A stretch of DNA of 63,874 bases, filler included, from Dugesia japonica (lineage: Eukaryota): the NCBI GenBank assembly GCA_001938525.1. It is 6 parts of 6 records of this genome, joined end to end, with 100 filler letters (N's around TTAATTAATTAA, not from the genome) between each part and the next. Parts side by side here need not be neighbours in the genome. Positions count along the whole stretch, not along the records: positions 20,901 to 36,022 come from MQRL01542858.1; 5 more parts are not named here. One strand, given 5' to 3'. Each line of letters begins with the position of its first letter. Positions within the stretch are counted from its first letter, which is position 1. Below the pieces are notes generated by a model. The model ran no database searches. It was given only the letters and a program-made list of their open reading frames with translations, and was not told the DNA's origin. Shown here in pieces: positions 1-63,874 of the stretch. Both the position numbers and the translations under genes were made by a program.

Positions 1-13039: not shown

Positions 13040-13585
13040 TAGGTTATCGGTTGAATTTTTTATTTTTTGTCTTNNNNNNNNNNNNNNNNNNNNNNNNNNN
13101 NNNNNNNNNNNNNNNNNNNNNNNCTTTGTGCATATTCTGTGTTATCTCCTCAGGCTTTTCATGCAACTGGATAGGTTACGTCTCCAATACTGCTATTGTT
13201 GTTCATCCTGGGAGATTCTATATGGGTCAGCAACCAGGAGACCCATAGAGTCTCTAAGGCTAAGCATCTCCATAGCAGACAGTATAGAAAATGTCCATTC
13301 GTTGATCTGTAAATAATTTCTTTTGTCATTCTAGATTATGGTAATATCAGATAGCATGACAATAATATTTATCAGATGAAGATTAATTGACTTAAATTAA
13401 CCTTTTTACCTCAGTAGATGTGAAATGGCGTTTTCTCGACAAGGTTGTAATTTTCATTAACCTNNNNNNNNNNNNNNNNNNNNNNNNNNNNNNNNNNNNN
13501 NNNNNNNNNNNNNNNNNNNNNNNNNNNNNNNNNNNNNATCTACTTAGGTTATCGGTTGAATTTTTTATTTTTTGTCTTTAGAAAA

Positions 13586-14790
13586 ATGGAAACAACAAAA
13601 ATTAATCGTGATAATAATATTAATTTTCAAAATTTTTTTTTGAAAAATGAGGTTTTGAGAATTTCACCATCATCTGGTTCAATAAATAATTTAATGTGTT
13701 CTGGAGATATAGTTTTTCAATCTTTACAATCTTCAAATCCATTAGATATTTGTAATTCAATGTTATATTTTAAAGTAGAGATAACTGTTTCAGATAAAGA
13801 TAAAATAAGTTTAGAAAATAATTGGTTTCCAAGTTTATTCAAAACAATGAGATTAACTTTAGGATCTTCAGATGTAGAAATTATTAATGATCCAGGAATT
13901 CATCAACAATATTAAATTTTGTAACAACTAGTTCAATTTATAAAAAGATTTATGAAGAATTATCTAGATGGATTCCTGATGAAAATAATGGTGATTTAGA
14001 TGTTACTAGTTAGAATGCAAATACTGGTTTTTTTAAAAGAAAGAAACTTTATAATTCAAAAAATAAATTTGAAGGTTATTATACTTTGAAAAATTTATTT
14101 GGTTTTTTTAAATGTTACAACAGATTATTATACAACACAATGATTGAATTTACTTGTAATAGACAAATGAATGATAATGTAATATTTTATAGGGAAGCAG
14201 GTACAACTGCTACTTTAAAATTAATGACTCTAGAACTCCACATCCCAGAATGTAGATTAGTTCCAAAAATGGAAGTAAATCCTTTAGAAAGAATTTACAC
14301 AACTAAATCTTTTCAAGTTTCATTTTTAAATAGAATTACCACAAAAACGAATTTAGATTCAGGAAATTATTATTCAGTTAAACTGAGTAATTTAACTTAT
14401 AAACCAAGATATATATTTATTGGAATAAAAGAGTCAGAAATTTAATGTCAAAAGAATAATAATTTATTTATTCAACAAATTACTAAAACTGAAAATAAAA
14501 AAGAAGGGGCTGTTGAAAAAGAAGTTACAACCAAAAGCTCTATTAAAAGTATTCAAATACAATTAAACAATACATATTATCATATTAATGAATGTAAATT
14601 TAATATTTAAAATAATGAAATGATTTTTCCATATTTAAATTATGTAAATTGTTGTAAAGAATTTTTAACAGAACCACAATTATCTTTACAAGAGTTTGGT
14701 AATTTATACCAAATCTTTTGGTTTGATGTTAGTTCCCAAAACGATAAATTAAATATAAATACCGTAGATATAACTTTACATATAACATAC
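13586..14790 (+). pseudogene. Polinton double-jelly-roll major capsid protein (hexon-like), frameshifted
   Basis: ORFs 13556, 14086 and 14620 join: NSMLYFKVEI, LENNWFPSLFKTMRLTLGSSDVEIINDPG, WIPD, NTGFFKRK, LKNLFGFFKCYNRLLY, KPRYIFIG, IQIQLNNTYY, YQIFWFDVSSQ. These match the motif order I recognise in Polinton MCPs. Confidence 0.85.
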
Positions 14791-15042
14791 ATAGATCAAA
14801 ATATTTTGATAAATTTCTTAAAGAAAATTAAATTAATTTGTATCATAATAAAAATGAAGGTAAATCAGTCTTATTATTATTTAGATAAAGAAGCCGAAAT
14901 CTTAATGGAAGATTTATTTGAAGACTGAAATATCCCACTGGGAATCTGTGGTATTCTACTTCAACTTCAACTTTAGGTTCAACTTTATGTTAAAATCTTA
15001 TATAATTTCTTTTTCTTTATTAATATTATTTTTACGAAGAAA

Positions 15043-15580
15043 ATGTCTTCAGTTTCTGTACAAGAATTAATTGATTTGATAAATTCAAAAAAATTTAAAT
15101 CTGTAAAAATTAATGGAAAAATCTATTGGATTGAAAATAAAGTTAAAGAAGAACTGAAAAAGAAAATGGCAACTAGTAAAGAACATGAAGATGTATTTGC
15201 TTTTCTAGCTGTAATATCACCAATTATAGCTGGTTTAGCTTCTACAGCTAGAATTGCAACTGGTATAGCAAGTACAGTTAGTAATTCAAGAGATGCAAAA
15301 AAAGCAAAAAGAAACCAAAGTAGTAGAATTACAGAAAAAAGATTTAGAAAATAAAATTAAAAAAGAAAAAGAAATTGAATTATTAGATAAAGGTATTGCT
15401 TCAAAGAAACAAGGAAGTGGACTTTACTTATAACCATATTAAGGAAGTGCAATTCATAAATATTTCAAAAATAGTTTAGATAATTCAGCATTGAAAATTA
15501 TAACTAAAAACTTTAAGAAAGGAGTACAAGTTAAAATAAAAGGAGATGGTTTGTATTTAAAACCTTTTAAAAATGGATAG
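15043..15580 (+). pseudogene. Adenovirus pX-like core/membrane-active protein of Polinton
   Basis: EHEDVFAFLAVISPIIAGLASTARIATGIASTV resembles a decayed GG-FLPxLxPIIAG...GIAS motif; downstream repeats KQGSGLYL*PY and KGDGLYLKPF are GxG-type, putative adenain sites. Confidence 0.7.
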
Positions 15581-16418
15581 TGAACAAATAACAGGAAGAA
15601 TAAAACTTTTGCAAGATTTAATTAAAGCTTAAGATAATTATGATAATTTATTTACAGGTAATGTAATTGAATCAAGAACTTTACAAGATACTTTAACTAT
15701 TCAACAAAAACCTACTATTAAAGCAATTGAAAACTTAGGTAAAATATCTACAAACTCATTTGAAAAAAGAATATCATTCTTTTCTAAAATTAATTTAAAT
15801 ATTAAAAATTTATCACCATTAATTACACTAACATTTAAAATAGAAAATATTGATAATAAAAACTTTCTTAAGATAAGTTATTCTAATAAAGAATTATATT
15901 TATTTGAAGAAGATGGAAAGAAATACTTTTTATCTAAAGAAGAAATAATACCATTTTCTAAAGAAGTTATGAATTTAATTTTGGGAAATGGAAGTAATGA
16001 TCTAGAAGCAATTGATATTTATTTTAAAAAATTAAAAATTACATTTCCTACTAATTCTAAATATTGTCATTTATTAACTAGGAAAAAGCGAAGCTACTTT
16101 CAGTCACAATCAAGAGCGAACAACAAAAATACCAAAACTTAAAGAAGAAGTTGATAGTGAAAAAGAAATCCCAAAGAGTTCCTTTCCTGTAGAAAAACAA
16201 GAAATTCAAAAGGGACCCATTAAAGGTGAAGGTATAAACTCCAGAGAGCACCCTGACCCATTTCTTTGTTTGAAAGATTAACATTAATAATTTCAGCTGT
16301 AAAAGCCGGTCATAATAATTTAGAACAAGAAATTAAATCTGTTTGTAAATTATTATTAAACCAAGAAAATATTACTCACGAAAAATATAATGTTTATAAA
16401 AATAAATACTTTACCTAA
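15573..16418 (+). pseudogene. Conserved Polinton protein with C-terminal RLxLxxSAxxAGHNN motif
   Basis: Starts MDSEQITGRIKLLQDL...QKPTIKAIENL and ends ISLFERLTLIISAVKAGHNNLEQEIKSVCKLLL; contains stops and frameshifts. Confidence 0.65.
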
Positions 16419-16423
16419 AGAAA

Positions 16424-17529
16424 ATGTCTCATCAATTTTTAATTGTTGGTAATGAGTCTGATCTTAAGGTTAATTTAAGATTTCCTATAGAATTAGATTT
16501 AGAATATGAAATTGGATTATTATGTTTCAGTTGTTATAATATTATTTTTAATGTTACTAATAAAAATAATACTTTCTTATGTAATGATAAATTAATAACG
16601 ATAGAGCCAGGAGCTTATGAAATTAAAGAAATATCTAATAAATTGTCAACGTANNNNNNNNNNNNNNNNNNNNNNNNNNNNNNNNNNNNNNNNNNNNNNN
16701 NNNNNNNNNNNNNNNNNNNNNNNNNNNNNNNNNNNNNNNNNNNNNNNNNNNNNNNNNNNNNNNNNNNNNNNNNNNNNNNNNNNNNNNNNNNNNNNNNNNN
16801 GAAAATAAGATTGATATTTTAAATATTAATATGATAAATATAACTTGTAATTTAGTTTAAGGTAATTATATCAATAATTACTAATGAATTTATTACATTC
16901 TTTTCTAGTAAATTCTGTTGGTTTTGGTTTTAAAATTATAGAAAGACTTTATCCTCCAATTTATTCAAGANNNNNNNNNNNNNNNNNNNNNNNNNNNNNN
17001 NNNNNNNNNNNNNNNNNNNNTGTAATGATAAATTAATAACGATAGAGCCAGGAGCTTATGAAATTAAAGAAATATCTAATAAATTGTCAACGTATAAAAT
17101 TGAAGTTACGGCAGATCAATCAACAACAAAATGTAATTTAGATATAAAAGAAAATACAATTAAATTTNNNNNNNNNNNNTTTTTTCATACAATTTTAGGT
17201 TTTTTACTTAACCAGTATCCACCAGGAAAATATTATTCAGAAAATAAGATTGATATTTTAAATATTAATATGATAAATATAACTTGTAATTTAGTTTAAG
17301 GTAATTATATCAATAATTACTAATGAATTTATTACATTCTTTTCTAGTAAATTCTGTTGGTTTTGGTTTTAAAATTATAGAAAGACTTTATCCTCCAATT
17401 TATTCAAGATTAAAATCGAAACGTATTGATTGTTTAAAATTTAATATTATAGATGAAAATAATAATCCTATAGATTTTAATAGACAAACTATTTCTTTAT
17501 TATATCATATTAGAAAATGTATGGATTGA
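16424..17529 (+). pseudogene. Polinton minor capsid protein (penton-like)
   Basis: FPIELDLEYEIGLL, YNIIFNVTNKNNTF, ITIEPGAYEI, ILGF, INITCNLV, LLHSF, GFKIIE...PIY, IIDENNNPIDFN; partly duplicated around gaps. Confidence 0.85.
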
Positions 17530-18020
17530 AGTCCTACGGGATCCTAGACTTTTTGAAAACATTTGGAATAAATACTAAAACTAATTTTGATTTGTATTCT
17601 ATTGCTGATTTTTTAAATCTTGATATAGAGGTTTTAATGAAATATTAATTAAGCGCCACGCAGGGCGCACTTTCTAAAGATAAAAATGACGACAGCGGTC
17701 TTCAAAAATTAAAAGATAAAAATAATAAATCGGTCCCACGGGACTAAATTTCTTTAATAATTAATTATCAAAATTCAAATCAAAAAGGAACTCATTGGGT
17801 TGCTTTTTCTCCCAACGGGGCCCAAGGATATTATTTTGATTCTTATGGATTAAAACCTTTTAAAAAAATAGAATAATATGTAAATGTTTCTAATAAAATT
17901 CAAGTCCAATTTTTTGGAACTTGTATTTGTAGAGTTTTATGTTTATATTTTTTATATTCACTTACATCCAAATCTTTTAATGAAATAATTAATGAATTAT
18001 ATATTAACTTAAATAAATAA
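17517..18020 (+). pseudogene. Adenain-type (C5) cysteine protease
   Basis: Manual translation: IINYQNSNQKGTHWVAF, YYFDSYGLKP, QVQFFGTCICRVLCLYFL (His/Asp/Cys triad order; CG mutated to CR). Confidence 0.88.
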
Positions 18021-18720
18021 ATGAATTTTTGTGGAGAAACATTAAATAGTCAAAATAATACAGAAATATTAAAACATGTTTCTNCTAAATTAAAATTAGA
18101 ATCTATTAATAATGAATTAAGGTTTGTTAATGAAAGTGGTGATGCAATTACTAATTTAAAAATTATTAATGATCCAAAAAATAAATTAGATGCAATTAAT
18201 TTAAAATATTCTATTAAATTAGAAAAACCAGTATCTGATTTAAAATAATCAATCTAAAAATCAAAATATTTATATTCAACAACTTTTAGAGCTTCGAGAT
18301 CAATTTTTAGAAAATAATAAATCATGGATTTAAACTACGAGTGATTTAATTATTAAAATAAATAATATCAAAAATGAGCTGACGCAAATGAAGAGTGATT
18401 TATTTAATTCACAAGTGAATACTGATAAAAATACTAAGGAAAAAAAATAGATTTGAAAAAAGAAATCGTATAACTAACAAATAAAATAATTAATTTATCA
18501 AGTACTGGTTCACCTGAAAAATTTAATAAAATTAATTTAGAATTGGAAAAACTATCACAAAAAGTAGAATTATTAAACAATCCTTTAGTTCCTTTAGAAG
18601 AAGAATTTCTTAAAATAAAACAAGATCTTCATATTGATCGTGGTAATTATATTAATGATTATCTTATAAAAATAAAACAAAAAATAACTAAAGTAAACTT
18701 TATAGAGGAAACTTTTTAAA
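18021..18720 (+). pseudogene. Putative fibre-like / coiled-coil viral protein
   Basis: N-terminal ITNLKIINDPKNKLDAINLKY resembles the P-xxxx-DAxNKxYV repeat of viral fibre proteins; heptad-rich sequence follows. Confidence 0.4.
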
Positions 18721-18775
18721 CAAAATTAAAGAAATAATTGATAATTATTTTCCTTACTCTGATAAAATAAATATA

Positions 18776-19150
18776 ATGAATCCTAAAATACTTTTTAAAT
18801 TAACTATTTTATTAACAAAGAACTCATTACTATATCATTCTGGATTAACACCATTTAAAATAAAAAGAAAAGGAATTTTAAAAAACATTAAAGAAAAACC
18901 ATATAAATATTATTTTCTCGATGAACCATTAGAACTTTATTTTTATTTTAAAAAACTATTAGAGCAAGTAATTTTTTTATTTATTGGTTATACTGATATT
19001 ATTTATTTTAAAATCTATATAGTAATAATTAATAAACTAGAAGAACATGAATTTAATTTTACTTAAAAAGAATTATTTTATCTTTCAATAAATATTAACA
19101 AAATTTTAGAGAAACATAAACCAATAGAAAGAATTACTTTAACTTTACCA
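18776..19150 (+). pseudogene. Unknown viral ORF
   Basis: ORF 18776..19066 is co-oriented and tightly packed within the cassette; no recognised motif. Confidence 0.4.
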
Positions 19151-19249
19151 GCAANNNNNNNNNNNNNNNNNNNNNNNNNNNNNNNNNNNNNNNNNNNNNN
19201 NNNNNNNNNNNNNNNNNNNNNNNNNNNNNNNNNNNNNNNNNNNNNNAAT

Positions 19250-19942
19250 CAAAATACCAGTGGGTCCTATCCCAACGGCTCCCATCCCAAAGGGTCCCAT
19301 AAATATCCTGATTTAAATGAATATATTTATAAAAAATTTGAGTATACAATTAAAGATCAAAAAAACACTATAGAAGATTTAAAAGAAAAATTATCAGATT
19401 TAAGAATTGTAGATTTTGAATCAGATTTTTATTTTATTGATGATAAAATTAACTATTATAAAAAGATTTATAAAAGATGGAGAAGATTAGATACTTCGAT
19501 TAGATTTACAGAAATATTTTTTGGAACAATTGTTGGAATAAATGNAACTATATTAATTTCTTTAGGGACGATAGTAACTTCAGGAATATTGGGAACTATA
19601 GTTCCCATAATATTAACCACATCAGTTTTTTGTATTCCAATAATTGGTACTTTGAATTCATCTTTAATAAAAGCAAAAAAGAAGAAGTATAAAGATTTAA
19701 TTCATGAATTAGATACTGTTAAGAATAAATTATTTTNNNNNNNNNNNNNNNNNNNNNNNNNNNNNNNNNNNNNNNNNNNNNNNNNNNNAATAAGCAAAAA
19801 TATGGTTAAACAAGTTAAAGATTTAATTTTCCATGAAAATAAAATTGAAAATGATTTATTAAAGAAACTTGAAGAACAAATCGTGCTAACACAAACGAAG
19901 TGCGAAAGTCAACAGAAAATAATAAATAAATTAAAAAAATAA
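19250..19942 (+). CDS. Polinton membrane protein (hydrophobic hairpin plus coiled coil) with N-terminal YPDL
   Basis: Open frame KYPDLNEYIY...YYKKIYKRWRRLD, then hydrophobic FFGTIVG..ILISLGTIVTSGILGTIVPIILTTSVFCIPIIG, then KAKKKKYKDLIHELDTVKNKL; 5' end lies in an N gap and a second N gap falls inside the ORF. Confidence 0.65.
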   Translation, partial: QNTSGSYPNGSHPKGSHKYPDLNEYIYKKFEYTIKDQKNTIEDLKEKLSDLRIVDFESDFYFIDDKINYYKKIYKRWRRLDTSIRFTEIFFGTIVGINXTILISLGTIVTSGILGTIVPIILTTSVFCIPIIGTLNSSLIKAKKKKYKDLIHELDTVKNKLFXXXXXXXXXXXXXXXXXXISKNMVKQVKDLIFHENKIENDLLKKLEEQIVLTQTKCESQQKIINKLKK

Positions 19943-20286
19943 TTTCTATTTTGAATTTCTCATTTTTACCCTTTAAAATCCCAAAGGTTCCCATCCCCAC
20001 AAATTACAATTTAATTTTAGATTTTATAAACCGGTTTATAAAACTTCTTTTTCTTTTAATTTTGAAAATGAGAACTGCAGTTCCCAATTTATAAAACGTC
20101 TTAATTTAATTTTAAAAGTGTCTACTGCAATAGACAACTTTAGGTTTTTGTTTGTTTTAAATTTTAAAGTGTCGTCAAATTTTGAACCTTAGTAATAAAA
20201 CTTCTTACTTATTTTTATATTAAACTCCTTTCAGTCGTGAGTGGAAACGGAACTACAATTTAATTTTTGTTTTAATTTATCTAAGG

Positions 20287-20800
20287 TTAATGCCACTCAC
20301 TACTATTTTCGCATTTAAATTTATTACCATGTGGCCATGTTCTTACACCATTATCTTCAATTAGGCTTTTATCATCATATCCTGTTAAAGCAATCTTTTT
20401 TTGCTCAACCAATTCTATTTCATGTTTATTTGATTTTAAACTATAATTTATTCCAAAAATATTTTCTTTTGAGTTTAGTGCCTTATCAAATTCTTTCATT
20501 CCTATTNNNNNNNNNNNNNNNNNNNNNNNNNNTCGTTTGTCTAATTGCGCCCTTTAGGATTGTCAAACTCATAAGCATAACTTTTTGCTTTTATAAAATC
20601 ACATTTTGTTATTTCATTATTAAGTTTCTCATCTTTCATTTGAAATAATTTATTACCTAATAAACTTTCAACTTTTGTTAAATTATTTCTACCTATTGTT
20701 GGGTATTCGAACTCAACAAAAGATTTTATGGTTCGTTATAAAATAAATTATTCCCAATTTGGATGTTTATCTTTTGTGTATGTAAATACAATACTATATA
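20287..20800 (-). pseudogene. Protein-primed family B DNA polymerase, C-terminal part
   Basis: KSNKHEIELVEQKKIALTGYDDK...NGVRTWPHG matches the typical Polinton pPolB ending (KxALxxxDDKR...TxxxG); upstream KAKSYAY motif. Confidence 0.85.
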
Positions 20801-20900
20801 NNNNNNNNNNNNNNNNNNNNNNNNNNNNNNNNNNNNNNNNNNNNTTAATTAATTAANNNNNNNNNNNNNNNNNNNNNNNNNNNNNNNNNNNNNNNNNNNN

Positions 20901-23152
20901 CCTCTGTATCTATTAATGAAAATAATTCCTTTCCCACTTGCATCCCGTCACAATAGTATGCTTATATGACTTTTTCTCAACCTATCATTAAAAATAACAA
21001 CAATATTGTGGTAGTTAATGATTGGCATGAATTTTGCTGAGGTATGCGTGCCCATCCATTCTCAATCTCATTTAGTTGACAACTAACTATTTTGATTACT
21101 CTAATTGCATTGTCATGTGATGGTGTTGGTTTGGGACGTATCGATTCAATAAATTTCTTCCATCCCCAATTTTGCTTTATTAGTGGTATGATATATTCTG
21201 CATTAGATCCCCGATGGGTAATTTACAGAGGACAAAGTTCTTTGACGGTTTGCTTCTGGCTATAGATATATGTGTTTGATTGATCAGATGCGCTATAGAT
21301 ATCACCATACGCCCTTTAGTTAGTTGTTCTTGTAGCAATTCATCCAACTCGCCCTCTAAGTTATCTCGCGTTTCTTGACTTGTGCCTTTACTGGAAGGTA
21401 ATTTCTTAATTGCTGACTCCAACTTTTTTACCAGTGATCTGAGGCTATCAGATAGTTAGAATTTTCCAATCCATATTTTTAGTTCCGGATATAACATTAA
21501 CAATNNNNNNNNNNNNNNNNNNNNNNNNNNNNNNNNNNNNNNNNNNNNNNNNNNCCACTTGCATCCCGTCACAATAGTATGCTTATATGACTTTTCTTCA
21601 ACCTATCATTAAGAATAACAACAATATTGTGGTAGTTAATGATTGGCATGAATTTTGCTGAGGTATGCGCGCCCATCCATTCTCAATCTCATTTAGTTGA
21701 AAACTAACTATTTTGATTACTCTAATTGCATTGTCATGTGATTGTGTCGGTTTGGGACGTATCGATTCAATAAATTTCTTCCATCCCCAATTTTGCTTTA
21801 TTAGTGGTATGATTTATTCTGCATTAGATCCCTGATGGGTAATTTACTGAGGACAAAGTTCTTTGACGGTTTGCTTCTGGCTATAAATATATGTGTTTGA
21901 TTGATTAGATGCGCTATAGATATCACCATACGCCCTTTAGTTGATTGTTCTTGTAGTAATTCATCCAACACGCCCTCTAAGTTATCTCGCGTTCCTTGAC
22001 TTGTGCCTTTACTGGTAGGTAACTTCTTAATTGCTGACTCCAACTTTTTTGCCAGTGATCTGAGGCTATCAGATAGTTAGAATTTTCCAATCCATATTTT
22101 TAGTTCCGGATATAACATTAACAATAATTGTTGTATTACTACTTATGTTGGCATGTCATCTTCCGCTGAATTTCCACTATATCTTTCCTGGGATACTGCC
22201 GCTAATCCCTTAGTTTGATGGTTCACTGAAGTTGCTAATCTCTTTTGCTATAACGCTTCCTTTAGCTCTGGGTTTCCTGGCGGTTTCGTTCTAGGTCTAC
22301 TTTGACTTATCGGTTCCGTAAGTGTTTCCGCATCTATCTTATTCCGTATAGGTGCTTTTTCTTCCAATACATGCCTAATTATTTCTTCAATTACAGTCAT
22401 TAGTCAACTGTTACGGTTGTTCTCAATGAAGTTGATCAATCTTCTGATTACAACTTACCAGTTGGGGATCCCTATTTTCCAGAACTGTGTTCATAGTAAG
22501 CATGGCTGGATATTCTTCTTAATTTCTTCCTATTAATCCTCCTTTTAATATATCTTCTTTTAATTTCTTCCTAATTAACTTCCTTAAATTTCTTCCTGAT
22601 TAGCTTTCTTTAATTTCTTCCTGATTATCTTTTATTTTCTTTTTGATTATCTTCCTTTATTTTCTTCGTGATTAACTTCCTTTATTTTCTTCGTGATTAT
22701 CTTCCTTTAATTTCTTCTTAATAAGCTTCCTTTAATTTATCTTCCTTAAATTTATCTTTAATTTCTTCCTGATTATGAGTTTCCGTGATAATTTCCGTGG
22801 ATATTCGACATGATCTCTGAAATTATAAACTAACATATTCTTATATATTTTACTTCCTAAGTTTTAACCCGATTCCTTATTAGTTTTAATTAACATTTTT
22901 ATTTAATATCATAATTCATCATTATAACCCCACTTTTAGAATGTATTATTTGACATTTATTTATTTTCACGTATTTGCGATTTTATACCATTATTAATTG
23001 TTATTTAAATATTCAATTATTAATTTATGTAGTATAACATTAACAATATTTGTCATGACATTTTCTTCTACTGTTCATGAATAAATTGTCCCTACTAAAG
23101 TTTGTTACATAGAAAATTTATTCAATATCCTTGCTGAGCCCCCAAAATTCTT
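20901..23152 (-). mobile_element. LTR retrotransposon 5' internal region (PBS, leader, gag with repeats, start of protease)
   Basis: Minus strand: LTR end ...CCCTAACA at 23152; PBS TGGGGGCTC; E/K/N-rich repetitive gag start at 22520-22810; ELFSLIDTE (DTG-like) at the contig end ~20901-20930. Confidence 0.65.
23136..23144 (-). promoter_or_regulatory. Primer-binding site complementary to tRNA-Pro 3' end
   Basis: TGGGGGCTC located 7 nt inside the putative LTR end CA. Confidence 0.6.
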
Positions 23153-23395
23153 GTTAGGGTCCCACCTGAGTTTGTAGAGGGAAAATACGGCTGGGGAAAA
23201 GACAGACTTCAGGGGACCATTCAAGAATTTGCCTAATGTCCCTAATTAGGTTATCGGCACAGAGTGGTTGACTTCCAACGTATACTTGAAGTGCTCACTT
23301 GTATGCCTTTATTTCGCGTTCATTATTTTCCCATTCTTTATGTTTAATGAATAAATTGTCAATAAAACTTGAAATTAACATTTATTTTACGCTAA

Positions 23396-23758
23396 TCACA
23401 TAAATTCTAGCGCTCCAGGGTCTAACCACTGGGTAGGCTCTCCAGTCATAAAATTAAAAGCGGCTTCGTCATCGTCGCTACTCCAACGGGCCCAGGTCTC
23501 TTGCTCGAGGTGGTTGGCCAGATCAGTGATATATTGTTGCAGAAATTCGATCTTATACAGCAGGATCTGCTTAGTATGTTCTTCCAACTCGCCCTGCTTC
23601 TTGACGATAATATCTAATTCTTTTATCATTCGGTTTCCCTGGGTCAGATGACGTAACAATGCATGCTCATTTTTTCGCTTAATGTGCTGTTCTAACAAAA
23701 GTTTCCGTATAAGTCGATGGCACAGGGGAAGACTTGATGGCAATTGTATTCTAAGCAC
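23396..23758 (-). CDS. Unknown helical/coiled-coil protein or terminal exon, 120 aa
   Basis: Uninterrupted GC-richer ORF; preceded by a pyrimidine tract plus AG (ttatccatttcgttatag); AATAAA follows the stop. Confidence 0.5.
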   Translation of the reverse strand: MLRIQLPSSLPLCHRLIRKLLLEQHIKRKNEHALLRHLTQGNRMIKELDIIVKKQGELEEHTKQILLYKIEFLQQYITDLANHLEQETWARWSSDDDEAAFNFMTGEPTQWLDPGALEFM

Positions 23759-23976
23759 TATAACGAAATGGATAAATAAAAGTTAACTCAAATGATAAAA
23801 TACAATACAATTATTAAATTATTGTAAATCAAGGATTTCAAATGGATACTAGTCATAAAGATACAACAAAGACTTTATTCTATACATAAAAGAGAATCAC
23901 AGCAAGTTATGAACGCGAGGACTGTGTCGTCTTGTCTACCATTAGGGTTCGAGTGGCATGCGCTTCCACAGCTCCA

Positions 23977-24195
23977 TTACGTCCACCACCAGTTTATTTT
24001 CACAGTCATAGAGAGACCGGATGATTTCCGCAAAGACACTAATTGTTGCTTCCAAATGCGTTCTTGCGCATGGAAAGCTTCAGCCTCTTTACGGAACATG
24101 ACACATTTGCTCTTGTAACGTTTGACTTTACTCTCTGCAACGGCAATGTCGGCCTCCCAACAGCGTTTAGCTAGTCTATAGACATCCCACGTCAT
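23977..24195 (-). CDS. Unknown coiled-coil small protein (possibly decayed)
   Basis: GC-richer ORF EADIAVAESKVKRYKSKCVMFRKEAEAFHAQERIWKQQL; AATAAA at ~23875 on the minus strand. Confidence 0.4.
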   Translation of the reverse strand: MTWDVYRLAKRCWEADIAVAESKVKRYKSKCVMFRKEAEAFHAQERIWKQQLVSLRKSSGLSMTVKINWWWT

Positions 24196-24407
24196 GTCTA
24201 TGTCTTCACTATTCTCTATAATCTTTTTTTAGGAGCGGACAGTCGATTGAGCGATGAGTAAATTATAAAAAAATAATAACAATAACCACTGAATTTCACA
24301 TAACAAATACTTTAGGAAACTAAACTTTATTTCAATGAATCAATAAAAGTTGTAAGACAAAGTTACTATGAAGAAATTTTATTTTTAACCCACTAAACGA
24401 CACCTAA

Positions 24408-24770
24408 TTAATTCTCGGGGCCTCTGAGTCTCCGTAATATATTGTTAATAAATTCTATCAACCCAGAAAAAGGCGGCAAGTGCGGTGTAGAAATCGGGAC
24501 AACAGAGGGACCTTCCCGCCATTCTCTGGTTGACTGGGGTTCACCATTATTATCTAATTGAGTAGTAATAGTGATGTAATAGGTCTCACGAGCACGATTA
24601 TGGCTGGTACAGTCGTAGAACGCCTGCCACTCCATGGCATCCCAATGCCGTTCATCGTTTACATCTGCGGTCGACAGGTTGAAGCGGTCAGCTAATACCC
24701 ACACGTTTCTATTAAACGTGTTTTTGTACCGCTTAAATATCATTTGGTCCGTCCGGTGATCAAGTAACAT
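24408..24770 (-). CDS. Unknown 120 aa protein
   Basis: ATG-initiated intact ORF with protein-like composition in an AT-rich background; AATAAA about 25 nt after the stop. Confidence 0.5.
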   Translation of the reverse strand: MLLDHRTDQMIFKRYKNTFNRNVWVLADRFNLSTADVNDERHWDAMEWQAFYDCTSHNRARETYYITITTQLDNNGEPQSTREWREGPSVVPISTPHLPPFSGLIEFINNILRRLRGPEN

Positions 24771-26979
24771 TTCCCATTTAAATTACACTGAAGTTACACT
24801 GGTCTTTATTATTTATAAAAGGAATTAAAATAATAATACTGTATGTAAAGCAAAAAAAATAACTAGACAAGTAGCAGAACAATTGAACTATTATTTCAAA
24901 AACAAAAAATATAACCACAGTAAATACTGTAAATATAGTCATAATACCCCTAACCATTGGTAGATATCCTTATAATAATGGTTTTATTAATTAACCGTAT
25001 AGTCAGAAGGGCAACAATAGTGGTGATATCATTGGTCGAGCATGATGATAGTAGTGATACGAAAATTACGAGAATAGTAATAATAATAAAGATATTGATA
25101 ATCATAGTAAAATCAATTGTAATAATAATAACACTCGTATTCCTATAACTATTGTGGTAGAATTTTTTACACTTCTTTTTAAACATCATAACTATACATA
25201 TAGGGAATAGCGATCCTCCATGATAATGACAAGAATCCTAATAAAATTACTAAGAATAATGCTGTTAATAATAAGGTTCATAATAATAATCAAACTAAAT
25301 GATATTAATAATAACAATTTTATAAACAATGAAAACCATGTAAAAATAATCTTAATTTTAAAAGTCACCACTTATTGCATAGCAATAATTATAGAAGTCT
25401 GGATAACAACGATAATAATCCGTAGTAATATGAATGATACTAACGATGCTAAAATTCATGATAAGAATGATAATAGTGATAATGCTAGAAACAATAAATA
25501 AAAAAAATAAAGTGAGATTTTAATGATAAAAATCATTAGTTAATACTATTACGTGAAATACAGTAGCAGTACCCATATTTTAAGTTTGTTGCCTTTTTCC
25601 TTTCTTCTATAGTATTAAGTTGATGAGACTATTGACAGCTTTTACTTGATGATTGATGGTGAGTAAAAAATTAATGTAATCATGGGGTTAATAGAATTCT
25701 AGGCCTATTGAGAATATCATGAAGGCTGACTAGTTGATATAAATGTGTGTATACATAAACCTTTAGTTTACTAGAGTTTTTTCGTGATGATTAGATATTT
25801 TGGGGTGACAAGGTGTATCTTGACTATCTGGTACTTGACTCAGTAGGTGTGCAGATTTCGCTGCTCTGAGCTTTCACAANTAATGTTAGACGAATCATTG
25901 ATGGCTGTCGACGTTATGCAGTTAATAGTTTTTCTAATTAATCAGCATGCATAACTCAGCAGATTAGCATTTATCATCTACAGTTAGCAAATTTCCCTGT
26001 ATTTAAAATGGAGTTTGATTTACTGGTGGGGTTATTGAAAGTGAAATTATTCTTAGTGCGAAAAATATATACACACAACTGAGTCAATTAAACATATGAT
26101 AATCTAGCGAAATAACTAAACCGCATCGCAGAATTAAATGAACTTTTATTAAATAATTATAAACAGTTTAATGAAATTAACAATTAAACAACATCACTGC
26201 AATAAATGAACTTTTATTAACAATTTTAGATAATTTAAACGTTAACTACAATTAAATAACACATGCTTACTCTATATTAATTTGCAACGGGAATGAAAAA
26301 TAATATAATTCCGAGGAGATAACTTGCCTGTTTGAGTTGTCCAACGAATTGATTTCACTATTTTCCACAAAATATGACTAATGTAGCTGTCGGAATAGTT
26401 AGAGAAATTTACTGTTTTATTTCGTTCCTTGATAACTGAATTTACAATACTTTCGATAAGCAAATTTTTGTTTATATCTGTTTATACAGAGTAAATAACC
26501 AAATTTTTTAGGGGGATATTACTAATTTTTAGGGGGTTTTATACCATTTTCAGTTACAATCTGAAATAGCTTTCATTGGTTTTCTATTTTTGTTTTTCGT
26601 TTCTTACTTCCTATTGGTGCTGGTCCCAATTTTTTGACTTTTTCTGAGAACTTTAAATCTTCTATTGGTGCCTATTTTTAGGACACCTTGTGATTTTCAG
26701 AGCTTTGTCTTACGTTTCTTTTCTGGCTCTTTATTGGCCTATTCTTCAACCCCTTTTCTAGGCTCTCTTGATAACAGCAGGGTTTTCTTGTTGCCAAACT
26801 TCATTGCCCCATAACTTTCTCTCTTCAAATTTTCTTATTGGTGTTTTCTATGATTCTCCAGAGCGGAGATATTCTACAAAAACTGATTTTCATTNAATTA
26901 ATCTTCTTTTTCGCAGTAGATTAATTAATTTTTTCTTGTTAATTAATTATTTTTTTTAACGATAATTTTCTTGTTTTTC

Positions 26980-27590
26980 CTAATAAATTATATTTTTCTT
27001 TAATTATTGAAATTGATTCAAGCCAATATTTTATCCACACGTTATTTTCTTTCTACATTTTGTATTTTCTTCTGTCTTTTTATCGATATAATCAATTTAG
27101 GTTTAACTAAATGGTGATTATTCCTAATTAGTTTTTTTCGCAGTCCCTTCTTCACATTATCATTTGCTTTGGTTCTCAATTCCTTTTCCAACCGGGTGTT
27201 TCACCCCAACAATTGTATTCCGTTATCAGAATGAATTATCCTCTGAATCTCTAAGTACACTATCCATATTCAAATATTCGTTCTGTAACTGTCTTTACAG
27301 AAATATCCTTCAATTTAAAAAACTGTCGATGATTCCTAAAATAAATGAATATCACTAAAAACTTGGAAGCGGTCACTTTATAACGCAAAATATCATTTCA
27401 AATGGTTTTATGTCAGTAAAAGAATTTTTTATATTGTACCCAATTTTATTTCCCTGCTTTCTCTCAGCACATGGTGTACAATTTGCCACAAATTTCACCG
27501 TAGCTTTTTCAATGTTTATCCATTCATGATATCTCTTGATTTTAGTCAAAGTTTGTTTAAGGTTTGGATGGTCTAATCCAGACATAATTG
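26980..27590 (-). pseudogene. Gypsy integrase remnant
   Basis: GLDHPNLKQTLTKIKRYHEW...FVANCTPCAERK (HHCC-type), KPFEMI, FILGIIDSF. Confidence 0.75.
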
Positions 27591-27731
27591 GTTTAAGTCT
27601 TGGTCTTAATAATAATATTAATGATTTAATCTATACTTAAGAAATCTGTTTAAATTTCTATAAGGTATGCATATTGTTTAGTGTATACATTATTAAATTA
27701 GTATGAAATTAATGGAATTGATAAATTACTA

Positions 27732-28973
27732 CTAGGTTGAGTCAAAAGTTCCCGGATACTTTTTATTTTTTCTATTTTAATTAAAAAAAGCAACAAATTT
27801 TTTTAAAAAATTGTATTATCTATTTTTATATAGTAAGTCAATTATTATAGATTTAATTTCAAAAAATTATTTATCATAGAAGCTCACAAAATGGCGGACG
27901 AAAAAATTCTAATTCGCGGTATCCTGCGTCATTATTGGAAACAGGGTCTAAGCGTAAGAGCAACAGCCATAAAAATATGTGAAATTGAAGGTCCTGGGAT
28001 AGTCTCAAAAGCCACCGTAAAAGAATGGTTTCATAGATTTAATGAAGACAAATGATGTTTTGGAAGGCCATCGATCCTGATAAATGAAGCTTTATTGGAA
28101 GTTATTTAACAAAAGCCAGGCACCAGCATTTGTATACTGGCTACTCAACTTGAGACGTCTCAATCAACCATTGTTCGGTACCTTCACGAACTTGGCTTTG
28201 CAAGTAAGAAACCCAGATTTGTTTGCCATGAACTTTTTCATCAACAAGCACAAAGGAGAGAAGAAATTTGCAAGAAATTATTGGATTATCCCAAAGATGA
28301 CANGTTCTGGAGACGAATCATAACTAGCGATGAAAAGTAGATATATCTCAGTAATCCTATTATCAAATGGCAGTTGTTTTGGCCAGGTCAGAAGGCTTCA
28401 TCAATAACTAAAAGGGAAGGTTCGAACACAAGGTGATGTTATCCATATGGTGGAACTTTGAGGCTCCTGTATTATAAAGCTAATTCCTGAAGGCCGGGCT
28501 GTGGATGGAAACCTGTATGTTGAACAATTGGAACGACTTTATGATCTTCTGGCCACTCGTTATTGAGCTTTAATCAATAAAAAACGAGTATTTTTGCAGC
28601 ATGATAATGCTCCAGCCCATAACTCTAAAGTTGTAAAGTCTAAGTTAGAAAAGCTTGATGTAATCAAACAACTACCTCACCCAGCTTATAGCCCAGACCT
28701 AGCTTCACCAGATTATAACTTATTCCAGTCAATGAGTAATTTTCTGATTAACAAAAGATTTAATAGCAGATGTCAAAAAAGGAGTCTTTGAGTTTTTGCA
28801 GTCCAAGCTACCAGAATGGTATTAGAAAGAAATCCAAAATTTAACTGATAGATGGTTGAAGATCTTATCTAGCGAAGGACTTTATTTTGATGAATAAAAC
28901 TTTGATGTTTTATGAATATTTTTTATATATATTTTTTAGTTTAAAGTGTCCAGGAACTTTTGACTGAACCTAG
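27732..28973 (+). mobile_element. Near full-length decayed mariner (DD34D) transposon
   Basis: ~31-bp TIRs CTAGGTTGAGTCAAAAGTTCCCGGATACTTT / AAAGTGTCCAGGAACTTTTGACTGAACCTAG flanked by TA. Transposase 27891-28897 has ITSDEK, QHDNAPAH and HPAYSPDLASPDYNLF, with stops. Confidence 0.95.
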
Positions 28974-29999
28974 TAAATAACATTATTCCATGAATTATTG
29001 TAATTAATGTATATTTTATTGGTATAAGTCATTAGTGTATGCTGTATTGAATCTAGTGTATTACTGCTTAGATTTAAGTAATTTGTTATGAATTAATAAA
29101 AACTAGTATGTTTTAATGAACATCAGTCTATTTTTATGAATATTTGATTATACTTTTAAGAAATAATTGATCATTTTCGAGAATTTGCTATATAAAGCAT
29201 GCGTATATTAGGTTAATAAGTAATGGAATTGTTGTATGAATTAATCAAGCTTCTATACCATGGCTAGTTTTCCTTACGAAACTCTTAATAAATCAATTAA
29301 ATCTATCATTTTCAACGAGACAAGTGTATCAAATACAACCCTATACAACTTATGAAACCGTAGAAAACTCTAAAAGGCTATAAAATACTTAAAAAACCAT
29401 TGAGTATAGAAAATATAAAGAATACTCAGAAAACTACATAATAATATACAAATTGTAGTAAAAAGAATGACAAAAGACAATAGTATATTAATTTTATTAA
29501 CAATAAAGCAAATTATTTGGCATCCAGAGGAAAGAAGGAAAACAGAAAACAGAAGGGCNTGCACATGAGCAGAATTTCAGAGATGTCTTGGAAATTTATA
29601 CATAGTTTCTGAGATGTATTGAAAGTTTCTCAAAACCTATGTAAAATACTAGGAAAATAATTCAAATATTTTTTAGAAGGGTTGAAAGTTTATTCAGAAT
29701 TTACACAGAAAATCACTGTGTTTTAGTAAAACCCATTTTTCAGTAAACCAATGGATAGAGAAGCCAATGTAAAATAATGTGTTTCATTAAAACCAATGTG
29801 TCACAGTAAGCCAGTGGTTATATTAAAGCGGATATGGTAAATCAATGTGATACAGTATACTAATATATGTAGAAACACCACACACACAGATAGATAGTAT
29901 TTTGTCTTAGTGATTGCTCAATTCAATCAATCAATTCAAGTAAATCATTTTGTCACTATTATTACAATAATTTATAATTTATAAGGGTTTTATAATTAT

Positions 30000-32233
30000 T
30001 ATAGGGAATTCATATAAAATTATGCAAATTTATCAGAACCTCTCAGTTTGATGCTAAAGAAAGAAAACAAAATTCATTGGGCAGATGAAAATAAAGAATA
30101 TTTTTACAAGCTAAGTAAAAGGATGATAGGAACCATCAGAACTAGCTTTGCCAACAAAGGATGGAAAATATATTTTTGATACATTTGCTTCTCACAACGC
30201 AATTGGTACTGCACTTTCTCAAGTACAATATGGCAAGGAACGAGTATTATACTATACATTGAGGACACTAACAAAAAGTCAGAGACAGTACTTCATTGCA
30301 AGAAAAGAGCTTCTGGCAATATATGTGTTTGTCCTCAAGTTTAAGCACTATTTTATGGAATCACAATTTGTTGTACGAACAGATCACCAAGCATTAAAAT
30401 GAATGCTTAATTGGAATATCTCAAATACGTCTCAATACTGCATGTGTGAAGCTGGATTGGAAATCTTTGATATGATTGTAGAATTTAGAAAAGGTCGTGA
30501 GCATATTAATGCTGATGCACTTTCACGACTACCAGATTGCAAGTAGTAGTTAATAAAACTCGAAGATCCAAAAAGAAAAAGAAACGTTAAAATATACAAG
30601 ACAACAAACGAATATTAGCAACAAATTATACGCTCAGAAAAAGTTATAAATAAAATATACCAGGAAGACGAATGGGAACAAAGAAAAAATATAAATATAC
30701 AAATAAAACTAGATGCTCTAGAAAAAAACGAGAAAACACTTTGTGACGTAATGTTAAATAATGAAATACGATCGTATTGGGAGAAAAAGAAAGAAATGTG
30801 AATACGATATGAGATGCTATTTTAAGAAAAGTATGAGAAATATCTTCTTATTGTGCCGCAGACATAAAAGAGAAGATGTTATTTGGAAATATCACAAGTT
30901 ATTGGGACATCAATGAGTAGAGAAAACAACAGGAGTTATTAAAAATGAGTATTATTGTTCGTCTATGGACAAAAGCATAAGAGAATAACTATCAAAATGT
31001 AAATAGTGTAATTCACATAAATTCATTAACGGAAGAATTAAAGCACCATTACAAAATATATCCGAAAAAGAACCATTTCAAAGTATTGCAATAGATAATA
31101 CAGGACCATTTAAATCAACGCAATATGGTTATAAATATATTCTTGGAGTTGTTGATTATTTTTCAAAGTTTATGTTTAATTCTTTTGCGTACAATAACAA
31201 CTGAAGATATATGTGAAGTTCTTTGTATACATTGAATATCCAAGTTTAGAATACCTAGTCGAATACACTCGGATTATGGTAGTAATTTAGTTCAAGTACA
31301 TTTCAGAAATATTGCAAGCAATATGGAATAGTGAAAACATTTTCATCTTCATATTACCCTCAAGTAAACAGATTTGTAGAAAGAATATTTAGAACCGCAA
31401 AACCTATGATTAGAGCAGTACTAGAAGACAGGCAAATTCAAGTTTGGAGTATGCTGCTACCAATAATAAAATATGGATTATGAACAACAACACAAAAAAC
31501 GAATAAGTACTCTCTGTATGAAATAGTATTTGAGAGAAAACCTAGAATCGATATATGGATTGCTAGCAGGGAAACGAACATTACAAAGAATTCTGATCAA
31601 TATGCAGAACAATTAAGAAGAAATATTGTGAATACTCGTGGCCATGTAAGAAAAAATATAGAAGAGCATAATGAAGTTACAGCAGCTAAATATGACAAAT
31701 ATCGATGGAAAAATGAAATTAAAATTCATTATAAAGTGCTGATAAATAAACAATGCATATGATGGTTTTAAAAGGCGATATATTNGACCNTTTAAAGTAA
31801 TAAATAAAATTAATGAATAGACTTACACTTTGCTTGATAAAAATAGAAATACTTTAATTCAAAGAAATTACAACCAAATCAAATGAATACCAAGAGACGA
31901 ACTTTCCTACATGTCATGGAGCACACAGATATCAATAAGAAGTAAACAGTAAACAGACTTACCAGTACAAACTGACCGATCAACTGAGAGCGATATCAGA
32001 AGGCTTTATCCAGAAAAAATGACAAGGAATCCAAATCCTCGATATCGATAAAGCAAAGAGAGTAATGTGATATATTTAAATTATAGTAATATTTACATAT
32101 ATCGAAATTCAAATTATTGAATATTTAAAATTTAATATTAAAAAATATTAAAATGAATTTGATTTGTTTTAATATTGATTTTTTTAAAAATATAATTTTA
32201 ACTTGTTAATAATCCTATTATTTAATATCCACA
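30000..32233 (+). mobile_element. Gypsy 3' half (RNase H, integrase, PPT, 3' LTR 32066-32233)
   Basis: FDTFASHNAIGTALSQ, RKELLAI, RTDHQALK, HINADALSRLP, PFQSIAIDNTGPF, VVDYFSKF, IHSDYG, YYPQVNRFVERIFRT. Purine tract AAAGCAAAGAGAG precedes TGTGATAT...ATATCCACA. Confidence 0.88.
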
Positions 32234-33399
32234 TTTATATACCAACGTTATTGCTAATAATTTTCAATTTTTCATTATATTGAGTTTTATTTTCCTTTTT
32301 TTAAGAAATTAAAAGTTTCTTCAAGAGTATTTGTTTTCATAATTTCTTAGACTCTGGTTGCCAAACGATTACTTATACCTTTCAAAAATATTTATAAGCT
32401 AGTTTTCTCTCTTTTCAAATTCGCCATAGTCTGATATTTCTCGAATCATAGCAACTCTGACGACAATTAGATACGGTTTAAGAGTCATATCTTCCTACTT
32501 TAAGAATAAACTATTAATTATCAGAGTTACAATTATATAATTCCATTAACTTTGTCTTCAGCCATTCGTAATCAGATTTATTGAATTTAAACTCTGGAAC
32601 TGGTTCGAAAAATGCTTCTTCTTTAAAACTATTCAATAACTTCTGCGAGCGTTGTGTTGGATCTCCGATTTTTGTTTTTCTGAAATTTTTTCGAATTCAG
32701 TAATATGAATAGAAATATTTTCTCCTNNNNNNNNNNNNNNNNNNNNNNNNNNNNNNNNNNNNNNNNNNNNNNNNNNNNNNNNNNNNNNNNNNNNNNNNNN
32801 NNNNNNNNNNNNNNNNNNNNNNNNNNNNNNNNNNNNNNNNNNNNNNNNNNNNNNNNNNNNNNNNNNNNNNNNNNACAAACATATTTTTATAATTTGAAAG
32901 TATGAATTATTTGACACTGAAACAAAAGTAAGTGTAGTTGATAAAAATTTTAAAAAATTAGGAATTATAATAAACAAAGAAAAACTTAAAAACGTTTTTG
33001 TATTAATGGTAGTGAATTAATAACAATAAGATAATAAGAAGTGAAAAATAGTAAAAAGAAAATTCTAAATATGTTCTGAAATAGTGATTGGAATTGTTGT
33101 TTAAAATTTTTTAAAACAAGATTAGTTGAAACATAAAAATAGAATAAATAATGTATTAACTCTGAAAGAGAACATTTATAGCAATATATAGGTTGCTAGA
33201 TATGTATTGCGACATAGTAATAAAACTAATGCTTACCGATTTTTTTGTTTGAAAATAATTTTCTATCATTGATAATTTCCTATGATTGATATATATTTCC
33301 ATTTGAGAAAATCAATCTTCGTAAACGGTTTGCCGAAGCAAATCAAGCATTTAGGAAACATAAAATTTGACAATATCAACAATCTCTGATGGTTTCGAA

Positions 33400-34300
33400 A
33401 ATCGTTATCCACGTTATTGTACTTTAAATATGGGATAAAAAGAAATCTTTAAGAACCAAATAAAGACTACGTTGCGGATAAACCAACAATTCAACGTTTT
33501 GAGTGCTCAAAAGCTAGTGGTTTTCTCTGATATGTGGAAGCTTGTATAAAGTGGAAGTGTTGCTCAGACATGGCATATGGTATCCATTGAAATAGTAAGA
33601 AATCCTAAGGATTATAGTCTGGTAAATATGACAAGTACCGTATGATTTCCAAATTAAGTACTTCTAACTTAACCTGACAATTTTTGCAGTAGGCCTTGTC
33701 GTACATTTTCTTGTGATCTGGACATTTTCCATTAATGCTTCATTTAATTTCATTAATTGCAGTTTGTGTAATTTTGCAGTGATGATTTCATGGGATTTGA
33801 GAATTTCCTTTTAAACTATCCACATATGATCCCACCAAATGCGGAGCATCAGTTAGGTTCAATGTATATTTGGATTTAAGATCTATTTTGAAGGTTTGTT
33901 TGGCCTGCACTACGATTTTAAGTACCTCAAATTATCGAATCGTATACACTTCTCATCATATATGATGTTACTATGTAACATGTTTTTTAGTGTCTTTGAA
34001 AAAGCAATTCACAAGTCATTATAAGCTTTTTCATGTTTCTCAGCTTCAACTGAAACGGGACTCAATTTCCTTGCTTTTGAATCATTGTGATTGCCTTCAA
34101 ACGTTTAGAAAATGTTGATTGATTAACATTTAATGTTTCTGTAAATTCTTCTTGCGTTACAATTAGGTGTTGAATCAACTAAAGGCTCCTATTTCATTTC
34201 TAGAAACTTTTCTGGTTAACCAGGACGTTACTTGAAAAATTAGTAAAAAACGTTAATATCCTTTAAATTTTTTGACTATGAACATAAAATGTAGATACTG
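33400..34300 (-). mobile_element. Highly decayed mariner transposase remnant
   Basis: Minus-strand traces of RPG, LNVNQSTFSKRLK, IWWD and a YSPDL-like region. Confidence 0.5.
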
Positions 34301-36299
34301 GGAATCTTTGATACTAGCTATGTACTAGCAAGATGAGTTATAGTGAGAATGAAATAAAGATCCGGGAAACAATATTGAATACAGCACAAACATATTTTAG
34401 ATCAGGATTTACTTTTTACGCAAATTAATGAGTTGCATACAATAAAATCTAAAGAAACAGCTTTAAGCTTTACAATGAATCATTTTTATAATTTTCTTAA
34501 TACAATAAATGGTGTTCGTATTTTTAATTCCTTGGGAGCACACAAAAAAGATTAAAAATAATGATAGGGATTGAAAGATCTCTTGTTAAACATTATCTAA
34601 GCTGTTTTAAGTGATGGGATAATATATTTTGCTGATATTCCCATAATCTTGTTGAACTTGTTCACATTCTTTATTAATTGTTTAAAAAATATATTACTAT
34701 TCAATTTTTTTGTATATTATTTTTCTGGGTCACATGTTACATGTGATATAAAAATTCAGTTTTTAATTATTTACTAGTGACAAATGAATTTTCAAATTAT
34801 AAAATTAATAATATCTCTATTAATTATTTATCACTCAATTACAAAATCACATTAATTACATAAGTTGATGATTAATTTTAAAACAGTAAAATGATGTAAT
34901 TCTTAAAATTTCCATTCGATAATTTTAAAATTAATTTGAAGTAATTAATTATACAATCCAAAATTTATATAAAATAAAAATTTTTGTAATTCATCGATAT
35001 TTATTTTGTTTAATAGCTTCAATTAAATGAACTAAAATACCATATTTATAAAATTTTTATTTAATATTATGGGATTATGGAATTATTTGAAACTAAGAAG
35101 CATTATATAATTATTAACGGTTCAGTAGCCTTATTCTGCGATAGATTAAGTGGTTATATTAGCTTTTCTGAAGGTATTTTGGTAATATTTTTAAAATTTT
35201 AATGTCACAATATTAGCTAGTGAATTAATTAACGAATGGAATCCAGTTTGTTTAGGTACCATTAAAGGATTTATAGGAAAGCTAAAATTCTTTACAGGTA
35301 ATTATATTAATTTTATATTTTTAAAATATTGAAATCGTAATTATGGAAAGAAATTTCATTACTCTCAAATATTTGTTAGTAATTGTTAATAAATAACCTA
35401 ATTTTTTCTTTCAAATTATTTTATTTCTAAACAGTTAAAACACAATGTTCTAAAAATTTTATTAAAAAATTTCAATTATCATAACATTTATAAATTGAAA
35501 AGATAAATATTTTTTATCACAATCATTTAAAAACTAAAGAAACACACATTGAAAATTTATTCTGTGTGCTTTTTAATGTTTCTTATAGATAGCTTAATAA
35601 AAATCATTAAATAAAATAAAAATAAATCTAAAATTTCTTGAAAAATTTTGAATTTATTGTCATATATTTACCACTGTATTGATTTAAATTCTAATGTTAC
35701 ATGAAAACATCATTGATTACTTGCGAGTAATTTACAGTACAAATTAATTTGGGCATCATGCCAATCAATCTCAACTAATTCATTACTTAATTGTTTACAC
35801 AACAATTTATTTGTTTTGGAGTAATCTAAAAGTAATAGCTTTACAAATGTTTGAAATGTGTTTATAAAATTACTCAGTATTGAATTACAACAGTTTAAAC
35901 CGCTTTCAAAATACAAAAACATCTGCACAATATTTTTATAATTATTAAATAAATATTTTACAATTGCAAGAATTATTGCGAGAATAATTGTTGGACATAA
36001 CCATTGATCGTTTTATAGAATTNNNNNNNNNNNNNNNNNNNNNNNNNNNNNNNNNNNNNNNNNNNNTTAATTAATTAANNNNNNNNNNNNNNNNNNNNNN
36101 NNNNNNNNNNNNNNNNNNNNNNGCAAAAGTTGTTTGTATACATTGGTATAAAAATAAAAAAGCACAGTAATATAATATAACCATCAACACAATATAGTAT
36201 AACAATTATCAATTTAAGGTATTCTCAATCATCAACTGTTAATTTTTAATTGTTTTTGAACGTTAATATCCTTCAACTATATTTTACAATCTATATAGT

Positions 36300-37341
36300 T
36301 TCTCTTCTTGCTTTTTATCTAGCAAAGTTATCGATGGCATAATCGAAGTCTACTTCCTATGTTAATTGATGTTCTATTGATAATATAGCGAGATTTCTTA
36401 ATCGTAAACTGTGCTTAGAAGATCTAACTCTTAATTAATTTTAATTTTGAGAAACGTCTTTCACAGCGAGCCACACTTACAGTAATTTTCAGGAAAATTC
36501 GTAATAAAATGACAATATTTGGAATGGAATTTCCAAGATTTTATTTTTGAATAAACTTTAAAAGTTCAAGGGGCCTTCTTTAAATGTGTCTGTTTTGTTT
36601 CGCATACCTGCAGTAGCGACGAATTTTATCAATATTTTTCTTTCAACAAAGAACTCTTTCTTACTAATGTCATCATGGTCATCATGTATCTGACAATTCT
36701 AATCTTCGTTTAAAAGATTAGACAGAACAANNNNNNNNTATTTTTCAGCAAGAACATGAAGCGATTGAAATCTCGTATTTATTTCTTCAATCATACTATC
36801 TAATGAAGAAAACATTTCTCTTCGCAATTCAGTTTCATATTAATACTAATTTTAAAAATAATGACAAAATTATTTTATTTAGTGAGAAGTTTGTTGTTTA
36901 TTAGATGATAATTTTTCCATGTGACGTTCATAATGAGTATTATTTAATCTTACACATACGAGATATATTTCTTTGATAAGTCGGTTTCTTTGCGGAGATT
37001 TAATAATATTCATAGAAGAAAATAATTGCTCACATGCATATGATGCTCCAAACATAGTTAATAGTGAACTTGCAAATTTTTTTCATTGCACCAAATGTAC
37101 TCGGTAAAGAAATCCATTCTTCTAGTATACTTTTTCAGTTCAATCTTCTATTGATTTATTTTCAGTGGAAATTTTACATGTCTTTATTTCTAATTTAGTA
37201 ATTAGTTCTTCAACGTTTTGTCTCCATAGAAAACTATTTGAAACTCTATATCTAGCCAACTAAATAAATACAGATCTAGTCTACACTAGAAGATCTCATG
37301 AATAATATGCCGTCNAGCCCCCCCCCATAGTTACGCCACTG
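36300..37341 (-). mobile_element. hAT remnants (two C-terminal dimerisation-domain fragments and a TIR-like end)
   Basis: TVSVARCERRFSKLKLIK...RLRNLAILSIEH (36300-36500); MFGASYACEQLFSSMNIIKS (37000-37060); CAGTGGCGTAACTATGGGGGG terminus at 37341. Confidence 0.75.
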
Positions 37342-37886
37342 AATAATATTAATAAAAACTATCTCTTAAAACGATGGAAACTATCGCATACCCCTACTAA
37401 TTAGCTGAAAAGACAGTAGATATAGTGAAAAGAAATTATGTCGGTAAAATAATTTATAGCATTTAGTGTAAAGTTTTACGTAAGTTCAGCTATTAATTTC
37501 TGCTAAAAAAATGAACTTTCATAAAATGTCTATTAAAATAATATTCTACCAGAAAAACATTCATAAAATTTCTCCCTTTTAATTCAAGGTCGTTTAATTG
37601 AAAATATATCCAACTGATTTATGCAATTTAAATCTACTTCATGAAATGGCATTCAACTCTATGTATTATTATAGAGATACTGAATACGAATTTCTGCTAT
37701 TTAAATATCATGGGAATTCAAGTGAAAAAAGAGGTGAACATTGATTATGCATATATATATATATATATATAATCGTCAAATTATTTTCTTTGTAATCTTA
37801 ATATTGAAATTCGATTTTCTACATATTCGCCCATTAGATAAAATTTCCAAAAATCAAATACAGTAGCAATCAATCCAAAATTTTAC

Positions 37887-39817
37887 CTGAAATTGATTTA
37901 GATTTCATTTGACGTAGTTCATTAAATAAATTGATATTTTCCTTTTCTATCGACACGAATTTCTTTCTTAATGTACTATTTTGTTGTTCAAGAAGTTCGA
38001 TTTGAATTTTCAGCGCCTGCACTGAAGCATTATCTTCAAACTCATTGTCTTCAATATTCTTAATTTATAAGGTAATTTTTATTCATCACGAAAACAAAAT
38101 CTGATTACTGTAGATTTCATTATTGCTTCTAGTTTCTTTGAAAGAGAATCATTTTCTTCTTCAATATCATTAAATCGTCTTTTCAATTTTCTTATATCAT
38201 CTTCAGCGAATTTTAGTTGTTCGGTAAGATCGGTTTCTCTCTCTTTAGCGGCATCTAATTCCCTTTGTAAACTTTGTTCTTCGAAACTTGGTTCTCGACT
38301 TAATGATTCTAAATTGCGGTTTTTCCTCTAAAATATAAATTTTTTTAAGATTATTTTATATTTTTTAATAATTCGTTTTACTTTAGAAGACGAATCGGGA
38401 ATTTGAAGAGCACTTTGTGATTCCATTGATTTAAGTTTTTCAATCTATTTACAAATTAAAATAAATCGATTAAACGAATATTTGATTAGTAAATTAGTTT
38501 TTAAAAATTATAATTTAATTAATTAAATTATAAATTAGTAATTTTTTTAAAAAAGAACCTTACTTCCTGTCGACATTTTGCAAGTTCCGTTTCCAGACTT
38601 CTTCTCCTAGTTTCTGAATCTTTTAATTCTTCCTTTAAATGTTTATTATCTTCCTCAAAATACGAACGCTTTTCATCGACTAATTCTAATTCACTGTTTA
38701 ATCTAACCGACACTTCTTTCGCTACGCGCAATTCTTCCTTTATTTAAAATAATGAAAATTAATTATCAATACGTATCAAAGGATAATAACCTCTAGACCT
38801 CTGATTAAATTTACATCATTTTCACTATATAATTGAGCTTCTAATCGATTGAGCTTCTCTTCTAAAATTGCCCGCTCATTTTCGCATTGTTCATAGCGCC
38901 TTTCAGTTTTTCTTAATTTGAATTGAAATATTCGACAATTTTTGTTTGATGTTTCTAAATCTCGTTTTAATTCTCTTAATGTGTCGGTATCGTCTTCCTA
39001 GAATCAATTATCAATTAATCATAAAATACTAAATAAATTGCAGTCTTTTTAATTCTTACATAAAAATTTTCTTAAAAATGTTATCAATACCCAAAACATA
39101 CAACGGACTAGTAAAATATATAATTTGTTAATGAGGACCAGTAATAATAATAAATTTGTTATCAAGAAAACTAATATATTTAATCTGCCAATAAATCTAT
39201 TTGTTTTGTTTGTAGAAAACTGCTATTCATTTCTATTGATTTCTCGTTATTGATTTACAGTTTAAAGAAGTTATAAGTAGATAAATAATAAATTTAAAAT
39301 TATTTATTGTTTAGTAAAAACATTTTGCTTGTTAACAAAAACATAATTATTATTAGGTATATTTCACGGACCACTAAAATTTTATTGGGAATCATCTGTT
39401 GAAACACTGATCTACACAAAATAAACAATCAAATTTCTTTATAGTGGTTTTCATGGATTATTGGTTTAATTTCAATGTGGAAAAAATTTGATTTTTTCAA
39501 AGGGATGAGTAATAGTAATATCAAACAGGTTTCGTTAACAAAATAAAAGATATAAAAATAAAACATTTATGCTCATTTTATAACTATAAAATAATCATTT
39601 AACCTTATTTCCAAATAATTATCGTCAAAAATTTTAATATGAATACAATAAAAACTCTTTCAGATAATTCTTAATAAAGTTATCAAAAAATATTCTAATT
39701 GGGAACAAAGAAAAACATTTCTCAATAATAAAATCTGTGGTATTTAGTAAGACTAAAAACCCAGTAATTATAAAATATAACCTAATATAATTATTATTAA
39801 TTATTAGTATTATTATA

Positions 39818-39873
<56 letters not shown>

Positions 39874-41822
39874 NNNNNNNNNNNNNNNNNNNNNNNNNNN
39901 NNNNNNNNNNNNNNNNNNNNNNNNNNNNNNNNNNNTTATCATTGTTGTTAAATGTTATTGTTATTTGAAGATTTTACTAAATCAAATATTAAATAATAAT
40001 TAATACTTACTAAATATTTTCTGATTGTAACAAAAATTCATTATGTATTGAATGTTAATTTTTTTAACAAAATTTACATTGTTGTATTGATATGAAAACC
40101 ACTGTTGTATGAATATAAATTGATAATGAAATATTTATTCGGACACAGTCTAATTAATTGATATTTGTCGATTGCATGGTCTTATTTTGTGTCATTTATT
40201 ACTGAGTAACAATACTACTTTTCCAATAGTCAGTAGTAAAGTATGTTAATATTTATTTAATATTACTTCAATCATTTTAATAAAGTGACAAACAAAACAC
40301 TGAATATATTTTCGGCTAAATAATGAAATTTTGTTTTGTAAAATATCGACTTTAGATAACATTGATTTTTTCGATGAAAATTATAATTGGTAATATGGGG
40401 AATTATAACAAAATTAACAAATCACACACAACACTGTATTAAAGAAATATTTTCCCTCGGATGATTCATACATTTTACAACAGTGAATACAGAAATGTTT
40501 AGACTGAAAGACACCCTGCTAATATTCATCATAAACTAATAGTTTTGAAAAATTTTTATATTTTCAATTGAATGTGAAAAATATTTCAAAGAAAATCAAA
40601 CTTTTAAAATAAACAATAAAACTTTCAATCAAACGGTTGTAAACTGTACCAATTAAAATGATAATTCTATAGCTTTCAAATAAATCTCATCACCATCAAT
40701 TGTATTTTTTTAAATTATTATTTAAAAATAAAATTTACTTGAAAATGATCATGCATCTCTTCTATTTCTCGTTGCATTTCCTCTTGTTCTTCTTTCAACA
40801 TGTCATTCTCTTCCATAACATCTTGGCACAGTTGTTCAATTTCTTCCATTCTGACTCTCAACTGTTCATTTTCAGCTAGAATTTCTTGATGTTTAGTACT
40901 CATTGATTCGTTAACATCAATATTGGCTTGATCGCTTTCCGGTAATTTCAGTCTTTCTCTGAATAATTAAATTTCTTTTAAATAAATACAATATCAAATT
41001 TCATTTTGATTTTTATGTATCATTTGCACATTTAATGATTACATAATAGAATAAATTTTGATCTATTTATTTTGTAAATAAATAAATAGATGTAGAATAA
41101 AAATTAAAAATCAAAAAAACAAAAAGATTTTACCGATAGCTGCGAACTTCGTCGTCTAAATGTTGAATTCTTCTTTCATAATGAATTGTTTTATTTTTTA
41201 AAGCTTCAATGTCTTCCAATAAATCTTCATTCAAATGATTTTTATCAGTCAACTCCTTTTCCAACTCTGCTTTTTCTTTACAAATTTCATCGTATTTGTC
41301 TTCCAAATCAAAGAAATCGTTTTCTAACTCTTCAACATATTTCGTATCGATACTTGAAGTGGAATTTTGTCTGTTAGCAGAAAACGAACCAGAATGTCTT
41401 GAAACACTGGATGATGGACTATTTGCTGGGCTTCTTCTTCCCGTGTTTGATCCCATTGTTCTTTTACTTTCTCTTGGTGATGGAGTTTTCTGTTTGAATT
41501 CGTCTGATTTTGGTCGTCGTCGAGTGTTTGGCGATGTTTCACCCTTTCTCAGTACCGGATCTTTTGAAATTCCACTAATTGATGTCGACTGAGAATTACC
41601 ACTACTCGTCGATTTTGTTCCTAATAATGGACTCGTTCTTGGACTAATTCCTTTACCATTATTTCCACTATTAGTTAAAGGCTCAGTAGGATGATCAGGT
41701 AAAGATCTGAAACAATTTTTACAAACAGTTCTTCTCCATTGTTGCGGTTCAAAAGTATAACATTCCTTTTTCTTTGATAAAGTTCCAGATCCTTCTCGGG
41801 TTCGATTATTATTTGATGCCAT
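37887..41822 (-). CDS. SOGA/MTCL-like: SOGA/MTCL-family coiled-coil protein, 5' part. Exons 41822-41134, 40958-40739, 38997-38791, 38737-38564, 38444-38382, 38327-38109, 38058-37887; 3' end not seen
   Basis: All introns are GT-AG and phase-consistent. Family signatures: EIEEMHDHFQEDDTDTLRELKRDLETSNKNCRIFQFKLRKTERR, EELRVAKEVSVRLNSELELVDEKR, ERETDLTEQLKFAEDD. No stops. Confidence 0.92.
39790..39873. repeat. (ATT)n microsatellite; others at 42904-42939, 45004-45071, 47646-47676
   Basis: Direct reading. Confidence 0.95.
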
Positions 41823-42902
41823 AGTGATAGATTATTTGTAGAAAAAAATCAATAGAAAAATTGTATTTAAGAAATTTGACCACCGGTGACTCAAAAATTT
41901 AAGAATCAAGCCAAATGATGAATTTTACAAGAAATACTTGTGGTTTGTAATTAGATTTTCGTCCTAAAAAATTGTTTTTTTTTTCACGCCAAATCTGAAC
42001 TTTCAAATTGAAATTTGTTCGAAAATTGATTCTTATTCTTGTTTCAACAAGAATAATTCTAGAAAATGACCTAATCGACGAAAACTAAATATGAAGAAAT
42101 TATAACTGTTGTTCGCCTACTGCTATCATTTAACGGTGGATCTGGTGAGAGTTTTGATCGATTTATGAAATTCATGATCACAGTTTCGATGTTTACCGTA
42201 TATGCGATAGTCAATCTGTGCAAATTGTGCATGCGAGTTCGTGTGTCGACCAAGGTGTGTACGGCAACTGGGAACTGTGTTTAGACATCTAACGCTTTTC
42301 TCTTAAATATTGATGACTAAGAGCAAGATTGTGTCTGTAGAGATCCCTGATTATTATTTATGTAATAAAAACGAAAAGATTTTTTTGTACTTCATTCAAT
42401 TGGAAAAATTTAGAAAAACATCGAAAATTAATACAGAACTCGAATGCTTGTCAAATTAATTCATTTACTTAATATTGACAGTGGGTTTCCATTTGGTTAT
42501 CAATGAATTTTATGTATTATTATTATTGCTACAATCAAATGTATTTGCTGTTATTAGTGTGCGTAATAATTAATAATTAGCAAATACTCTAAAATAAACA
42601 ATAATTAATAATAAATTGTTTCTTAGATGATGTAATAATAATAGAAATAAAACTGACAGAATTAATGTGCTTCATTAACTACCTAATTATTAATTTTTCT
42701 GCAATNNNNNNNNNNNNNNNNNNNNNNNNNNNNNNNNNNNNNNNNNNNNNNNNNNNNNNNNNNNNNNNNNNNNNNNNNNNNNNNNNNNNNNNNNNNNNNN
42801 NNNNNNNNNNNNNNNNNNNNNNNNNNNNNNNNNNNNNNNNNNNNNNNNNNNNNNNTATTATTTTATACAAAATAACTACAAGTTATGATACTTAAGATAA
42901 AA

Positions 42903-42943
<41 letters not shown>

Positions 42944-45003
42944 AACCTAAGAGATTTTTGAATTCTTTACTGATCTAAATCAGGGGGCTTTAACCGGTGA
43001 TGTGTTTCGATTTTGAAAGGAGATATGTACATTTTTATATATACATTTATATACATTTTAAAAACTATGCTATGAAGTTCTCACCTTACTAATGGAAAGC
43101 AGCAACTATTATCTCATTAAGGCAGGCCTAGATTTCTTCAAAAAAATGTTTTCTTTCTTAGGTGACGTAATAATGTCAAAAGTAAAATCATATTCATTAA
43201 ATATATTTCAATTTATTGTTAATTTTGAGTATATATGTGAGATTAACTAAGTAAAATCAATTTTAGTGGAGGTGTAAATGTAAAAATTAAGAATCTGTGG
43301 TCTTAATCATTTTACGAAAAATAATTAATAGCAATGTTTTAATGATATTGTAGTTAAGAATTTGTTAATAGAAAAATATTATACTTTTGTTGAATTCAAT
43401 TAAATTAAAGAATTCAATTGGAGCAAATTAATTCAAGTTGAACCAAAACCATTATCTTGATAACATCGGATCTTTGCAAATTTCATTTTTATGTCATATT
43501 TCTTCATTATTATTTATCAATTTATTCATTTCTATTCATTAAATATGAAAATGAATTATTTAACAAAATTTTGCCCGTCTAAATTGGTTCTGCCAATTTA
43601 ACATAATAACAACCAAAAGAAATTTACAGAAATTCTTATTAAGCTAATGTTGTAATAAGAAACAGAAATCTGAAAACAGTTTCAAAAACTCTTATAACTC
43701 TAATTACTAAATCTTTTTAATTTTTCTTTCAAATGTAATTAATACCAATCAGTTCCGTCAAGCTAATATTTTCGTTATGGAACTGTCTGTTGGAGACTTT
43801 ATGTGTGACAACAATAGAAAGACGAGAGCTTACAGTCTACCAAACTAAGTTTTTTAATATTTAATATCATATACTCATCATATAATATTTAGATGAGTTA
43901 TTTATTTGATTAATTATTTATTTGACCAATTTCTAATAACATAAAAATAAAGAAAAATTATAATGTTATCGTTAACCAAACACAGATTGTAACGAAGCCG
44001 ACACAATACGTTTAATACTTGATTTTTTAAGTACCCCCGAACTAAGGATACTTAGAATTCTTAGTATATTTCTATAAACCTGGATGTGTTGATTTTGATG
44101 GTTTTTAATACTAATGATAAATGAATTAAAAGTTTAATAATTTTTTTAGTTGTATATGAGAAAATAGATCATTTAATTGTGATATTTAATATCATATGAA
44201 CCCAGTAAACTAACATTTAGTTACGTGGCACGCTAAAACGAAAATATTGAACAATAATAAAATATAAATTATTTAATTAAAATAATAGCTTCAATCAAAA
44301 TGTTATTTTTGTTTGTTTCTTCTTTNNNNNNNNNNNNNNNNNNNNNNNNNNNNNNNNNNNNNNNNNNNNNNNNNNNNNNNNNNNNNNNNNNNNNNNNNNN
44401 NNNNNNNNNNNNNNNNNNNNNNNNNNNNNNNNNNNNNNNNNNNNNNNNNNNNNNNNNNNNNNNNNNNNNNNNNNNNNNNNNNNNNNNNNNNNNNTTTTAT
44501 TGATTATTGTTTTAGATATTATGATTTTTATTGATTTTTTTTTCATTGGCCTACACGTAACAGTTTCACAGTAAAATAATTTTTCATTAATATGGTAAGT
44601 ACATATTACAATTTTGATTCAATTTCCGATTATTTTATTTCAATTATTCATTGAAAAAAAATGAGAACTGGTGAATTAAAGTGAAATCTTTCAATTTGTT
44701 AAAAAAAAATTTCCAAGAAAAATTCCTTTATATTTATCCAAAAATGTATAAAAAATATTAAACTAATTAAAAATTTAATATTAAAATATTTAAAAATTAG
44801 AATTCATTTAATATAAAAGCTTAGATCAGAATTTAGGTTTTATATTAAATGAATTCTATAAAACGATCAATGGTTAAGTCCAACAATTATTCTCGCAATA
44901 ATTNNNNNNNNNNNNNNNNNNNNNNNNNNNNNNNNNNNNNNNNNNNNTTAATTAATTAANNNNNNNNNNNNNNNNNNNNNNNNNNNNNNNNNNNNNNNNN
45001 NNN

Positions 45004-45072
<69 letters not shown>

Positions 45073-45074
45073 TC

Positions 45075-45535
45075 TTCCAAGATAAACTAAAAATTAGTTT
45101 TATAACAAAGACTTTGTTAATTAATATGATTTTTTAAAATTAAAATCCAGTGATTAAAATCCAGTTTTATTTTTTTGTATTTATCCGAATTTTCAACTGT
45201 TGTCTTCTTCAGGAATTAAACATTTGTATTTATTTAATTAATATTAAAATTAAATTAAATTAAACAAATTAAACAAAAAGTACAAACAAATTAAATTAAA
45301 TTAAAATTCAATAAAATGAATCAAATTATTGTAAATTTATATATATTTGTATATTTTATATATAAAATTTGATAAAACAATAAAAAGTTAAACACCTGAA
45401 GAAGATAATAGTCAAAAATTTGGATAACTACCAAAAAAGAAACAAAACATTTTGATCGAAGCTTTTAATTTAAACAAAAATCGTATTGATTACCAAAATC
45501 TTTGTTATAAAACTAATTTTAAATTTATCATGGCA
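45075..45535. mobile_element. Inverted pair of Penelope-like terminal repeats with degenerate hammerhead motifs
   Basis: 45075-45215 is the reverse complement of ~45390-45535; each arm has CTGAAGAAGA..A.AGT..AAAATT.GGATAA. Confidence 0.6.
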
Positions 45536-46499
45536 GAAACGCTGATTACGTAACAGAGATAGTCGAAACTAGAAACTATCTATTGAACAATTCTATTTAT
45601 GATGGTCTATTAGTGCAGGATCACAGAATGAATCATGAGTTGTTGAACATGTTTGTTGAAGCAGAATTATTTGTTTCCAATATTAACGGGTGTCAAAACT
45701 CTGTTGTTCTGTTAAATTATGAGCTGCCTGAAGATAATCAACAAAATTATTTTAATTGTTTTGATAAATTCATCAATTTCGTTGATGAGATTGTTGGAAT
45801 ATTCTGTTATTGCAAATCAATAAATTTCATTTATCGAGTGAGATGATGATGCACACTGGATTGGGGTGGCAAATCTATGAAATTTAATGGTTCCCAATTC
45901 ATCAGAAATTATTCTTTCTGCGATCTGATAAGAATTAATTAATTATTTTCATATTACTAATATCATATCAATTTATAAAATGGCAGATAATATATATATC
46001 TATTCTATTCAATGATTTATCTAATCGAATTACAAGATAACAATGAATTCGAGAAATTTGGTAATCTCTGTTGTTTGGCAGGAGAATTCAACTAATTATT
46101 TCCAGTTGAAAATTGATTGTTTGCCAATAATTGCTTTTCAAAATTCTGTTTGATTTTCCTCTGTTTAACAAAACGCTTTGATTTTTATTTTATTTTAATA
46201 ATCTCTTAATAGGAATCTTGTTTATTTGAAAAAGGATGACCTTGAATTAAAGTTGGAAGTATTATTTGAGGAGCTATCATGAAGAAACACTGTTTATATC
46301 GTCATAGTTAATCACTGACATAAATGATTTCATCTGGAGAAGAAAACTCTAATAATAATTGTTAGATGAGTTTGGAGTACTCATCGATGTAATTAAAAAA
46401 CACTTTCCACTTCATAAATTTATTCAATTACAAGACAAACCAAAACACACAATTTAAATGTCTTTTTCAAATAAATTTGAAAAAATGTATATTCAAAAC

Positions 46500-47030
46500 T
46501 GTTAGTTGGGTTTTGAGAATTCATCGAATCATTAATATCAGAATTCAAATTCATTACAACGATTTATTAACATAAAAAACTATAAAAAACTATATTCAAA
46601 AATGATTTTAAGAGAAACGATTTCCAACCACACAAAAATTCCAACTCGCTCAAAACATATTCACATCCCCCTTTTTAAGAATTTTTTTGATCTTCTCTAT
46701 GTTTCTTTCAAGACATTTTTCGTTTGTATCTTCCAGGATGTAACATCTGTGATGAAACTTCCTCTTGATCTTATAGGGTCTTTCATAATGATCTTGGTTC
46801 TTGTTTCAGCTTTCACTAAGACGTCATCACCGATCTAGAATTGTCTTTTGGTTAATATTTCTTCCTCTTGTTCTTTGTGCACTCTTAGAGTATTTTTTCC
46901 CGATAGTTTTCTGTTTTGTAGCGTTTAAAGTAAATTCTATCTTTGGCAATACATCCGCCGAATTCATCGAATCATTAACATCAGAATTCAAATTCATTTC
47001 AACGATTTATCAATATAAAAAACTATAACA
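46500..47030 (-). mobile_element. Gypsy deletion remnant: partial LTR, integrase tail, PPT and 166 bp LTR (46665-46500)
   Basis: ADVLPKIEFTLNATKQKTIGK and DHYERPYKIKRKFHHRCYILED (GPY/F-like); PPT AAAAAGGGGGA before TGTGAA...CTAACA; 46517-46590 is repeated at 46960-47030. Confidence 0.7.
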
Positions 47031-47644
47031 ATACTAATTGAGTTTTTAAACAAATTAAATTCCTGTTTTAAATTGGAGATTGTTTCTTAAGATTTTTATA
47101 AAAATTTATTTAAATCCATTTGATTTTTTATTAAGATTTTTAAAATAAATTTTCTTTTTAATTTCAAAATTTAAAACAATTACTTATTAAATATGCAAAA
47201 AAGGATGGCAAAAGTTTAATTAAAAAAAATAACGCCATTTAAATAAAACTTTATTGTTATATATTTCGACGGATTAACCGTCATTATCAGACAAAATTAC
47301 TTATTCGTCATTTAATTTTTTTGAAAAAAGATTTCAAGAAAAACCATCACCAACCACACAAAACGTTCAAAAATATATATTTTGTTGAAAATCAGGAATT
47401 TTATTATTTAAAAAATTACCAACTTATATTATAAAAATTATAAAATTTTAATATACATTCTAAATCACAAATTTTAGAATAAACACAAATTGAAAATATG
47501 AAAATTCGTTTGCTACAAACTGTTGATTACATAAAAATTTAAAATTAATTTTACAAATTATTTTAATGATTTAATTCAAATATTTACCAAATCTAATTTT
47601 AATAAAATTTCGTTTCAAAATACAAAAAATTACAAACAATTTTA

Positions 47645-47677
<33 letters not shown>

Positions 47678-48359
47678 CCAATGCTAGTAAGTCCCATGCT
47701 ATAGAAAACGTTTCAGAAACCACTAATCAATTAAAATGTATTGGTTTTCGATTTTTTCAGATCTATTGACAAAATAATGATGGCAATTTTAGACTAATAT
47801 TTGCAGATGCCAATCAGAGCGATTAAACACGTAAAATATACGTAAACCTAAAACAATACATGTGTGAAATCGTTTTTGTTGATGCTTGATCGGTTATCTT
47901 TGAGCATACAATGGATAATTACACGTACTTGGATAAAGGATAATTCAAAGAAAGCTGACGTTGTTGTCCATTATATTTCAAAGAAATGCATGATTACAAT
48001 GGAAATCCAGAGATATGAGGCACTAGCAAACAATGTTGGTCCAATATGGAATTTGGGAACAATTCAAAAAATAACTTGTTAATCAATAAATATTATTTTA
48101 TAATGTTGACTTTGTTTTTATAAAATGAAGTCAAAAACACTAGAACCTTTATTAAATCAGTTTTATTCGTAATCAAGTACAGAATTTATTTCTTCGAGGC
48201 CTTGTTGAATGACATGTCTCAGTGTAATTGAAGAAATGGACATATTAAAATTTTATATATTATGAATTTTTTTTGTATAAAAATTTTATTTTAACTTTAT
48301 AATTAATAATTTCGAAAATATATTTAATGTGTTACACATTTACGTAAGAAATGCATTTA

Positions 48360-48566
48360 CAGTCAACCCCCTCTATACCACCCTCTCCTTATACCTTATG
48401 CCAGAAATATAGGGATGACCGACTGTAGTATATTTATCAGGAAACATGCAACAACTTATTTTCGTTTCTTTGTGAATTTTTCCTCATTAAATTACCCTCA
48501 TTACATCGCCATAAAGTTTTGTTTAGAAATTTGAACGAATTGAGGCGGTATAACGAGGATTGACTG
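48360..48566. mobile_element. pogo/Tigger-like MITE
   Basis: TA|CAGTCAACCCCCTCTATACC ... GGTATAACGAGGATTGACTG|TA. Confidence 0.7.
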
Positions 48567-50349
48567 TATATTTATTACAAAATAAAAACAATACTGATAA
48601 CCGTATTTATTAGTAAAACAGATATTTTAAAAATACAAATCTTAAAGATTTTGTGATTCATAATGAGCTGGATTGTTTTATTTATTTAAAATTGTTTTAC
48701 GGAAGTATGGCAAGTGGCACGATTCTGTTAAAGCCACATGTATTTGACATTCATACCATTTAACTAAGACAATAAAACTTAGTTATCATGCGCCGATACT
48801 ATTTGTCAACAGTAACATGTTTAAAATGTATTCCTTTCTCATGAAACACATGCGGGTCTTCGTCACTCTAAACAAGACAAATTTGTATGTTTACCAAGCT
48901 ATCAACACGAAAATGGTTTCCATTTCTGAAGATGATTTTAAACGCAAATGTCAGCGTTTATGTCACAATCAAATATAAATTTGGTAGAAATGAAGACACA
49001 AATCGTTTGTAAGAATACATTGCATAAATCTTCTTAAAATGCTCAATTCTTGAGCGAGATGGAAAATGGATGATTCCAGACTCTTGGCTACATTCTGCCA
49101 AATAAACGGGACGTCTATTTACCTCTGAACAACATGTACGAAAACGTGTCAATGATCTGACATCAGTTATCAACTCAGACGTCTAAATTATCAATTTACT
49201 TTTAATAAGAAGAAATTGTTCACCATAGATTATTTTATAAATTTTTCACTGTCAAAGCAAAACAGCAATAATACAGCCCAATTAAAATTTTCCGATGCTG
49301 CTGAGACACCATGTGATACAATAACGCAAAGTAAAATTCAATTTCATGTGATTATTTGAACTTTTAGTTTCATACAGACTTCATACACATCATTATTTAA
49401 TTCATATTATTATATTTTTAAAAGAAAGAAAGCGAAAAGTCAATTCCTGACGAAGACAAAGTCGAAATATACAATCTTTATCAAAAAACCAAATTTTGAT
49501 CGAAGCTTTATTTTAAATGAATTCTGAAAAACGATCAATGATTATGTCCAATAATTATTCTCGCAATAATTCTTGTAATTTTAAAGAAAAGCGTCTCAAT
49601 AATTCGATTATCATCAATAAATAAAATAAATATAAATTAATATTTATGTTTATTATTAATTATAATTATAATTGATTATATTTGTAAAGAATTTATTCTT
49701 TAAAACGTCTGCTTCTATTGAAGTGGCGAACGAAANATTCTATTGAATAAGAGTATATATTGTCATTTTTCAAAATACAAGTTTCGTATTCTTATTCCTT
49801 CCTGTTTCCGATAAGCAATCAAGATTGATAATTTTATACAACCAAATCAAGGAATTTTCTCAGCAAATATTCTAAAGTGATTGTGAAATTAATTTATAAC
49901 GAGAATACTTTTTTATTAAAGAGATTCATACTAATTAAGAATGATGGTTCTTTTAGAGGCTTTTTTTAACTTTCTCTTTCTTAATATCCTTTGAACAAAC
50001 CAATTTAATTTTCACCTGTCCTTCAAATTTCATTTGACGTTACAGTTTACATCAAATGGGCAAATAATTGTTAGAAATGTTATCATTTCTCAGTTAATTT
50101 TCTTAGAATATTTATTAATTAAATTCCAAGTGTGTAAAATAATTAATTTTGCAGAAGAAATTACAGGAATAAAGATGATTTATTTTTTTTGAAGCTCAGT
50201 GAGGAAAGCGTTTTTGTTTTAATCAGACCAATCACATTTCACGAGTTCTTGTACTCGATTTATTTAGTTTGTGATATTTTCTGATAATTTACAAATGATA
50301 TAAACAAGTATAAAATAAATGTATTGTTAAGTATAATATCTAATATATA

Positions 50350-50760
50350 AGTATAATTAAACATACTTTATACACCAATATACATGTTTAATCGGTCAAA
50401 TATGCACCATTTTGTTCGACTACTTGGCGTTATCTTTAAGAGGTTTCATGAAACCATTGTCAAGAAATTATCAAGGAATCTTTTTGGTTTAAAAATTGGT
50501 GAAAGTAAATTTTCCAGGCCTCTAGAGTTTTGAAATATTTTCCACTTAGAGAATTAGGCACTTAGTGAGGTAAATATGGTTAGTGACTTATTTGTTCTCA
50601 ATCGAATTCAGCAATTTTCTGTTGAATCATCAAAGACAAGTGGGATCTAGGATTATCCTGGTAAAAATAGATATCCGTTCAACTTGCCAATGCAGATCAT
50701 TTTAAAACGACAACAACTTTTAATAAATCCAATTGTGAGCAGCATAATGTGGCATTCAAA
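50350..50760 (-). mobile_element. Mariner 3' remnant
   Basis: Minus strand QDNPRSH and PYLPH*VPNS (decayed HDNA and YSPDLAP motifs). Confidence 0.55.
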
Positions 50761-51759
50761 GCCTGGTCTTGTGGAAGAATAATTGTTGGATGTAACCATT
50801 GATCGTTATACAGAATTCATTAAAACAAAAGATTCAGTCAAAATTTGTTTCTGTTTTTGATAATAATTCTAATTTTCGAATTTATCTTCGTCAGAAATTG
50901 ACTTTTTTTGATTGATTCAATATTGAAATTTTTGGAAGAAGGTCATAATATATTGCGCTCTTCCAATCCTACAAAATACAAAGCAATACTTTCTTGGGAT
51001 GTAAATTGGATTTGAAGTGGTACTTAAAGAAATATTTATTGTTTGCTAACATGTTTTACTTTTTGTATTGTTATATAAAATCTATTATTCATTACTCGTA
51101 AGTGTTTCGGTTTCTTACAAAACACAACACAATATTTTCATCAATTTATTTGGGATTCAAACATTGTTACGATATACGTATTCAAGGGCTTCTAAATGCG
51201 TTACAATACTCATTTAAGATATTTTGAGTCTTTCTGCAATAGATCGTATTATAGAATGGGAATAAAATTTAATCATTAATTCAATTTGATCATCATTAAC
51301 GACCGAAGATCTGCCAAAACGCTTTTCGTCTGCAAACCATTTTTTAGTAATGAATTAATGGGAAATAATATAACACCAAGTATTTGAAATGCATTTTTTT
51401 TCTTCCATTATGTTTGATGATTATATATATTTATCAGATATTTACGCCACAATATCATCTTGTTTAGATGTTCAAAAAACGTTAAAGAAAACTCTATGAA
51501 AATATGTGTCGAACCATTATTATTAGGATACATTTATCATGCTAGAAAATCAACAATTGTTTGCTCTTGAGGATTTTTACATTTATTATTATCTGGATTA
51601 ATACAGATAAAATCAATGAATTGCCTTAAAATCAATATCTTAATTGCATTGATATTTTTAAAATATTTTTATACAAGTTACAAAACAATTAAAATTATTA
51701 CGAGAATTATTGTTGGATGTAACTCTTGATCATTTATCAGATTTATGATACCCAGGCCA

Positions 51760-52300
51760 GTAAAGATAGATCGTATAACCTTGTCACGTCTTGGAGACCG
51801 ATTGCGTTGCTGGATTGCCTTTATAAGCTCTTTGTTTTCTGTTTAGTTTCACAACTGTCTGATTGGGTTCAGAAATCGATAATCTTCCAAAATCTCCAGA
51901 AGAGTGCTAGAGAATCGGAGGGGTGCTTTGAACACAAATTTCTGCTTCGTTGTCTTCTTGAAGAACAAAACCAATATATGACTTCTTGAATAATTCTGAT
52001 ACGTTTTATAGCACCTCTGTTGACCACATTCTTGGTCTATCTTCTCAAATAAAAATGTTCAGTGTAACTAACGGGTTGATTAATAGTATTTACTCAAATT
52101 TCTTCAGCTACTATATTTGTGATGGTGTATCAACTAGCGATAATTAGGCGGTTCTTCAGGTTTGCTTCTTATCGCTGTTATTGATATTACGTTGCCTTTA
52201 TCTGGTTACTTAAGAAAATAAATTATCACACGAATTGTTCGTTTCTAGATTAATTATTCTGTTAAGATTTATTACAAAACGATAAGGTCTATTTTCTTAT
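51760..52300 (+). pseudogene. Non-LTR (R2/NeSL-type) RT fragment
   Basis: SWRPIALLDCLYKLF, Q-K...EGCFEHKFLL. Confidence 0.7.
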
Positions 52301-52452
52301 CAAATAAATCTGAATTTATGAAGATACTCGTGTAATACAATTGCAATTATTGCGAGAATATTTGTTGGACATAACCATTGATCGTTTTATATAATTCATT
52401 TAAAATAAAAGCTTTGATCAAAATTTAGGTTTAATTTATTGATATTGGATAA

Positions 52453-52489
52453 CAATTCGACATTTCGACCTTGTCTTCGTCAGGAATTG
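52453..52489 (-). ncRNA. Minimal type I hammerhead ribozyme, inverted partner copy
   Basis: CAAUUC-CUGACGA-AGACAAGGUC-GAAA-U-GUC|GAAUUG; lies in the left arm of inverted repeat 52394-52492 / 52527-52626. Confidence 0.75.
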
Positions 52490-52529
52490 ACTTCTTTTAA
52501 AAAGTCAAAAAAGTCAATTAAAATAAAGT

Positions 52530-52566
52530 CAATTCCTGACGAAGACAAGGTCGAAATATCGAATTG
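52530..52566 (+). ncRNA. Minimal type I hammerhead ribozyme (Penelope-like element)
   Basis: CAAUUC-CUGACGA-A-GAC AAG GUC-GAAA-UA-UC|GAAUUG: stem I 6 bp, stem II 3 bp, conserved core with one extra A, vestigial stem III. Confidence 0.75.
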
Positions 52567-53429
52567 TTATCCAATTTCAATAAAAAAAGCCAAAACTTTG
52601 ATCAAAGCTTTTATATTAAATGAATACTCGTGTAAATGGGAAATATGTGTTTATTTATTTTTTATCACATTTCATTGAAGATCAATTAAAGCCTTTTATT
52701 ATTACAGTGGACTGGAGAGATATGACAAATACAATTAATTAAAACAATTTTATAAATAACAAGTCAATTAAATATTCCGTTATAATTCCTAAAACAATTT
52801 TAGATATCGACCTGCGACATTTTCATTCATAAAGCTGATTATTATCGCCAATAGATACTCCTACTGCTGTTTCATTTCTTTCAGAAATACGAGGACTCCA
52901 AAATAAAGGCTGTTATAATTTAAAAAAACAAACGGGCCAAATACAGTAAAATTCACGCTAGCCATATCACATTAGGTTTTATTTAAAATGAGTAAACTTC
53001 CATGACAATTTATAGACAGATTGTTTGGTGAAAATGATTAAATAAGTATAATAAGCTTACTGAAACAAATATTAAAATATTTATTTAAGAAAAATAACAT
53101 ATTAATAAAACTAAAATTTATTTTCTTCAACCAGAAACTTTCACTATTTTTTCAATATTATGGTTCACAGACTGAGGAAAAACAAACTATCTTAATCATG
53201 TCAGAGCAACTAAATATCGATCCTCTTAATAGGAGTATATTTTTCGACCTCATAATTCTCGATATTTGTTCTTTAAAGACGAATCATTTTGTAAATAAAT
53301 TGGTTCCAGTTTCATTGATTTAATAGATTTTTTGGCTTCAGTTAAAAGTGAAAAAATCGTCAAACCTAAAATATTTGAAACGTTTTTCGCATTAAATTTT
53401 TAAACCTTCAATTTTAACATAGATTTGTG

Positions 53430-53731
53430 AAAAAGAGTAACTTTGNCATTTAACTTTTAATATTCACATATGGAAAAATGCGTCAATTCAATCTTGTTCA
53501 AATATACTTTTACACATCTAGTTTTCCTACAAAACTTGTTGTCTTTACATTTTAATCTATAAGATATGGACAAATTCTCCAAGAGATGGAACGTAGTATT
53601 ATGTTTTTCAAGCCTGGATCACCATAATACAAATGGGCAAATCGAGAGACAGTTAAGAACAGTAAGGGATTTGCAAAATGTGACATTAGAAGACAGAAAG
53701 ACTAGATATTGAGCTGCACTGCTGCCGGGAA
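53430..53731 (+). pseudogene. Gypsy integrase core fragment
   Basis: FSSLDHHNTNGQIERQLRTVRDL (HPQTNGxxER-like). Confidence 0.6.
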
Positions 53732-54374
53732 NNNNNNNNNNNNNNNNNNNNNNNNNNNNNNNNNNNNNNNNNNNNTTAATTAATTAANNNNNNNNNNNNN
53801 NNNNNNNNNNNNNNNNNNNNNNNNNNNNNNNAGATTTGTCCGAAACATGTATTAAAAATAGATGTTTTTTAAAGAAATTGCGTTTTCTTATTGTATATAT
53901 ATAATAATATTTCTGTACGACTTGAAAAATGGTCACTAAATTCAGTGCATATTAAAATTTGATATTTATAATTTTAATATTTATCGATGATTACGTTTAA
54001 TTTGAAAAATTCTGATATATAAATAATTATAATATATATTTAGCATAATTAATCAAAAAGTCCATCAGGACCACTTTATTAATATTAATTTTAAAATCAA
54101 AATCAACGAAATATGTAATTTATTCAATTATATTAAACCAAAATGAAATATTAACAACCGAAACAAAAATTAAAATTTCCATTTATTAAAACAATTTATA
54201 ACGATAAATAACAAAAAGTTAATTAACATATTTTTAGTTTTTTTTTNNNNNNNNNNNNNNNNTATTAAATCCAAAATTATTCTCATTATTATTATTTAAT
54301 TTGTTATTCTAACTTTCCGACCGACAAAGATATTTTTTTTTTAAAAAATTAATCCAAATCAATTATTTCCAAAC

Positions 54375-54458
54375 CGTCAATGCATGAGACGATTTCAATG
54401 GCAATTGTAAATTTAAAAAAAGAACAATCAAAAGCAGAATATGAACAAAGGAATTCAT
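54375..54458 (-). CDS. Putative first coding exon (signal peptide) of a secreted/membrane host protein
   Basis: MNSFVHILLLIVLFLNLQLPLKSSHALT followed by phase-0 GT (gtttgg); TATA-like CTATATAAAG at 54839-54830 upstream. Confidence 0.45.
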
Positions 54459-56399
54459 ATTTTTTTTGATATAAAAAACGTAGTTTTTTTTTAATCTCAT
54501 CCTTTTAATCGTTGGAAAGATGATGGTATGTTTGTAATTCAGTTTGGCATTTTGTCATTGGATTTTGTTGAGAAGCACATCATGATAAATGTGTCGGATC
54601 AATATACCTACTCGACAAAAAAAATTGGTAGATAAATCAAGACTACATCAATACCGGCTTGACACAATCAGCTTTGAAGTGACTTGCTACCGAATTTCTG
54701 TTTTTAAAAAATCGGTCTGATAACACCGCTCCAATCCAACTGCAGAGACAAACAACAACAACAACAACACGGACGAAGAAAAACAACAACACTAGAAATT
54801 CTTACAGTTTTGTTTCCAGCCCGGGATTTCTTTATATAGAGAAAAACCGGTGTGTAAAATTCATAAATTGGTTGACTAGTTTAACACATGTCGCTCATAT
54901 CATTATGATTTTGTTTTAATATTCTAATCGTATTTTAATTAACTTTCATTAAATGTNNNNNNNNNNNNNNNNNNNNNNNNNNNNNNNNNNTTTTTATTAT
55001 GAAAATTGGAAACTGACCAGTTTCTTATAATGAAAAGAATTTTGTTCTTTAGACGTTGTATGTTTTGGAAATCGGATGTTATAATTTATAATTACAAGTT
55101 ATTTAATGATATATGATTATTTCATTTTCGGTAATTTTTTAAAGAAAACACTAAAAATTATTTAAATTTTAAAAATCATTTAATTTTCTAATTCAATTGA
55201 TTAAATGAAATTAATTAGAAAACTCATAAATAGNNNNNNNNNNNNNNTTAATAAATAATTGCCGTGCACACACACGCACACGCACAGATTTACTTTGATA
55301 ATTTTCAATGTAATTACGTTTTAATGAAGTCTGATATTGTAAATTCGTCTGGTTTCTTCAAAATTGATATACACAATGATTTTTGTGTTTATGCATAATT
55401 TAACAATTTTATTCTTTTAAGAAGAAACAATCGAAATTTGTTATTTATTTTTAACAAAATTGTTTGCCAATATTGTACGCGCTGGAATTTTCTGAAATTG
55501 TAGAATAAATTTGGTAGAAATCAATTCTGAAGAAATGTGTTTTTTTCAGATATCATCAATTTTTTTACTCCATTTTAACTAAGTGAACCAATTTTATCAT
55601 AGATACTATTTGATAGAAATTTCGTTGAAATGGAACAAAGTTTGTTTCAGTTTTTGCAGAGTATTCGATAAAATTAATCATAAAATGAGAACCATTATTT
55701 ACATGTAAATTATATTTGTTATATCAATTTTCTTACTATATTATTTTCCGTGTTATGAAAAATTATCTGAAATCATCATTTAACAGTATTCGTTTTGATG
55801 CAGCCTGTAAAACGATTGAAGTTATCGGAATCAATCTACATTGTGAAAAACCGCAGGATATTATCAGTATCGAAAGATTTTGATAACAAAACCAGATTTA
55901 AATTGAAGGATATTTATGATATGAAAAACAGAAATTGGCAGCTCAGACAAATACAATTATTGAAAACTGTTGTTTCGAAGACATTAGAAGAAATTCAAAA
56001 CGGTAAAGTTTGATTTTCCAATCTTCAGGATGACATTTTTAATGATCCCCGTGTATTTATTCTTGCTAGTTTCGTTTTTTTATTATCAAGGCTTTATAAG
56101 ACAACTCCATAAAGCAAATGGACATAAAATTCCGGTGATTTATTTTTATAATTTTGAGCTGAACGAAAAATGACGTCATGTCTAGAAATCATTTCATAAA
56201 AAATAAAATGCGTAGAAGACAGGTCAAAACTAGTTTCTCAAAATTTAGACACGCAGTGGTAAATGAGTTCATTTTTGATAGTGCAGATCACCAGCTAGCC
56301 AGCTAATTACAGCCTTCTGTCCTAGCAAGTATAAAAATAACGTAGCCATGATAAAAACTAATTTCAAACTGATTGCTGGCCAACTGAGTATTTAGCTAA

Positions 56400-58000
56400 T
56401 ATTATAATTGAAAAGTATGCGTTTAGAACTTTTGAAAAATAATAAATTCTCAATTCAGAATATTAATTAGCAATGGATTAAAAAAAGAAGTTTTCTTGCG
56501 CAGCAAATAGAAAGTGAAAAGCAGATACAGCTGAAGAATTGAAGAAAACATTATTGTGTTATTGAGAAATTTATAAAGCTTTCCTCAAATGGAAAATATT
56601 GAAAGTCAAACATTAAACAAAGTTTTTGAATAAATTTGAGAAGAAAAGCAATAGAAAGTTGACGAAATTGATAATCAAACCTAGTCTTCAGACACCACCA
56701 TTTTAGTACACCCGCCACTCGATCTAACCGAACCAATTTTTCAGCCCTTTTCTTTCTATTGATGATCATTTCAAATGACCTCACATTACTGATAAGTCAA
56801 GAATTATATTGACGGAGTCCAAACCTTTGATAGAAAGAAATGCTTTTCCCACGATATTTAGATAGCCGAAAATTCAGTAATTCTTATTAAAGCCGAAAAT
56901 TGGGAATCAGCACGCAAGATCATGGTAAGTGCATTCAAAGTCTTTAGATAATGTCATTTGTTGCAAGTTACTTTTCGTGTCTGGCCATGTAGAATCTTTA
57001 AGTAGTTTTGTATCATATGGTACACTTGTCTATGGCGCTCACTACACATGAACAAAAACAAATGTGCAGCATGTAGGGACTTTGTACGAATTTTAAAGTA
57101 AACTTATAGCAAAGAATACAATTGATGCACAAAATCAAAGATTACACGATACCGAAAAGAAACATTGGTCAGACCTAATCAAAAGACTGATTGAAATTTA
57201 AAGTTCCTTGGATCACAGTGTCTTAAGGGTTTAATTAAGAAGTTTTATGGAAGAAACAAAGACAATTTTCTAAACTTAATTGAGTTATCTGGAAATTTTG
57301 ATTTGCTTATAGCGGTTCACATTGATAGAGCACTTAAATCGGATTCAAGTTGTCACTATCTCAGCAAAAATATTCAAACGAAATTATTGGGTTCAGCGAT
57401 TAAGAAAACATCTTGTCTGTTATTAGAAAGTCAAAATATAATTCGATTATTTTAGACAACGCCAGATGTCAGCAGTACTGAACAAATGATTGTGATCATA
57501 CGACATGTGTCATGTCACTTCACGTAGAAGAACACTTTGTTGGATTTTTACCTATCAACAATTCAACAAACGAGGGCCTATGTGATACTGTCAGCAAAAC
57601 GTTAATTGAACGGAAGATTGATATAAAAATATGAGGTTTCAAGGATATAATAATGATTTAAACATTAAAGGTAATGAAAGGAACTTGCAGAATTTCATTT
57701 TAAGTCATAACTCAGGCGCATATTTTTCCTAGCACTGCTTATTGTTTAAATTTATTTGTGATTGACTCTGCTAAAGTCAACTGCTAAAGAGGCAATCGGT
57801 TTTTGTTCGAATTGTGCAAGAGTTTTATAATTTTTCTGAGCCTCGACAAAATGTTGGGCTTTTTCAAATGAATATATATTTACCTTCATTTAGAAGCTAT
57901 TCTCGGACATTATATAGAGCAGTCAAATTGAGGATTTTAAAAAACAACCAGGAGAAATATATGACGCTTTGTTTGAAACCAATTAACTGAAATACAGTTT
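56400..58000 (+). mobile_element. Decayed hAT (ZMYM1/Tip100-like) transposase
   Basis: HWSDLIKRLIEI, NFLNLIEL, HYLSKNIQ, SIILD.TPDVSSTEQMIVIIRHV, EEHFVGFLP, LNL; many frameshifts. Confidence 0.8.
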
Positions 58001-58700
58001 TTATGTTCCATCATCATTTCGTATGATTAATTGCTTAACATTAACCCAGTCAACAAGATGCTAAAAGTTCCTACTCAACGTATTTTTCGGGCTCTTGTAT
58101 ACTTAAAGACATATTTCTGCACAGATTTAGAAGGCAATCTTAATCTTAAGGCTGCAAATCAAGTAAGAGGACGTGCCATATATGAATTTGCAGAGAGGCA
58201 TAGGAATGTCTCAATCCGCCTGTTTTCTATAACATCCTTTTTTTGAAAATAATATCACCTAAATAAAATTTAATACATATTATTTCATTTCAATTGTCCT
58301 GTACGACATTTTAATACTATGACTTGTAGTAAAGATATATACATAAAAAAAACTGAAATAGACGGATTTATTTTACAAAAAAACAGTGATTTCATTTTAT
58401 TGATAAAGCTTGAATCTTGGCGGTATTATCGAGTTCTTCAGCTGAAATTACTGGTGGCCGTTTGTTTTCAAGGCCACACAAAATTGTTGATAAGTATTTG
58501 TCCTTTATCTGAAATAATTAATTGATATTTAAATATTTGTATTTCCTGTTTTAATTATTTTTTTCGCTATTGTGGTAAAAGATCTATCTTTGTATACAAG
58601 TATTTTATTTTCATAAAACCTTTGGAAGTGAGTGATGGTGTGTAGATCACTTGGAGGATCAATGAGCAATTATAAGAATTGAAACATGCATAATATATAT

Positions 58701-59008
58701 CAGGGGTCGTAAACTTTTCTTGGCAATAGGTAAAAATCCAGCAAAATTAGCCTTTTAAAAAATAATATTTGGGTATATCACATTTTTTTTATTTATCGCC
58801 TTTTTAGTGAATAAAAATGTCTATGTCTATTTTTCAAATATTTAAATAAACTCTAAATATAAATTTCTATCACGCTAAATTAGCGAAAATATTCAGTTCT
58901 GTTTACTATACTTAGTATTTAAATTACATATTAAAACCCCAAGTAGGCAACTAGGAGGGAGGTAATAGGTAACCTACTTACCCGCTGGTAATAGGTTTAC
59001 GACTCCTG
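58701..59008. mobile_element. hAT MITE
   Basis: TIR CAGGGGTCGTAAAC / GTTTACGACTCCTG with 8-bp TSD ATATATAT. Confidence 0.85.
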
Positions 59009-60245
59009 ATATATATCATGCTTAGTAAGATGTTTTAATAATGATGAGATACTTGAATCAAGAATAGCTATTTTGGATTTGCAAACGTTGCAACTTTTTT
59101 TATACTGTTGTTTTGACGAAAATATTAGCGTTGTGAAACAGTTCTAAACTTTTGATGTTTTCTTATGTGACATGGTATTACAAAAAAATAATTTAAATAA
59201 TTTAATCGATCATAATCAAAAAAGAAATATCGATTTATTTATATTTAAGACCATTTCATTCGATAATTGCTTATCTTGTAAGTTGCCGATGACGGATCAT
59301 AAGCAGTGATAAGTCTTTTCAACCTCGTGATGGTGTCAAACTAAACACTAACAAAAAGAACAAGTTCACAACACTCTTGACTCATTAGTTAAATATCAAT
59401 AGTTTCTAGAGTCTAATTATAGTGTGGTTATGGTACACAGTTATTCATTTTCAAAACTTGAAATTCTAGATACACGAACTTGGGTCCCAGATTAGAGTTC
59501 TTTATTTTTATTACTCAGTGGGTTTTGGTCCTGGTCGAGTCAGATCCAGAAACTCTAATTACGAAGGTCACTATTGAAAGTATTTGCACGGAAGAGGTAA
59601 ACTACCAAATTTATGTGTATGTTTTATGTTGACAGTACCATACTAATAAGCAATAAATAATTACTAACACCAAAAAAAGGTTGCCTATTTAAATGCGTTT
59701 AGTGCTTTCACTGTGGACAAGGAGAATAATGATTGACAGAATAATTCAGTTGACAGGTGACAATAAATTTTGAAATTTTGCGGTGTATAAATAGAATTGA
59801 AAAGAATTAGAATCTTTTGTTGGTATTTAAAATGTCCAATATTTTATATCTATGTTTCCAATACCAATATTTTTATTAAAAACCGCTGTTTCGGAATTAA
59901 TACAATACCAATACAATTTTCGGTATTAAAAATTTGGCTTAATATAGCATTTTGATTACTGATATTTTTGTTTTAAAACCAGAATTTCTGTATTAGTTCA
60001 ATACCGGTATTTTCGGTATCAATTTTACCAGGAAATACAGGGATTCCAGTTTCGGTAATTCCAAGATTGGAAGCTATATTCATATCTGAATCTCCAAAGT
60101 TCCATCCTTAAAATTTTCGACAAGTTTTTGAATTGAAAAGTAGTCCTTCAATATTTGGCCAGCCCACATATAAAATCAGTCTTAAAACAAACTTGAATTC
60201 GAACATATAATTTAATAATATTTAGTATATTCTGATAATTTAGAC

Positions 60246-60536
60246 CAGAGGTGCACAATATTTTTTATACGGGCCGTATCATCAGTTTAAATCAATGTCT
60301 TGGGCCATGCATGCAAAAATTTTGGACCACTGATATTATAGCTACTATACTATACTATATCATTCAAAAATTTAATATAGTACGGTTAAATTGTCATTTT
60401 GCAGCTAGTTGGTTGTATAAAATTATATTTCTATAAAAATATACATTTTTAATTTTTCATGGACTTGGATCTCGGGCCGCATGTAACATAGTTGAGGGCC
60501 ACATCCAGCCCGTCGGCCGTATGTTGTGCACCCCTG
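60246..60536. mobile_element. hAT (Charlie-like) MITE
   Basis: CAGAGGTGCACAATAT / ATGTTGTGCACCCCTG; 8-bp TSD ATTTAGAC / AATTAGAC. Confidence 0.85.
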
Positions 60537-60902
60537 AATTAGACTTTAATGCAGAGGACATCGCTAGCAATTGTCGGCGTTAGTACGCGCTAAAAAAAGA
60601 AGGACCATAATTGTAAAATAAAATTGTTCATTTATAAAATAAATTTATAATTTTTATTTTCATTTAATAATGTAGCAGTTAAATGAAATATAATAAAATA
60701 TGCAAAAATAATTCATTATTTTCAATTATTTATTAAAAAATATAATTTCATTTTAATTAATAAATTAAAAATTTTAAATTATTCAAAAAAACTTTTTGAG
60801 AATCTGCTTTAAATTTGGGTGCAATATTATTAATCTAATTATTACATTATTTACGTAGTCATAAAAATGAAACATTTAAAACTTACAGCGAAACTGTTTT
60901 AA

Positions 60903-61126
60903 CCCTTTATCTACTGGTGGTACTTATAAGTACCAATCACTTTAATACTATTTTAGCACAACAGCCATTACTTATATTCTGATGGTACGTTTTGGAAACA
61001 GTCTTTTAACTCTACTTTTTCATGATAGATGGCAGTAGTTGTTCTAGGCTGATGAATTTTGCGAGGAAAAAAGCTATTTTCGAATGGACATACTTTTGTG
61101 TAGTTCATAATGCAGTAGATAAAGGG
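60903..61126. mobile_element. piggyBac-type MITE
   Basis: TTAA|CCCTTTATCTACTG ... CAGTAGATAAAGGG|TTAA. Confidence 0.85.
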
Positions 61127-61184
61127 TTAAATTAATTTTGCAATTGAAACAATAAATAATGTATAACTAACTGCTATTATTATA

Positions 61185-61797
61185 TAATAACTGCAGACGA
61201 GACGCCATTGAGTATCTACATTTCTTACTCTAAAAGAGAGTCAAAGGAATGGATTTTCGAAAATGAGAAGCCATCCAAGGTATTTCGTGTAGGAATTTCG
61301 CATCGTAAATGTGCCATGTTGATCGTCTTTTGGGATAAAAATTGCATCGTGAAGTTAGATCTCATGAAACCCGAAGCATCCGACGCAAGAAAAGCAGCCA
61401 AGATCTTTATTTACTACATGAAAACGCTCCTATTTATACATCCATGAAAACACAAGAAACATTAACAAAAGCTGGATCATACTCCATACAATCCATATCT
61501 TGCACCAAGTGATTTCTGGTTGTCCAATCAACTAAAGAAACATATGCGAGGACATAAGTTTGTTTCAAAGAATGATATGAAAGATAATGTGACGAAATTC
61601 TACATGAAGAAGCATCAAATTATCTTTGAAAGGGGTTTCAGTGTAATGATCAACTGCTGGATAAAGTGCGTCAATGAAAACAGGGATTATGTCGAAAAAT
61701 GAGACCTATGAATGCATATTTATAGTTAATAAAAATTTTGTTGAGTTAACTTTATTATTTCTGGTAGAGTCTAAAAACCTTTAAGTCTTACAACGTA
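61185..61797 (+). mobile_element. Mariner 3' half
   Basis: ITADET, KRESKEW, MLIVFWD, HENAP, PYNPYLAPSDFWL, WIKCVNENRDYVEK*. Confidence 0.85.
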
Positions 61798-63874
61798 CAT
61801 ACTGAAGACCTTTAATTATGATAAGTTGATAACAAGTAACAAAATATCAAAAATTAATGAGGCCTTTAGTCAAAGCATGCATGCGGGCAAAGAATATCCT
61901 CGCACCGGCACTGTATGTATATAATTAAATTGATATATTTATCAATAATAATTTTCTAATATGCATGTTCTATTTATTGATTAATTCACCACAAAAATTT
62001 CAAATTCTCTTCAATAAAATAAACAACTCTAATAATTCTAAATAATATCTATAAATTCTTCTTATTCTTTAAAATTCGTCAATTTAAATTTCCCCTGATT
62101 TATAGAAAATATAACTTTTTTATTTCACAATATTTTTTATTGAAATTTATTATTTTTTTTTGTAAATATTCTGTTCCAAATCACAAAATTTTCCATTACA
62201 ATATTACATCCAAAATCAACAATGGTAATTAATCATTTTTTAACCGAATCACTAATTTGTAAAATTTTCTTAAAATTATTCATAACTCTAAATTTGAATT
62301 ATAAAAAAAAACTCAAGAAAAAATTTTTATTTTTGAAAAATTAACAAAAAGAAATTTTNNNNNNNNNNNNNNNNNNNNNNNNNNNNNNNNNNNNNNNNNN
62401 NNNNNNNNNNNNNNNNNNNNNNNNNNNNNNNNNNNNNNNNNNNNNNNNNNNNNNNNNNNNNNNNNNNNNNNNNNNNNNNNNCCCGAAAACCTAATAATCA
62501 ATAAAATGATATAGTTAATTTTTATTACTAATTGTATCGATAGGGATTTTGTTTATCTCGCAATCAGTTTTCTATGTCTTATATTTATTGCATAGTTGAT
62601 TTATCTATTTTAAGGATTACGAAGGAAACTATTAAACCCCGATAATCATGTGCCAGGCAATAATAACTAAAAATTATTTTTATTATAAATATTTCCATAA
62701 TATTAATTTTATCAGTTTTTTTATAGATTTTTTTGCTTAAAATTATTTTCATTATCAGCAAAATAAAATCAAATCTTAAATTTACTATGAAGTTGAAATA
62801 CAAAAAAATCCATTTTTTTTATATAATTAATCAATATTGATATTCGAAATCTTTTAATAGATAAATATTCGCAGTGACAGCTACCATCATATTCCTACTC
62901 ATTTATCCGTTAAGATTACAAAAAAAACATTTTATCTTCTAGTGAAAGTTAATATTGGCTCCTAAGTTCAGTCGGCATCAGCTTTTGATAATTTAGGAAT
63001 GGAAACAAAACTCCAATGACAAATTATTAATGAAATCTGATTTATAGGCCACATTATCCGCTATATTTATGTGTGAATGAAGTAATCTGTCAAAGCGGCG
63101 AGCTAGTGCATTGATAAATTTTCTGTCCTGCTCTTTTTCTATCACTCTCTGATTTTAGTTCGCTCACTATTTAATTCACATACAAACCCATATTTAAACA
63201 CATTTATGCACACATGCACACAGCAAAGAATGACATAGCCGTCAATTCTTGACGATGTTAATGTTGATGCAGTAAAATGCTGATTGACACGCATGCAGAA
63301 CTAATGATTGATTACTACCGATATCAGCTGATAAGCCAGTTTTATTAGAATAGCCGGTATACATCAAAATAAATTGTATGAAAATTGAATTCTCTACATT
63401 GGATATCTGTGATGACAGGCTTAATTGTGGGCAAATCAACCAGTTTCACTTTGATGTCGAGATGGAAGAAACGTCGTTATGGCCGACAATTTTTGTTAGA
63501 AGTGTATGCGTGTATGCGTTGCTCGTATGTATAATGGTCGCAGGGGTGTCAATGTATATTTGATGGACATGCAGTCAAGTGCCGAGAGAGTTCATTGCAA
63601 GATTGGGTGTAGCATACAATAAATATTGAATGATTGTCTGATATAGTCAATCAAATTTAGACAGTTCAGGGAATGGGGTGGATCACCGTGTTCATATAAC
63701 ACTGATTTCTGTAGTTTGGATTCATCACGGAATGTGAATAATGAGCACAGATCAATGGATAATGTGACCTATCTGACTGCATTGATTTGTTAATTTGTCT
63801 CAGAAAATCAATATATTTTCTAGTTTGTATTTCTATGAATAAACTTTGACTTAAAAGTGATATTTTGCACAATA

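Follow-up and report, generated by a model that had tools for sequence, protein, structure and literature searches.

The locus between positions 13586 and 20800 of the window (the whole stretch of DNA analysed, 63,874 nucleotides) raises the question of what kind of element left a compact row of broken genes there, and whether this copy could still function. It is a decayed copy of an element class already known from its host group. Very probably this class is Polinton/Maverick (adintovirus-type), the copy being dead and lacking an internal block, and its family abounds in the host, a free-living flatworm that is most likely a planarian. Polintons are described as combining rve integration, self-synthesis by pPolB and a morphogenesis module (PMC4028283, PMC8097293). 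Translation gives a dense run of broken reading frames on the plus strand from 13586 to 19942, and a short minus-strand frame ending at 20287 is convergent with it (Table 1), which bears out the first-pass annotation of a gene-dense plus-strand cassette facing the C-terminus of a minus-strand polymerase. Convergent virion and polymerase modules and presence in many copies, both found here, are features by which Polintons/Mavericks are recognized.

Table 1. Features of the cassette and of the sequence around it, by position in the window
Feature	Position	Strand	Basis
High-copy repeat with subterminal tandem array and Polinton-like terminus facing left	8843..10439	.	Depth, array, end motif
Double-jelly-roll (predicted) major capsid protein (MCP) pseudogene	13586..14787	+	PF21738; tblastn to P0003-P0005; fold of relative
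Possible (tentative) rve integrase core scrap in fusion with the broken capsid gene	14787..14903	+	Alignment to P0194
Small basic core-protein-like gene, in pieces	15043..15583	+	Translations; hydrophobic Ala/Gly stretch, two GxGLY motifs
Gene broken into three, with an AGHN domain (candidate label) at its end	15576..16418	+	Translations
Probable penton (minor capsid) pseudogene	16424..17529	+	Position before protease, length, motif pattern
Adenain-type maturation protease pseudogene, three in-frame stops	17517..18020	+	PF00770, motif order
Fibre-like/coiled-coil gene, in pieces (putative label)	18021..18719	+	Translations
Gene of no assigned family, one stop	18776..19154	+	Translation
Two-helix membrane protein gene, SLATT-like (lead only)	19247..19942	+	Atlas features
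C-terminal end of a family-B (putatively protein-primed type) DNA polymerase, frameshifted	20287..20800	-	Homology
Artificial linker, non-biological	20801..20900	.	N44, 12-base spacer, N44
Host SOGA/MTCL1-family exon, on a separate segment beyond the linker	41130..41819	-	Protein matches

The main capsid piece, with its stops read as X, matches PF21738 with an E value of 1.2e-13 (51.5 bits against a cut-off of 27). Five of 1,300 candidates match it in the protein search at 48-53% identity, three of which are full-length proteins of 431-432 residues, and tblastn aligns the window capsid with residues 6-394 of one intact relative of 432 amino acids (P0003) at 53-54% identity. Residues 6-115 of P0003 and residues 116-394 are found in different frames, which places a single frameshift near 13900; the other lesions are three in-frame stops and an insertion of about 16 codons relative to the relatives. 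The final ~38 codons, which correspond to the last two strands in the P0003 structure model, are absent. The deletion at the 3' end is real, because the last 40 residues of all eight intact relatives tested (8/8) score in 14780-15200 no better than the best background windows, and the same scores rule out a capsid tail continuing in another frame after 14780.

The structure was predicted for intact P0003, not for the broken window gene; an alignment of 12 sequences gave a pLDDT of 43, and this model was replaced by one from 105 sequences (pLDDT 93.4, pTM 0.91). Foldseek matches the latter to the capsids of iridovirus, PBCV-1, Sputnik and mavirus (E about 1e-14, TM 0.56-0.67), and the matches among viral models include an adintovirus entry, while a PDB sequence search with the capsid profile returned no match. 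Judging from its 53% identity to the modelled P0003, the window capsid protein would fold as a double jelly roll. These results agree with the first-pass annotation, which had read the gene as an MCP gene with a suggested internal deletion at ~14790; the double-jelly-roll fold is here checked by proxy on the folded relative.

A profile search recovers 905 representatives of the capsid family at E<=0.001. In a tree of 38 rows, 37 of them selected relatives of nearly full length, the window piece clusters with P0003-P0005 (support 95/91) and then with P0018-P0019 (100/99); the tree gives no placement among named groups because no row bears an organism name, and among the clusters looked up this clade has no named member. 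The environmental capsids P0003-P0005 share 52-53% identity with the main piece, and their reading frames are intact on contigs shorter than 3 kb, whereas the capsid of the cassette is broken. A second capsid remnant proposed at 33866-33979 is unsupported (profile E 0.1).

At the other end of the cassette, 20287-20505 is homologous to family-B polymerases at their C-terminal end, in line with the earlier assignment of the whole 20287-20800 peptide to pPolB. The 72-residue piece 20290-20505 has 20 relatives among 81 candidates at E<=0.001 (E 1e-5 to 9e-4). The motif YxDTDS/YxNTDS, which we take to be motif C of PolB (the naming of motifs A, B and C is likewise presumed), occurs in 15 of the 20, motif B in five and motif A in three, and three of the relatives carry both A and B alongside it. 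One relative, P0194, continues into an rve integrase (E 1.2e-9). PF03175 is found in none of the nine relatives scanned, and the relatives have no match in Pfam, NCBIfam or PDB; the polymerase is therefore only presumed to be protein-primed. A profile match with an E value of 1e-14 is circular, as the profile was built from matches to the same window piece, and with this profile the longest frame of the 20544-20800 piece goes undetected. The evidence for the polymerase consists of a tail of ~60 residues. The polymerase stops at 20800, and the rest of it is missing, because an artificial join begins at 20801; the right end of the cassette is therefore not biological but the edge of a linker, identical copies of which (n=5, each N44-spacer-N44) lie at 8743, 20801, 36023, 44904 and 53732.

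The homology of the polymerase, the rve-bearing relative P0194 and the convergent layout support the Polinton/Maverick reading, as do the family, identity and fold of the capsid, the high depth in DNA runs, the flatworm host and the published planarian Polintons. Against it, a packaging ATPase, a sure integrase and terminal repeats are not tied to this copy, the penton and accessory labels find no backing in databases, the polymerase is represented by its short tail, and a linker separates the host gene from the cassette. No FtsK-type packaging ATPase is found among the cassette pieces scanned, in a copy that is internally deleted and cut at 20800, and the window contains neither paired terminal repeats nor a duplicated target site that could be assigned to it. 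As the DNA left of the capsid start is near single-copy, the cassette has no attached left end. The 39 codons following the capsid break align with the integrase part of P0194 at a local score of 46, which is reached by 25 of 2000 shuffles (p about 0.01) and ties for 6th-8th among 3610 window frames, five frames scoring higher; they have no Pfam match, and by this alignment may be an integrase scrap. The earlier statement that the integrase is not in this piece holds for any sure integrase but may be slightly off in view of the possible scrap. An rve remnant at 31040-31468 is rejected as part of the cassette, since its position is outside the element.

Among the remaining genes, the protease pseudogene contains motifs bearing His, Asp and Cys, ordered as in adenain, which we take to be the adenain catalytic triad. 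It matches PF00770 at E 0.004-0.009, the best score of 17.2 bits being below the cut-off of 21.3, and has no match in a PDB sequence search. The motif pattern of the adjoining candidate penton is presumably that of a penton protein, while database searches with this gene gave no match and a PDB search with the penton piece was blank. The small basic gene, with its GxGLY motifs at 15413 and 15542, is labelled 'pX-like/cupiennin-like' on our assumption and gives no match in a family search; the three-piece gene behind it has no informative family match and its AGHN piece no usable Atlas match, and the two together, the candidate cupiennin/GasderminX span (15043-16418), find no match in family searches. 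The fibre-like gene has only sub-threshold family matches, and the gene of no assigned family has none in Pfam. The membrane protein gene resembles SLATT-like viral clusters with Atlas scores of 0.88-0.90 (18% of the second cluster carries SLATT_4), its Atlas recognition of 2018 lying below the 2300 mark and thus being weak. Searches of PHROGs and NCBIfam and phage tblastn searches with cassette pieces were uninformative.

At least 11 sequencing runs from five studies carry part of 13580-16653, none with more than 0.34 of the sampled words, and no RNA run is among the listed runs that do so. Contigs of four of 24 listed runs were aligned to 8843-20800 at 85% likeness. For two DNA-type runs, each from a different study, the depth summed over contigs, which does not equal copy number, is 2,600-27,000 over 13631-20800 versus 23-33 over 11636-12832, or about 90-1,000 times the flank. 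Most aligned contigs are less than 95% alike; in run X1, which may be the source sample of the assembly, 7,943 of 19,443 aligned contigs have a likeness of 90-95% and 2,219 one of 99% or more, counted over the whole 12-kb stretch. This shows that the cassette is one copy of a large family whose members have diverged; its earlier description as a fossil suits its decay, but it is not a rare one. Next to the capsid frameshift, part of the contigs depart from the window sequence, so this lesion is not common to all copies. The aligned contigs are short, and no intact copy is seen among them. No full-length related locus is found in viral contigs (queries P0003, P0194 and A1) or in metagenome contigs (queries A1 and P0187).

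The broken look of the cassette could in part be an artefact of assembly, a mosaic of collapsed repeat copies in which the stops and the 14790 junction need not all belong to the same chromosome. The window contains 48 N runs besides its artificial linkers, and exact duplications adjoin N gaps at 12619-12958 (= 13124-13463) and twice in the penton region (74 and 170 bp; 16580-16653 = 17021-17094 and 16801-16970 = 17240-17409), which is about 440 bases too long because of these assembly duplications. The low share of words in the best run points the same way, as does the lack, among 16 listed of >42,000 pieces, of a long near-identical contig over the cassette, unlike over the flank. However, 13538-16653 is gap-free and includes the capsid junction, short contigs are to be expected of a high-copy repeat, and a mosaic would leave the identity of the element unaffected; we consider this explanation unlikely. 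It is very improbable that the cassette is contamination, with DNA of a free virus or of a Polinton-like virus of protists having been built into a scaffold: its closest intact capsids do lie on short environmental contigs with no assigned host, and it is more AT-rich (22.5% GC versus 28.2% for the window), but its genes are decayed, and thousands of diverged related contigs occur in DNA runs of separate studies under the same organism label. Domestication of the cassette, as a viral module co-opted for a host function, is scarcely credible, as many genes kept in order and nothing further speak for it, against three stops each in capsid and protease and an RNA depth, on both strands, of 0-0.25 in run X12 and 0-3.4 in run X13, of which about 6% and 25% were read, respectively.

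For a decayed Polinton/Maverick copy, the course of events may be pictured as follows. Insertion of intact members would be the work of an rve integrase, and their copying that of a protein-primed polymerase. Opposite the polymerase module they would carry a virion module, with genes for capsid, penton, protease, core and fibre proteins. The present copy would have lost its left end, as well as a stretch that separated the capsid 3' end from the integrase region, and would then have decayed neutrally by stops and frameshifts; the breaks are observed and their order is what we infer. This copy is unable to make capsid or polymerase. By analogy with Polintons described as SMEDWI-2 targets, it would be at most piRNA-silenced repeat DNA (PMC8532177).

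Four Polintons of Schmidtea mediterranea were listed in 2014 (Polinton1_SM, Polinton-1_SM, Polinton2_SM and Polinton-2_SM; PMC4028283 Table S1), spanning 11.6-15.9 kb, with an MCP in three, a penton and an ATPase in all four and a protease in two (PMC4028283). Compared by description only, they resemble the cassette in their planarian host, its own host being probably a planarian, whereas the cassette is broken, deleted and cut. Vertebrate Mavericks share two convergent gene modules with it, and 96% of their loci are reported as decayed; their order is integrase, penton, PW, MCP, protease, whereas in the cassette the MCP comes first and the candidate penton adjoins the protease (PMC8097293). 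The capsid, candidate penton, weakly matched adenain and small core-like genes resemble those of Beta adintoviruses, whose accessory genes include GasderminX and cupiennin and whose polymerase is described as a divergent OTU-PolB outside PF03175, a class that the absence of PF03175 from the polymerase relatives (0/9) would fit (PMC8502044). Flatworm names are absent from one supplement of that study, and its further supplements may list flatworm elements (PMC8502044). A Maverick expansion in Dugesia has been reported, as have Orthopolintovirales insertions in flatworms (10.1101/2025.04.19.649669).

Alone, the cassette is of little significance: it is a single dead copy, and its repeat class has been on record from planarians since 2014 or earlier and is reported there as expanded and silenced by piRNA. 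The capsid clade that it marks could aid the annotation of flatworm Mavericks. Larger importance would follow only if the family makes particles, and Maverick particles had not been seen as of 2021 (PMC8097293). It is improbable that the family is a still-infectious, flatworm-specific polintovirus lineage in which the P0003-P0005 clade circulates and some planarians shed particles; if true, the question of animal Polinton virions would move into a laboratory animal.

To the left of the cassette, the high-copy repeat reaches a depth of 27,000-74,000, dropping after 10438, and contains a tandem array at 10089-10390. Its end at 10439 reads AGTAGA on the minus strand, one base off the (AGT)2 motif, and (AGT)2-type termini are described for Mavericks (PMC8097293). 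It is probably the end of another element, with no partner terminus in the window, and is ruled out as the left end of the cassette copy by its orientation, as it faces away. The host is placed by the SOGA/MTCL1 exon as a flatworm distant from the parasitic ones, and its low GC (28.2% for the window) makes a planarian likely (10.64898/2025.12.11.693146). This exon has 21 matches among 3,561 candidates; 18 of the 21 are named to species, all tapeworms or flukes, with identities of 34-38% where coverage is near full.

The Polinton family of the decayed virion-gene cassette may also be present in a related species, which is only a lead, drawn from a sequencing run, X8, that is filed under a second organism label and contains a fraction of 0.13 of the sampled cassette words in the run-index lookup. 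RNA reads of run X13 related to the high-copy repeat left of the cassette display a strong strand bias over 10040-10438 (172 versus 15), where most of the reads align to the window only partially.

The GC-richer stretch is a putative mobile element on the minus strand; it includes a 25-base tandem array (22551-22776) and a duplication at 97% identity. A Pfam search of this stretch returned no match. The spacer inside each of the five assembly linkers carries stops in every frame, and the order of genes across these linkers is not to be relied on.

Features of the window outside the cassette
Feature	Position	Strand	Details
Reverse transcriptase, decayed, non-LTR type (label inferred)	1809-3677	+	RVT_1, E 2e-12
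Gypsy-type RT/RNase H (type label inferred)	4210-5903	-	E 1e-27
Assembly linkers (n=5)	8743, 20801, 36023, 44904, 53732		100 bases each, all identical
High-copy repeat	8843-10439		63/112-base tandem array, Polinton-like terminus
GC-richer stretch	20934-24800	-	GC 31-37%, several broken frames
rve integrase remnant	31040-31468	+	E 1.6e-4, under cut-off
Dispersed repeat, ~52-69 bases	35957-36022, 44835-44903, 49507-49585, 50766-52625	both	scattered
Host SOGA/MTCL1-family gene	40760-41819	-	at least 2 exons

A hairpin of 108 bases is located at 52394-52625, within the last of the dispersed-repeat regions, and together with this repeat possibly represents a small inverted-repeat transposon.

Follow-up and report, generated by a model that had tools for sequence, protein, structure and literature searches.

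The window contains a decayed Polinton/adintovirus element

The window, by which we mean the whole stretch of Dugesia japonica DNA analysed in this study (63,874 nucleotides), contains a decayed Polinton/adintovirus element that is fragmentary and gapped. As shown in Table 1, the element retains a capsid fragment, a broken protease gene, the gene of a two-helix membrane protein and polymerase-like fragments. The polymerase-like tail matched proteins of L002 and L005 in tblastn searches. The L002 protein has polymerase-type motifs, from which the label of the window's fragments follows; no polymerase match was found in Pfam, PHROG or PDB. The membrane protein gene was convergent with the polymerase-like gene in the window, L002 and L005, and protease and fibre-like genes lay upstream of the membrane protein gene in L004. 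Relatives of this gene were encoded at no fewer than 7 metagenome loci. Contigs matching positions 18900-20500 numbered 2286 in run X1, which is possibly the source sample, and 2403 in run X2. Since most of them were 82-95% alike, the element belongs to a family with many diverged copies. One raw RNA run yielded 18 partial reads, none of which was 95% alike; this result is neutral as to expression.

Table 1. Positions of the genes, motifs and repeats of the element in the window.
Feature	Position	Strand	Description
Double-jelly-roll major capsid fragment	14014..14442	+	PF21738, E 1.1e-9, 38.4 bits vs cut-off 27
Adenain-like protease gene, broken	17490..18002	+	Peptidase_C5 E 0.004 (below cut-off); tblastn with L004 protein E 7e-17
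SLATT-like two-helix membrane protein gene	19247..19942	+	Decayed Polinton/adintovirus copy; relatives by phmmer, best E 1.5e-17
GC-rich tract holding the PTAP codons	19251..19300	+	Three imperfect 15-base units
PTAP	19272..19283	+	Different frame from the ORF; probably a DNA-repeat by-product outside the protein
YPDL	19304..19315	+	In frame; the family's best-conserved tail motif (ALIX-type YPxL/I)
Apolar stretch, predicted membrane hairpin	19505..19669	+	55 residues; 7 Lys/Arg per 18-residue flank on both sides
Near copy of the GC-rich tract	19975..20000	+	20/26 bases; between the membrane protein gene stop and the polymerase tail
Predicted family B DNA polymerase, C-terminal fragments	20323..20642	-	tblastn E 2e-6, 2e-9

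Downstream of the capsid gene, an ORF (14977-15354, +) encodes an apolar segment that looks amphipathic, with a basic tail after it. By likeness, it may be the Cupiennin or protein VI-like gene of adintoviruses; it had no Pfam match above the cut-off. A region that looked penton-like by eye (16406-17529, +) is present in two exact copies around gaps (16580-16653 equals 17021-17094, and 16801-16970 equals 17240-17409), which is probably a scaffolding duplication. Exact duplicates of a similar kind were seen at 12619/13124 and 20934/21555. Spacers of 100 N with TTAATTAATTAA in the middle are located at 8743-8842, 20801-20900, 36023-36122, 44904-45003 and 53732-53831. These are artificial scaffold joins across which the order is uncertain, and one of them lies just past the polymerase tail. 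Upstream of the Polinton, translations revealed decayed non-LTR and gypsy-like retroelement fragments at 1266-3677 (+) and 4210-6166 (-).

YPDL is in frame with the membrane protein ORF

The frame of the membrane protein ORF stays open between 19247, at the edge of a gap, and the stop codon at 19940-19942. One gap of 92 N (19155-19246) lies directly upstream of the ORF and another of 52 N (19737-19788) lies inside it. No start codon was seen in the ORF frame between 19247, where the 92-N gap adjoins, and YPDL. A preliminary description of this locus had placed YPDL in frame with an ORF for a hydrophobic hairpin, and PTAP upstream in the neighbouring frame. In this study, the coordinates and frames of both motifs were confirmed, the PTAP frame being offset by 2 mod 3 from that of the ORF. 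The PTAP frame reads IKIPVGPIPTAPIPKGPINILI and then meets a stop codon at 19314-19316. Over all six frames, the window holds 11 occurrences of YPxL. When the ORF body was shuffled, YPxL appeared among codons 1-20 in 4 of 3000 replicates. The residue before the window YPDL was Lys; a hydrophobic residue was found at this position in 37 of the 39 motif-bearing relatives.

Late-domain motifs are conserved in the N-terminal tails of the family

In the available text of two reports, ALIX is the binding partner of YPDL and TSG101 that of P[ST]AP (PMC8402826, PMC4880917), and YPXL/I is named as an ALIX/PalA motif in the title of Vincent et al. 2003, cited in PMC2171039. It is on these bindings that recruitment of ALIX and TSG101 by the membrane protein is inferred here. 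Relatives were collected with phmmer against 50% representatives (17 relatives) and with word searches (1, 7 and 29 relatives); two profile searches had tail columns in the profile. For 15 of the 17 hits from phmmer, the best-matching stretch did not include the query YPDL, and therefore the family search was not driven by the motif; YPx[LIV] was present in 14 of these 17. No relatives were found when viral_contigs was searched with P0005 and alignment A4. The census included 43 proteins with an N-terminal tail. Proteins that start within the core (P0043, P0045, P0046), cut or broken sequences (L002, L004, L005, L007), L001, which is identical to P0025, and a fusion to a reverse transcriptase (P0022) were excluded.

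YPx[LIV] was present in 39 of the 43 tails, compared to a mean of 1.67 and a maximum of 7 over 2000 shuffles, which ignore the kinship of these related proteins, many of them near copies. Outside the tails of the same 43 proteins, there was no occurrence of YPx[LIV]. YPxL proper was found in 28 tails, P[ST]AP in 22 (shuffle mean 0.06) and [PA][ST]AP in 26. Both motif classes were present in 23 tails, and P0016 was the single protein with neither. When the set was thinned to less than 50% core identity (n = 15), YPx[LIV] was retained in 13 proteins, YPxL in 10, P[ST]AP in 5 and [PA][ST]AP in 6, and none of the 15 lacked both motifs at once. By these counts, ESCRT-type late-domain motifs are strongly conserved, beyond chance, in the tails of the family. 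Their presence before the transmembrane hairpin in intact homologues, which the preliminary description had named as a check, was borne out in 39 (YPx[LIV]) and 22 (P[ST]AP) of the 43 tails.

Three of the four tails that lacked YPx[LIV] had P[ST]AP instead (P0004, P0011 and P0041), and PPxY was found near the C-terminus of L003 and P0015. In the available text of PMC8402826, late domains are exchangeable and several classes may be present in one protein; the replacement of YPx[LIV] by P[ST]AP and the additional PPxY are the swapping expected of late domains. The Tyr was located anywhere from residue 5 to residue 89 and the flanking sequence was unconserved, as expected of short linear motifs. 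P0022, which is joined to part of a reverse transcriptase in a 29-kb contig, keeps VYPKL before the core. The fusion is likely to be either a retroelement insertion or a join made by gene calling.

Since every YPx[LIV] also satisfies the Yxx-hydrophobic pattern, the motif could be a clathrin-adaptor tyrosine sorting signal or another short motif, with P[ST]AP as a lineage-specific feature and ESCRT as secondary. The frequent Ile and Val at positions -1 and +3 agree with this; before the Tyr, Ile equalled Leu in frequency, and 11 of the 39 motifs had Ile or Val at +3. P[ST]AP was present in 5 proteins of the thinned set of 15 and, in the window's clade, in 1 of 10. [LM]YPx[LI], a strict ALIX pattern, fitted 15 of the 43 tails. 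A plain tyrosine sorting signal needs no Pro at +1, but the Pro after the Tyr was near-invariant in the family, and Y-nonPro-x-hydrophobic was found in 6 of the 43 tails compared to 24 expected. The description of YPXL/I as an ALIX/PalA motif, in the title mentioned above, also argues against a sorting signal, and the co-occurrence with P[ST]AP in 23 of 43 tails points to a single pathway. We consider a sorting signal quite unlikely as the main role of the motif.

The tail is predicted to face the cytosol

An apolar stretch of 47-65 residues was found in 36 of 38 proteins. Of the 38 proteins whose length allowed scoring, 36 had net basic charge on both flanks of the hairpin; the N-termini were hydrophilic. 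Under the positive-inside rule, which is established knowledge, basic flanks on both sides would place both ends of the protein in the cytosol. The tail carrying the motifs is thus predicted to be cytosolic and not luminal. On this prediction and the motif counts, the proposal of the preliminary description that a Polinton membrane protein presents late-domain motifs to the cytosol withstood the refuting check which that description had set, namely intact homologues with neither motif or with the motifs on the luminal side; the interpretation as a whole is partly supported.

A structural model of P0005 (pLDDT 69.5, pTM 0.53) was consistent with this arrangement. Its first 20 residues were helix-free (pLDDT 54-59). 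After them, one long helix extends into the apolar segment and is linked by a hairpin turn, modelled with low confidence, to a second long helix; a further helix lies at the C-terminus. The model predicts a disordered tail and a hairpin flanked by long helices.

The membrane protein is weakly SLATT-like

Burroughs et al. 2015 is reportedly the original paper on SLATT (SMODS- and SLOG-associating 2TM) proteins. Two adjacent transmembrane helices, a feature of SLATT, were present in the family as judged from the apolar stretch and the hairpin of the model. In Pfam, 13 of 15 proteins had no SLATT match and none of the 15 scored above a cut-off. The best match was that of P0021 to SLATT_1 (14.7 bits, below the cut-off of 26.3; E 0.033), and P0008 had a sub-threshold match to SLATT_fungal (E 0.1). 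SLATT-annotated giant-virus models accounted for 7 of the viral fold matches among the 50 listed (E 0.04-0.25). Atlas gave SLATT clusters at 0.76-0.80, which serve as leads only, with 10 of 10 in one clan; clusters from Mollusca, Nucleocytoviricota and Preplasmiviricota were also listed there. The window ORF itself had no Pfam family above the cut-off and nothing useful in PHROGs. The profile, fold and Atlas results give weak support to a SLATT-like protein. Because the scores fell below every Pfam cut-off, we use the label SLATT-like and do not call the protein a SLATT member.

Genes labelled 'SLATT' appear in the adintovirus maps of Starrett et al. (PMC8502044, supplement Fig. S2), and SLATT genes are described as widespread in cryptophyte PLVs in the accessible text of PMC12220804. 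These viral genes resemble the window's gene in having a two-helix hairpin with flanking helices and in being stand-alone genes of a Polinton-type genome. The likeness to the published adintovirus SLATT, described as a putative pore, is drawn from the label and from the weak matches to this clan. Unlike the family studied here, the published SLATT descriptions make no mention of a late-domain tail in the portions available.

The likeness to predicted pore formers bears on what the protein would do with ESCRT. ALIX and TSG101 might be recruited for a purpose other than virion export, with the SLATT hairpin forming a pore that serves lysis or abortive infection. The protein could sort itself into multivesicular bodies or vesicles, which would restrain a toxic pore until late; alternatively, ESCRT could be diverted from membrane repair, or membranes could be remodelled at the replication site. 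All of the motif evidence fits these possibilities equally, and Gly, Ser and Thr are abundant in the apolar stretch. SLATT proteins are predicted pore formers, and abortive infection or lytic egress has been proposed for these viruses in the accessible part of 10.64898/2026.10.13.758929. On the other hand, the retention of two, in some cases three, late-domain classes is usually the mark of a budding protein in the available text of PMC8402826, and pore activity of a viral SLATT was not reported in the portions of the SLATT literature examined. We regard recruitment without virion export as rather unlikely.

Another possibility is an entry pore carried by the particle for endosome escape, in which the tail would position the protein or particle at ESCRT-rich endosomal membranes. 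Such a role has been hypothesised for the SLATT genes of cryptophyte Polinton-like viruses (PMC12220804, accessible text), and the gene adjoins fibre-like and protease genes. An apolar hairpin of 55 residues would, however, be hard to carry in a lipid-free particle, and support from virion proteomics was not found in the parts of the literature examined. A particle-borne entry pore appears quite unlikely.

The PTAP of the window and the membrane protein gene

In the preliminary description, PTAP was considered a genuine part of the original N-terminus of a frameshifted copy, and one indel in the A-run at ~19301 would join it to the ORF. Several observations agree with this proposal. The PTAP at 19272 was the single occurrence of P[ST]AP across the six frames of the 64-kb window, at a distance of 20 bases from YPDL. 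Dinucleotide shuffles of 19247-19303, a null that takes no account of the repeats in the tract, produced P[ST]AP in only 56 of 20000 cases (0.28%). The motif is also frequent in the family; ASAP lies ahead of YPxL in L003, and P0031 and P0033 have proline-rich, in-frame PTAP repeats.

The repeat content of the DNA argues for a different origin. PTAP was read by only one of the three 15-base units of the GC-rich tract, and a near copy of the tract recurs past the stop codon of the membrane protein gene (Table 1). CCCAA[AC]GG occurred 4 times in the 6.8-kb element compared to 0.02 expected; two sites are in the PTAP tract, one is past the membrane protein gene stop and one is within the protease gene. 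A hairpin word like that of the PTAP tract was also found in L005. As DNA, the tract folds weakly (about -4 kcal/mol). In one X1 contig, the GC tract was fused to another gene segment, at 18903.

An assembly slip was not supported as the cause of the frame offset between PTAP and YPDL, since an X1 contig of 129 bases was identical to 19247-19375, across the junction, with no mismatch and no gap. Among the indels listed (12 of 24), the sole length difference near the junction was six letters long and frame-neutral, and was found in one X1 contig and two X2 contigs. The indel for which the preliminary description had suggested a check of the reads was not supported by either result.

The order of the motifs in the relatives also stands against a genuine PTAP. 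Where a relative has both motifs, YPxL comes ahead of P[ST]AP in 22 of 23 cases. Within the clade of the window (9 rows; support 100/99; the window branch is long), PTAP was present only in P0004. Among the 10 closest relatives, 9 have a start that precedes the Tyr by 5-13 residues and carry no P[ST]AP. A PTAP lost from the protein by frameshift is rather unlikely, and the proposed joining indel is probably wrong. We find it rather likely that the PTAP lies outside the gene and is a by-product of a short DNA repeat. Support for the late-domain reading is stronger across the family than for the window's own copy.

Short GC-rich, hairpin-like words were seen elsewhere in these AT-rich elements, some within coding frames. 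The sites were 17641-17680, 17801-17830, 19251-19300 and 19975-20000 in the window, 1981 in L004 and 483-545 in L005. These scattered words may be tiny mobile insertions or signals.

A candidate ESCRT-recruiting adaptor of Polintons

In the mechanism that we favour, the N-terminal YPxL of the Polinton membrane protein would recruit host ALIX, and P[ST]AP, in many relatives, would recruit host TSG101. The hairpin protein with its cytosolic tail would gather ESCRT at the membrane in which the hairpin sits; from the sequences, we consider this step likely. Naked Polinton capsids might then leave the cell inside membrane vesicles. The virion as cargo is the weakest step, drawn by analogy with bluetongue virus NS3, and for non-lytic exit of capsids in the manner of NS3 the chances seem to us about even. 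The same even judgement applies to the combined proposal that the YPxL/P[ST]AP tail recruits ALIX/TSG101 and helps naked capsids to leave in membrane vesicles. More broadly, Polintons and adintoviruses of this group might be quasi-enveloped, a SLATT defence pore having become an NS3-like exit adaptor for vesicle budding through the addition of retrovirus-style ALIX and TSG101 late domains to a bacterial-type SLATT pore. We put this forward tentatively, as somewhat short of an even chance.

The size of NS3 is about the same as that of the Polinton membrane protein. NS3 belongs to a non-enveloped orbivirus and likewise has two transmembrane helices and late domains. In the available text of PMC7409164, it carries PSAP and PPRY with basic motifs before the first helix, drives non-lytic exit and has viroporin-like activity. 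It differs in using TSG101 and NEDD4 and in having a glycosylated loop of 21 residues, whereas the Polinton protein has an ALIX-type YPxL and a short apolar turn. NS3 was absent from the viral fold matches among the 50 listed, and we treat the likeness as functional only. The YPDL of EIAV p9 and the PTAP and LYPXnL of HIV-1 p6 are the same short motifs in a flexible segment, with several classes together (PMC8402826, available text). Retroviral late domains are part of Gag, a structural polyprotein, in enveloped RNA viruses, whereas the motifs of the family are on a membrane protein that a DNA virus encodes separately.

The best fold matches to the P0005 model were uncharacterised invertebrate iridovirus proteins of 214-276 residues, namely S6DF61 (E 1.3e-4), A0A5B8RH66 (E 8.2e-4) and A0A068QKD3 (E 2.6e-3). 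The comparison is by fold alone, at 14-18% identity and with a high rmsd on a helical fold. Tiger frog virus, also an iridovirus, is described in the available text of PMC4880917 as budding via ESCRT. Within the tentative quasi-envelopment proposal, these fold matches suggest that the same module may serve large DNA viruses too.

No link between ESCRT or late domains and Polintons, adintoviruses or viral SLATT was found in the literature covered, which included few subscription papers and no preprint supplements. In the accessible parts of previous reports, SLATT is either a putative pore or unmentioned (PMC8502044, PMC12220804, PMC11131425, PMC9503650, 10.64898/2026.06.19.733378, 10.64898/2026.10.13.758929, 10.64898/2026.09.30.755861, 10.1101/2025.10.09.676808). 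The term ESCRT was absent from the available text of those of these papers in which it was sought. Published guesses on viral SLATT, in the text at hand, are entry pores, abortive infection and lysis (PMC12220804, 10.64898/2026.10.13.758929). A link between ESCRT and Polinton or viral SLATT proteins is likely to be new to the literature.

The proposed mechanism bears on how Polintons leave cells and spread; the role of viral SLATT is stated as unknown in the parts of the literature available. A conserved ALIX/TSG101 tail could be tested concretely and cheaply on short peptides and on intact relatives found in nature. If the proposed mechanism is true, elements presumed to be ancestral to many DNA viruses of eukaryotes would be tied to the retroviral budding route, and a defence-type membrane domain would have been refitted for a eukaryotic host pathway. 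Polinton particles should then be sought in extracellular-vesicle fractions.

Polintons have other membrane-active genes with which the protein may be compared. These are GasderminX, Cupiennin and PLA2X of adintoviruses (PMC8502044, in the part available) and the fusogen of nematode Mavericks, which differ in being described, in the excerpts available, as entry or membrane-disrupting proteins. Gasdermin and phospholipase profiles gave no match to the family, and an identity with GasderminX was dropped for lack of a gasdermin profile match. Nor do we propose a BAR-like role; the PDB matches (Foldseek E 0.1 or worse, Z up to 11.3) were generic helical bundles and BAR domains, at a level common for helical proteins. 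Ranid herpesvirus 2 ORF81 and ORF97 and several pithovirus proteins were weak matches to the model (E 0.02-0.2).

Follow-up and report, generated by a model that had tools for sequence, protein, structure and literature searches.

The 63,874-nucleotide stretch of Dugesia japonica DNA analysed here (the window) probably carries an accessory cassette of three genes, with a predicted role, that belongs to a compact Gypsy family. Three GC-rich islands with small orphan frames lie between a decayed Gypsy integrase and an LTR end, which is followed by a primer binding site (PBS) and a gag-like frame. With moderate confidence, we read these frames as accessory mini-genes that belong to a Gypsy family both compact and distinct from Burro; they would give separate polyadenylated RNAs and small soluble proteins with a predicted regulatory role.

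Three GC-rich islands and their frames

The features of the region, in the order in which the minus strand reads, are:

26550..27630, minus strand: decayed Gypsy integrase (zinc-binding domain, core and C-terminal part; PF17921, PFV integrase)
25613..26477, minus strand: non-coding post-integrase stretch, with contig coverage in DNA runs
25594..25610, minus strand: candidate polypurine tract (PPT), the longest polypurine run of the region, with no TG after the run
24787..24817, minus strand: TATA-like box (24817) with Inr-like TCAGT 28 nt downstream, directly before the ORF1 ATG, predicted to act as an internal promoter
24408..24770, minus strand: ORF1, an orphan of 120 aa lacking a transmembrane segment, with AATAAA at 24383
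23875..24228, minus strand: ORF2 island, with a basic frame (24228-23977) whose in-frame stop lies inside the island; AATAAA at 23879
23396..23758, minus strand: ORF3, 120 codons past an acceptor-like AG, with AATAAA at 23386; helical hairpin predicted
23152..23380, minus strand: 3' terminal part of the LTR (minimal LTR), ending ...CCTAACA; AATAAA at 23313
23127..23144, minus strand: tRNA-Pro-like PBS, 7 nt past the LTR end, starting TGGGGG
20902..22811, minus strand: decayed gag-like frame with ATG at 22811 and a 25-bp tandem array at 22551-22776, closing with a protease-like LIDT motif next to a scaffold gap

The islands have a GC content of 0.45 (24408-24770), 0.43 (23875-24230) and 0.44 (23396-23758), against 0.22-0.24 in the spacers between them and 0.28 over the window. 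No other 300-nt segment in the 64 kb reaches a GC of at least 0.43, which bears out the three GC-richer minus-strand islands of the first-pass annotation. The ORF1 frame (24782-24408, 124 codons) encodes 120 aa from the ATG at 24770. The ORF3 frame (23782-23396) has 128 codons, with its earliest in-frame ATG at codon 53. The ORF2 frame (24228-23977) has 83 codons and, starting at the ATG at 24195, encodes 72 aa; its island extends about 100 nt beyond the stop, and a second open minus-strand frame (24079-23942) overlaps it. Dinucleotide shuffles matched the observed frame length in 7/1000 cases for ORF1, 216/1000 for ORF2 and 6/1000 for ORF3. The openness of ORF1 and ORF3 thus exceeds chance, whereas the length of ORF2 does not. 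The first-pass annotation had noted two frames remaining open beside a decayed gag; this agrees with the shuffles and with the stops in the gag-like frame (4 in 201 codons). It had also placed an AATAAA near each island end, and such words are found 24, 97 and 9 nt past the stops of ORF1, ORF2 (at the end of its island) and ORF3. Among 41-mers, AATAAA occurs in 9.7% of those drawn at random and in 17.5% of the AT-rich ones, so this placement is moderately above chance. Within the window, the three ORFs have no second copies and no sequence relation to each other.

Each AATAAA would terminate a transcript, giving one short polyadenylated RNA per ORF, and the TATA/Inr pair ahead of ORF1 may act as an internal promoter. 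Counted over both strands, 61.8 kb contains 9 such pairs (0.07 per kb per strand), which puts the chance of one before ORF1 at about 1.5% per 200 nt. By eye, a TATA-like word stands at comparable spacing before ORF3 in other copies. The three frames would be translated into small soluble proteins: the peak 19-residue hydropathy is 1.02, 0.23 and 0.72 for ORF1, ORF2 and ORF3, and the transmembrane segment and MG start expected in a sORF2/FAST-like fusogen are missing from all three. Between integrase and PBS of this one decayed copy, no frame exceeds 128 codons and no Pfam match indicates a large F-type or gB-type env.

Searches recovered no homologue of ORF1 (0/10 candidates), ORF2 (0/1) or ORF3 (0 in 1.84 billion representatives), and Pfam and NCBIfam gave no match to them. 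The Atlas gave no usable match to ORF1 or ORF3, with recognition values of 1829 and 1804 vs 2300 typical of known families. The metagenome scan gave no match to ORF2 (0/143), the scan of prokaryote genomes gave none either (0/80), and the one Rfam match was below threshold. A 16-aa metagenome match to the integrase, in an unrelated GC-rich contig, was dismissed. Structure prediction, which the first-pass annotation had looked to, yielded no fold match. The single-sequence fold of ORF1 had a pLDDT of 49.5 (best VIA Z 3.5) and that of ORF3 was helical with a pLDDT of 65; neither model matches BFVD at E <= 0.001, a result that is uninformative for single-sequence folds.

Other genomic copies and RNA

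In two DNA runs, four overlapping pieces of 84-87% identity tile 23579-24031, running through ORF3, spacer and ORF2 in the same order; contigs of the locus itself are 97-99% identical. Joints linking ORF2 to the ORF3 end occur in both runs (sides 22-27, weak). A 33-nt ORF2 motif (~23988-24020) is present in 83-88 contigs, sampled at 24010. ORF3 occurs in 4-15 other contigs over its 5' half and in 35-42 at 23481; ORF1 occurs in 2-9 other contigs at sampled places, and no long ORF1 piece at 85-90% identity is found among the 16 listed. Since other copies share the ORF2-spacer-ORF3 order and the cassette lies between integrase and LTR end, the earlier proposal of element-borne accessory ORFs is supported.

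Within and around ORF1 and ORF3, every net length difference is a multiple of three (3/3): -33 in ORF1, -33 in ORF3, and -39 somewhere in a piece across most of ORF1, the last possibly allelic. Read by eye in single contigs, the intervening letters at the two -33 joints leave the ORF frame free of stops. Differences at the integrase and post-integrase joints are -41 and -907. No small indel falls inside the three frames among the 12 listed of 22. The single-letter differences within ORFs comprise 4 synonymous and 8 non-synonymous changes (12 among the 40 listed of 546, a sample favouring changes private to the cassette copy studied), and the integrase control gives 2/8 on the same comparison; these 12 carry no signal of purifying selection.

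These observations bear on a reading that we consider quite improbable, in which the GC-rich islands serve the LTR or 3' region as regulatory modules that encode no protein, and their frames partly arise by chance. Such modules would be consistent with the shuffle result for ORF2, the want of homologues, the Atlas values below 2300, the 8/12 non-synonymous differences, and a 33-nt DNA motif as the most widely shared piece. However, two same-strand frames of 124-128 codons span their islands end to end (0.6-0.7% each), the 3/3 length differences preserve frame, and AATAAA words stand downstream of the stops.

We give equally little credence to a cassette captured from a DNA virus, a Polinton-like element or the host, and carried as a passenger of no service to the retrotransposon. 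The GC of 0.44, compared with 0.28-0.30 in host and integrase, and the viral-looking gene-polyA-gene packing would suit such an origin, and a Polinton-like capsid gene (PF21738) is located 9 kb away. Three protein scans of viral contigs (IMG/VR) gave no relative, however: ORF1 (28 stretches) and ORF3 (9) had no match, and the sole match to ORF2 (17 aa; 14 stretches) was dismissed as chance. Together with the BFVD result this speaks against capture while not disproving it, and long retention is suggested by the frame-keeping differences and by an ORF2 motif shared among more than 80 contigs.

RNA reads of ORF2 relatives are present in one RNA run. In X10, RNA covers ORF2 at depths of 3.3 and 4.0, which resemble those of the integrase bins, and covers ORF1 at 0-0.2; reads at least 99% alike to the cassette copy number 0/17 and 0/183. 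The splice and polyA evidence that the first-pass annotation hoped for did not emerge, as the RNA reads showed neither a start or end nor a splice joint, and no joint is RNA-supported among the 15 listed of 78. This weighs on a further alternative, that the ORFs are real genes used as alternative last exons, spliced from an LTR leader as in complex retroviruses and Cer1, which we find improbable. Acceptor-like sites precede ORF1 (24838), ORF3 (23757) and, by eye, the gag ATG (22816, 5 nt before it). Across 23150-26600 such sites are denser, at 9 in 3.45 kb, than in the window as a whole, at 1.07 per kb, and ORF3 lacks an early ATG, all of which would suit splicing. Yet no acceptor was scored ahead of ORF2, and ORF1 possesses its own ATG and TATA/Inr pair. 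The site at 23757, described earlier as a clean splice acceptor, does have 14/18 pyrimidines, but it is one of 9 similar sites and no RNA-supported joint is listed for it.

LTR extent and probable compactness of the element

The integrase (PF17921, E 2.2e-6; PFV integrase, E 3.6e-7; 3' end estimated by eye) lies 1.8 kb upstream of the cassette on the same strand and was missing from the first-pass annotation. It is decayed (4 stops in 110 codons, 8 in 133) and truncated upstream, ahead of a Tc1/mariner copy at ~27740-28940 (HTH_48, DDE_3); RT and RNase H of the cassette-bearing element are absent from the window. The region thus shows two features of Ty3/Gypsy elements: pol closes with a retroviral-type integrase, beyond which the sequence is no longer pol, and the LTR terminates in CA with a tRNA PBS after it.

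The LTR end annotated at 23152 holds, with ...CCTAACA and a PBS-like sequence at 23144-23127. We take the PBS to be tRNA-Pro-like by its resemblance to that of Cer1. The Cer1 tRNA-Pro PBS likewise begins TGGGGG (PMC3315495). The LTR terminal part occurs in 31-60 contigs at sampled places, with very high summed depth over its last bases, and the PBS in 46-53 contigs, with a summed depth of 22,500-24,600 at 23132. Over 46 nt at the LTR end and PBS the summed contig depth, which does not equal copy number, is ~72,000-80,000. The LTR-end and PBS pattern has no match in viral contigs.

The window contains no second LTR, and the region no PPT with a matching TG start after it. The LTR may be about 1.2-2.4 kb long and contain ORF2 and ORF3. 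Two placements have roughly even odds: both ORFs within an LTR of ~1.25 kb that begins near 24400, or both immediately before an LTR of 229 bp. The first-pass annotation had also raised the 3' cargo of a tandem element with a short LTR; the order of integrase, ORFs, LTR end, PBS and gag fits, but the 229-bp LTR start at 23380 comes without a polypurine tract. The window would then represent a tandem junction, with the integrase and cassette of one unit, a shared LTR, and the PBS and gag of the next.

The stretch 25836-26477 is covered by a single 865-nt contig, and 25613-25835 also occurs at a second locus, joined there to integrase (322-nt contig, 92%; joint 25835-26778, side 64). A joint 23175-26406 was discarded, its side of 24 being too short to use. 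Because these pieces occur in one and two contigs, both beside integrase, there is no sign of a sister LTR reaching the integrase. The gag identity is inferred from position and from the protease-like motif, read by eye at ~20910. The segment 20934-21504 duplicates 21555-22125 across an N gap, and excluding this 621-nt duplicate the motif lies ~1.3 kb past the ATG at 22811. The frame has no match in Pfam, NCBIfam, PDB or homologue searches (0/1649 for the X-read protein, longer proteins only). A Gypsy pol at 4000-6500 was rejected as its continuation, since it has its own protease motif.

The multi-kb Burro-type LTR favoured at first pass fares poorly against these data, and we regard accessory genes within such an LTR of a giant element as very unlikely. 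In its favour, the depth at LTR end and PBS is what a family with thousands of copies would give, Burro elements have accessory ORFs as well as tandem repeats (PMC6431247), and the gag identity has no database confirmation. However, no CCHC knuckles are seen, the gag-to-protease distance is short, and the post-integrase stretch is confined to one or two contigs. Because the protease-like motif stands so close to the ATG, there is no room for the SMC, MATH, BIR, BCL2, Env or ankyrin cargo. The ~4,900-aa Burro/GYPSM1 polyprotein carries these with CCHC before the protease; no such Pfam domain was found in the pieces scanned, the protease here being a by-eye call. Unlikely, but less so, is a large Gypsy superfamily with two to four orphan mini-genes inside the LTR, each driven by a separate promoter and closed by a separate polyA signal, which would be duplicated at both element ends and spread with solo LTRs as expression units.

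Relation to known accessory genes

The short sORFs of MDG1/412 elements lie downstream of the PBS. The sORF1/sORF2 of this Drosophila Gypsy group are reported to be ~70-110 aa (PMC11952523), on the gag strand, upstream of gag in an LTR-to-LTR transcript and with an alternative polyA site after sORF1, which is helical and nuclear. The cassette ORFs are similarly short and co-oriented with gag, but precede the LTR end and PBS. They also lack the transmembrane segment and MG start of sORF2, and no sequence relation was found. The C. elegans Gypsy Cer1 shares the TGGGGG PBS and an orphan accessory protein, CERV, which regulates genomic RNA (PMC10309623). CERV, however, is ~60 kDa, spliced and shares Gag N-terminus peptides, whereas the cassette forms three separate ~120-codon frames after pol. 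By analogy with MDG1 sORF1 and CERV only, the predicted proteins may regulate element expression or the host response rather than membrane fusion.

Oikopleura Tor3b/4b have a post-pol gene under an internal promoter rather than the LTR, but their cargo is one transmembrane env (PMC4402516), in contrast to three soluble orphans with a predicted promoter. Bdelloid rotifer LTR elements resemble the cassette in their diverse non-env post-pol cargo; their ORF3s encode env-like proteins, a GDSL esterase, a DEDDy nuclease or small transmembrane proteins (PMC5408684), whereas the cassette ORFs have no Pfam match and occur three together. The planarian Burro/GYPSM1 elements (PMC6431247) share the AT-rich host, accessory ORFs, tandem repeats and an apparently large family, yet differ from the compact gag-protease described here.

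A three-ORF cassette of this kind is undescribed in the literature covered; the primary Burro paper with its supplements, and Repbase, fall outside that scope and may bear on novelty. The value of the finding is limited because accessory ORFs are well known, function is predicted only, and curated repeat libraries may already include these ORFs. Short ORFs of invertebrate Gypsy elements can be functional, with sORF2 acting in cell-to-cell transmission (PMC11952523) and CERV in RNA export (PMC10309623). A motif of one of the three soluble orphans recurs in over 80 contigs, and together the three would represent a new accessory gene set in a seemingly large family.

Organization of the minus-strand element

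The element is read on the minus strand, where the GC-rich islands of the candidate genes ORF1, ORF2 and ORF3 (together, the cassette) lie between a decayed integrase and an LTR end.

Features of the element in minus-strand order, followed by other elements of the window
~27740-28940, plus strand: Tc1/mariner copy, first in this order, before the integrase
27630 to ~26550, minus: decayed integrase (PF17921, E 2.2e-6; PFV integrase, E 3.6e-7)
Between integrase and islands, minus: non-coding, ATT-rich DNA, 1.8 kb
24408-24770, 23875-24228 and 23396-23758, minus: three GC-rich islands (ORF1, ORF2, ORF3), between ATT-rich DNA and LTR end
23152, minus: LTR end ...CCTAACA, read in the sequence
7 nt past the LTR end, minus: PBS-like 18-mer beginning TGGGGG
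Between PBS and gag-like frame, minus: leader, 310 nt
From ATG 22811, minus: decayed gag-like frame with a 25-bp tandem array and, at a scaffold gap, a protease-like LIDT motif seen by eye
4000-7000, minus, and 146-3940, plus: two further decayed Gypsy pol fragments, with RNase H matches
30100-31800, plus: RT-bearing insertion (RVT_1) between duplicated 146-nt blocks

The gag-like frame has 0 database matches and is therefore a putative gag. No second LTR is found within the window. The PBS start TGGGGG is shared with the tRNA-Pro PBS of Cer1, as described in an excerpt of PMC3315495. The window has a GC content of 28%, compatible with but not diagnostic of a planarian; over 70% A/T is given for S. 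mediterranea in an excerpt of PMC11410931.

Acceptor-like sites occur at the LTR end (23190 and 23165, minus; the 23165 word is also donor-like) and at 22816 (minus), 5 nt ahead of the gag-like ATG, and could yield a spliced gag RNA bypassing the PBS. In the ATT-rich DNA, minus-strand frames of 24950-25500 encode very hydrophobic, Ile-rich peptides (maximum hydropathy 3.07 and 2.63), representing either a simple repeat or a decayed membrane-protein gene. A 68-bp unit (1.9 copies, 26135-26261), with a minus-strand AATAAA in each, lies inside the single-contig stretch after the integrase.

Elsewhere, 13400-20800 is a decayed Polinton/Maverick-like region with a double-jelly-roll domain at 14014-14445 (PF21738), its other genes being recognised by eye alone. 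An open frame of 233 codons at 41130-41831 (minus) has sub-threshold Pfam matches only. Duplicates 96.5-100% identical flank N gaps (20934-21504 and 21555-22125, 12619/13124, 16801/17240), and TTAATTAATTAA is found between N runs; these are likely assembly artefacts.

The three islands and their predicted products

The three islands are a real feature and are probably genes borne by the element. Outside them, no 300-nt stretch of the window reaches a GC of 0.43. ORF1 encodes 120 aa from ATG 24770 and ORF3 spans 128 codons stop to stop, lengths that were attained in 7 and 6 cases, respectively, among 1000 dinucleotide shuffles. ORF2 has 83 codons (matched by 216/1000); its stop lies ~100 nt short of its island's end. 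It is overlapped by another minus-strand frame (24079-23942), and either of the two may form the 3' part of the gene. The AATAAA signals reported in the first-pass annotation are confirmed 24, 97 and 9 nt past the stops of ORF1, ORF2 and ORF3, the chance of one per 41 nt being 9.7-17.5%. The clean splice acceptor claimed for one island is present, at ORF3, but is 1 of 9 similar sites within 3.45 kb. Upstream of ORF1, 28 nt separate a TATA-like box from an Inr-like TCAGT, one of 9 such pairs in the window. A fourth frame (23381-23154, minus; 75 codons, one internal stop) starts at the proposed short-LTR start, ends in the terminal LTR bases and has no match in Pfam or NCBIfam.

Searches with the cassette ORFs gave no homologue and no family, and the Atlas gave no look-alike of ORF1 or ORF3. 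Scans of viral, metagenome and prokaryote contigs yielded no related locus; two contig matches of 16-17 residues in the viral/metagenome scans were judged chance. None of the three contains a transmembrane segment. The ORF3 model (pLDDT 65) is a predicted helical hairpin, that of ORF1 is of low quality (pLDDT 49.5), and fold searches with the predicted models gave no informative match. ORF2 is basic (15 K/R versus 7 D/E).

Copies at other loci, LTR extent and RNA

Copies were compared in four of 24 runs (DNA, X3 and X1; RNA, X9 and X10) at likeness 85. The rows used are the best 40 of the 546 differences, 12 of the 22 indels, 15 of the 78 joints and 16 of the 7490 pieces. Contigs from the locus itself show 97-99% likeness at depth ~10.

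Contigs with a letter unlike the window copy at sampled places (X3/X1)
Leader, two places: 0/1 and 0/1
25895-26002: 1/1
25665: 2/2
ORF1: 2/2 to 9/3
Spacer 24367-24384: 10-13/9-11
ORF2 motif (~33 nt wide): 88/83
Spacer 23824: 11/13
ORF3: 5-11/4-15, up to 42/35 at 23481
Terminal part of the LTR (23152-23380): 31-60/32-60
PBS: 53/46

ORF2, ORF3 and the post-integrase stretch are evidently linked to the element, ORF1 less clearly so. Among the best 16 of 7490 pieces, four at 84-87% identity tile 23579-24031, so ORF3 and the 3' part of ORF2, with the spacer between them, are collinear at other loci. Moreover, the integrase (26778) is joined to 25835-25613 in one contig in both DNA runs (short side 64 letters), which ties this stretch to the element. 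Joints from ORF2 to the ORF3 end and from ORF3 to the terminal part, among the best 15 of 78, are weak, with sides of 22-27. Net length differences are -33 in ORF1, -33 in ORF3, and -41 and -907 at the integrase and post-integrase joints; a further -39, its gap position not given, belongs to a possibly allelic 98% piece covering most of ORF1. The LTR end and PBS (23132-23177) reach a summed contig depth of ~72,000-80,000 versus ~10 for single copy, depth not being copy number, and are common to a very large set of elements.

Within the ORFs, 4 synonymous and 8 non-synonymous changes (12 differences among the best 40 of 546) count against coding selection; the integrase control gives 2 of 8, and the test has little power because the best rows mostly mark changes private to the window copy.

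Contig counts speak against an LTR that begins at the integrase end, since 25836-26477 is represented by one contig and 25613-25835 by two, both beside the integrase. The sole strong polypurine run (25610-25594) has no TG after it. If the LTR started at 23380, it would have an inverted repeat of 5 nt but lack a PPT. Contig numbers rise from 2 at 24446 to 9-13 at 24367-24384, and the non-coding spacers are more widely shared than the leader. Both would be in keeping with a ~1.25-kb LTR containing ORF2 and ORF3, at whose start no PPT is found; the rise could also reflect quicker turnover of ORF1.

RNA reads placed number 17 of 10.5 million (X9) and 183 of 13.6 million (X10), with strand not readable. 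None is 99% alike to the window copy, whose expression is therefore not seen. Depth in X10 amounts to 3.3 and 4.0 across 23962-24127 and to 2.5 across 24128-24293, values close to those of the integrase bins; one ORF3 bin has 0.9, and ORF1 has 0-0.2. X9 and X10 show no RNA start, end or splice joint (best 15 of 78 joints).

A candidate cassette 3' of pol

The first-pass annotation had favoured accessory genes in a multi-kb LTR of Burro type. Burro encodes a polyprotein of 4,873 aa with many cargo domains (excerpt of PMC6431247), whereas the ~1.3 kb from the gag-like ATG to the protease-like motif here has no room for such cargo; with the LTR start at the integrase end also disfavoured, this idea is unlikely. 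A more distant Burro link may exist, given the very widely shared LTR end.

Precedents for a cassette can be drawn from excerpts of reports on MDG1 sORF1, which has its own polyA site and a nuclear location (PMC11952523), Tor elements, with env from an internal promoter (PMC4402516), the accessory protein CERV of Cer1 (PMC10309623) and rotifer ORF3s (PMC5408684). The portions consulted of PMC13524379, PMC8532177, PMC13238120 and 10.64898/2025.12.11.693146 hold nothing further on the cassette ORFs. On balance, we lean slightly towards a model in which the element would carry a cassette of small genes 3' of pol, and the window would be the meeting point of two tandem units. Each gene would have its own transcript, from a putative promoter, and its own polyadenylation, and the products, if translated, may act as soluble regulators.
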